Translations under genes and position numbers: made by a program
Notes under the pieces: generated by a model
Told to the model about the DNA's origin: nothing
The model's input: the letters and a program-made list of their open reading frames with translations, nothing else
The model's database searches: none
Assembly (NCBI GenBank): GCA_002269645.1
Contig: NIVC01003710.1
Coordinates: 17,352-81,351, forward strand
Direction of reading: 5' to 3'
Source: Macrostomum lignano
Taxonomy: Eukaryota
Length of the DNA: 64,000 bases
Shown here: positions 1 through 64,000 of the stretch, piece after piece
Position numbering within the stretch: the first letter of the stretch is position 1
Layout of the letters: each line of letters starts with the position of its first letter

Positions 1-450
1 ATGTTTAATATTGCGTGAATTTCCATTTTACCTCGTTATTAAGTTTTGCTGTTCCATAATATTTATCAAATTTTATAGTCTCACATTTCACATTATTGCT
101 TAGATTGCTAGGAGTGAATCTCTTGAAATCTATCTTATTTGACGAAATTCCTATTAATTAGCTACTAACTTATGTTGCTGCATTATGCACGATTAGCCCG
201 CGTAAGTGCGCGCTGTGTGTGTGTCTGTAATGTGCATATATACTACTGCTGAACTACTCGGAATATATCTATACATTTAATTGCAGCGTATAATGCAAGC
301 TATAAAATTTAGTTTGATTCTTTCCGTATGATTGATTTTATTGCTCGAGATTTTGACGCATATTATAGAAATCCTCCTGATTTATTAACACTCCGGAACA
401 TACTACATGTTACATTTGTCCATGCACATGCGTTATCAAATTTATATACA

Positions 451-1552
451 GGATCGGGATCAGGATCGGGATCAGGATCGGGATCAGGATCGGGATCAGG
501 ATCGGGATCAGGATCGGGATCAGGATCGGGATCAGGATCGGGATCAGGATCGGGATCAGGATCGGGATCAGGATCGGGATCAGGATCGGGATCAGGATCG
601 GGATCAGGATCGGGATCAGGATCGGGATCAGGATCGGGATCAGGATCGGGATCAGGATCGGGATCAGGATCGGGATCAGGATCGGGATCAGGATCGGGAT
701 CAGGATCGGGATCAGGATCGGGATCAGGATCGGGATCAGGATCGGGATCAGGATCGGGATCAGGATCGGGATCAGGATCGGGATCAGGATCGGGATCAGG
801 ATCGGGATCAGGATCGGGATCAGGATCGGGATCAGGATCGGGATCAGGATCGGGATCAGGATCGGGATCAGGATCGGGATCAGGATCGGGATCAGGATCG
901 GGATCAGGATCGGGATCAGGATCGGGATCAGGATCGGGATCAGGATCGGGATCAGGATCGGGATCAGGATCGGGATCAGGATCGGGATCAGGATCGGGAT
1001 CAGGATCGGGATCAGGATCGGGATCAGGATCGGGATCAGGATCGGGATCAGGATCGGGATCAGGATCGGGATCAGGATCGGGATCAGGATCGGGATCAGG
1101 ATCGGGATCAGGATCGGGATCAGGATCGGGATCAGGATCGGGATCAGGATCGGGATCAGGATCGGGATCAGGATCGGGATCAGGATCGGGATCAGGATCG
1201 GGATCAGGATCGGGATCAGGATCGGGATCAGGATCGGGATCAGGATCGGGATCAGGATCGGGATCAGGATCGGGATCAGGATCGGGATCAGGATCGGGAT
1301 CAGGATCGGGATCAGGATCGGGATCAGGATCGGGATCAGGATCGGGATCAGGATCGGGATCAGGATCGGGATCAGGATCGGGATCAGGATCGGGATCAGG
1401 ATCGGGATCAGGATCGGGATCAGGATCGGGATCAGGATCGGGATCAGGATCGGGATCAGGATCGGGATCAGGATCGGGATCAGGATCGGGATCAGGATCG
1501 GGATCAGGATCGGGATCAGGATCGGGATCAGGATCGGGATCAGGATCGGGAT
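451..1552. repeat. Perfect 12-bp tandem array (GGATCGGGATCA)n, about 92 copies
   Basis: Directly visible. The (GS)n and (DQDR)n ORFs are by-products of the array. Confidence 0.98.
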
Positions 1553-2076
1553 TTAGATTGCAGGTAGCTTGTTAAGAGATTAACACTTAATCGGGCATAA
1601 TGCACGATTAATTGAAGATCAACAATAGACAGATATCAGGAGAAGGGATATCCACTATAAGCCATAAATATACTCGGAAACTGCCACCCATAACGAGTTT
1701 TGCTATATTTTATCTTGAAAAAAATTCTAATCTTCATGCTGCGCAGTGCAGAGGGCAGACAGATGTTTTATGACTAGACCTTCTATATTCTGGTTAATAG
1801 AGAAATTCTTGTTGCGCAGAAAAAGGGGAACTTGGCCTGAAGGCGCAGAGTACGCTTGTACAGTTCACAGGAACCTCTGAGGCTCTCAACCAATGAGGCT
1901 TCCTGTACTAGGGAACCAGCTGCAGGAGATACGGGGAGAGAGAAGGACAGAAACACACTGCTGTACACTGCGGCAAGTCCAAGAACTCACAGTCTGGGGC
2001 TAGAGAGAGTGTGTGTGTTTGCGCTGGTAGTGAATATTCTCTTTCTCTCTGCCTCGCTCAGTTGAACTTGAATAAA

Positions 2077-3435
2077 ATGGTAGAGCCGGTAAAGCTAGCG
2101 AATTCAAGCAGCAATACGGCGCAGGGACTTTCGGCTCGTAGTCAGCCAAAAGCAAAACCACAGTTTTATTATTTAGTAATGAGCGAGAAATTTTCCTGGT
2201 TGGAATTTCACCAAGAGTTGAAGTGTGCCGGCCTCACCAAAAAGAGGGCCGCCTTTCAAACCCGGATTGGCGAGCTGGTGGAAGGCGTCGCAGCCGCCGT
2301 GGTTGGCATCAGCGGCGAGTCCTACTACGACTGGATGATGACGGGCAGCTTCGTGGAAGGCTGGGGCAATAATCTGTTCAGGCTGGACGGCGTCACCGGC
2401 GTAGACTCCGACATCGATTGGAGCCAAGTTGTCAAGCACAAGGTGTACCACCTGCGCAGCACCTGCCACTCTGTGGTTGACTGCATCAATAGGAAAGACT
2501 ACGAGTTGAAAAATGGGCATATTGTTGTGAAGAACAGCAGTGAGTGTTGCATTGGATTGCATTGTATATGAAATCAATAATTGTGTTTTGATTTGACCGG
2601 GCAAACGCTCTATGCTTCATTTGTATGCAGCTCACAGTGCTAGGGGACCTAGGGGTCACTGAAGGAACTGGAGATACTCACTGAAGGACCTTGGGGATGC
2701 TCACTGAAGGCCCTTGAGGATGCTCACTGAAGGACCTTGAGGATGCTCACTGAAGGACCTTGAGGATGCTCACTGAAGGACCTTTGGGATGCTCACTGAA
2801 GGACCTTGAGGATGCTCACTGAAGGACCTTTGGGATGCTCACTGAAGGACCTTGAGGATGCTTACTAAAGGACCTTGGGGATGCTCACTGAGGGACCTTG
2901 GGGATGCTCACTGAGGGACCTTGGGGACCTACGCTCTGAAGGACTCGATCCTTTGTGGTCCATAAAACAAGCGGAATTCCGATCTCGCAAAATGACCTCC
3001 CCTCGGCTGTCAGGTCAGCAGCCGGCATTCGACACGAAGCGTCACGGACTGCGCCCCGACACGGACGAGTGTCACGCCTATCCGTGCTGCTCCTACCCGG
3101 CCACTGTGCTGGACGATGATCAAGATGAAGTCAACACTGACAGATATCCAGTGTGCGATAAATTTCAACAGATTATTAAGACGCAGTTTGACAACGAGAA
3201 TCCGATCGAAGATGTGCACTTTGTTCGGGCCAGCGTGCCAGGCGAGGTGAACCAGCTGCGCCTAAGCTGCACTAGGCAGGAGCGCTTCATAATGAGTCAG
3301 CTAAGCACAGTTCAAGGACAGCTATTCACTGTGCTCAAATATCTTTTCAAAACTAAGGAGGAGTAAGTATTGATGTTTCGTTCGATACATTGCCTGCATT
3401 AGTGTCTGTCGTTCTGTCTGTCTGTCTGTCTGTCC

Positions 3436-3479
<44 letters not shown>

Positions 3480-3482
3480 GCC

Positions 3483-3551
<69 letters not shown>

Positions 3552-6500
3552 TTCTGTCTGTCTGTCTGTCTATTAGATGAAAGCTTTAATGATGATCTGT
3601 TGCAATCGCAGCGAACGCAACCCTAAGTCGGAGAAGAAGATCATCGAGAGCGTGAAATCCTACCATGCAAAGACCTTGTTAATGAAGTTGCTGCGCGACC
3701 GGGACAGCTGGCCAGCAAACGGGCATGACGATGACGTAGAGGAAGATGAAGAGGCATCAAACAGGCTGGAGCGACTGGTCTGGCGCGGGCTCGGCTTTCT
3801 GTTGCGATCGATCACAACTAACCTTCAAGCTGCGGAGGCTGGCGAGGAGCCAAGCGGTGGGTGTCCCAATACAGACTAAGTCTGCTTCACTGCACTGCTC
3901 ACCTGATCACTGCTTACCTGAAAATCTCCTCAATTTCAGGCGATTCGAAGGAACCACCACAGTCTCCATCTCGGCAGGCTTCCGTCGCCTCCAGCAGCGC
4001 GTCCACGAAGAGCTCGAACTCGAAGGTTCCGCGAGTACTGGACCACGCACTGCTGAAGGACTGCGGTCTCTACTTGAAGCCAAAAAAGCCAAAAGAGGCA
4101 ACTAAAAGCAGCAAGTCGTCTATTCTGTCTTTTATTTTTCGATCGCCGCAGGAGCAGCCGAAGAAGGCGATATCTGCGATAGAGGCTCACGCTAGCGCTC
4201 TTGAGGAGATGAAGGAGGACCTGCTAGGTCTGATCGGCAAGCGGGGAGACATGGACGATGTGCTCGCTGAGACGCCTGGAATTCTGTGGGAGAGAGGTTC
4301 AAGCGCAGTCAGTGATTTGAACCGAGAGCTGAAGAAGCTGAACGAGCCGGAGCTGAAAATGGTTCTGGAAAAATTCGAAAAACTAACTCAGAGTGAGATT
4401 GAAAGCATGAGCCAGAGTAAGGACACAAGTCAGGGTCAGGGCGCTAGCCGTAGCCAGGGTGAGGACACAAGTCAGGGTCAGGGCGCTAGCCATAGCCAGA
4501 GTGAGGACCCAAGTCAGGGTCAGGGCGCTAGCCGTAGCCAGGGTGAGGACACAAGTCAGGGCCAGGGCGCTAGCCATAGCCAGAGTGAGGACCCAAGTCA
4601 GGGTCAGGGCGCTAGCCGTAGCCAGGGTGAGGACACAAGTCAGGGCCAGGGCGCTAGCCGTAGCCAGAGTGAGGACCCAAGTCAGGGCCAGGGCGCTAGC
4701 CGTAGCCAGAGTGAGGACCCAAGTCAGGGCCAGGGCGCTAGCCGTAGCCAGAGTGAGGACCCAAGTCAGGGCCAGGGCGCTAGCCGTAGCCAGAGCCTGA
4801 CTCGGAGTGAAAGTGAAAATGACATGAGACAAAGAGAAGAGAAGCTGCGCAAGAAAATCGCGAATCTGTATGGAAAACTCGGCGATACCTACAAGCTATA
4901 CGACGTTCTAAAAGACTATCAGACCCGAGTGACGAGTACTTCGGACGAAAGAAAAAAGCACGGCAAGAAAGAGGATGTCATCGGAGATGAGGCACAATTT
5001 CTTTTCATTCCGTTAGCAATGCTGCCGCGAATCACGTTAGACACTCTGCTTGACGAGAAGGGGCGTCGGTTGAAAAAGGAAAAAACTACCGGAGCTGCCG
5101 AAGGTTCAACTGCCGTAGCTGGTGAACGTTCAACTACCGTAGCTGGTGAAGGTTCAACTACCGGAACTGCCGAAGGTTCAACTACCGGAGCTGCCGAAGG
5201 TTCAACTACCGGAGCTGCCGAAGGCTCAACTGCCGTAGCTGGTGAAGATTCAACTACCGTAGCTGGCGAAGGTTCAACTACCGGAGCTGCCGAAGGCTCA
5301 ACTGTCGTAGCTGGCGAAGGTTCAACTACCGGAGCTGGCGAAGGTTCAACTACCGGAGCTGGCGAAGGTTCAACTACCGGAGCCGCCCAGGGTTCAACTA
5401 CCGGAGCTGGCGAAGGTTCAACTACCGGAGCTGGCGAAGGTTCAACTGCCGTAGCTGGCGAAGGTTCAACTACCGGAGCTGGCGAAGGTTCAACTACCGT
5501 AGCTGGTGAAGGTTCAACTACCGGAACTGCCGAAGGTTCAACTACCGGAGCTGCCGAAGGTTCAACTACCGGAGCTGCCGAAGGCTCAACTGCCGTAGCT
5601 GGTGAAGATTCAACTACCGTAGCTGGCGAAGGTTCAACTACCGGAGCTGCCGAAGGCTCAACTGTCGTAGCTGGCGAAGGTTCAACTACCGGAGCTGGCG
5701 AAGGTTCAACTACCGGAGCTGGCGAAGGTTCAACTACCGGAGCCGCCCAGGGTTCAACTACCGGAGCTGGCGAAGGTTCAACTACCGGAGCTGGCGAAGG
5801 TTCAACTGCCGTAGCTGGCGAAGGTTCAACTACCGGAGCTGGCGAAGGTTCAACTACCGGAGCCGCCCAGGGTTCAACTACCGGAGCTGGCGAAGGTTCA
5901 ACTACCGGAGCTGGCGAAGGTTCAACTACCGGAGCTGCCGAAGGTTCAACTACCGGAGCTGCCGAAGGTTCAACGAACGAACCTTTCAAGGATTCGGCAG
6001 TCGACCAAAAAGCAATAAATGAGCTTAAAAAGGCTTACATTAAAGTCTGGATTGTACTGAGAAGCCTGAGCGATTCAGAGAGGAATTCATCTGAGCCTAG
6101 CCAGACCCAGGGCCCTAGCCGTAGCCAGGACGCTGGCCAAAGGCCCAGCGACAGCTCACTGCAGAAGGCCAAGCAATGGATCAAAAACAAGGCGTTTCTA
6201 AAGACCACTTGGCTGTGCCTGGAGATCATGGAGAATCTAAAGAATGGCCACATAGAGGAGGTGAAACGGCTCCTCAGGGAAACCGATTGTCAGCCAACAC
6301 GATGGATCAAACCAGAGAAGGATTACGACTTTGCCAAGCTGCTCAGAGAAAAGGACTGCGTATGGATATTTCACTACTTCATCAGGCCCAATATAAAGAT
6401 CAGCTACAACTACTTGAACGACGTGCAGAATCCGGTCGAAAGAGGCACCAAAATTGAAAAACGAACGGAATACGAGAAAGGCGAAGGCAGGGTGTTCGAG

Positions 6501-6761
6501 TACATTAACGGTGTGCGCAAGGACTGGCTGATTCACCTGGTTGTCAATCAGGACGACAAGAAAAGCCGGCAGCCGAGTCTCACTGTCAATTTCGACGGCC
6601 TGCTGGACCGATTCAGGCGTCGATTCGGTGACGGCAACGTGGACGTCGATTCGGCAGCACAGATAAAGGACGACGACTATTTGGACACAATGAAAAACTG
6701 CCTGTTTGACCCACGCGAGGCGGAGAGGCTGGAGGCCGAGAGGTTGAAAAATCATAGATAA
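2077..6761 (+). CDS. Mab-21/cGAS-like nucleotidyltransferase (cGLR) with long repetitive C-terminal extension; 4 exons: 2077-2539, 3014-3362, 3612-3856, 3940-6761 (about 1292 aa)
   Basis: Motifs in order: TGSFVEG...DSDIDW (GS loop and DxD), PDTDECHAYPC..YP, HFV...LRLSCTRQERFIMSQL..VQGQLFTVLKYLFK, KSYHAKTLLMKLL...W...LVWRGLGFL. The junctions CA|GTGAGT..CTGTCAG, GA|GTAAGT..TCGCAG and G|GTGGGT..TTTCAG have matching phases (1,2,1), and the exon sum of 3879 nt is divisible by 3. Confidence 0.8.
2656..2930. repeat. 23-bp minisatellite (CTCACTGAAGGACCTTGAGGATG)n in cGLR intron 1
   Basis: Directly visible tandem units. Confidence 0.95.
3404..3570. repeat. (TCTG)n microsatellite in cGLR intron 2
   Basis: Directly visible. 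Confidence 0.97.
4405..4795 (+). repeat. Coding 42-bp repeat (SQGQGASRSQSEDP), about 9 copies
   Basis: In-frame tandem repeat within the last cGLR exon. Confidence 0.93.
5086..5975 (+). repeat. Coding 24-bp repeat (AGEGSTTG-like), about 37 copies, with a 360-bp higher-order duplication
   Basis: Lines starting 5161 and 5521 are identical, and the identity continues for several lines. Confidence 0.93.
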
Positions 6762-7951
6762 ACAAACTACGCAAATGATTTCGATTGTATTTTGGACTGA
6801 GTCATGAAACTTCTAGACTGGACTAGCGAGGTAGGAAGTTGAAAACAATTGCAGAATCTCAACTACAGAGCTGATCCACCCAGATTGCAGTGAAATTTTG
6901 CTCTATTTACAAGTGTAGCTTCATTACACTTTCATACTTCTTATGTGTAATTTAGGGCCAACAAGAAGTATAGAAGTAAAATTATTAATTTAACAGATTC
7001 CTGCCCCCCCAGTTACGCAACACCATAAAAATATTGTACACAATAGTTTTTTTCATTTTATAAAACTTAATCTCATCAATTCAAATTTCAAGTCTATATT
7101 TACAATGGTTTTATTGTCTTGTTTATCATCGACAAAGTTTAATTTAAATTTTTATATCATTTTCTTTTTTTGTTCGCAGCTAGACTCTGGCAGCTCGCGG
7201 GAGTAGACTTTCTAGTAGTATAGAATGCTTGATAAAGCTTTTTTGTAATATTAACGAAATAATGAATCTGTAATAGATGAGATCAATAATCAATGCAGTA
7301 TATAAATGTGTCTTAGGATAGGCTCATTTGTTCGATTTAGAGGCCTTAGAGGCTAGCTAGCTTTTCTGCTCCATGTATAATTATAGAATTATTATTCGCA
7401 GCTCGCCTACTCGAATTTTTGCCTTAAAAGTAGTCTGATTAGGACATTTTTTCGCGTAGCAAAAAAAGCAAGCTTCATTTAGCATTCTGTGTGTAATTCT
7501 GCAGAGTAAAGTTCCTGATTTATTCTAAGAAGCCAATGCCATTTTTTTCATTCAGAGCCAATCAAATCGTTTTTCTCAAAACAAACCGATCTACTGACAT
7601 TCTTATCATTATTAAAAGAAACATAAGCGTACTTTTTATTCAACAATTATTGCATACGGTAAATGTTAATTTTTTTGTTTAGCTAGTAAAATATATTTAA
7701 CGCACTGTGAATGAAATAGTCAAAGCATATAGTGCGCACGCACCAAATTAAATTTTACGTTGCAAGTAGTTTAATACGCGTATTACTCGTATTTACATGA
7801 AAAAAACAATCTAAAACACTAATTACAAAACAAGTGTACAGAATCAAAATTCAACAGGCTTTCGCGGCTAGCATTTGGTTGCTTGGAGGGTGGTTGCTAA
7901 GCGTACTCAACTGCAACAGATGATGGTGGTTGCTATGCTAAGCTCCAGTTG

Positions 7952-8752
7952 CTAGGCAACCGCGGTTGCTAAGAACTCTCCGCACTCGTACTTGGCCCGC
8001 ACGAAGGACTCCCTGACGTCGCTCGGCGAGTCCCGCCTCGGCCTCCGGCCATCTGGCAGTCGGGCCTCCAATACGGCGTTACCAAGCCGGTTGCCAATGA
8101 CGCACAGCGGCATAGCCTGGGCGGGAGTCCAGCTGTCCAGCGCCAGGGAGCGAACCCGGCTGGCGTGGGTGCCGAGCCGCCTGTGGGCGCCGGAGCACAG
8201 GATGCACACCAGCAGGCCGTGGCTGACGATCGCCCAGTCTGGCGCCGGGGCGTGGCAGTCAGCGCAGAGCTCGTTGCCGGGCAAGCTGACGGCCGCCTTC
8301 AACAGGATGTCGGCGGCGCCAGACTGAGACGCGGAGTCCTCCCGGAGGCAGCGTCGGCGATGGCTGCGGCATCGGCGGAGACCGGCAAGGATGCCGGAGC
8401 TGAGCGCCGCGAGCCAGGCGTCGCGATCGGCAGCGCTGGCGGCGACGAATCGGCGACGTCGGCCGTCAGCCGTTACGAGCTGGAAGGCGGCCGAGCCGGC
8501 GGAGGCGTCGGCGACGGTAGCTGCCGCCTGCGCCAGGTCGACGATTTCGGTCGCGGCAGATTTATTAGAATCGGCGTCGATGTGCACAAATAGGCCGTCC
8601 GCGGTGACCCGGGCTGCCCGCCTTCGCGGCGCGAGGTGGCGAAGCGCGTCCGGCAGGCGGCGTCGGGTCAGCAGAAGGCGGCCTTCGTGGAGGTCGGCAG
8701 GTTGGCGGTGGCGGCAGCTCTGCGTTGAGCTGGATGTCGGAGGCGTCCGCCA
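7952..8752 (-). CDS. PH domain + ArfGAP domain (centaurin/AGAP/ACAP-like), terminal exon
   Basis: PH: HEGRLL...FQLVTADGRRRRFVAASAADRDAWLAAL. ArfGAP zinc finger: GNELCADC..PAPDWA.VSHGLLVCILCSGAHRRLG.H.SRVRSL.LDSW...FVRAKY. Acceptor TTTCCCAG at 8753-8754. Confidence 0.93.
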   Translation of the reverse strand, partial: WRTPPTSSSTQSCRHRQPADLHEGRLLLTRRRLPDALRHLAPRRRAARVTADGLFVHIDADSNKSAATEIVDLAQAAATVADASAGSAAFQLVTADGRRRRFVAASAADRDAWLAALSSGILAGLRRCRSHRRRCLREDSASQSGAADILLKAAVSLPGNELCADCHAPAPDWAIVSHGLLVCILCSGAHRRLGTHASRVRSLALDSWTPAQAMPLCVIGNRLGNAVLEARLPDGRRPRRDSPSDVRESFVRAKYECGEFLATAVA

Positions 8753-8764
8753 CTGGGAAACCGG

Positions 8765-9282
8765 GATCGGAATCTTTTGTGAGGATTGGGATCTTTTGTG
8801 AGGATTGGAATCTTTTGTGAGAATTGGGATCTTTTGTGAGGATTGGGATCTCTTGTGAGGATTGGAATCTTTTGTGAGAATTGGGATCTTTTGTGAGGAT
8901 TGGGATCTCTTGTGAGGATTGGAATCTTTTGTGAGAATTGGGATCTTTTGTGAGAATTGGGATCTTTTGTGAGAATTGGGATCTTGTGCGGATTGGGATC
9001 TTTTGTGAGGATTGGGATCTTTTGTGAGGATTGGGATCTTTTGTGAGGATTGGGATCTTTTGTGAGGATTGGGATCTTTTGTGAGGATTAGGATCCTTTG
9101 TGAGGATTGGGATCTTTTGTGAGGATTGGGATCTTTTGTGAGGATTGGGATTTTTTGTGAGGATTGGGATTTTTTGTGAGGATTGGGATCTTTTGTGAGG
9201 ATTAGGATCCTTTGTGAGGATTGGGATCTTTTGTGAGGATTGGGATCTTTTGTGAGGATTGGGATCTTTTGTGAGGATTGAC
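8765..9282. repeat. 19-bp minisatellite (GTGAGGATTGGGATCTTTT)n, intronic
   Basis: Directly visible. Confidence 0.95.
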
Positions 9283-9380
9283 ATATGCAAATGAGATTTA
9301 AGCCCATTTGCATGCAGATCATGACAATCACAAATTAAAAGAACTCATTTCAGAACCAATCAACAGTCTATAGTACTCAC

Positions 9381-9461
9381 TTCATCTGGCTGTTCAAGGG
9401 AAAACTCGAGCTTCGATTTCAAAGTCGGTCTGGCCGAGCAGTCCTGACGCCTAGCGGTTTC
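9381..9461 (-). CDS. Probable 81-nt internal exon of the PH-ArfGAP gene (ETARRQDCSARPTLKSKLEFSLEQPDE)
   Basis: TTCCTCCAG acceptor, GTGAGT donor, open frame, phase 0/0 matching its neighbours. No recognisable motif. Confidence 0.5.
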
Positions 9462-9547
9462 CTGGAGGAACAAAAATTACAACCCGTCACTTAATGACCC
9501 GAAAGATTTTAGTTAGAAATAACTGGAGCACCAAAGATAGAGTGAGA

Positions 9548-10645
9548 AGGAAGGAGAGGGAGAGAGGGAGGGTGATGGAGCGAAGAAGGGAGAGGGAGAC
9601 AAGAAGGGAGAGGGAGAGAGGGAGGGAAAGGGAGAGAGGGAGGGAGAGGGAGAGAAGAAGGGGGAGGGAGAGAAGAAGGGAGAGGGAGAGAGGGAGGGAG
9701 AGAAATAGAGGGAGGGAGAGGGAGCGAAGAAGGGAGAGGGAGAGAGGGAGGGAGAGGAATAGAGGGAGGGAGAGGGAGCGAAGAAGGGAGAGGGAGAAAG
9801 GGAGGGAGAGGGAGAGAGGGAGGGAGAGGGAGCGAAGAAGGGAGAGGGAGAAAGGGAGGGAGAGGGAGAGAGGAAGGGAGAGGAAGAAAAAAAAGAGGCG
9901 GAAAGAAGAAACGAGAGAGAAGAAGGGAGAGGGATAGAGGGAGGGAGAAGGAGCGAAGAAGGGAGAGGGAGAGAGGGAGGGAGAGGGAGAGAGGGAGGGA
10001 GAGGAAGAGAGGGAGGGAGAGGAAGAGAGGGAGGGAGAGGGAGAGAGGGAGGGAGAGGGAGAGAGGGAGGGAGAGGGAGCGAAGAAGAGAGAGGGAGAGA
10101 GGGAGGGAGAGGGAGAGAGGGAGGGAGAGGAAGAGAGGGAGGGAGAGGGAGAGAGGGAGGGAGAGGGAGAGAGGGAGGGAGAGGGAGCGAAGAAGAGAGA
10201 GGGAGAGAGGGAGGGAGAGGGAGAGAGGGAGGGAGAGGAAGAGAGGGAGGGAGAGGGAGAGAAGAAGGGAGAGGGAGAGAGGGAGGGAGAGGGAGAGAAG
10301 GAGGGAGAGGGAGAGAAGGAGGGAGAGGGAGAGAGGGAGGGAGAGGGAGAGGAGGGAGAGGAAGAGAGGGAGGGAGAGGGAGAGAAGAAGGGAGAGGGAG
10401 AGAGGGAGGGAGAGGGAGAGAAGGAGGGAGTGGGAGAGAAGGAGGGAGAGGGAGAGAGGGAGGGAGAGGGAGAGAGGGAGGGAGAGGAAGAGAGGGAGGG
10501 AGAGGGAGAGAAGAAGGGAGAGGGAGAGAGGGAGGGAGAGGGAGAGAAGAAGGGAGAGGGAGAGAGGGAGGGAGAGGGAGAGAAGGAGGGAGAGGGAGAG
10601 AGGGAGGGAGAGGGAGAGGAGGGAGAGGGAGAGAGGGAGGGAGAG
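9548..10645. repeat. Polypurine (GAGGGA/GAGA) low-complexity tract, intronic
   Basis: About 1.1 kb almost free of pyrimidines on the + strand. Confidence 0.95.
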
Positions 10646-10709
10646 GCAAGTGATAGATCTACCGAGAAAGGGTGAGAAGTAGCCACACGCACTGATGAAG
10701 AATTCTCAC

Positions 10710-10910
10710 CCTCAGCCTCCATGCAAGCCCTGCAGGCTCCACAGCAGCAGCCGAGACCCGGTATCTCCTCTGTCTGCTGGCTGCCGCTGTCCAGAGCCGC
10801 TGCATAATCTGGGCAGCGCTTTGGCACTTCAGTGTCGCGGCATCCGGGCAGTCGGCATCAAAGCCAGTCGGAAATAATGAGCAAACGGATGTCTCAACAT
10901 GCCGGGACAT
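10710..10910 (-). CDS. Candidate first coding exon of the PH-ArfGAP gene (MSRHVETSV...AWRLR)
   Basis: AAAATG start, AGG|GTGAGA phase-0 donor, pyrimidine-rich acceptor about 30 nt upstream. No motif support. Confidence 0.4.
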
Positions 10911-11025
10911 TTTTCTACAAACGGTTGTTAGACTTGAGAGCTGACTGAAGAAGAGAGGTAAATTGAGATGGTGATGCCGTGACATGGACGGATATATATG
11001 TCCGTTTGTCAGTCCTAGCTGCTCT

Positions 11026-11062
11026 CTGATTGGCTGGCGCGGTGAGAGGTGGAGGGGCGGGA
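11026..11062. promoter_or_regulatory. CCAAT box (GATTGGCT) and GC box (GGGGCGGG), candidate promoter upstream of PH-ArfGAP
   Basis: Motif match and position only. Confidence 0.35.
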
Positions 11063-11510
11063 GGTCAAGCCAGGTGTTTGCGCGCGTCGATTAAGATAAT
11101 AAAAGGTGTTTTCTTCGGCGGATTTTCAACTGCAGGTGAAGGTAGGTGAAACTCCAAGGTTTGTTTGGCTCATTATTCAAGGAGAAGAACTTCGCGGTTC
11201 AGCACTGTGGCGCCAATGATGGGTCAGCGCATGGGCCCGTAGTGGCAGTGCTGATTATGGCTACTCATATTATCAATGGGCTTAGCGGGTTTAAAATGCC
11301 ACTCTGAGAATTGTCTGCGGCGATGAGCAGCTGATAGTCCTTGACAGTTGCGACTCAGAATAAGATGAGCTATTTTAAAGTAAGTGTGAAAAATAGCACT
11401 TGCCAACCAATTGTCGAGAATTGTCTTCAGTTATTGTTTTTAGATGATTTTCTAACTGAGGAGGGAGTAAGTATTGATATTGCGTTCGATACATTGCCTG
11501 CGTTAGTTTC

Positions 11511-12830
<1,320 letters not shown>

Positions 12831-13654
12831 CTTTATAGAAGGTTCTAAGAAAAAGCGTTATAATTCGCCCAGCTTCTGGGACGCCTTTACTTTAAAGTTA
12901 ATTTAATGGCCACCTTATTTCAAGGCAATGGTAACTAACTGTTTTCTGTCTGTAAAAAATAAATAATTAATTCTGGTCTCTCGTTTAGGTACAAGTAATT
13001 TAAACGATGCCAGGCCGCACAAGCGGACACCTGTGGGTGACACGAGTTGCTATGCTGGGAGCAGAAGGCTTAGAAAAATATTACATTGGATTTCATAACA
13101 GAAAGATGTTATTTGAGCCTGGGACTTTTGCCCTCAGGGCTTGGCAGTAACCCCCCTGCTCGTACCGCCCTCATTAAGAAGCCAATCAGTGTTTTCTATC
13201 TCCACAGCAATATTTCTATCACGGTGGAAGTGCATTTCAAAATAGTGTTATATTTATACTTTGAGCAGGCAAAGGGTCTTTCATCCAAGCGACACGGATA
13301 AACTGTTCGGAAACTTTCACCTTGCTGGCTTGTAACTGACTCAGATCAAGGTGGCCAGGTTAACTGAGTAACCGGTCAGCGTGTTTGCAATCAGCGGGAG
13401 CAGCCACGCGTCTTAACAAATGACCCGCATGTCTCCCAATTCTCATTTTTAGCTCTCTGGCCTCGGGGCTTCAATGAGTTCTCGGGCAAGAGAGGCAGCT
13501 CACAGTGGAGGCGGCTGCTCAACAGGGGTTCGCTTGTCGTGTGCCGACAATAAAGTCAGAATATCTGACCTAGATCGCTTTTTCATGCAGTTCCAGAGCT
13601 AGACAGCCGGAGAGGAAACTTAACAGGTTTGAGCCCTCGATTTTTAAATACCCC

Positions 13655-14685
13655 AGTTTGTGACGTCTTGTTTGTGAAGAGTCCAGTTTGTGAAGAGTCC
13701 AGTTTATGAATTGTCTAGTTTGTGAAATTTCTAGTTTGTGAAATGTCTAGTTTGTGAATTGTCTAGGTTGTGAAGTGTCTAGGTTGTGAATTGTCTAGTT
13801 TGTGAAATGTCTAGTTTGTGAAATTTCTAGTTTGTGAAATTTCTAGTTTGTGAAATGTCTAGTTTGTGAAATTTCTAGTTTGTGAAATGTCTAGGTTGTG
13901 AATTGTCTAGTTTATGAATTGTCTAGTTTGTGAAATTTCTAGTTTGTGAAATGTCTAGTTTGTGAAGTGTCTAGGTTGTGAATTGTCTAGTTTGTGAAAT
14001 GTCTAGTTTGTGAAGTGTCTAGTTTGTGAATTGTCTAGTTTGTGAATTGTCTAGTTTGTGACGTGTCTAGTTTGTGAAGTGTCTAGTTTGTGAATTGTCT
14101 AGTTTGTGAAGTGTCTAGTTTGTGAAATTTCTAGTTTGTGAAATGTCTAGTTTGTGAAGAGTCTAGTTTGTGAATTGTCTAGTTTGTGACGTGTCTAGTT
14201 TGTGAAGTGTCTAGTTTTTGAATTGTCTAGTTTGTGAAGTGTCTAGTTTGTGAAATTTCTAGTTTGTGAAGAGTCTAGTTTGTGAAGAGTCTAGTTTGTG
14301 AAGAGTCTAGTTTGTGAAATTTTTAGTTTGTAAAGTTTGTGAATTGTCTAGTTTGTGACGTGTCTAGTTTGTGAAGTGTCTAGTTTGTGATGTGTATAGT
14401 TTGTGAGTTGACTAGTTTGTGAATTGTATAGTTTGTGACGTGTATAATTTGTGACGTGTATAGTTTGTGAGTTGACTAGTTTGTAGAGAGTCCAGTTTTT
14501 GAATTGTCTAGTTTTTGAATTGTCTAGTTTGTGAAGTGCCTAGTTTGTGAAATGTCTAGTTTGTGAAATGTCTAGTTTGTGAAGTGTCTAGTTTGTGAAA
14601 TGTCTAGTTTGTGAAATGTCTAGTTTGTGAAGTGTCTAGTTTGTGAATTGTCTAGTTTGTGAAATGTCTAGTTTGTGAAATGTAA
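13655..14685. repeat. 16-bp minisatellite (CTAGTTTGTGAAATGT)n
   Basis: Directly visible, with variant units. Confidence 0.95.
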
Positions 14686-15149
14686 AATTTGCGAAGAGTG
14701 TAGAAGTTTGCAGTTTTCAAAAGCGCCCCTAAGATTTTTCCTCCATAACATCCTACTCCAAATGCTGCTCTATTTAGTAATCCATGACTGACACGTTCAA
14801 GACTTGATCGCTCAAGGGGGAGGGCTGGAACTGGGCCCAGAGCAGGTGCGAGGCGGAGATGTGGCGGCGCACCGCTACCACAGAGAAAGGGAGAGAGAGG
14901 GGGGGCTAAAGGTGACAGTCTTGAAGAAATTGATGGCAAACTTGAGAAAACAAGAAGAAATTTCTTCAGTGCAAGGCAGACCAAAAGGTTGGATTCAGAG
15001 GGTTGGAAGCAGGGCTTTTCTATGCTGAAAGCAACAATGCAAAACTCCAAAGCATTGAAAAAGAGAAATTCTAATATTATTGACTTTAATTATTGAATTG
15101 CATTTGCAAACGCAAGGAGGAATCAGCCAGTCAGCCAACTAGATGAGCC

Positions 15150-18058
15150 TCACAGAACCCCAGTCACCCTGGCCCGACTTGTCCAGTCGTCTCGACTGAC
15201 GTAGCAGCCGCTGACAACCCGCCGGCCGGAGAAGCCGCTCCGGCCGTGCAGCAGGCGCCAGTTGTCGATGAGAATGACAGTGCCGGGCCTGAGGCTCAGC
15301 CACACCTGAGACACCGGCCGGTTGAGAATCTCGCTAAGGTGAGCGTAGGCGGCCAAGAAGGCGGCCACTTCGGCCTGGGGCACAGCGGCTAGCGAGTCCA
15401 AATCGTACGGATTGAAGCGGATCTGGTAGAGACTTCCGCCGCTCTCGGGGTCCAGTTTGAGTACGGTGTCCAGGCACCGGGTGTGGTGCGTCGGCTGCCC
15501 GGCCTCGAACTCCTGATACTGATGAAACACTGGGGCGCTCGCCAGCAGGTGAAAATGCGCCGCATTCTCTTGGCGAAGAGTCTCAGCCGCTTGGAAACCG
15601 TCGGCAAGGCAGGTGTCCCCGCCGACTGGGGCCGGCTCCAGCACGTGGAACACCTGCAGATTAGGGAGCGTTGATGGGAGAGAGTCCAGACAGTCGCCTC
15701 TCATTAGAATCTCACTTTAGATAATCGCGTCTCTTGAGAATCCCACCCAAAGTAGTCGCCTCTCCGGAGAATCTCACCCTCGATAATCGCCTCTCCCGAG
15801 AATCTCACCCTCGATAATCGCCTCTCCCGAGAATCTCACCCTCGATAATCGCCTCTCCCGAGAATCTCACCCTCGATAATCGCCTCTCCCGAGAATCTCA
15901 CCCAAGATAATCGGCTCTCCCGAGAATCTCACCCTCGATAATCACCTCTCTCGAGAATCTCACCCAAGATAATCGCCTCTTCCCGAGAATCTCATCCTCC
16001 ATAATCGCCTCTCCTGAGAATCTCACCTTAGATAATTACGAAAATTTGAGTTTACTCGTAAGATAAAAATAAAATAAAATTTTGAAGTTACGATACTACT
16101 CGTGTTTAATCAGTAGTAAGTTAGAAAATTTTAATCAACTCGAATGCAAAATCAAATCACACGCCTGAAAGCAATGAAGCTAGAAGGAACTCTTAGACGT
16201 CTTTCTATTCGATTTTTTGTTAATTTATCTTTAAAAGAGAATAAAAGTTTCACGCAATTGAATTGAATTCGCAACTTTTTCAATTCTTTTTTTCAAAGGA
16301 ATTTTGGCCGCCAGAGTTGGAGACCATTTTCCTAATGCACTTAATTGTTACAGAGTGGTGCACAGTCTCTCGCTACTTGCGTGCACAGAAACAAGCAATC
16401 TTACATGGGGGAACCTTCTGTTCAGCAAAAACCATAATTGATGCACTCTTATAAGTGGAACGTGACTTTGAATTGATTGCGCGGCGCTGCTTGTGTTGCT
16501 CCTATAGAAGTTTTGTCCTGTGAACTCATTAGTGGTGGTCGAGTGAGGCGAGTTGGCTTAGCATTGCTGAGAACCAGCTATGTCTACTTGTGAACGGATC
16601 GCGTTTAACGGAACAGTACACTGGAACGCTTCGTAGAGGACCCAGTGGGTGAAGGATCCAGTGGGTGAAGGATCCAGTGGGTGAAGGATCCAGTGGGTGA
16701 AGGATCCAGTGGGTGAAGGATCCAGTGGGTGAAGGATCCAGTGGGTGAAGGATCCAGTGGGTGAAGGATCCAGTGGGTGAAGGATCCAGTGGGTGAAGGA
16801 TCCAGTGGGTGAAGGATCCAGTGGGTGAAGGATCCAGTGGGTGAAGGATCCAGTGGGTGAAGGATCCAGTGGGTGAAGGATCCAGTGGGTGAAGGATCCA
16901 GTGGGTGAAGGATCCAGTGGGTGAAGGATCCAGTGGGTGAAGGATCCAGTGGGTGAAGGATCCAGTGGGTGAAGGATCCAGTGGGTGAAGGATCCAGTGG
17001 GTGAAGGATCCAGTGGGTGAAGGATCCAGTGGGTGAAGGATCCAGTGGGTGAAGGATCCAGTGGGTGAAGGATCCAGTGGGTGAAGGATCCAGTGGGTGA
17101 AGGATCCAGTGGGTGAAGGATCCAGTGGGTGAAGGATCCAGTGGGTGAAGGATCCAGTGGGTGAAGGATCCAGTGGGTGAAGGATCCAGTGGGTGAAGGA
17201 TCCAGTGGGTGAAGGATCCAGTGGGTGAAGGATCCAGTGGGTGAAGGATCCAGTGGGTGAAGGATCCAGTGCAAATCAATTCAAATCAGTCCTCACCTGC
17301 AGGCCGGCCCCATTGTGCAAATAAGTAGTGTCATTGTGCACCCCGATGGCGTCGCTGCCATAGGCGGTGTCCTGCCTGCTGCCGTCGGCCGTGAATGTCC
17401 ACATGCCGCCGAACAGGCTCGGCATGACAGGCGCCACCTGCCGGACCGCCGCCTCGGTGGCTGCCTCGGTGGCCTCCACGCCGGTGACGGTGGCAACGCC
17501 GCAGGACCAGAGGTTCCGCAGCACCGTCCGCAGGCCGCTGGGCGCCGACTCTAACTCCGACAGTGGCACCGGCCGGATTGCCGACGTGCCCTCGAACGGG
17601 TGTCCAGCCGACCGGGTCCACAGGCTCCGACCGCGGCCGCTGCCACCACCGTCCGGGGACAGCAGCGACTCCAGCTGGGAGTAGGCAAACTCGGTCACGT
17701 GACCGTCTGACCAGTCGAGGCGGACACCCGAGCTGTCGGGCAACTGGCTGAGCCGCGGCGGAGACTTGCCGGCAGCCAGAGCAGTCGCTGGCGAGATGAC
17801 CCGCTGCCGGGTGGCGGCGTTGTGGCAGTCGGCGCAGCGGCAGTTGAACCGCAGCCAGGCGCAGCTCAGACGGCGCAGCTTGCCGTCCGGGTATCGAATC
17901 TCGGCCGTGGCCGGTCCAGCTGTTGCCGCGGCCGCTGCCGAGGACAATGAGCAGCGCTGGCGAGGCTGGCGGAGCCAAATCGCAGCAGCCGCTGCTGACC
18001 CCGCCGGCTTCAGCTGGGAGCCGATGAGGCAGCGTAAGAAGCTGCTGTTGTGGAGCAT
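15150..18058 (-). CDS. TMLHE: Trimethyllysine dioxygenase (carnitine biosynthesis); exons 18058-17297 and 15653-15150, 421 aa
   Basis: N-terminal WLRFNCRCADCHN..TRQR and LDWSDGHVT; GGMWTFT.D..R.DTAY...IGVHNDTTY...GLQ|VFH; DNWRLLHGR..F.G.R.VSGCYVSRDD. Phase-0 junction CAG|GTGAGG...CTGCAG|GTG. The N-terminus resembles a mitochondrial targeting peptide. Closer to TMLHE than BBOX1 by motif recall. Confidence 0.92.
15690..16040. repeat. 31-bp minisatellite (CGATAATCGCCTCTCCCGAGAATCTCACCCT)n in TMLHE intron
   Basis: Directly visible. Confidence 0.92.
16641..17271. repeat. Perfect 16-bp minisatellite (CCAGTGGGTGAAGGAT)n in TMLHE intron
   Basis: Directly visible; ends about 25 nt from the splice donor. 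Confidence 0.97.
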
Positions 18059-19557
18059 CGCGCCTGGGGTTTGTTTAGACAATTGATTTTATATGTCTGC
18101 TTAGATACCGGAACTATGTGCTTCATAATTCTCCCATGAGAGCTAGCTTCCTGGTTGTTAGTTGCGGCCATAAACTAAAGTTCAGTACGTCTGCATTGAA
18201 CCTTAATCGATTCTATATACCCTTGATGAAGCCACTCAAGCCACCTAGCAGGAGCGCGAGACCATAGACTGTGGCTTCTGCTGCTCTCAAGCATTAGCAT
18301 CAGCAGCTGGTATCTGTGGCCCTAACCCCAGGGTTTTTAGGGCCTCGGAGACGGCCGCTGAATACATTAGCGAATGCTGGAGCGACATATCTAGGCAAAG
18401 AGTATTGAAGCAATATAGATGAGGCGCATCTAGGTAATACTCTTTGCATCTAACCTGTCATCTAGCCTACTATCTAGCCTACCTACATGCAGGTAATATA
18501 GAATCTGTGTTTGGTAGTAGATTGATAAAAAAGGCCACAGAGAGGATAACGCGTACGAATATCGCACCAAAAGTATCCAGGTTGATTCCGAGGGCTCGTA
18601 CACCCTGTGCGAATATGTGCATGCGTGTGTATGTAAGTGCGGCATGGGGGAACTGGGGAGGGAGGGGGTTGGCGCAACGCAACCTGACGACTCTGCGACT
18701 CTCAGTCTGTCTCTCTACTGGCTGCACTTTTTGAATGCTCGCGGTTCCTGCACATGATAGCTGAAACTAGCCAAGGTAACTTCTAGTGGTCCTTGAAACA
18801 AATATTAGAGACACTGCTTTAGTGCCACGTGACAGCGTCAGTTAGGGGGATGGAGGTTAGTTGAGCCGGACGTCTCGTAGAAAACGTTGACAGAGAAGCA
18901 AGCGCTGCTAAGGATCCAAAAGACACGATGAAAATAATTGTCAAGTAAATAGGTATTTTATTCAGGTAAAAGGAGAATCACAATTAATAACGAACCGAAG
19001 TCATACTACTGCAGTTGAAATCATTAGGACTCATTAAAGTGCTTGCTAGTTGCAACTTACCAAAGGTCTATCGGTATTAAGAAAAGCTAGATGACAGGAT
19101 GAGGGCAGGCTGCAGTGTTTCTATTGCTTACAGTGTTGAGAGCCAAGTGCTGTAGATGTGCAGCTCTGAATTAGGTTTTTTTCTAGAATTTGGGATAGAG
19201 AATGAGTGAGGCGGGGCCGGCAGTGCACAACACAGTACAATAGTTGGCCCCAGAGGACCTGGCCCTGTACACAGTCTGTGTGCGCGCAGCATGTAGAATT
19301 TGCGCGGCTAATTTGGACCTGCGATGCAACATGAAACTTTATCATCATTAAATCTAATAATCAACATTTTTTATGTTCCACCTTTTATTTCGTGTTGGCA
19401 GTTTCACGATTCTTGTCTCCTGAGGCCAGGCGTACATAATAGCTTTCTGATTGACATTTAATGCGCTTCGGCCTTATGAAGCTGAGATTTTATTCTGGTC
19501 CAATGACTGGCCTCTGTAGTCTGGTCTAGAAAAAAGATGCACTTGAATGCATCCGTT

Positions 19558-19925
19558 TAGTATTACAGTATTACATAATTATAGTATTACAGTATTACAT
19601 AATTATAGTATTACAGTATTACATAATTATAGTATTACAGTATTACAGTAATACAACACTCTACATAATATACAATATAATACAATACATTAATCTACAT
19701 ACAGTAAAACAATATAATACAGTACGACTTATTACCGCATTACAGTATAGCAACATTACAGTATTACAGAATTATAATATTAAAGCATTAAAGAATTACT
19801 GCATTACAGTATTGTAACATTACAGTATTACATTATTACACCATTATCGTATAGCAGTATTACACGAATACAATATTACAGCATTGCAGTAATAAAACAT
19901 TTTAGCCTTACAATATTACAGCATT
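19558..19925. repeat. Degenerate (TATTACAG)-type AT-rich repeat
   Basis: Directly visible, diverged. Confidence 0.8.
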
Positions 19926-20013
19926 AGGCAAATTTTCTCAATAAAATGACCGGTACTTCATTTTTCGTTACTTTGTACATCTGCATGGCTCATTTGATGG
20001 CGGCGTGCACAGG

Positions 20014-20757
20014 TCATAGATCATACATAGTCATAGATCATAGATCATAGATAGTTATAGATCATATATATCATAGATAGTCATAGATCATAGATATTCA
20101 TAGATCATATAGATCATAGATAGTCATAGATCATATAGATAATAGATAGTCATAGATCATATAGATCATAGATAGTCATAGATCATATATATCATAGATA
20201 GATCATATATATCATAGATAGTCATAGATCATATATATCATAGATAGTCATAGATCATAGATAGTCATAGATAGTCATAGATCATATAGATCATAGATAG
20301 TCATAGATCATATAGATCATAGATAGTCATAGATTATATATATCATAGATAGATCATATATATCATAGATAGTCATAGATCATATATATCATAGATAGTC
20401 ATAGATCATAGATAGTCATAGATAGTCATAGATCATATAGATCATAGATAGTCATAGATCATAGATCATGGATAATCATAGATCATATAGATCATAGATA
20501 GTCATAGATCATAGATCATAGATAGTTATAGATCATAGATCATAGATAGTTATAGATCATAGATCATAGATAGTTATAGATCATAGATCATAGATAGTTA
20601 TAGATCATAGATCATAGATAGTTATAGATCATAGATCATAGATAGTTATAGATCATAGATAGTTATAGATCATAGATCATAGATAGTTATAGATCATAGA
20701 TAGTTATAGATCATAGATCATAGATAGTCATAGATCATAGATCATAGATCATGGATA
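20014..20757. repeat. (ATAGATC/ATAGTC)n satellite, left part
   Basis: Directly visible; resumes at 23033. Confidence 0.95.
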
Positions 20758-23032
20758 CTTACTACTTACTATCGACGGGGGGCAGAGCGCCGCGATTAGG
20801 CCGCAAGGCCCCTATCGCAACCCCAAGCTAAAAACAGAAAGGCGTTAGCCTTGGGGCTGCGCCCACCCCTCGTCGGCAGCAGAAGAGCTCGCGAGAGTGG
20901 CGTCTGCGATCTTCATCCGCCCAGAATCCCGAACGAATGCGCGCAGGTCACGGATCCGGTCCGGAGTGGTGAGCTCGTCCAGCCTTAGCGGGTGACCGAG
21001 GTGACGCCTCCGCGCCTCGTTGAAGTGCGGGCAGAAAGTGACGTGGTGCGTCGAGGTTTCCTCCTCTAGATCACAGAATGGGCAGATGGGGAGCAGCCAC
21101 TTTGCAGTGAAATGTCTCTGGAAGAAGCCATGGCCAGTGATGACCATGCACATCTCCCTGAGGTTTTACTTGAGGAGATTAGATATTCGGATACTTTCCG
21201 GTTTATGACAGGCATTGCGATTCGCGTTTGCCGATATTCGGAGCAGCTGTTCCAGTGGACCTGGTGCTGGCGGTTCAGCCACTCTTGAATGGCGCGATTG
21301 ACTGATGATTTCGAAGAGGGTAACCTTGACTGGGCGTTGCGCTCCACCGGGGGTGCAACCCCGCTTGGCGAGTTGATCTACCAGCTCATTGCTGAGGATG
21401 TTGCTGTGGCCTGGTGTCCAGATAACATTGATCCTGTTGAGAATCGCCAGGGTCTGCAAGCTTTTGAAGCAGTCTGAAACTGACTTGGTTGAGAGCTTGA
21501 TGGAAGACAAGGCCTTAATAGCGGCCTGGCTGTCAGAGTAAAAATAAATGTCAAAGCTGCTGATACCAGCTTTGTACGAATGCTCCGCACACTGGTTGAT
21601 GACTACAACTTCGAGTTGAAAAACCGAGACATTCTCACCAAGATGAAGACTCTCTTGTAAGATCGCACACCCTTGTGGAAAATGGCGATGCCCGCGCCCG
21701 CGAGACCGTCACACAGGGATCCGTCAGTGAAGCAGTGAATGCCCTGGCTTCTACGGTTGATGCCCACATCTAGCGGGTGGCTCCCTCGCGGCGGAAGGGT
21801 ACACTTGAAGCCCTTCCTGAGGATGAAAGTGGGGGTTTGCAGTCCAACTCGTCTAAATTGAGCTGGATGTGTTGAAGGTCGCGACGGATATAGTCCAGAT
21901 GCGGGAAAAGAGTCTTCTCGGGCATGAAGCCCGAGGGAGTGTTAGCAATAAATTTATCACAGATGAGACGCGTGGCATCCTTCATCGCCTCAGCTCTAAT
22001 GAACAAATGCAGCGGAGGCATGCTGAGGATGGTTTTGAGCCCCTCGTAGGGGTGGAAGGACACGCACCGGTGATGGCACGGCAGATGTTACCCTGAAGCT
22101 GGTACAGCCGGTCCCGCACAGTCTTCAACTCCAACGCACTGGACCAGATAACACACGCGTAGGTAATACTGGGTCGAATGATGCCGTTGTAGATCCACCT
22201 GACCGTCTTGGGAGATAGCCCCCAGGTAGGCCCAATGACTCTCCTCACCTGCGCGAAGCAGCGCCTGGCGCGCTCGATGACATTGTCAGCGTGCTTGGTC
22301 CAACGCAAATCGTGAGTGAGCGTCACACATAGATATTTTGTTTCCTTGACTAGGGGGATGCCTTACCATAGATGTTGAGGTTCCGCATGCTCCACTTCCG
22401 CTTCCTGGTGAAGATAATGGCCACCGTCTTAGCGGTGCTAATGGTTAGGCCGTGCTGGGTATCCCAGGCTTGCGCCTTATCGGCGAACTGCTGCATCAAG
22501 CTTCGAAGAGTGCTGGTGTCAGGGCCACTGACAATAGCAGCGACATCATCAGCGTAGCCTGCCTTGACTATGCTGCTGGGGACATCAGCCGTTAGGAGCT
22601 CGTCCATCACGAGATTCCAGAGCAGCGGGGTGAGCACCCCACCTTGGGCTCCGCCTTTAGTAACCGTATGGGTGCAAGTGGCATCCATGAGGGAGGAAGT
22701 CACCTTCCTGTTCCGAATCATAAAGTCGATCCATCGCACAATCCTGGGTCGGACCTTTTTCTGCAAAGGGGAGTCACTGAAGGAGCCAAATAAAACGTTA
22801 TTGAAGGCCCCATCGATGTCACAGAAAAGCCCACAGGCAATCTGCTTGCTCAGGATAGCTTTCTCAATGGCAGAGGTGATAACATGCAAAGCATGCTCGG
22901 TAGTTTTACCTGGTTGGAAGGCGAATTGGTGCTTACTTATGGGTGCAGTCCTCAACTCGCAGTCGTGCAGCCTCCACAAGATGAGTTTCTCCATCAGCTT
23001 GACACAAAAGGATGTTCGGCTGATGGGGCGGA
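20758..23032 (-). mobile_element. 5'-truncated non-LTR retrotransposon (LOA/R1-like): RT + RNase H + C-terminal zinc finger, frameshifted
   Basis: RT: [80 protein letters not shown]. RNase H: FTDGS, FQLE, YSDSQAA, WTPGH..NELVDQLAK. ITGH...CPFC..ET..H...C. 3' tail TAGTAAGTAGTAAG. 14-bp TSD ATAGATCATGGATA at 20744-20757 and 23033-23046. Confidence 0.93.
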
Positions 23033-23162
23033 ATAGATCATGGATAGTCATAGATTATAGATCATAGATAGTCATAGATCATTAGATGATAGATAGTCAT
23101 AGATCATAGATCATAGATCATAGATAGTTATAGATCATAGATCATAGATAGTCATAGATCTT
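23033..23162. repeat. (ATAGATC/ATAGTC)n satellite, right part
   Basis: Same units as 20014-20757. Confidence 0.93.
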
Positions 23163-23660
23163 AGTCTTAGTCATAGCCTTAGATCATAGTCAGGCTCAAA
23201 ACAATCTTGCTCTCATTTTTGTCAGACCCTGGTAAAAGCGAGTGCGAGTGGCTTTGCGGGTCCGAAATTGGTCAAATATATTGTAGAATGGGTATGAACC
23301 AACTGTACATTGATTCTATTCATAATATTGATTCGCTTTAGCCTAACGTATTCCGCATGATTTGAATATTTAATGTATGATGTTTAATATCCAAATGGAT
23401 TTACAAATTTGGATGTGCGAGAATTATTTACGGAATAATGGTATGATATTATGATAATGTGATAATAAAATTTTATCCCAGCAGCATCACTGCCGTTGCC
23501 TGCCGAATCAGTTTTTTTATATCTGGTCATGAAGGAAACTCTTGAGAGACTCTTAAAACTGCAGCTATCAGACACGAACCCGTTGAAACAATAAAATTAG
23601 TGCTATTATGCGAAAATACTGGTTTAATAATCAGAATTGATGGCTAAAATGCCAAACTCT

Positions 23661-24280
23661 TGGAGAGAGAAGAGGAGAGAGGAGAGGAGAGGAGAGAAGA
23701 GGAGAGGAGAGGAGAGGAGAGGAGAGAAGAGGAGAGGAGAGGAGGGAGAGGAGAGGAGAGGAGAGGAGAGGAGAGGAGAGGAGAGGAGAGGAGAGGAGAG
23801 GAGAGAGAAGAGGAGAGGAGAGAAGAGGAGAGGAGAGGAGAGGAGAGAGGAGAGGAGAGGAGAGGAGAGGAGAGAGGAGAGGAGAGAAGAGGAGAGGAGA
23901 GGAGAGGAGAGAGGAGAGGAGAGGAGAGGAGAGGAGAGAGGAGAGGAGAGGAGAGAGGAGAGGAGAGGAGAGGAGAGAAGAGGAGAGGAGAGGAGAGGAG
24001 AGAGGAGAGGAGAGGAGAGGAGAGGAGAGAGGAGAGAGGAGAGGAGAGGAGAGAGGAGAGGAGAGGAGAGGAGAGAAGAGGAGAGGAGAGGAGAGGAGAG
24101 GAGAGGAGAGGAGAGAGGAGAAAGGAGAGGAGAGGAGAGGAGAGGAGAGGAGAGGAGAGGAGAGGAGAGGAGAGGAGAGGAGAGGAGAGGAGAGGAGAGG
24201 AGAGGAGAGGAGAGGAGAGGAGAGGAGAGGAGAGGAGAGGAGAGGAGAGGAGAGGAGAGGAGAGGAGAGGAGAGGAGAGA
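23661..24280. repeat. (GGAGA)n microsatellite
   Basis: Directly visible. Confidence 0.97.
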
Positions 24281-24656
24281 GGCAGTCATTCATAGGCAGT
24301 CAAATGGCTCGCAAGCAATTTTCGCGCTTACACATGGTACTAAAAAGATTACTGGCTACAATACTCGTAGAACTTGCCTAATATGGTTGCCTGATGAACA
24401 CGTTAAAATTAGTCGAATTTGGCAGAAATTTTGACGGTTTTCCTCAGAACAGTTAATTAGTCTGACGCTCAGAACTCCAAATATGGCTTAATCTGACATT
24501 TCCTCTCAAGTAAAAAGTTAAGACAGCCTAATGATGAAACTGCTTCTGTTAAAAAAACCTCACCTAAAAGTTTGAGAGCTATAATAATAAAGTAAAAGAA
24601 AGAACTGGAAAAATGCATCAACAATCCAGCTTTGAGTTTTTTTAGCACATCAATAG

Positions 24657-25175
<519 letters not shown>

Positions 25176-25483
25176 TAGCGAAATGGGCGGCAACGCCTCC
25201 TCGCTTCATCCGGATGCACGGAGCCCCCCTGCAGCTGACTCAAGTACGTTCGACATGGATAATCATACTTGATTCCTTGACTACGCTCATATTTCGGCAT
25301 TACTTACTTCTTACTCCCGGCACAAAATCCCCCCAAGGCCAGAGAGTTCAGCCAATTTGAAAGATCCTGTTTGAAGGAAATAGCAGAACTACAGGCAGGC
25401 ACCGCCTCCTGTCAAGTCGTATTCCGATTGATTCTTCCTTGAAAGCGTCAAGAGAGCGTCTCGGTCGGCCAGGCCGTCACGAG

Positions 25484-25490
25484 AGAGAGG

Positions 25491-25581
<91 letters not shown>
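25484..25581. repeat. (GA)n microsatellite
   Basis: Directly visible. Confidence 0.97.
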
Positions 25582-25584
<3 letters not shown>

Positions 25585-25624
25585 CGCCACGCCATCCGGG
25601 AAGTGCAGTAAAAACAGGGCCATT

Positions 25625-25717
25625 CCAATAGGAAGGGAAGCGAGTTGACGTCACTCTCCACTAGGGAATTGGCAGACACCAGCAGTGGCGCAGGCAAGCA
25701 AGCTCTGCACTGATTGG
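25625..25717 (+). promoter_or_regulatory. CCAAT (25625), CRE palindrome TGACGTCA (25646-25653) and ATTGG (25713) upstream of the GPCR
   Basis: Motif matches and position only. Confidence 0.35.
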
Positions 25718-25869
25718 CTGACGGTCAGGTCTCAGTTTTAGGACTTGGCAGTAAAAAGACAGGCCCTCCCTATAGAAGGGGTGCCGCTCTCACTTCAAAA
25801 CGCTGCGTAGATTTGCAGTTTGCAAAGCTGCGCCGCTATAGTGAAACCTTTATTTATTTAGCCAGGAAA

Positions 25870-27234
25870 ATGTTCGAAGGCACTTTCCTGTACAGGCGCT
25901 ATCCGCTAAACAGCAGCGTATGCGACGCCATCAAATGGAAGCTTAACCTGAGCCAGCGATACATGGACAGCTCGTGCAATCAGAAGGACATCCGCATGTC
26001 GAGCATCTTCCTGCCCGTCAGTCTGCTCGGCCTGAGCCTCAGTCTGTTCAGCGCCGTAGTGCTCATCCGACAGCGTCAGAGAACGTCCTTCCGCACGAGC
26101 CTCATCGCCCTGTCCGCCACCATCAGCTGCTACATGCTCTTCTCCTCTCTGGACTTCATCAACGTCCTGTCCGGGGCCTGTCTCTACTGGCGGGAGCCGC
26201 GCCGACACGCCCAGGTGTTCCTGGGAGCCGCAATCTGCCTGCTGGTCGACACCATGATCTGCGTGCGCAACTGGTGCAATGTGTTCATGACGGCGCAGCG
26301 CACCGAGGCGTTGCTGTTTCCTTTGCGCGTTAAGAAACTGCTCAATAAGAGAAACTTCATCATCTGCCTGCTCACGATGCTGTTCATCTCTCTTCCTCTG
26401 GCCTTGATCCGTTCAATGGCCGAGGTCTTTGTTGTGTGCGCGGACGATGACTCGGGCGAGGTGTACGGCATTGTCGGCTATCCACTGTCGGACGAGGAGA
26501 GCAGCTCCAGCCCGCACCTGTACAGCAGGAAGCGTCATTTCCATTTTCTACTCAACGAAGAGAGCTGGTTCAATCACTACGAGTACTATGGCTTTTTCTC
26601 TGTCCAAACCGTCGCCCCCGTGCTGCTGGTGACGACTTTCTCGCTCATCATGTCTGTTGCCATGCTGCGCCGCTGCAGCAGCTCTGGCGGCGGCGGCAGC
26701 GGTGGCGGTGGGGCTGGAACGAACGCGCAGCTGTCAGCAACCGCCAGCGCCATTGCCAACAACCGACAGAGCAAGCGCAACAAAGTCCGCGCCAGCCGCA
26801 CAGTCCTCTGCCTGGCCGCCATCTTCACCGCCTTGCAGATGCCAACGTTCCTGTTCGCTCTCATGCTGACCAGCTCCTCCCTGCCCGAGGAGTCCACGGC
26901 CGGCAAGATCTTCCAGTTTGTGGCCGAGCTCTGTCTGCTCCTGGACTCGATCCTCAACATCTTCGTCTACGCCTACTATGTGCCAGACTTTCGCTTATGC
27001 TGCGCGCGCATCTGCGGTCGTCTAGCTGGCCGCCGTGACGGCGGCGGTGGCGGCGGCGGCGGCGGCGTCGGTGGCAGTGGAGTCGGCGCTGAGCGCGGCG
27101 GACGCTGCACTGGTGGCCGAGGCCGAGGCCGCTCCAGCGGGACAGCCGCGGCGGCGACGCTGGTGGTGCTGGAGGTCAGACAGCCGCTGCAGTCCTGCCG
27201 CTCAGCTGAAGACGACGCAGAAGAGGAGGACTGA
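25870..27234 (+). CDS. Single-exon rhodopsin-class (class A) orphan peptide-receptor-like GPCR, about 454 aa
   Basis: Seven hydrophobic segments; TM3 end MTAQRTEALLFPLR, TM6 FTALQMP, TM7 DSILNIFVYAYYVPDFR; N-terminal NSS/NLS glycosylation sites. Start taken at AAAATG 25870. Confidence 0.88.
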   Translation: MFEGTFLYRRYPLNSSVCDAIKWKLNLSQRYMDSSCNQKDIRMSSIFLPVSLLGLSLSLFSAVVLIRQRQRTSFRTSLIALSATISCYMLFSSLDFINVLSGACLYWREPRRHAQVFLGAAICLLVDTMICVRNWCNVFMTAQRTEALLFPLRVKKLLNKRNFIICLLTMLFISLPLALIRSMAEVFVVCADDDSGEVYGIVGYPLSDEESSSSPHLYSRKRHFHFLLNEESWFNHYEYYGFFSVQTVAPVLLVTTFSLIMSVAMLRRCSSSGGGGSGGGGAGTNAQLSATASAIANNRQSKRNKVRASRTVLCLAAIFTALQMPTFLFALMLTSSSLPEESTAGKIFQFVAELCLLLDSILNIFVYAYYVPDFRLCCARICGRLAGRRDGGGGGGGGGVGGSGVGAERGGRCTGGRGRGRSSGTAAAATLVVLEVRQPLQSCRSAEDDAEEED

Positions 27235-43357: not shown

Positions 43358-44190
43358 CAACTGCAGATTGTAGACTGAGAACTGCAGATTGTACAGACTT
43401 GAAACTGCAGATTGTACAGACTGAGAACTGCAGATTGTACAGACTGATAACTGCAGATTGTACAGACTGAGAACTGCAGATTGTACAGAGTGAGAACTGC
43501 AGATTGTACAGAGTGAGAACTGCAGATTGTACAGACTGAGAACTGCAGATTGTACAGACTGAGAACTGCAGATTGTACAGACTGATAACTGCAGATTGTA
43601 CAGACTGATAACTGCAGATTGTACAGACTGAGAACTGCAGATTGTACAGACTGAGAACTGCAGATTGTACAGACTGATAACTGCAGATTGTACAGACTGA
43701 GAACTGCAGATTGTACAGACTGAGAACTGCAGATTGTACAGACTGAGAACTGAAGATTGTACAGACTGAGAACTGATGATTGTACAGACTAACTGCAGAT
43801 TGTACAGACTGAGAACTGCAGATTGTACAGACTGATAACTGCAGATTGTACAGACTGAGAACTGCAGATTGTACAGACTAAGAACTGCAGATTGTACAGA
43901 CTGAGAACTGCAGATTGTACAGACTGAGAACTGCAGCTTGTACAGACTGAGAACTGCAGATTGTACAGACTGAGAACTGCAGATTGTACAGACTGAGAAC
44001 TGCAGATTGTACAGACTGAGAACTGAAGATTGTACAGACTGAGAACTGAAGATTGTACAGACTGAGAACTGCAGATTGTACAGACTGAGAACTGCAGATT
44101 GTACAGACTGATAACTGCAGATTGTACAGACTGAGAACTGCAGATTGTACAGACTGAGAACTGCAGATTGTACAGACTGAGAACTGTAGA
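43358..44190. repeat. 23-bp minisatellite (ACTGCAGATTGTACAGACTGAGA)n
   Basis: Directly visible. Confidence 0.96.
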
Positions 44191-45020
44191 CTTTAAGCAG
44201 TATTTTACTAGTAGGCAGGTCAAAATGGTCCCACATCCTGCAATTGATGCTAGGCATGTGGTATAATAGCCCCTTCTGACTTTCATAAAATAAAGCACAA
44301 AGAGTGAGAGACTGCGAGAGAGATTTGAGCTCAATGTCGTAGAAAAAATTCCGACTGAATGTCGCTTTACTTGATTTCCGCCCAGCCCTTCAATATTCAC
44401 CCCCCAGAGTTTTGAGAGTCGCCGCCCATCCACCATGCAGTATGCGAGTCGAGCCCGCATCCTGAGCTGGGCTGATGAAGAGCGCCATTCGCAACTTGCC
44501 AGAGATGGAGAGAGACGAGGTTCAAGAGACGCATTCAGACCCATTAGCAGTTTATTAGAATTAAACTTGACCCTCCCCCACTCTCTCCAAGGATTCCTCA
44601 CTGCTCAGACAGGTGAAATACAAATTAAATGAATGTGTAAATTCAAGTAATATGGCAATGATATTTGGCCATCATTATTATATCTCAGTATAGTGGGAGA
44701 GATGCGGGCACTTTCTAGAATTCTCTCTCTGACTCACTCAGATGTTCTAGAGGTCTGCTGTGTTTAGGTATGTAAAGTCTGCTTGGGTTATGGAGATGAG
44801 GGGCCTGAGAGCAACTGGACACAACACAATGATTACCAAACTTTGATCATTCTCAGTGATTCGTTTTTAAAAAATGCTAACTGGCTAAGAAACAGGCTTA
44901 AAATAACGCCAGATTTCTGCGCCATCTCCTTGCTCAAATCCACCCAATAATTTGATTGACTAATTTCTCACCTGCCAGCTGGCCACCTCCACCCACCCCA
45001 CCATCGCACCTGTCAGCCCC

Positions 45021-45182
45021 CAGCCAATGAGTGCTCAGCCTTCCAGCCAATGAGCTGTCGCCGCTGACGAGGCAGACGGCAACTCAGCGGGGCGCCAGGC
45101 GGTGAGCAGGGGATTGGGGCGGGTGGGGCAGCGGGCCACGGGGTTAAGAGGCTCGACATCCTCAAACTTCCTTTTAAAAAAA
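45021..45182 (+). promoter_or_regulatory. Candidate Six3/6 promoter: two CAGCCAATGAG (NF-Y) boxes, reverse CCAAT/GC box, TTTAAAA
   Basis: Identical 11-mers at 45021 and 45044; ATTGG/GGGGCGGG at 45113-45123; 150-300 nt upstream of the ATG. Confidence 0.5.
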
Positions 45183-45331
45183 TCTGTCGCTTATCCAAGC
45201 CCCAGAATCTTCTCCTCATCAGTTAGCCAAGTCTCTGTGGCAGCCGGAATACCCAGAAGAGCAGCGAACTGGATCAGCGCAGTCAGCAGCAGCAGCAGGC
45301 GTCGGCGTTGGCCGCCCTGTTCCACGAGATC

Positions 45332-46041
45332 ATGCGAGAGCGGAAGCTTGCCGCCGTGGCTGCGGCAGCCGCTCCTGGAAGCAGCAATCCGTTTAGTCTG
45401 CTCATGGAGCAGCAACAGCCGCAGCCGCCGCCACCGCCGCCGCCCGCGATGCTTCTCCCGCCACCCCCGCCGCCGCCGCTACCGTCGCTGCAGTTCGGGC
45501 CGGAGCAGGTTGGCCGCGTCTGCGAGACCTTGGAAGAATCCGGCGACATCGACCGGCTGGGCCGCTTCCTCTGGTCGCTGCCGGCCAACCCGCTGCTGTG
45601 GGAGGCGCTGAACCGGCACGAGTCCGTGCTGCGGGCCCGTGCCATCGTGGCCTTCCACACCGGCAACTACAGGGAGATGTACCACCTCATGGAGATGCAC
45701 CACTATGGCAAGGAGTCGCACGCCAAGCTGCAGGCCATGTGGCTGGAGGCGCACTACTTGGAGGCTGAGAAGCTCCGGGGCCGCTCGCTGGGCCCGGTGG
45801 ACAAGTACCGGGTGCGGAAGAAGTACCCGATGCCCAGGACCATCTGGGACGGAGAGCAGAAGACGCACTGCTTCAAGGAGCGAACCAGAGGCTTGCTGCG
45901 CGAGTGGTACCTGCAGGACCCGTACCCCAACCCGGCCAAGAAGAGGGAGCTGGCTGCGGCTACTGGCCTGACGCCCACCCAGGTGGGCAATTGGTTCAAG
46001 AACCGGCGACAGCGGGACCGGGCCGCCGCGGCTAAGAGCAG
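45332..46041 (+). CDS. six3/6: Six3/6 (optix) homeobox protein, exon 1: SIX domain + homeodomain
   Basis: [30 protein letters not shown]...[46 protein letters not shown]...[19 protein letters not shown] is diagnostic of Six3/6. Phase-2 donor AG|GTGAGC at the conserved position. Confidence 0.97.
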
Positions 46042-46075
46042 GTGAGCTGACCAGTTATAGCGGTTGCTATGTGCT

Positions 46076-46968
46076 TGGGATCTGAGGGATCTCAGCTTGG
46101 GGTCTGAGGGATCTCAGCCTGGGGTCTGAGGGATCTCAGCTTGGGGTCTGAGGGATCTCAGCCTGGGGTCTGAGGGATCTCAGCTTGGGGTCTGAGGGAT
46201 CTCAGCTTGGGGTCTGAGGGATCTCAGCTTGGGGTCTGAGGGATCTCAGCTTGGGTCTGGGGGATCTCAGCTTGGGGTCTGAGGGATCTCAGCTTGGGGT
46301 CTGAGGGATCTCAGCTTGGGGTCTGAGGGATCTCAGCTTGGGGTCTGAGGGATCTCAGCTTGGGTCTGGGGGATCTCAGCTTGGGGTCTGAGGGATCTCA
46401 GCTTGGGTCTGGGGGATCTCAATTTCAGGTCTGGTGGGATCTCAGCTTCAGGCCTGAGGGATTTCAGCTTCAGGTCTGGGGGATCTCAGCTTCAGGTCTG
46501 GGGGATCTCAGCTTCAGGTCTGGGGGATCTCAGCTTCAGGTCTGAGGGATTTCAGCTTCAGGTCTGGGGGATCTCAGCTTCAGGTCTGGGGGATCTCAGC
46601 TTCAGGTCTGAGGGATTTCAGCTTCAGGTCTGGGAGATCTCAGCTTCAGGTCTGGGGGATTTCAGCTTCAGGTCTGGTGGGATCTCAGCTTCAGGTCTGG
46701 TGGGATCTCAGCTTCAGGTCTGGGGGATCTCAGCTTCAGGCCTGAGGGATTTCAGCTTCAGGCCTGAGGGATTTCAGCTTCAGGTCTGGGGGATCTCAGC
46801 TTCAGGTCTGGGGGATTTCAGCTTCAGGTCTGGTGGGATCTCAGCTTCAGGTCTAGGGGATCTCAACTTCAGGTCTGGTGGGATCTCAGCTTCAGGTCTG
46901 GGGGATCTCAGCTTCAGGTCTGGGGGATCTCAGCTTCAGGTCTGAGGGATTTCAGCTTCAGGTCTGGG
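46076..46968. repeat. 22-bp minisatellite (GGGATCTCAGCTTGGGGTCTGA, shifting to a ...TTCAGGTCT variant), intronic
   Basis: Directly visible; polar change of unit near 46420. Confidence 0.95.
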
Positions 46969-48384
46969 GAATTCGGGTTTCGCTACTAAAGGGGTGTCTT
47001 TCAGATTGTTTCGATTTAAAGGATGCCATTTTTTCGGATTTGAGGATCGTCCTAAGGGAAAAGATTTTTGGGAACTATGAAACAGCATTTAAAATATGAA
47101 ATGTGGGATTTTGAAATTAGATCAGGAAGATAATCTATTCTTTCAGAGCAGGCACCAGTTTGTCGGGCGCGTGTCTCAGACCTTGGCTCCAATATAACTG
47201 CGCAGTTGTTGTGTCAAGACGGCACCAGAACTGCTGCAAATTGGTCTTCTCTCTTTTCCTTCACAATTCACTCATTCAATTCACTCACACATTCACTCGC
47301 CAACACGCTGGCTGTCTATCCAATGCTCTCAACTCTTGGGGGATCTTGCCACACGACAGCGGGGGCCAACTGATTCTGGAGCACAATTGCTTGTCGGCGC
47401 CACAGAGTCTGCGCCGCCTCATCACTCCCAGTCTCCTACTCCGCCTCATCTGGGCAGTGCCGCCATGTCAGTATATATCTCAAGTGGGCCTCCGACGCAC
47501 AACCACCCCAAGTGCCGGGCGCAGGTCTATTACCATTTTTTGCTGCTTCTAGCAGACAGAGGTGAGGGAGGGAACACCAAGAATAATCCACTTCTGTCTC
47601 CTTTCATGAAGGACTCATTTCTGTGTGCGTGTTTTTTTAGTCCGGGCCCTCACCGCGAGCCAAATCTGCTCAGTGGGGGGCCCTCAGCTTGAAGGGGGGT
47701 GTTGGTGGTTAGTTTAACAACATCTAATATACTGGCGATCATCGGTCTCAATGCAGCATCAAGTGATGCTTGTTCACCGGCCTCGCTACCAGATGATGAT
47801 GAAGAGAGGATAGATTTAGATTGAGAGGCATAAAGGCCCAAACAGAGAATGCTGGTGACGGCCCATTGTCTTGCGAGAGATGAGAGAGAATTAGAAACAG
47901 ATGATGGAAATTCCTGGCTGGCGTTAATGACCCTAATTGACTGGAGAGCTGGGCATTGAGTCCGAGTTTATGACGCGGGGGGCAGGCTGTCAGTCACGGG
48001 CCTCCCGCTGAGCAATGTTGTGAGGCAAAGTGCTACACAGCTACACACGCATAGATATGTAATCATTGTAGAGCATAATTGTTGAGTACGGTAGTTGCAA
48101 TCTGATGCCGCAGCGGGGTTGCCAATCCGGCCCACCGTCCGCCCCGTGTCTAACACGAAAGCTGACTTGTTTAACACCAGCTGTAATTAAGATTCTAGTT
48201 TTTGCAAAGCCAAGGCATTGTGAAACAACTTTTCAAGCAAAGCTGCTTTGGGGTTCTTCACTTCAAAGTTTTCTCAAGTTTCTTCTTTGAGAACCAAAAT
48301 CTGGCGCTTTGAATTTGAGATTGGGACTCAGCAGAAGGCGTTGATTTTTATTGACAAAGAGGCGGCAGGGGTGGATGCGCAGCG

Positions 48385-48900
48385 GGGGCGGATAGAGAGC
48401 GGATTCGCGGATGTGAGGGGCGGATAGAGAGCGGATTTGGGAATGTGGTGAGCGGATAGAGAGCGGATATGTGAATGTGGGGAGCGGATAGAGAGCAGAT
48501 TCGTGAATGTGGGGAGCGGATAGAGAGCGGATTTGTGATGTGAGGGGCGGATAGAGAGCGGATTTCTGATGTGAGGGGCGGATATAGAGCGGATTCGCGG
48601 ATGTGAGGGGCGGATAGAGAGCGAGTTTGTGAATGTGGTGAGCGGATAGAGAGAGGATTTGTGAATGTGGTGAGTGGATAGAGAGCGGGTTTGTGAATGT
48701 GGGGGGCAGGCTGTCAGTCACGGGCCTCCCGCTGAGCAATGTTGTGAGGCAAAGTGCTACACAGCTACACACGCATAGATATGTAATCATTGTAGAGCAT
48801 AATTGTTGAGTAGTGAGCGGATAGAGAGCGGGTTTGTGAATGTGGTGAGCGGATAGAGAGCGGGTTTGTGAATGTGGTGAGCGGATAGAGAGCGGATTAG
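48385..48900. repeat. About 32-bp minisatellite (GCGGATAGAGAGCGGATTTGTGAATGTGGTGA)n
   Basis: Directly visible; interrupted at 48701-48812. Confidence 0.9.
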
Positions 48901-49579
48901 CGGAGGACCCGACGGCAGCAATTGCATATAGAGAACAATGAGCACTAGTTAGAGCTAAATAGGGACTGAGCAAGCGGGAAGGCAGGACAAGAACACACAG
49001 GAAGCCGCAGCTGATCAATGTCGAGTCAAAACAAGCCAGAAAAGCTCTGGCCAACCCCCAAGCAGGGGGTGCAGACGCAGGCACTGGGGGGGGGGAGTCA
49101 AAGACCTACCTGACAACAGGATCCATGTCTCAAAAAAGTGATACTGCACCAAATAATGCTTTTTTCTTCCTAACACCACAGACGCCTCTTCCAGTCTCTC
49201 CCGGGCTCTTCATCTCCTCCCGCTCATTGAGGGTCACTTCCCTTCTCTCTTTCTGGCATATTTCTACAATAACTCCACCCTCAGAGACTTCCTCACAGCG
49301 GGACCCCCAAAGAAGGCGGATCTTTGCGTGTCTAACAGTCTAAGCTATCCGCTATTGTTCAGCTTTTTTCCCAATGCTATCTCCCCTGCATCAGCCGCGC
49401 CAGCCTCTTTCTCACCCATGTAGTGCGGAGTCGGATTACCGAAAATCTTTTCCCGCGCGCAGCTGTTCAAGGCTGATCCTCAGGGCTGTGGAAGCCATGC
49501 TTTATTAAATACTGCTGTAGGCTTTTTTCCTGGGTTTCAAAAAATCAACTGGGAAAATGTGCGAACCCGTGACTGAACT

Positions 49580-50122
49580 TGAGAATGACTCCTCAAGATA
49601 TCATCATCTTCCCAAGAATCTCACCAACTTCCCAAGATATCATCTTCTTCCCAAGAATCTCACCAACTTCCCAAGATATCATCTTCTTCCCAAGAATCTC
49701 ACCGACTCCCCAAGAATCTCACTGAATTCCCAAGAATCTCACCGACTCCCCAAGAATCTCACCGACTCCCCAAGAATCTCACCGACTCCCCAAGAATCTC
49801 ACTGAATTCCCAAGAATCTCACCGACTCCCCAAGAATCTCACCGACTCCCCAAGAATCTCACCGACTCCCCAAGAATCTCACTGACTTCCCAAGAATCTC
49901 CCGACTCTCCAAGAATCTCACCGACTCCCCAAGAATCTCACCGACTCCCCAAGAATCTCACCGACTCCAGAAAAATCTCACCGACTCCAAAAGAATCTCA
50001 ACGACTCCAGAAAAATCTAACCGACTCCAGAAAAATCTAACCGACTCCAGAAAAATCTAACCGACTCCAGAAAAGTCTAACCGACTCCAGAAAAATCTCA
50101 CCGACTCCAGAAGAATCTCACC
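49580..50122. repeat. 20-bp minisatellite (ACCGACTCCCCAAGAATCTC)n
   Basis: Directly visible. Confidence 0.94.
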
Positions 50123-50199
50123 CCTTCCTCGAAGCGACATCTTGAAAAAACCTCACCAAGTCAAACCCGAACGCCCACCACCATTACAACAATTCCAAG

Positions 50200-50530
50200 G
50201 GTGCACAACTTGTCAGACTCGAACTGCGAGGGTCCGTCCAAGTCGGACGACGAAGAATTCTACGACGTGGTGGACGACGTCGATGTCGACGATGACGGAT
50301 TCGGCGAGGCGGACGGCGTGGACAGCTGGCTGGACGTGGAGTCAGACGGCGACGACGAGATAAAGGTCGCATCGGACTGCCGCGGTCAGCAGCAGCAGCG
50401 GCCGATCGACTGCTCGTTGAAGCGAAGGCACAGCCGGGATTCGACGGAAGCAGACGAGGCTCCGAGTACGTCGGTGAGTCGCAAGCGCAGCCGCCCACAT
50501 GAGGGATTTAAAGCCATTCGCAACAACTGA
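50200..50530 (+). CDS. six3/6: Probable Six3/6 exon 2 (acidic C-terminus), giving about 346 aa
   Basis: CCAAG|G acceptor restores the phase-2 Arg codon; GC3-rich open frame VHNLSDSNCEGPSKSDDEEFYDVVDD...NN*. The polypyrimidine tract is weak. Confidence 0.55.
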
Positions 50531-50784
50531 CCGGCGTGCGATGCACATCGCCACGGGTGGACGAGAAACTAGTCAACTGGACACCGCGTCATCAAGGTCA
50601 TCTACTTTAACCGCGACTGATTGGTTTAAAAAGATTGTGTTGTTTTTCTTAATTTGTCTCTCAGATTTTGTTTCACTTTTGTTTGGCTTTTGTAATTTTT
50701 GCTTTTCTATTGAATCCACCTCGTTTTCTATTCAGTAGACAGTGATGTTTCTGCTAATTTGTATGGTAGAAAATTTTATACTAT

Positions 50785-51530
50785 CTGCCAAGTCGGGTAG
50801 ACAGCAGATAGAAGAGAGTGAGGGAGATAGAGAGATGCAGAGTGCCGAGTAGACAGGAGATAGAGAGATGCAGAGTGTCGGGTAGACAGGAGATAGAGAG
50901 AGATGCAGAGTGTCGGGTAGACAGGAGATAGAGAGAGATGCAGAGTGTCGGGTAGACAGGAGATAGAGAGAGATGCAGAGTGTCGGGTAGACAGGAGATA
51001 GAGAGAGATGCAGAGTGTCGGGTAGACAGGAGATAGAGAGAGATGCAGAGTGTCGGGTAGACAGGAGATAGAGCGATGCAGAGTGCCGAGTAGACAGGAG
51101 ATAGAGAGATGCAGAGTGCCGGGTAGACAGGAGATAGAGAGAGATGCAGAGTGCCGGGTAGACAGGAGATAGAGAGAGATGCAGAGTGCCGAGTAGACAG
51201 GAGATAGAGAGATGCAGTGTGCCGGGTAGACAGGAGATAGAGAGAGATGCAGAGTGTCGGGTAGACAGGAGATAGATGCAGAGTGCCGGGTAGACAGGAG
51301 ATAGAGAGAGATGCAGAGTGCCGAGTAGACAGGAGATAGAGAGAGATGCAGTGTGCCGGGTAGACAGGAGATAGAGAGAGATGCAGAGTGTCGGGTAGAC
51401 AGGAGATAGATGCAGAGTGTCGGGTAGACATGAGATAGAGAGAGATGCAGAGTGCCGGGTAGACAGGAGATAGAGAGATGCAGAGTGCCGAGTAGACAGG
51501 AGATAGAGAGCTCCAGACTGTCGGGTAGAC
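50785..51530. repeat. 29-35-bp minisatellite (GTCGGGTAGACAGGAGATAGAGAGAGATGCAGAGT)n
   Basis: Directly visible; the internal GA count varies. Confidence 0.94.
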
Positions 51531-52054
51531 ACGGAAAACATACCCGTAATAAAAGTCAGTGGTTCAGATTAGCAGATGAAAACTGGAACACATTTTCCTG
51601 GAAGTGCCGCAGAAGCGGTCAGCTGGGAGTTTCAACCAGAGACAATTGCGCCCGCCCTCCCCATTGTGTTCGCACTCAGATCCCATCGTTAAGCAATGGG
51701 ATTCGAACATGACCCAACACATCAGACTGTGAACTGTGACGCACTTTGTACTGTAATTTGTACCCCTCCCCTTGCTGTGTCTGGTGTTTGATAAAGAAAA
51801 AACTGTGCAAATTTAATTTTAAGAATATATTACGACAAATAATCATCGCAGCGGATACTGCGGAATTAGTGGATGTATTCAGGTGATACCTGTTGTCTAT
51901 AAAAAAACAAAATCAAGATAACGCTTGATCAAAAACGTAGTCAATCATTTCCTGATCCTTAAACAAACAGTACAAAAGTCTAAAGAAACATCACAGCGCA
52001 TGCTTCAATTGTTGTAACATTTAAGTTTTTTGTAGAATTCAGTTAGTGGCATCA

Positions 52055-52880
52055 GCGACATGAGTGACATCAGTGATCAGTGAGATCAGTGCCATCAGTG
52101 ACATGAGTGACATCAGTAACTTTAGTGAAATCAATGAAATGAGTGACATGAGTGACATGAGCGACATGAGTGACTTCAGTGACATCAGTGACATCAGTGG
52201 CATCAGAGATATCAGTGACATGAGTGACATGAGTGACATTAGTGACATGAGTTACATCAGGGGCATGAGTGACACAAGTGACATGTGAGTTATATAAGTG
52301 ACATGTGAGTTAGATAAGTGACATAAGTGACATGTGAGTCACATGATTTACATGAGTGACATGTGAGTTACATAAGTGACATGTGAGTTACATGAGTGAC
52401 ATGTGAGTTACATGAGTGACATGTGAGTTACACGAGTGACATGTGAGTTACATGAGTGACATAAGTGACATGTGAGTTAAATGAGTGACATGTGAGTTAC
52501 ATGAGTGACATGTGAGTTACATGAGTGACATGTGAGTTACATGAGTGACATGTGAGTTACATGAGTGACATGTGAGTTACATGAGTGACATGTGAGTTAC
52601 ATGAGTGACATGTGAGTTACATGAGTGACATGAGTGACATGTGAGTTACATGAGTGACATGAGTGACATGTGAGTTACATGAGTGACATGAGTGACATGT
52701 GAGTTACATGAGTAACATAAGTGACATGTGAGTCACATGAGTGACATAAGTGACATGTGAGTTACATGAGTGACATGTGAGTCACATGAGTGACATAAGC
52801 GACATGTGAGCCACATGAGTGACATAAGTGACACGTGAGTCACATGAGTTACATAAGCGACATGAGTCACATGAGTGACA
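52055..52880. repeat. GTGACAT-based 9-20 bp composite minisatellite
   Basis: Directly visible. Confidence 0.93.
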
Positions 52881-53611
52881 ACCCCCAGTTTTATTTACTG
52901 AATGAAGCGATGCAGATGAATTGATGGTGCTCGGAAGGCAGCTGAGGGAGATTAACCCAAGGCGCCTCCAGTGACAACCCCGATACAAAAATAATTGAGC
53001 CGGGCCATTTGAGGAAATTTGTTTAGAAAACAGCCGCAGGTGCAACCAATCAGGATCGGGGCAGTCCCCGCTGCTATCAGCAATTAGCGATTGACTTTGC
53101 CCATCCCTACTGGAAGAGAATCAATCACTGTGCTAAAAATGATCCAGGCTAAAAAAGGAAAAAATCTTAGGTTTTCAATCGTACAGAGAGTCTAATCTAA
53201 GTGGAAGCCAGTGTCTCGGCAATTTTACATCTCGGCAGCTTTTAAAGAAAAGATTGCCCCGTTTAGCCCGCGTCAATTAGGCAAATTTGTTGTAAAGCCG
53301 GCGCACCTGCAATCTGCGGATTTCGCTTTGAGTTGATTGGCCGGTCAACAAGAAGGAGATGGCGGCGATTGAAAGATCAGAACCAGCTTTTAGGGTTCGC
53401 CGGCCTCGGTTGTTTCTCTGTCCGCGAGAATTTGTTTATAGATAATTTATTTTTCAATAAAAATTGGCCCCACGATTACGTTTGTATTGGGTTCTAAATC
53501 CGATAATTACTCGATCGCTTTTCTAGAGATTTAAGCGATGCGAATTGGAGCAAATGTTTTGTCAGTCTGGGCCGGAAAAAATTGCCCCACCTTTTTGAGT
53601 CAAAACAGGTG

Positions 53612-54146
53612 CATTGGCGCCAAGTTGGATTTTAGGGGCGCCAAATTAGATTTTAGGGGCCCAAGTTGAATTTTAGGGGTGCCAAGTTTGATTTTAGGAG
53701 CGCGAACTTCGATATCAAGGCGCCAAATTAGATTTAAAGGGCGCCAAATTGGATATCAAGGCGCCAAGTTGGATATTTGGGGGCGCCAAGTTTGATTTTT
53801 GGGTGCGCCAAGTTGGATTTTAGGGGCGCCACACAAGTTGGATTTTCGGGGGTGCCAAGTTGGATTTTAGAGGCGCCAAGCTGGATTTTAGAGGCGCCAA
53901 GTTGGATTTTAGGGGCGCCACACAAGTTGGATTTTCGGGGGTGCCAAGTTGGATTTTAGGGGCGCCAAGTTTGATTTTTGGGTGCGCCAAGTTGGATTTT
54001 AGGGGCGCCACACAAGTTGGATTTTCGGGGGTGCCAAGTTGGATTTTAGGAGCGCCAGGTTGGATTTTAAGGGCGCCAAGTTGGATTTTCGGGGCGCCAA
54101 GTTGGATTTTAGGGGCGCCAAGTCTTTTTAGGGCGCCAATTTGGAT
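53612..54146. repeat. About 21-bp minisatellite (GGCGCCAAGTTGGATTTTAGG)n abutting the provirus terminus
   Basis: Directly visible. Confidence 0.92.
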
Positions 54147-54154
54147 ATCAGGGC

Positions 54155-54424
54155 AGTAGTATATAAAAAGACGCTTCTAGACCCAGAGCACTTTTTTAAT
54201 GACCGTTTTAAGGGTCTAGAGGGGGGACACGGGTGGTAAATAAAAAAACACATCTAAACACCATTAACACATCTAATCACCCATAATCACCCCTAACAAT
54301 AAAATCACTTCCCAACACTTCCAAACACTCCCCAACACCCCCCTCGCGTCCCCCCTCTTAAGACCTTACAAACGGCCATTAAAATAAGGTCTGATCTAGA
54401 AGCGTCTTTTTCTATACTACTACT
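54155..54424. repeat. Terminal inverted-repeat structure: two arms of about 80 bp around a G-poor spacer
   Basis: AGTAGTATATAAAAAGACGCTTCTAGA (54155) versus the reverse complement of the arm ending at 54424, AGTAGTAGTATAGAAAAAGACGCTTCTAGA; similarity continues through TTTAATG.CCGTTT and AGAGGGGGGAC. Confidence 0.85.
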
Positions 54425-54478
54425 CTATAACCCCTTGCCCGCGCCGCAGGCGCGAAGGGTCTTTTTCTGTTACTAAAA

Positions 54479-54793
54479 ATGACCCGAGTTTACACCTTTT
54501 CTGTTAGTGATACTTTTGAGACTGTTGCTAAAAATGCAGAGATAATAAAACAACATATTTTGAATGGAATAATTGATGAAGTTTATTTAAAATATGACGA
54601 CAAGCACGACCTAAAACTTTATCCATTAGAGCTAGATGAGATGTATGATTTAGAACAAGAGGGTGAGTTAATATTTCAACTTGGAGATTATTTAAATTCG
54701 GATGATTGGGAGGTTAGATCAACAGATTCCGAATCAACAAATAGTTCATATGAAACCAGTGATTCAGAGAATGAAAGTGAAATTTTTATGTGA
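54479..54793 (+). CDS. Viral hypothetical acidic protein (104 aa)
   Basis: Intact ORF with AAAAATG start; no recognised motif. Confidence 0.6.
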   Translation: MTRVYTFSVSDTFETVAKNAEIIKQHILNGIIDEVYLKYDDKHDLKLYPLELDEMYDLEQEGELIFQLGDYLNSDDWEVRSTDSESTNSSYETSDSENESEIFM

Positions 54794-54809
54794 AAAAAAT
54801 ATTTAAAAA

Positions 54810-55034
54810 ATGAACTATTATTCTATAACAGAAACGACATTTATTGTGAAAAATATATATAAAAAAATGAAGGTAAACTATTCCTACATCGGAAATGTGC
54901 CGATTAATGAACTTAATGAAAATTTAAGTTTGATAACAGTTGAACAAATGTCAATAATAATATTAGTAACAATTATAGTAATAATATTGTTTTTGTTTGT
55001 TATAAAAAATTTACTACCATGTTGTCTCAAGTAA
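54810..55034 (+). CDS. Viral small membrane protein (C-terminal hydrophobic helix, PCCLK end)
   Basis: SIIILVTIIVIILFLFVI segment; AAAAAATG start. Confidence 0.5.
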   Translation: MNYYSITETTFIVKNIYKKMKVNYSYIGNVPINELNENLSLITVEQMSIIILVTIIVIILFLFVIKNLLPCCLK

Positions 55035-55044
55035 TTGTTCGAAC

Positions 55045-56192
55045 TTAGTTCGCTGATATTAGTTGGTTCTCATAAAACGAACCCAATATTTCTTCACCGT
55101 CCTTATCAGCAATTATATAGGTTGTAGGATTGGTATTTAAAACTTTACTGATAGTAAATTTCTCACTTATCTTCCAATATCCTTTTCTTCCTTTTTCAAA
55201 CTTATCTTTCCATTTATAGATATAAACAGAATCACCAACCTTAAAAGATTTCTTTTTATTTTTTTCAAATTTTCCAAAAGTAACTTTAACGTTTTCAGGA
55301 TTGTTATAAGCTTGTTGAGGAGTCATCTTTATCGCCGAATGATATGAATTGTTATAATCTTTCACTACGTCTGGTAATATTTTTACCCATTTTTGGTTAC
55401 CATTAAGACTAAACTGAAACCATAATTTCTTACCTAAAGTTCTATTAAATCTTTCTATTAATGCGTTTTTACTCTCTCCATAAATAGAATAAATTTTATT
55501 AATATACTCCCCATTCGCGTCTTTTTTCCTTTCTTGTCCTTTTTCAAAATGATATAATTTATACATATGAGGATTGTAAAATTCTTTTCCTTCGTCAACA
55601 CACAAACGTTCGCTTTTTTCTCCAAGACTTCTAAAAGCAGCAGCAACATCCTCTCCTTTTTTGGATTTCAAAGGAACAGCCCACGCGTATCGAGTAAAAC
55701 CATCTAATATGGTTAAGATATATTTATATCCTCTTTCGTTCGGCATCGACATTAAATCAGCATACCAAATTTCATTCTTTTTGAAGTTCATGATTTTTCT
55801 ATAAAATTTAGGTTTTCGATATTCTTTATGAAGAACCTTAGCCTTATCATAACTTAGCCCACTACCACTTAATAACAAACATTCGACACAATTATTACCA
55901 TGTTGGTTGTAATTAATTCCTAAACCAAATTTAACTTTAGATTGTAGAATTTTTTTAACCATCCACCTAGTTAATCTTTGCCCTACCGATAATCCCTGCA
56001 AGTTATCTAATCCTTGAATCATTTTTTGATCGGCTTCATGTTTTAATCTTAATGCTTCCTCGGGCGGGTTCTTGTCAGCATCTCTATATGCTAAGTCGTG
56101 ATAGTATGCTAACCAATCAATCCCATTTATTGGAATTGAATCGGCTTTTGGGTGTCATCAGGATTTAATCTCAAATCTAAGCGAGTGCCGGG
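55045..56192 (-). CDS. Exon 2 of the PLA2X-integrase fusion: PLA2 catalytic region followed by a Polinton rve (DDE) integrase
   Basis: PGTRLDLRLNPDDT(P)KADSIPINGIDWLAYYHDLAY...EADQKMI...KVKFGLG, then KVLHKEYRK, WYADL, YILTILDGFTRYAWAVPLKSK, VDEGKEFYN, IERFNRT, YNNSYHSAIKMTP, FKVGD..GSFYENQL. One -1 homopolymer frameshift near 56150; no chromodomain. Confidence 0.92.
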
Positions 56193-56495
56193 TAGTTTAC
56201 CCTCAATCTTTCGAAAGAGGCTGGAGCACACCTTAAGCGGCGATAATTACCGCCCATCTCCGTCTGCTCTCTGAACCTTCTCCTTATATTTAAAATACTT
56301 AGGAGCTTGGCTGCGCATTGCCACCGTGTCTTCAAGCTTTTTACCTTTGGGAAGAGGAGTTACCTCTGTTCCTTCAAAAGATTTCTCAATTGAAGTGGTA
56401 CTTGAAGCTGTATGATGGGTTTCACGCAATTTGGAGATGTCGCCACAAATAGTGACTAGCAAGGACATTGCCTTCCTCACTCAGGCCACGGGTTA
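56193..56495 (-). ncRNA. Group I self-splicing intron (IC1-like, 303 nt)
   Basis: P AAAUUGCGUGAAA; Q GGCAAUGCGCAGCCAAGCUCCUAAG; R GUUCAGAGAGCAGA; S AAGGUGUGCUCC. P3 CAUCUCC/GGAGAUG; P7 G(A)GAGCA/UGCUCC; P5abc with GAAA L5b; 11-nt-like receptor CCUAAG..UAAGG; U.G at the 5' splice site. Removal restores MNFTG-PGT. Confidence 0.93.
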
Positions 56496-56621
56496 ACCTG
56501 TGAAGTTCATTGATGGTAGGTGTAGTTCCCCTGTATATTTACCAGTAGTAAAGATTGGTGGTAAGCTTGTTAATCCTTTTTGAACATCTAACAATCCTCC
56601 TTCAAACACTATTTGGTTCAT
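56496..56621 (-). CDS. Exon 1 of the PLA2X-integrase gene (MNQIVFEGGLLDVQKG...GELHLPSMNFTG)
   Basis: AAAAATG start; 42 codons ending in GGT. GELHLPxxNFTG joined to PGT is the parvovirus-like PLA2 Ca-binding loop. Confidence 0.88.
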
Positions 56622-57170
56622 TTTTAATAGCCTTAAAAATACATGAAAGCACCAATTGTTTTGCAAACTCTTCAATGGTTGGTTGTTTAACTTTTTTATA
56701 GTTATTATCTACGCTAGTTAAGTATCTTTTATTTCTCCAATTTTCAGACTTTTTAATCTGATCATCGTCTTTGTAACTAAATGAAGAAGCGGGGATGAAA
56801 TGATCAATATCTAACTTTCCAGTATAATCTTTTGATACATAATAATTTCTTGTGAAATTTAACCAATCAAAAAAGAATTCTTTTGTGCAACCAAGATATG
56901 AGATATAGTCCTTGTCATTAAAATTTTTCAACGCCCAATTTATTCTATTTCTAATTAAAACAATATGTTTGTAATTATCATCAGTGTGATACTTATTTTT
57001 TCTATATTCATTCCATTTATCTTTATTGTTTTTTATCCAAATAGCAGATGAGGTATTATGACAAGATCGACAATCATTTCTAAATTTTTTTGAATCATTT
57101 CTCCAAAAATAAAATTCTTTGTCATCGGTTTTTCTTGTTTACACTTAGTACAAATCTTATTAGTTTCCAT
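56602..57170 (-). CDS. HNH-family endonuclease with N-terminal CxxC-CxxC zinc ribbon (giant-virus type), frameshifted near the 5' end
   Basis: METNKICTKCKQEK...CRSC...YLGCTKEFFFDWL...LDIDHFIPASSF...ENWRNKRYL..VDNNYK; TATAAAATG start at 57170. Confidence 0.75.
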
Positions 57171-57197
57171 TTTATAAAAAATAAATTTAACAATTAA

Positions 57198-57862
57198 TTA
57201 AACACCAGTATGTCCAGCAGCTTTCGCAGCAGCTAAAACAAGTTTTCGTGGTGTTTTAAATCCATCACCAACAGCTAGCTTGTTATTTATAGAATTAACA
57301 ATCCTTTTATACAAGCTGGTATTTTTAACAGCTCCTCCTAACTCATCATAAAAAATTCTAGCACTTATTAATTCATCCCTAGTATATAAATCAGGGTTAA
57401 ATTTTACCCTAGGGTTCATAACAATATTATATGCTCCACCCAATTCTCTATATAGTTCATTTCGATTTTTATCAACTCCACCAATTCGATAATTATTATT
57501 ACCTAAATCTGTCGCAGCAATACTAGCTGGTACTCTTGGATATTGTTCCCGATCGCCCCGCTCTGCACGTCTAATCTCTGCAATTCTCAATTGTGCTTGA
57601 TCAACATCATAAGCAGGCGGCTCATCTAAAAGTTCATCCTCTTTTGGCTCAGTATTTTTAGCAATTTTTTCCAGAAGATCTTTATCTGTTTTTTCTAGTT
57701 CACTAATTTTCCCAGTAATAGGATTAACAAAAGGAGCAGCAAATCTTTCACCGCTAATTGTATTCCTAACTTTCTTTTTTGTAAATTTCTAACAAAATCA
57801 GAATATCTTTGCTTCTCTTTATAAATCGCTAACTCTCCATCAACGTCCATAAATTGACTCAT
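57198..57862 (-). CDS. Viral hypothetical protein (frameshifted; includes ORF 57198-57590)
   Basis: AAAAAATG at 57862; reading frames join through A-runs (MSQFMDVDGELAIYK...AAPFVNPITGKISELEK...LRIAEIRR...HTGV*). Confidence 0.55.
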
Positions 57863-57896
57863 TTTTTAACATAAAAAACTTTTTTAACTTAAAAAA

Positions 57897-59450
57897 ATGG
57901 CTGAAACAAAAACTATGTGGAGTGATAAATTTCATTTCAAAAAGCACCGACAGTATATTAATGAGGTCAGAGCAAGAGATTTAAATTATACCCTACCAAC
58001 AAGTGATAATTCAAATAACTTTACTACTGGAACGGTAACTTTTGACATCGGCGCAACCAACACTATATTGGATATGAAAAATGCATTTTTCCCGTGTTAG
58101 ATGGTTGTATACTAGAAATGATGGAACTGCTCTTGCAGCCGGAGATATCGCAGATCGATCCGGAATAATAATAGAAAATGATTGGTTTTATAAATGTTTT
58201 TCCCAAGCTCAACTAACTGTTAATGGTGCTGAGGTTGAGACATCATCAAACCCCGCAGAGATTAATGGAGTTTTGAAACATTTAAATTATACTTATTTAT
58301 CAAAACAAGTTGGTGATAATGTTGGGTGGATGCCGGATAAAGGTAACGGTCAAGCAGTAGTTTTCCCTAATGTACAAAACGCAGCCGGTGCAGATACTGC
58401 AGCGCTAATTGTTTACCTTAATACAAACATAGTTCCAGTTGTAACCACTATGACTAATACAAAAGATATTAATACTGGTTTTATAGATAGACGTCAGAAT
58501 AAATTCCCAGTCGCGGTTTTAACCACAGCAACAGCATATGAGCAGGACTTTTCAATCTTCCCTATTTGGGTTTTCTCACCAAATCGGGTATGGAAAGGAT
58601 TAAAATTTGGGATACAGTTGCAAATATCTGGTGGATATCAGCCTAGGATACTTTATGGAACCTCAATTTCAACCGATATAGCAGTTCGTATAGATTCAAT
58701 TCAATTAGTCGTACCAACTATTGAGGTAACAGCCCCACTTTTAAAACACATCGATAATCAGTTAACGCATGATCAGGAAATATTTTATTTGAATCGTCGA
58801 CATTTTATGCGAACCATTAATAATAACCAGGATTCATTCCAGTGGCAAATACTGACATCAAAACGTCGGGTGAGATATATTTTTGTTTGGTTTAAGATAA
58901 CAAATAGAAGGAGTAAAAGAGCAAATGGGGATTTATATTGGCTTCAATCCGGTGCCATAGCAGAACAAGCAGCCACCGCAACAGACAATGCGGCTGCAGC
59001 TATTAACGAGTTTAATGTTCAGAATATCCGCCTGCAGGTTGATGATCAATATTATCCGGTTAAAGACCCCTAAATTTAAATATAGCAAATAATAATGTTA
59101 ATGATTTTATAAAATATTATCAAGATTATGCTAAAAATGAAGCGTATGCCGTCCCTCAGTACACACCCACAGAGTTTCTAAACATTCATCCAGTGGTTGT
59201 TTATGATCTAACGGCACAGAAAGAAAACGTAGCCAATATTGGACTTAATTATATGTTAGAGATTAATAAAACCGGTAATCAGGCACTTGACGCCCACGTA
59301 TTGTTTCTAGAGGAATATATGTCAATTGCTAAAGCTGATGGCACGATTGTTCGGGACGCCCATTGTAAAATGAGTGCAGTGCAAAGCACGTCGCACCACT
59401 TTAGTGTCGCAGGTCTCCGACCGTCGCGCCTATTTAAATTATTTCTTTAA
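57897..59450 (+). CDS. Major capsid protein (double jelly-roll, Polinton hexon/PY), in three frames owing to homopolymer indels near 58091 and 59070
   Basis: FDI..TNTILDMKNAFF(R)VRW; FSQAQLTVNGAEVET; IQLVVPTIEV; RVRYIFVWF; NIRLQVDDQYYP..(L)NL; VVVYDLTAQKE; DAHVLFLEE. Size and position fit an MCP. Confidence 0.82.
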
Positions 59451-59452
59451 AA

Positions 59453-60249
59453 ATGGTAAAGGCAAAACACGATAAGATATTTCCAAATGATCCTTTTCTT
59501 TGTTTAGTAATCGGAGGATCAGGTAAAGGAAAAACACACTTTGTTTACGATTTATTAACAACAGATGGAATGTTAGACTATAATAATTTAATAATTTATA
59601 CTAATAAACCTAGAATAAAATATTATGAATTTCTTAAACATGGATTAAAAAACAAATTAAAAAAAGATGTCTTGTTTAGAATGTTAAGAGCATATGAGCA
59701 ATATGAGGATGATGACGAACCGCGATTTAATCTAGCAGACATTGAGGATTTATGTAAAACAATGGCACAACAGCCAGAAAACATCACCGATCGCCCGAAG
59801 GGTCGCGGACTTCGTCCGATCGCGCCCAACTGTTAGAGTATCAACCCGATTAGCCTATGATCAAATTCCAAAAATGATAAAACACTAATTATTTTGATGA
59901 TTGTATTAATGACGGTGATCAAGAATTGCAAAAGGAAATTTTTGTTAGTGGTAGAGGAGATGGAATTGGAGCTTTTTATCTTACTCAATCCTTTAGAGAA
60001 TTAGAATCGATTATAAAAAAGAATGCTAGCTGTTGTGTAATGTTTGATTTAGATAACTATGATCTACAAAATATTCACGCTAGATTTAATCCCGGATTGG
60101 ATGCAAAACCATTTAAAAGTATGTGTAAAAAAATTTGGGATGATAGCCAATACAAACATATTTATATCAATCCGAGGTTAGAAAGGAAACATAGAATTTT
60201 AACAAATTTGATAAAAGAAGATAATGAGGAAGAAGAGGATCGTGCATAG
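59453..60249 (+). CDS. A32/FtsK-like genome packaging ATPase (frameshifted at about 59829-59895)
   Basis: Walker A GGSGKGKT; Walker B LIIFDDC (reconstructed); SGRG..FYLTQSF..IKKNA..F. Confidence 0.9.
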
Positions 60250-60284
60250 CACGCGGACTTCGTCGTTAATTTCCCACTATAAAA

Positions 60285-61059
60285 ATGACTACAAATTTAA
60301 ATACTATAAAACAATTGGTAGATCGAACTAATTCAAAATTTAGTACAACATTACAGTTTATAATGACAACCAGCGAGCAACGGATTCAATTGCGCGATCC
60401 ATTACAACTTGATCAAAGCCTAAGTTATCAAATAGGTTTAATCTATTTTCGGTTTTCAACATGCCTCAATTAATTAATGCAACAAATAATCAATTTAGAT
60501 ATTCTAAAGATTCCGGAGCCAATTGGACAACATTTAGCGTTAACCCAGGAGCGTATAGCTATACTGATTTGAATGCTTATATAGAAGGAGAATTAACAAC
60601 TAATGGTGATTGGGTAGCAGGAGCAATTGTTATAGGTGTTGATTTACCGTCTGGCAGATTCACACTATCACTAGGATCCGGATATCAGGTTGATTTCACA
60701 ATTGCAAATTCACTCAGAACCATACTTGGATTTAATTCCCGAATAGTTACCACATCAAGCACCGGTGATACCGTGGGAAATATTGAGGGTGGAGTAATAC
60801 AATTAATATAACAACCGACATATCAAACGGCGTTATATAACAGATAATAATGGAGTTTTGGTTCAACGTGGAATTATTTATTCAATCCCATTTCTTGCTG
60901 TTCCAATTGGAGAGAAAATGATTGTTCACCCAAACCCCAATATATTATTAAATCAATATAGTTCAATCAATTTATATTAGGATTGTAGATGAAAGCGATA
61001 GATTAATAAGTTTTGGTGGGCAGTCAATAACAATAATTTTACGTATAAAACAGGTTTAG
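60285..61059 (+). CDS. Minor capsid protein (penton, single jelly-roll), frameshifted
   Basis: YQIGLIYF..N..INATNNQFRY, NPGAYSYTDLN, VDFT..NSLRTILGF, then IYSIPF..PIGEKMIVHP and IRIVDESDRLISFGGQSITIILRIKQV*. Confidence 0.85.
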
Positions 61060-61099
61060 ACCGAAGGTTCGCGGACTTTGTCCGTTTCCTATAGTAAAA

Positions 61100-61304
61100 A
61101 TGGGTAATCGAACAACATGTTCGCGTGCAAAGCACGATAATAATAATAATTTAAAAAACAATCAGAAAAAGTTAAAAAAGCTGAAGATAATTACGAACTA
61201 GAACTAGCAAAATTAAGGCAGTTACAAGCTGATAAAATAAGAAAGGAATTGTTAAAACCCACACCTACGAAACTAACTAAAACCAAGAGTTTTTCAGGAA
61301 CATA
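61100..61304 (+). CDS. Small basic/coiled-coil viral protein starting MGN (frameshifted)
   Basis: AAAAATGGGT start; continues after an A-run shift as KKAEDNYELELAKLRQLQADKIRKELL..SGT*. Confidence 0.4.
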
Positions 61305-61306
61305 AA

Positions 61307-61746
61307 ATGACCATGACGTGGGATGATTTTAAACAAAGATATGGAACGGACACAACAAGCAATATCGAATTAACAAATTGGGCGAGGCAGTTAAAAATAA
61401 AACCATTCAGATGTGTTATGCGAGATGAGATCAAAGACTTACCACAATATGGATCTTTCATTGTTAATATTGAAACAACAAAAGAAAATGGTGTTCATTG
61501 GTCGCAGTTTATTCCAAACCTAAACTTGTTTATTTTTTTGATTCATATGCGCTTCCTCCGTTACAGGAAATAAAAGACAAATTTAATCATACTAAAAATC
61601 GTTTATGTGGAGATCATCACGAACAATTTCAAACATTTGATAAAAGTTATTGCGGGCAAGCGGCGTTGTATTTTTTATATCGACTTTCGAATGAAGCTCG
61701 TGTAAACCCCGAAGTATTTAAGAATATTTTAGACTCTATAAAATAG
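61307..61746 (+). CDS. Adenain-like cysteine protease (one frameshift at 61500)
   Basis: TSNIEL..., IVNIE...GVHW(V)AVY, YFFDSY, QFQ.FDKSYCG: His-Asp-Gln-Cys catalytic set. Confidence 0.92.
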
Positions 61747-61756
61747 ACAGTAAAAA

Positions 61757-63800
61757 ATGTTATTTTCTGGAACACCCTCATGGAACGGAACAACAAGTAG
61801 TGGTGGTGGTGGCACATCTGGTGGAATAAGTGTTACCTTCGGAGATAATCGATATATTAATGAGGATGAAGGTTATAAAAAAAGTGAAGTTGATACTAAA
61901 CTAAATTTAAAAAGAAATGTTGCAGATTCCTATACCAAAACTCAAATAGATGATTCACTAAATCTGAAACGGAACGTAGCCGATTCCTATACCAAAACCG
62001 AAGTTGATAATTCATTAAATTTAAAACGCAATACAGCCGATTCTATACCAAAAGAAGTTGATAATTCATTAAATTTAAAACGCAATACAGCCGATTCTTA
62101 TACCAAAACCGAAGTTGATAATTCATTAAATTTGAAACGGAACGTAGCCGATTCTTATACCAAAACCGAAGTTGATAATGGATTAAATTTAAAAAGAGAT
62201 GTAACTGATTCTTATTCTCGAACTGATTCTGATTCACGTTATGTTCAAACCACCGCAACCGGAAACCTAGATATGAGCAACAACCGAATTATAAATGTTT
62301 CAATTACAACTAGTGATTCAGTGGTTGATAAGAACTATGTCGATAATCAAGTTGCCACTCGTAGTGGTAATATTAATATGAATAATTTTAAATTAACAAA
62401 TTTATTATTTGGAACAGATAACGCAGACTCGATAACTCTAGGCCAAGTAAATGAGCGAGCTAATGCAACCAACGCCGATATTTTTACCACGCCGCTTACA
62501 TCAAATACTTCAAATCCTGATGTTGTTCTTACAGCATCTGAAAATGGCAACACAGCTTTTCGAGTTGGAGATGGAAGCCTTGCGACACAATGGTCACCAA
62601 ATACCGGAACCACAACCAATATGGAAATTCAATTTGAATTTTTAGGTTATAATAGAAGAATATTTGAATTAAGAATTACAGGCAGTGAAACAATTGAGAT
62701 ACCCTCGGGTGGTCGGTTCGCGCGCAAAAAATGTTGCTACCGATTCATGGACAACATTAACTACGTCGGGATCACCAGTTCAAGCAACATCATTTGCTCT
62801 ATCTAATTTAACGACTAATTTTTGGAAATATTATAGCGTATTCTTCCCAACTGGTGGTACCGGTACACAACCTATCGAGGTTCGTCAAATACAATTATTT
62901 GAACACCGTGTTGAAATTCAAGATCTTAATTGGCCAACTCAAATACTTTCTGCAGTTCCGCGAGCGTACGTAGATCAGCTAGCTACTCCAACATCAAATG
63001 GTAGAATGTCTGGAAGCGATAAAAATAAATTGGATGGAATACCTGCTATTGATGCGGCCTTGTTCGAACCAGTAATTTGCAATTGGTCTGGATATCAAAA
63101 TCCAACAACCGCCGGAGATATATATCCAGTCGGTTCTTTAATTGGTGACGCTTCTTATATCGATTATCAAAATGGAGCTAGAATTACTCGTGAAACTGGT
63201 GGGGTCAGTGGTGCTTTACAATTCAATTTCACACATTTTCAAAATATATCTGCGTCTTTCTTTTTCCGAGTTGCTAATTCTACAGGAACTGGTGCAGATG
63301 CGGTTTGGTTTTATGCATACTGTCACCAACGTCCAACATCGGAAAGCGGGGCAGGTTTATCAACAGACGCTGGATTGATAGTTTTTGCTAGTGAGTGGCA
63401 TGATAAATTTGGCCTACTTTGGAGTTCAAAAAAATCAGACGGATCAAGCCGCGCGGATGTTAATACTGACGCGGATCAAACGGTAGATTATGCAAATATT
63501 GATAACGGTGATTGGCATCTGTTTGAAATTAATATTTTAAATCAAAGGGTTTGGTATAGAATTCATACATACAATGTTGCTGGTGATTCTTATACCCTCA
63601 TTGGACAGAACGTTTTCACATATGATAGTGGAACTTGGGGAACTTTAGATAAATCTGGAACCCTTATGGGTTTTGGTGCTCGAACTGGTGGAGCGGATGC
63701 TGCACATTTTATTCGTGGTGCAGTTGTATGTGGTAGTACGTCGTTTGGTTATGTTTTTCCATCTACTGGTTATTTGGAAAAACCTCCTACTCAAATATAA
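61757..63800 (+). CDS. Fibre/receptor-binding protein: 19-aa stalk repeats, discoidin/F5-8C-like domain, C-terminal L-lectin-like domain (frameshift near 62700-62725)
   Basis: (KRNVADSYTKTEVDNSLNL)x5-6; LDMSNNRIINV / NMNNFKLTNL..GTDNADS; AFRVGDGSLATQW...W...DSWTTL; GRMSGSDKNKLDGI; GADAVWFY..NGDWH..MGFGARTGG..AHFI. Confidence 0.75.
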
Positions 63801-63833
63801 AATATTTATATATATAAAATATTTCTATATAAA

Positions 63834-64000
63834 ATGGCTTTTAGTAGAACCCCATCGATGCGGCAAAATAATGTTATTATTCCTATTCCTAAACAAGAAT
63901 CAAATATAAAAACATTCAAATCTCATACCAAATTTTTATTTAGTACTGTAAATGTTCAGGATAATAAGAAGCTTCAAGAATTAATTAAGTTATTAAAAAT
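63834..64000 (+). CDS. Start of the next viral ORF (MAFSRTPSMRQNN...), truncated by the window end
   Basis: TATAAAATG start, open to position 64000. Confidence 0.45.
   Translation, partial: MAFSRTPSMRQNNVIIPIPKQESNIKTFKSHTKFLFSTVNVQDNKKLQELIKLLK

Follow-up and report, generated by a model that had tools for sequence, protein, structure and literature searches.

The 64,000-nucleotide stretch of DNA analysed here (the window) probably holds the left-hand part, 9.8 kb long, of a Polinton/Maverick of the adintovirus type, lying in the nuclear genome of the flatworm Macrostomum lignano and carrying a putatively splicing, patchily distributed group I intron; the remainder of the element runs off the end of the window. 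The preliminary description had recognised an endogenous Polinton/adintovirus, probably in a flatworm, inserted at the edge of a host minisatellite, and these points are borne out by the rve integrase, double jelly-roll capsid, ATPase, protease and (AGT)2 end, by a host-gene match of 99% to M. lignano, and by the minisatellite itself, which ends at the junction (Table 1).

Table 1. Features of the element and of its host flank, with positions in the window
Feature	Position	Strand	Basis and remarks
Host 21-bp minisatellite	53616..54153	flank, outside element	TRF period 21, 25 copies; junction sequence
CAGGGC, candidate left target-site duplication	54149..54154	+	Sequence of the six bases preceding the terminus
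Left end, (AGT)2 terminus and imperfect hairpin of ~85 bp	54155..54424	+	Inverted repeat, DNA fold, arm alignment
Acidic ORF, 104 aa	54479..54793	+	No Pfam/PHROG match; none in L001-L003
74-aa ORF with hydrophobic stretch; doubtful as a gene	54810..55034	+	No significant family match
Exon 2, remaining PLA2 domain then rve DDE integrase	55045..56192	-	Pfam, P0151 identity, motif alignment
303-nt group I intron	56193..56495	-	Rfam RF00028; intron-less relatives; helices by hand; RNA fold
Exon 1, PLA2-integrase gene	56496..56621	-	Alignment; 23/32 residues identical to P0151 N-terminus, unbroken
Putative free-standing HNH / endonuclease-VII-like nuclease gene	56602..57170	-	PHROG, phage HNH and Atlas matches; two frames
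Two-frame ORF, divergent from the capsid gene	57198..57862	-	No family match; larger piece unmatched in L001-L003
Double jelly-roll major capsid gene	57897..59450	+	Sequence relatives, fold; frameshifts near 58092 and 59066
A32/FtsK-like packaging ATPase	59453..60249	+	Walker A, Pox_A32, L002 match; disrupted ~59790-59900
Probable penton (minor capsid) gene, several frames	60285..61053	+	30% to L001/L002 ORF
Small basic ORF, two frames	61100..61305	+	Weak PHROG matches, families of unknown function
Adenain-type cysteine protease	61307..61746	+	L001 protease match; frameshift near 61503
Probable fibre or receptor-binding gene	61757..63800	+	TRF, PHROG; two frames, switch near 62700
Start of a further ORF, leaving the window	63834..64000	+	Open reading frame

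The interrupted gene encodes a PLA2 domain followed by an integrase. Its second exon is 70% identical to the relative P0151, with the D, D and E motifs aligned, and matches Pfam rve at E 8e-8 (32.9 bits against a cut-off of 32.6), which upholds the integrase call of the preliminary description; the PLA2 match stands at E 0.04. Apart from one frameshift near 56153, the PLA2 reading frame passes without a stop into the integrase, as in fused relatives. The gene labelled PLA2X in the preliminary description proves to be this domain, in frame with the integrase and split by the intron. A PLA2-pX gene of its own was not observed, and the domain differs in this from the PLA2X of Starrett et al., a stand-alone PLA2 protein with a C-terminal pX-like domain. 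The fusion was considered as a novelty and rejected, since it is common among the database relatives.

On the combined evidence of its sequence-derived structure and of intron-less relatives, the insertion in the conserved PLA2 loop of this gene is a genuine group I intron. The insert lies within the loop motif, contains no internal ORF of note and matches the RF00028 covariance model with 62 bits (curated cut-off 50; E 4.3e-14) over model positions 1-253 of 253. Its GC content is 45.5%, against 31.8% in the exon-2 region. When the helices were checked by hand, P1 showed U-G pairing at the 5' boundary, pairing held for P3, P4, P7 and P9, and P10 paired at four of five positions; P8 pairs in the covariance-model alignment and in the RNA fold, which gives a z of -3.0. 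The P2/P2.1 helices and the long P5 extension are reminiscent of IC-type introns. Its boundaries are set by the intron-less relatives, which are continuous across the site, and removal of the 303 nt, a multiple of three, restores the frame. The final base at the boundary so defined is A instead of the usual G, for which reason we call splicing putative; an intron of Coxiella likewise ends in A. The second splicing step of group I introns is described as using a terminal G (PMC3984707). The terminal A weakens the case for an active, canonical member of the class and leaves standing that the insert is group I-derived and group I-built. Other readings of the sequence were rejected: a small transposon with terminal inverted repeats, since the covariance model and P1 account for the insert; the 3' end given by Rfam (56202) as the splice site, since it falls inside P9 and would add three residues to the loop; and GC-rich repeats as tiny spliceosomal introns, which received no consistent support on inspection. 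The standard fast filters of Rfam, applied to the whole window, returned no match and missed the intron, so that such introns may be under-counted. Searched against phages, the intron DNA gave 32 records (best E 0.3), none at 80% coverage, and Rfam returned five weak matches in L001-L003, none of them a group I intron.

As judged from protein sequences, the intron also occurs elsewhere in one Polinton clade, where its distribution is patchy. The survey covered 120 listed of 367 integrase relatives: the PLA2 loop is uninterrupted in 40, the region or motif is absent in 78, and in two (P0153 and P0172) the protein starts with read-through from an intron end that is the same and lies at the same site. 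The intron of these two is deduced from 13 protein residues, not from DNA, of which 12 are identical when the start codon is counted as a match. In a tree of 31 rows, the two closest relatives of the window are P0151, which is intron-less, and P0152 (support 100/99), and P0153 and P0172 cluster with the intron-less P0154 (99/98); a topology that unites the intron carriers in one clade is rejected by the AU test (p 1e-121). Such a distribution implies sideways movement, or precise loss, more than once. Directly upstream of the PLA2-integrase gene, and overlapping the PLA2 start by ~20 nt, lies the putative nuclease gene, which is spread over two frames and has an N-terminal Cys-pair zinc site. 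Its matches are weak (PHROG endonuclease VII, E 0.007; phage HNH endonucleases, E 3e-4); Atlas gives viral clusters at 0.94 and HNH as the nearest named family at 0.88. Pfam gave no match for the gene, and the HNH piece found nothing significant among PDB sequences. A scan of bacterial and archaeal genomes yielded only three distant loci, at 38-39% identity, too far for the intron/HNH context, and the HNH piece was matched in none of the three.

The virion genes were assigned by sequence relatives and, for the capsid, by a predicted fold. The capsid protein is 48% identical to intact P0001 and 42% to intact P0002. It is divergent: a word search yields two relatives only and identity to the L001 capsid is 21%; relatives at E<=0.001 number 174. 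The AlphaFold model of a 331-aa piece (pLDDT 86) aligns with the Sputnik MCP at a VIA Z of 14.7 (rmsd 3.3, 255 residues aligned), jelly-roll capsid or scaffold proteins fill all of the first 15 VIA rows, and BFVD capsid matches reach E 5e-5. A Foldseek search of the PDB had nothing at E<=0.001, although every listed row is a capsid or scaffold protein, and the capsid alignment profile found two chance rows only among PDB sequences. The capsid call of the preliminary description is upheld, and the modelled piece folds as a double jelly-roll. The ATPase and protease calls also hold, though both genes are broken. The ATPase has a Walker A motif, a Pox_A32 match at E 0.005 (under the curated cut-off; E 3e-10 for the L001 counterpart) and a tblastn match at E 1e-10 to the L002 ATPase; a GC-rich repeat sits where it is disrupted. 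The protease retains His, Asp and Cys motifs in pieces and matches at E 3e-8 an L001 ORF that itself matches Peptidase_C5 at E 0.006; its piece found nothing significant among PDB sequences. The penton and fibre calls are more weakly supported. The penton candidate has 30% similarity (E 1e-14, 10-kb subject) to the penton-position ORF of L001/L002, with four frameshifts against this distant reference; a PDB profile search was empty, and the intact L001 ORF, modelled from a three-row alignment, reached a pLDDT of 36. The fibre gene contains 57-bp repeats and has PHROG tail-fibre matches at E 1.7e-5 and 1e-4, and its C-terminal piece had no significant match among PDB sequences and none in phages.

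At the insertion site, base composition shifts abruptly from host DNA of 47.6% GC to an AT-rich element of 34.2% GC, and a minisatellite unit is cut internally by the element. The terminus AGTAGT begins at 54155, immediately 3' of CAGGGC, and corresponds to the Polinton end motif, (AGT)2 or (AG)3, described in PMC8097293. Of the (AGT)n terminus previously proposed, the AGT repeat at the end stands; it consists of two units and belongs to one arm of a hairpin. The arms lie at about 54155-54240 and 54339-54424, the inner one terminating in (ACT)3, and enclose a 98-nt loop without any G. The DNA fold has an energy of -54 kcal/mol (z -10.7), which none of 200 shuffles equalled. The inverted repeats of L001 and L002 include short internal hairpins but no (AGT)n end, and they do not account for the hairpin of the window. 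The group I intron, the HNH gene and this hairpin are the most unusual features of the stretch, and were absent from the preliminary description.

The history of the intron can be read in more than one way. We tentatively propose, from its adjacency, that the HNH gene is the likeliest mobiliser of the intron, through collaborative homing. It may also be, though we have doubts, that the intron is a dead relic, gained once at the base of the clade, inherited vertically and lost precisely in several lineages, with the HNH gene as an unrelated passenger. The tree needs two changes, and one gain followed by losses fits it as well as two gains; all three carriers fall within one six-member clade (support 100/100), the terminal base is non-canonical, and HNH and other nuclease genes are described as common in Polintons and Polinton-like viruses (PLVs) (PMC10748475, PMC11296320). 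Such a relic is harder to reconcile with the 3' end of the intron, whose 12 of 13 residues are better kept between lineages than the flanking protein (59-62%), as fits recent transfer or strong splicing selection, and with the core helices, every one of which still pairs where checked.

The origin and state of the element invite further alternatives. It is quite improbable that it lies outside the flatworm chromosome, as DNA of a co-sequenced food alga, a protist or a free virus misassembled onto the minisatellite, its intron then being another protist-virus intron: the join does coincide with the end of a tandem repeat, where misjoins typically occur, no second copy or TIR was found within the window, the closest relatives are short contigs and known PLV group I introns come from protists, but the boundary falls exactly at the (AGT)2 motif, an unlikely choice for a random misjoin, and the named integrase relatives are from insects. 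We also find it unlikely that the hairpin region stands apart as a non-autonomous mini-element of 270 bp that has both Polinton ends, the coding part being a truncated neighbour; it starts with (AGT)2 and finishes with (ACT)3, like a complete element in miniature, yet the flanking six bases differ between its two sides, so that it has no duplication of its own, and no further copies lie within the window. The condition of the genes is less easily settled. Each of the five genes for which an intact relative was aligned is broken, with at least nine frameshifts in total, so that the near-complete virion module of the preliminary description stands in gene content and fails in gene integrity, and virion formation by the copy as assembled is unsupported. 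Either the provirus has decayed, or it is younger and its assembly was poorly polished, and the pattern of frameshifts leans towards assembly error. That the provirus is young and essentially intact, its frameshifts being long-read consensus errors in a repeated AT-rich region, is a serious possibility that we stop short of adopting; the virion-forming potential proposed in the preliminary description would then be right after all. The capsid and PLA2-integrase genes, which have close references, show three frameshifts and no in-frame stop, and the penton and protease genes are likewise free of stops, although 5-7% of random substitutions would create one. For five of nine frameshifts, a run of at least four bases is found no more than 6 nt away (background 24%, p 0.044), in a weak test whose outcome varies with the reference used to place the break; the hairpin arms differ chiefly by small gaps, and catalytic motifs are preserved. 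This reading is opposed by the host trimethyllysine dioxygenase gene of the same window, whose 421 residues all align in two exons without a frameshift, by two in-frame stops in the best alignment of the ATPase, which paired frameshifts could explain, and by the 96% of vertebrate Maverick loci described as decayed in PMC8097293.

For the element as a Polinton with a putatively splicing intron, a mode of action may be proposed from knowledge of the family. The rve integrase would have inserted the element, a PolB encoded beyond the window (no match was found within the 64 kb) would copy it from its (AGT)2 ends, and packaging would fall to the capsid, penton, ATPase and protease. The protease would probably also release the PLA2 domain from the integrase, and this domain would aid entry. 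To judge from the frame, production of both PLA2 and integrase in an active virus would have required removal of the intron from the mRNA, and the HNH neighbour would mobilise it by collaborative homing. It is rather unlikely that the full extent of this proposal holds, namely a functional group I ribozyme, perhaps a variant that naturally ends in A, brought by a Polinton into a nuclear protein gene of a bilaterian, spread among co-infecting Polintons by HNH collaborative homing, with splicing gating phospholipase and integrase.

The element shares with Polintons/Mavericks (Polintoviricetes; the 'Alpha/Mayetiola-class' adintoviruses of Starrett et al., PMC8502044) the rve integrase, double jelly-roll capsid, A32-like ATPase, adenain-type protease, probable penton, parvovirus-type PLA2 domain and (AGT)2 end; it differs in its divergent capsid, its hairpin-forming end and the fused PLA2 in place of a PLA2X gene. 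Intact vertebrate Mavericks are described as intronless in the account of PMC8097293, whereas a group I intron is present here. Introns of protist PLVs (Rhodomonas lacustris cluster C3, Paulinella micropora and Desmodesmus armatus; described in PMC12220804) likewise belong to RF00028 and are of similar size (309-376 bp in Rhodomonas); as here, they interrupt a protein gene close to the capsid gene of an endogenous virus of Polinton type. The present case differs in its bilaterian host, identified interrupted gene, neighbouring putative nuclease gene and an exon junction fixed through intron-less relatives. In chloroviruses, which are giant algal viruses, self-splicing of group I introns is described (PBCV-1 TFIIS gene; PMC7019647), whereas here the virus is a small integrating one of an animal and splicing is putative. 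A parallel to the gene arrangement, an ORF-less group I intron beside a free-standing endonuclease with a match of endonuclease-VII type, is the psbA intron of cyanophage S-PM2 with F-CphI, as described in PMC6083498; collaborative homing is suggested here by gene adjacency.

By itself the Polinton is unremarkable, a further and divergent representative of a family that occurs across animals. The interest lies in the group I intron, of a kind not expected in the nuclear DNA of such animals: as stated in a 2024 review, group I introns are missing from metazoans apart from a small number of non-bilaterian lineages and five sharks, and the described nuclear ones are confined to rRNA genes (PMC10964413); those of PLVs are reported, in the text of PMC12220804, from protists only. 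Its location in a protein gene of an element of a laboratory flatworm makes splicing in animal nuclei directly testable. The patchy intron is also a marker of exchange between Polintons and bears on whether animal Polintons pass through a viral phase. If it is a working, homing intron, it would represent a route for self-splicing introns into animal nuclei, and would indicate indirectly that Polintons of animals encounter one another and recombine as viruses.

The element that begins at window position 54155 displays the Polinton/Maverick features that the window can show, and its GC content is 34.2% from there to the window end versus 47.6% in the host part. Its first bases, AGTAGT, stand straight after CAGGGC within a unit of a 21-bp minisatellite; it lacks the tandem arrays common in the host part, its only TRF repeats being one of 57 bp in coding sequence and three short ones, and no second copy of any of its parts was found elsewhere in the 64-kb window. 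The terminal hairpin combines an imperfect stem of ~85 bp (-54 kcal/mol, z -10.7) with a 98-nt loop devoid of G, and both arms bear Polinton end motifs. Since the hairpin lacks a duplication specific to it, membership of the TIR is more likely than a separate mini-element; a role such as replication priming or end protection would be a guess. The word "hairpin" is absent from the accessible text of three Polinton papers (PMC8502044, PMC10748475, PMC8097293).

The host DNA is crowded with varied mini- and microsatellite arrays (61 TRF rows for the whole window) and contains LINE retrotransposon fragments (RNase H, reverse transcriptase) mixed with tandem repeats. A 979-codon open frame without a Pfam match crosses two minisatellites compatible with coding, one of 42-bp and one of 24-bp units, and two further ORFs lie beside it. 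The guess of a flatworm origin was right, since one of the two exons of the dioxygenase gene shares 99% identity with two proteins of Macrostomum lignano.

Features of the window and of the contigs L001 and L002, with the breaks of the aligned genes
Feature	Sequence	Position	Breaks
Mini- and microsatellite arrays (host)	window	1-53600	
Further ORFs	window	1912-2571; 2869-3366	
979-codon open frame	window	3822-6761 (+)	
PH-ArfGAP exon (host)	window	7952-9334	
Trimethyllysine dioxygenase (TauD-family, host), two exons	window	15150-18088	
LINE fragments	window	21166-25178	
7TM receptor (host)	window	25714-27234	
SIX-family homeobox exon (host)	window	45227-46045	
Terminal hairpin	window	54155-54424	
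Group I intron	window	56193-56495 (-)	
Start codons	window	54479, 56621, 57862, 57897, 59453, 60285, 61100, 61757	
GC-rich repeat	window	59804, 60252, 61070; also 54423-54465, 59403-59433, 62698-62729	
Capsid	window		2 frameshifts
PLA2-integrase	window		1 frameshift
Protease	window		1 frameshift
Penton (probable)	window		4 frameshifts, reference distant
ATPase	window		1 frameshift and two in-frame stops, the latter explicable also by paired frameshifts
Capsid-integrase module	L001; L002	1886-11269; 1591-10921	
PolB ORF	L001; L002	11055-14948; 10674-14654	
CPEB3/HDV-like ribozyme match	L001	397-482 (-)	

The gene content largely agrees with the preliminary description. Pfam assigns the integrase to rve (E 8e-8), and the claimed MCP is upheld by the model of a 331-aa capsid piece (65 sequences, pLDDT 86), which resembles Sputnik MCP (Z 14.7), jelly-roll capsid or scaffold proteins occupying all top 15 rows. 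The same model finds capsids in BFVD (E 5e-5 and weaker), with a best Foldseek match on PDB of only E 0.016. With the piece itself, a word search identified two relatives (48% and 42%) and a profile search 174. A scan of prokaryotic genomes yielded three loci, two of which, the contigs L001 and L002, are Polinton-like and carry complete gene sets, PolB-like ORFs among them. The ATPase and the protease, both claimed earlier, align to these contigs (E 1e-10 and E 3e-8, respectively, for a 10-kb subject), as does an ORF matching the gene in penton position, a probable penton (E 1e-14, 10-kb subject). The candidate fibre gene is so assigned from PHROG matches (E 1.7e-5). The two PolB proteins of L001 and L002 have no match anywhere in the 64-kb window. 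Both contigs sit in bacterial MAGs, and L003, the third such contig, in an archaeal MAG. The capsid-integrase module is 93% identical between L001 and L002 and their PolB ORFs are very different genes, which suggests a polymerase replacement. In the DNA flanking the Polinton of L001, a weak ribozyme match scores 28.9 bits where the cut-off is 35 (E 8e-4).

Start codons of the element mostly lie in an A-run context (AAAAATG). A short GC-rich and CpG-rich repeat recurs in this AT-rich DNA, with a 9-nt core common to three places, between genes and within the ATPase gene, at the site of its disrupted reading; a GC island also marks the frame switch of the fibre gene. The repeat could be either a small mobile palindrome or a signal with a regulatory role.

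The preliminary description had presented a near-complete, potentially virion-forming element. The endogenous Polinton is genuine but unremarkable, and the copy is broken as assembled: all five genes aligned to the intact references are interrupted, and frame changes seen by eye in the six-frame listing also affect the HNH gene, the 57198-57862 ORF, the 61100 ORF and the fibre. These breaks may be assembly errors rather than decay, in which case the virion-forming reading would hold, given that four of the five aligned genes have no in-frame stop, that 5/9 frameshifts lie close to base runs at least 4 long versus a background of 24% (p 0.044), and that the hairpin arms differ mostly by gaps; however, a 421-residue host gene in the same window has no frameshift, and decay is the state of most Maverick loci in the accessible text of PMC8097293.

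The label "PLA2X", defined by Starrett et al. as a PLA2 with a pX-like C-terminus (PMC8502044, in its accessible text), does not fit, as the PLA2 frame runs on into the integrase in a stop-free stretch of 369 codons. Of the 120 relatives listed out of 367, many have both domains together, and the fusion is therefore a common form. Gly-rich motifs of the linker, which we take to resemble adenain sites, suggest that the product may be a processed polyprotein.

A 303-nt group I intron, absent from the preliminary description, interrupts the PLA2 loop motif. With permissive filters, Rfam returned a single match in 10.5 kb, to the full group I model RF00028 (62 bits, E 4.3e-14); with standard fast filters, the whole window gave no match. 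Helix P1 is fully paired, with U-G at the 5' boundary, as are P4, P6a and P7, with P3 paired at 7/8, P9 at 6/8 and P10 at 4/5 positions. Both boundaries are fixed because P0151, the closest of the listed database relatives (70% over the searched ORF), runs uninterrupted across the site. The intron presumably resembles IC-type group I introns. With the boundary taken from relatives, its terminal base is A, and an A-ending group I intron exists in Coxiella. The second splicing step of group I introns uses a G at this position (PMC3984707, accessible text). The two bases ahead of the last can pair with the two following P7.

Among the 120 relatives listed out of 367, the loop is uninterrupted in 40, and the region or motif is missing in 78. 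The remaining two, P0153 and P0172, open with 13 residues read through from the 3' end of this intron, identical at 12/13 positions (start codon counted as a match) and in the same frame into the exon; the last codon of the read-through is Leu, compatible with more than one terminal base. In a tree that combines the window ORF with 30 of the 120 relatives, which were picked from top hits and from relatives carrying the PLA2 region, the three carriers all fall within one six-member clade (100/100), the window ORF grouping with intron-less P0151 and with P0152, and P0153 and P0172 with intron-less P0154. Since carrier monophyly is rejected (AU p 1e-121), the intron would have been gained either twice, or once with precise losses; the tree fits both.

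Directly upstream, overlapping the PLA2 start, lies an ORF that encodes Cys pairs and, towards the C-terminus, an HNH-like motif. It has no match in Pfam or PDB, and its family matches are weak and yet concordant, namely to PHROG endonuclease VII (E 0.007), seven phage records annotated as HNH endonuclease (best E 3e-4), and Atlas viral clusters (0.94), with HNH as the nearest named family (0.88). In cyanophage collaborative homing, F-CphI cuts the intron-less allele (PMC6083498, accessible text), and the layout is like that of the window intron and its adjoining HNH gene. By this analogy, adjacency may tentatively link the HNH gene to the intron, at rather less than even chances; that the intron both splices and homes seems unlikely.

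Chloroviruses (PMC7019647) and protist PLVs (PMC12220804) are known to carry group I introns, as the accessible text of these papers indicates, and that of a review describes nuclear ones as limited to rRNA genes and metazoans as lacking group I introns save for non-bilaterians and five sharks (PMC10964413). Our search, provisional as most subscription papers and Repbase lay outside it, found neither a group I intron reported from an animal Polinton nor any study on the Polintons of Macrostomum. What sets this ordinary Polinton apart is a group I intron, patchy in its clade, beside an HNH gene.

Follow-up and report, generated by a model that had tools for sequence, protein, structure and literature searches.

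A group I intron in the PLA2-integrase gene of Polintons in animal chromosomes and its probable relation to GGNCC avoidance

Group I introns have been published from protist PLVs of Rhodomonas (44), Paulinella (53) and Desmodesmus (2), as given in the accessible part of PMC12220804. Like the intron described here, they match RF00028 and lie within PLV genes, with lengths of 309–376 bp. Their hosts, however, are protists, the interrupted gene is an unannotated ORF of ~50 aa upstream of the capsid gene, and that part of the text describes no nuclease link, omega-A or site avoidance, all of which are found here. The earlier note on this DNA, made from the sequence alone, knew of no group I intron in a Polinton or adintovirus or in bilaterian nuclear DNA. 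This novelty does not extend to Polintons broadly, given the published PLV introns (PMC12220804), but the open-access main texts searched describe none from animal Polintons or animal chromosomes, and likewise no link between an intron and a restriction site.

The IC1 and IE introns of nuclear rDNA (Tetrahymena, Didymium, Diderma; available sections of PMC3679873) share with the present introns the P1–P9 core, P5abc, the A-rich bulge, the GAAA loop and a receptor-like motif, and also carry nuclease genes in peripheral loops. Their nucleases are of the His-Cys type and their hosts are rRNA genes, whereas here the nuclease is of restriction type and the interrupted gene is a protein gene of a proviral element in animal chromosomes. 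The same sections describe nuclear group I introns as confined to microbial rRNA genes, and for bilaterian mitochondria only group II introns are on record in the accessible text of PMC9240083. The RPB1 introns of Bodo saltans virus comprise, as here, parental nuclease-bearing introns and ORF-less offspring lying in conserved motifs, and for giant viruses the masking of homing sites by introns in virus–virus competition has been proposed (PMC5871332, in the part available). The nucleases of that system are of the HNH and GIY-YIG types and its setting is cytoplasmic; genome-wide avoidance of a short site is not described in that part. In the collaborative homing of phages, an ORF-less intron likewise stands beside a free-standing nuclease that also occurs intron-borne (PMC3984707, excerpt; collaborative homing is also mentioned in the accessible text of PMC11296320).

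The nuclease reported below resembles those of Eco47II/Sau96I-type R-M systems (PF09553) in its Pfam family, its PD-(D/E)xK residues and a fold near that of EcoO109I. Unlike those systems, it has no methylase partner, and protection appears to consist of site loss and the intron. The elements resemble alpha-class adintoviruses and PLA2X Polintons (PMC8502044, sections available) in their parvovirus-type PLA2, rve integrase, A32 ATPase, pPolB (in family A) and AGT-type terminus, but here PLA2 and integrase form one fused protein, whose gene a ribozyme interrupts, and in family B a primase-D5 helicase is present. Those sections describe the PLA2 genes of adintoviruses as intron-less. In nematode Polintons, PolB contains an HNH domain that may derive from an intron, with no intron present (PMC10748475, accessible part).

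The intron and the gene that it splits

The intron lies in an element joined to animal DNA in the window, the whole stretch of 64,000 nt that was analysed. The features, in window coordinates, are the following:

45227–46045, plus strand: host SIX-class homeobox gene in the animal flank (PF16878, E 6.6e-45)
54150–54426, plus strand: left end of the element, which starts with AGTAGT at 54155; a pair of 32-nt inverted repeats; flank different from that of a sister copy
54155–64000, no strand: element DNA with no GGNCC (0 observed, 12.7 expected) and no Gly-Pro in ORFs of at least 100 aa
55045–56192, minus strand: exon 2 of the PLA2-integrase gene, beginning with a Pro codon; it completes the parvovirus-type PLA2 domain and continues into the fused rve integrase (PF00665)
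56193, minus strand: terminal nucleotide of the intron, A (omega-A) where G is canonical, after an intact P9.0
56193–56495, minus strand: ORF-less, IC1-like group I intron of type A, 303 nt (RF00028, covariation, intron-less alleles)
56223–56271, minus strand: P7 (56271–56265 with 56228–56223) with the G-binding G-C pair; the 3' strand of P3 and P8 lie in between
56330–56407, minus strand: the extension P5abc, which has an A-rich bulge and a GAAA loop and shows compensatory change in each of P5a, P5b and P5c
56476–56504, minus strand: P1, formed by the end of exon 1 and the internal guide sequence, with U.G at the 5' splice site between 56496 and 56495
56496–56621, minus strand: exon 1 of the PLA2-integrase gene, 42 codons, ending in a Gly codon
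56602–57170, minus strand: free-standing HNH/endonuclease-VII-like gene directly upstream, frameshifted (PHROG matches, E 1e-7, on a sister copy)
58081–63800, plus strand: virion module with putative major capsid (by position only), A32 packaging ATPase, putative minor capsid, protease-like and fibre-like genes

The insert is a group I intron, a conclusion that is practically certain. Rfam RF00028 matches it at 56202–56505 on the minus strand with 62.0 bits (E 3.7e-15) against a gathering score of 50; a fast-filter gathering scan of the whole window missed the intron through filter loss. The boundaries are set by natural intron-less alleles of the same genome (L085, L087, L090 and L091), whose frame runs on uninterrupted across the site. 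Removal of the intron regains the conserved reading frame, and the genome holds 24 intron-less cognate alleles (3 A-like and 21 B-like), an exact-pattern count that is a lower bound. None of these 24 has the exon-1 end of the window type, MNFTG. Spliceosomal removal was considered and set aside, since by inspection the GT two bases upstream of the 5' splice site and the nearby AGs lead to a stop or a frameshift.

The helices were drawn on the window copy and counted on an alignment of 18 sequences (nine of type A, five of type B, two of type C, the metagenome contig L100 and a giant-virus intron). Pairing is present in 94.8% of the cells, and both-sided changes occur in 43 of 73 pairs, among them 6 of the 7 pairs of P3 and 4 of the 6 of P7. 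None of 500 shuffles reached the observed covariation, and slid-partner controls paired at 37–48%; drawing the structure on the window copy favours the drawn pairing over these controls, and relatedness inflates covariation tests. The compensatory changes in P3, P5abc, P6, P7 and P9 lie between clearly different lineages. P1 folds in types A, B and C and in L100, and the G-C pair of the guanosine site is retained in 17 of the 18 sequences. P5abc with an A-rich bulge and a GAAA loop is an IC1 hallmark; these features are present together with a P6a/b receptor and P2.1. Minimum free energy folding alone gives a weak signal (z -2.1), as a pseudoknot would. The earlier note had the coordinates, the minus strand, the length and the split of NFTG/PGT all correct, and its P1 with the U.G pair, P2, P2.1, P3, P4, P5abc, P6, P7 G-C pair and P9 are as it described them, with covariation. 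A covariance-model search and a look for alleles with and without the intron, both proposed there, gave the significant match and the intron-less alleles reported above. Its P8 (GGCG/CGCC) needs revision, as a register closing at J8/7 forms 5 of 5 pairs in all 54 type-A copies, whereas the former one forms 4 of 4 in 40 of the 54.

The PLA2 domain is matched by PF08398 (E 1.2e-8) on a natural intron-less allele. The intron is positioned between the Gly and Pro codons of a GPGT motif, of which G41-P42-G43-T44 is invariant in 16 of 16 aligned PLA2 proteins. A contiguous GPGT was present in 20 of 20 viral loci, half of the scan patterns having demanded that motif, and none of the 20 viral PLA2 loci showed similarity to the intron. 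Many viral contigs of 2.4–3.5 kb carry the same PLA2 type in intron-less form (L213–L226, L229, L230) and may represent small single-stranded DNA viruses. In the window copy, exon 2 has a frameshift ~40 nt from its start, and several further genes of the element are frameshifted. The slot upstream of PLA2 is occupied in other copies by divergent HNH genes or by an Eco47II-like gene; a census of 78 loci gave HNH at 40, the Eco47II-like nuclease at 35 (28 of them inside type-B introns) and neither at 3. In two copies, L008 and L025, the HNH-like gene upstream and exon 1 of PLA2 share a reading frame.

The element in the animal genome

The sister copies of the window element, which form family A, carry a protein-primed PolB (PF03175) 9.5–11.3 kb from the intron on 11 contigs, chosen by matching contig lists; in the window copy this position is beyond the contig end. 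Family A is therefore taken to be a Polinton. Several genes of the virion module are frameshifted, and the putative minor capsid, protease-like and fibre-like genes are unassigned by Pfam; Pox_A32 (PF04665) was matched in a sister copy (E 9.8e-7), and the DJR capsid domain was matched in family B only. Besides the PLA2-integrase, family B (L193–L194) encodes a primase-D5 helicase, an A32 ATPase and a capsid protein of the double-jelly-roll type, with no pPolB in the 12 kb examined. The two families align over the PLA2-integrase only, at 64%, and a swap of replication modules seems to have taken place. The genome as a whole is rich in Polintons, with at least 119 pPolB matches in several distinct families. 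Of the termini, the left end was examined: nested inverted repeats of 32 and 19 nt lie just inside it (54150–54426), and outside it adjoins a 21-nt tandem array of ~25 copies (53600–54153), the flank of a sister copy being different.

Contamination or misassembly, by which the element would belong to a protist or a free virus rather than to animal chromosomes, is very improbable. The contig does stop inside the element, at the end of the window, and the GC content is 0.34 in the element and 0.48 in the flank, but more than 140 matches are spread over many contigs, some longer than 0.5 Mb. The left ends of 15 family-B copies lead into 13 distinct flanks, and at the same base the window copy and a sister copy pass into flanks that differ. 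The SIX gene and a GBBH host gene are on the same window, and the stretch was recovered from 19 runs of 7 studies (2015–2024) under one organism label, one of which may be the assembly source. These host genes, the locus-specific junctions and the runs of several studies support the placing of an IC1-like intron within a protein-coding gene of a Polinton that has integrated into the chromosomes of an animal.

The host is taken as bilaterian because the genome holds multi-exon Prospero genes, and Prospero is not known from outside the bilaterians; searches of the genome for miR-124 and miR-2 came back blank and were uninformative on the host clade. The host part of the window (1–53000) is dense in micro- and minisatellites (61 tandem-repeat rows). 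It contains a split GBBH/TauD gene at 15150–18088 and, labelled by eye, an ArfGAP-like gene at ~7952–8600, a GPCR-like ORF at 25714–27234 and reverse-transcriptase fragments at 21166–23054.

Intron types and the terminal nucleotide

The genome contains ~150 copies of the intron, of three types and at one insertion site. Exact patterns gave, as lower bounds, 76 omega-A and 22 omega-G copies of type A, 24 copies of type C and 36 hits of type B (reversed control, 7), and 122 of 125 A-like genes have an intron. Type B is ~865 nt long, ends in G, as does the intron of L100, and contains an ORF that a long stem (-23.3 kcal/mol) loops out of P2.1. Type C (L081, L082, L084, L086, L095, L096) shares P2.1 and P5abc with the IC1-like types, and its core is IE-like by its motifs. 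A scan of six loci with Rfam missed L006, L093 and both type-C loci, so the assignment of type C rests on motifs and pairing rather than on an Rfam score. Its 3' boundary is ambiguous by one base, the in-frame reading giving G-A-G instead of G-P-G. L100 is intermediate, with an IC1-like P4 and an IE-like J6/7. Type C looks like a product of domain swapping between ribozyme subgroups.

Terminal G is nearly universal in group I introns. Omega-A is the majority state of type A and is mixed with omega-G across the intron tree, in both main clades; the tree, from which four loci with an unparsed 5' site were dropped and outside which the truncated loci L205 and L206 stand, shows mosaic copies. Of 37 omega-A copies, 35 have an open exon 1, and exon 2 is fully open in 16 of the 26 examined. 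In exon 1, pN/pS is 0.30 for omega-A and 0.28 for omega-G copies; in exon 2, over its first 46 codons, the values are 0.07 and 0.06. The exons of omega-A copies are under purifying selection, but with mosaic copies the signal may predate omega-A or derive from omega-G via recombination. Omega-A copies show compensatory changes in P3, P5b, P5c and P9, and alternative nearby Gs either shift the frame or fall inside P9. Precedents exist in the accessible text of two reports: the Diderma L2066 intron ends in A and self-splices efficiently (PMC3679873, section 9), and the coral ND5-717 intron, which lacks the terminal G, ligates exons in vivo at lower efficiency (PMC6545197).

The missing terminal G lowers the claim of activity, not that of descent. 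Some of the intron copies likely splice, and the omega-A copies probably do so as well. The alternative is that a founder mutation to omega-A blocks exon ligation and the copies are non-autonomous passengers, with the integrase started from an internal Met and PLA2 supplied in trans. An in-frame Met does sit after the PLA2 domain, and the frameshifts in the window copy and others, the ten examined copies in which exon 2 is not fully open and the near universality of the terminal G would all fit a dead intron. This alternative is nevertheless unlikely, though of some weight, as omega-A is found in both main clades mixed with omega-G, exon 1 is kept open with a pN/pS similar to that of omega-G copies, the helices of omega-A copies carry compensatory changes, the alternative Gs are unusable, and spliced omega-A introns are on record. 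A joint across the intron was found in none of four contig sets (three of them RNA by guess); contigs drop rare forms, and the result speaks neither way. None of the data sets listed as containing the stretch is RNA. A dead omega-A intron is compatible with a shield at the DNA level, as considered below.

The nuclease, GGNCC and the site of the intron

Every Gly-Pro dipeptide is spelled GGNCC. The intron sits between the third and fourth bases of this word, and its insertion destroys the site. In four intron-less alleles, GGNCC lies exactly at the Gly-Pro codons, and in three of them it is the only site in the stretch.

The ORF of the type-B intron matches PF09553, the Eco47II family (E 2e-7, 31.2 bits, cut-off 25.9), and the free-standing copy at L081 scores 23.5 bits, below the cut-off. 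The PD-(D/E)xK residues D65, E76 and K78 are invariant in 15 of 15 sequences. The predicted model of the compact, 163-aa protein (pLDDT 91.8) finds its best fold match in EcoO109I (Z 9.6, r.m.s.d. 3.8, 162 residues aligned), followed by PspGI and AvaII, whereas a sequence search of the PDB with the nuclease profile gave no match. The sites of EcoO109I and AvaII contain GGNCC. Homologues of Eco47II are taken to cut GGNCC in the available part of PMC10305163. No methylase was present in any locus of the genome itself or in L100, whereas in distant homologues (27–39% identity), several of which are on giant-virus contigs, a C5 methylase adjoins the nuclease in 84 of 89 loci. Among 17 close homologues in other assemblies, 10 read on, by eye, into the same intron core. 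The metagenome contig L100 has the same PLA2-integrase gene with an omega-G intron at the same site and the nuclease in P2.1 (80.6 bits). In the nuclease tree, free-standing copies nest inside the intron-borne clade (95/88, deeper nodes being weak), and the tree suggests that they arose by exit from the intron, not by entry into it, unlike in phage collaborative homing as set out in the excerpt of PMC3984707. All 35 nuclease-bearing loci among the 78 have an intron and none of four intron-less loci has the nuclease, a weak association in that 28 of the 35 loci were selected by their intron and A-like genes have one almost throughout.

Relatives of the intron outside the genome are few. An intron model run across 90 nuclease loci matched only L100 and L134, the latter a giant-virus contig with a related intron core in RPB1 (57 bits, E 5e-16) and also an Eco47II-family homologue locus. 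In viral contigs, a search with a single nuclease sequence gave no match, a 16-nt P1 pattern gave 21 chance matches and a P5 pattern none; phage records gave no match. An origin from a microbial eukaryote or its virus had been proposed for the ribozyme; the nearest outside relatives, a Polinton-like metagenome contig and a giant-virus RPB1 intron, fit the viral part of that proposal and not an rDNA source.

Avoidance of GGNCC was predicted from the site of the Eco47II family before sites were counted. Besides the window element, family B is empty of the word (0 against 15.0 expected), and the pooled, non-overlapping element DNA of 26,242 nt has 0 against 31.2 expected. GGNCC is the only absent one among 256 XYnZW patterns, the next lowest ratio being 0.60. 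Gly-Pro occurs in none of the element ORFs examined, a 1108-aa stretch of PolB included. Zero GGNCC was never reached in 200 runs each of order-1 and order-2 Markov models; an order-3 model reached it in a run for the window element, and under synonymous-codon shuffles, where the contrast is weaker, zero came up in 31 of 300 for the window element and 2 of 300 for family B. Controls contain the site (observed/expected): 120/150 in host DNA, 3/5.3 in another Polinton family, 91/108 in intron-less viral PLA2 loci and 368/495 in methylase-protected loci. Stray sites occur at a few loci (L045, L050, L088 and others). A sum over 66 of the genome's own loci (10 against 159) was set aside, the loci being near-identical.

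The best reading, held with moderate confidence, is that a methylase-less nuclease purged GGNCC from the element and that the intron hides the one unavoidable site, predicted splicing restoring the protein. The nuclease would circulate among elements without a methylase and cut GGNCC; intron-less rivals would be cut and then either disappear or gain the intron through homing, when the break is repaired on an intron-plus template. The ribozyme would leave the mRNA by the two-step, guanosine-initiated route and so restore the PLA2-integrase. ORF-less introns, the window copy included, would then be freeloaders with immunity but without the weapon, and omega-A could be tolerated, perhaps with slower exon ligation. 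It is fairly likely that shielding of GGNCC is the reason for the intron's site, and rather probable that the insert is a group I ribozyme, active now or until recently, of an endogenised Polinton/adintovirus-like family, retained as a shield against the methylase-less nuclease. Some observations weigh against shielding. The nuclease is ~30% identical to its methylase-linked relatives, and its specificity may have changed. The 21 B-like intron-less alleles persist, the two examined being without the nuclease. A 5-bp cutter would hit host DNA too (120 sites in 53 kb), so expression of the nuclease would have to be restricted or tied to a lytic phase.

That toxicity problem is sidestepped if the nuclease is by now a homing endonuclease with a long site, the intron occupies a conserved motif in the manner of homing introns, the HNH genes of the upstream slot drive collaborative homing and the avoidance of GGNCC is left over from earlier pressure. 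The coexistence of intron-less, ORF-less, nuclease-bearing and free-standing states matches the cycle of PMC3984707 (excerpt), and the restriction-fold homing enzyme I-Ssp6803I has a 17-bp site (PMC3424549, accessible part). A long site, however, would not clear all four GGNCC words out of two families with no alignable stretch beyond the PLA2-integrase, and the best fold matches of the compact protein are short-site restriction enzymes; ordinary intron homing is accordingly judged improbable. Selection could also have come from outside, through the Eco47II-type R-M system of a giant virus infecting alongside or of a previous host, the element's own nuclease being a captured passenger. The linkage of distant homologues to methylases, their presence on giant-virus contigs and the related RPB1 intron of L134 are in line with such an enzyme, and a need of PLVs for protection from giant-virus restriction enzymes has been proposed (PMC12220804, part available). 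This version is quite improbable, as no helper virus was seen and type B, like 10 of the 17 close homologues, has the nuclease within the intron, with its catalytic residues kept and a long stem looping it out.

In the most far-reaching reading, which is plausible but tentative, a GGNCC cutter acquired from an R-M pair of giant-virus type operates without modification, every site has been erased from the element, with Gly-Pro excluded from its proteins, the intron serves as an immunity factor for the one Gly-Pro that has to stay, and splicing takes place in animal cells, mostly with a terminal A; if true, these would be the first active group I ribozymes in bilaterian chromosomes. The insert is a real group I intron in an unexpected place and part of a larger system. 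The earlier note, which had treated a single insert, was right about the intron and left the terminal A, the three intron types, the Eco47II-like nuclease and GGNCC avoidance unmentioned. Omega-A, the intron types, the intron-less alleles, the nuclease and GGNCC avoidance together argue for a maintained selfish or defence system, not a one-off passenger. With ~150 copies in a protein gene in animal chromosomes, it becomes testable whether a group I intron can splice from mRNA in an animal cell, and the same copies bear on the site of Polinton transcription. The link to a methylase-less nuclease offers a concrete reason for an intron position, where conservation of the motif is usually the sole explanation given, and suggests that Polintons compete with one another. 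The natural omega-A and omega-G variants and the three cores at one site give ribozyme biochemistry a ready series for comparison.

Family A is likewise poor in CCNGG (4 against 12.7 expected), family B is not (18 against 15.0), and a second nuclease pressure on family A is possible. Double-hairpin inserts of ~30 nt occur in loops L5, L5c and L6 of the introns (L031, L048, L053, L089, L099) and at the 5' end of PLA2 (L002–L029); they resemble the traces of a tiny palindromic element that is mobile inside these Polintons.
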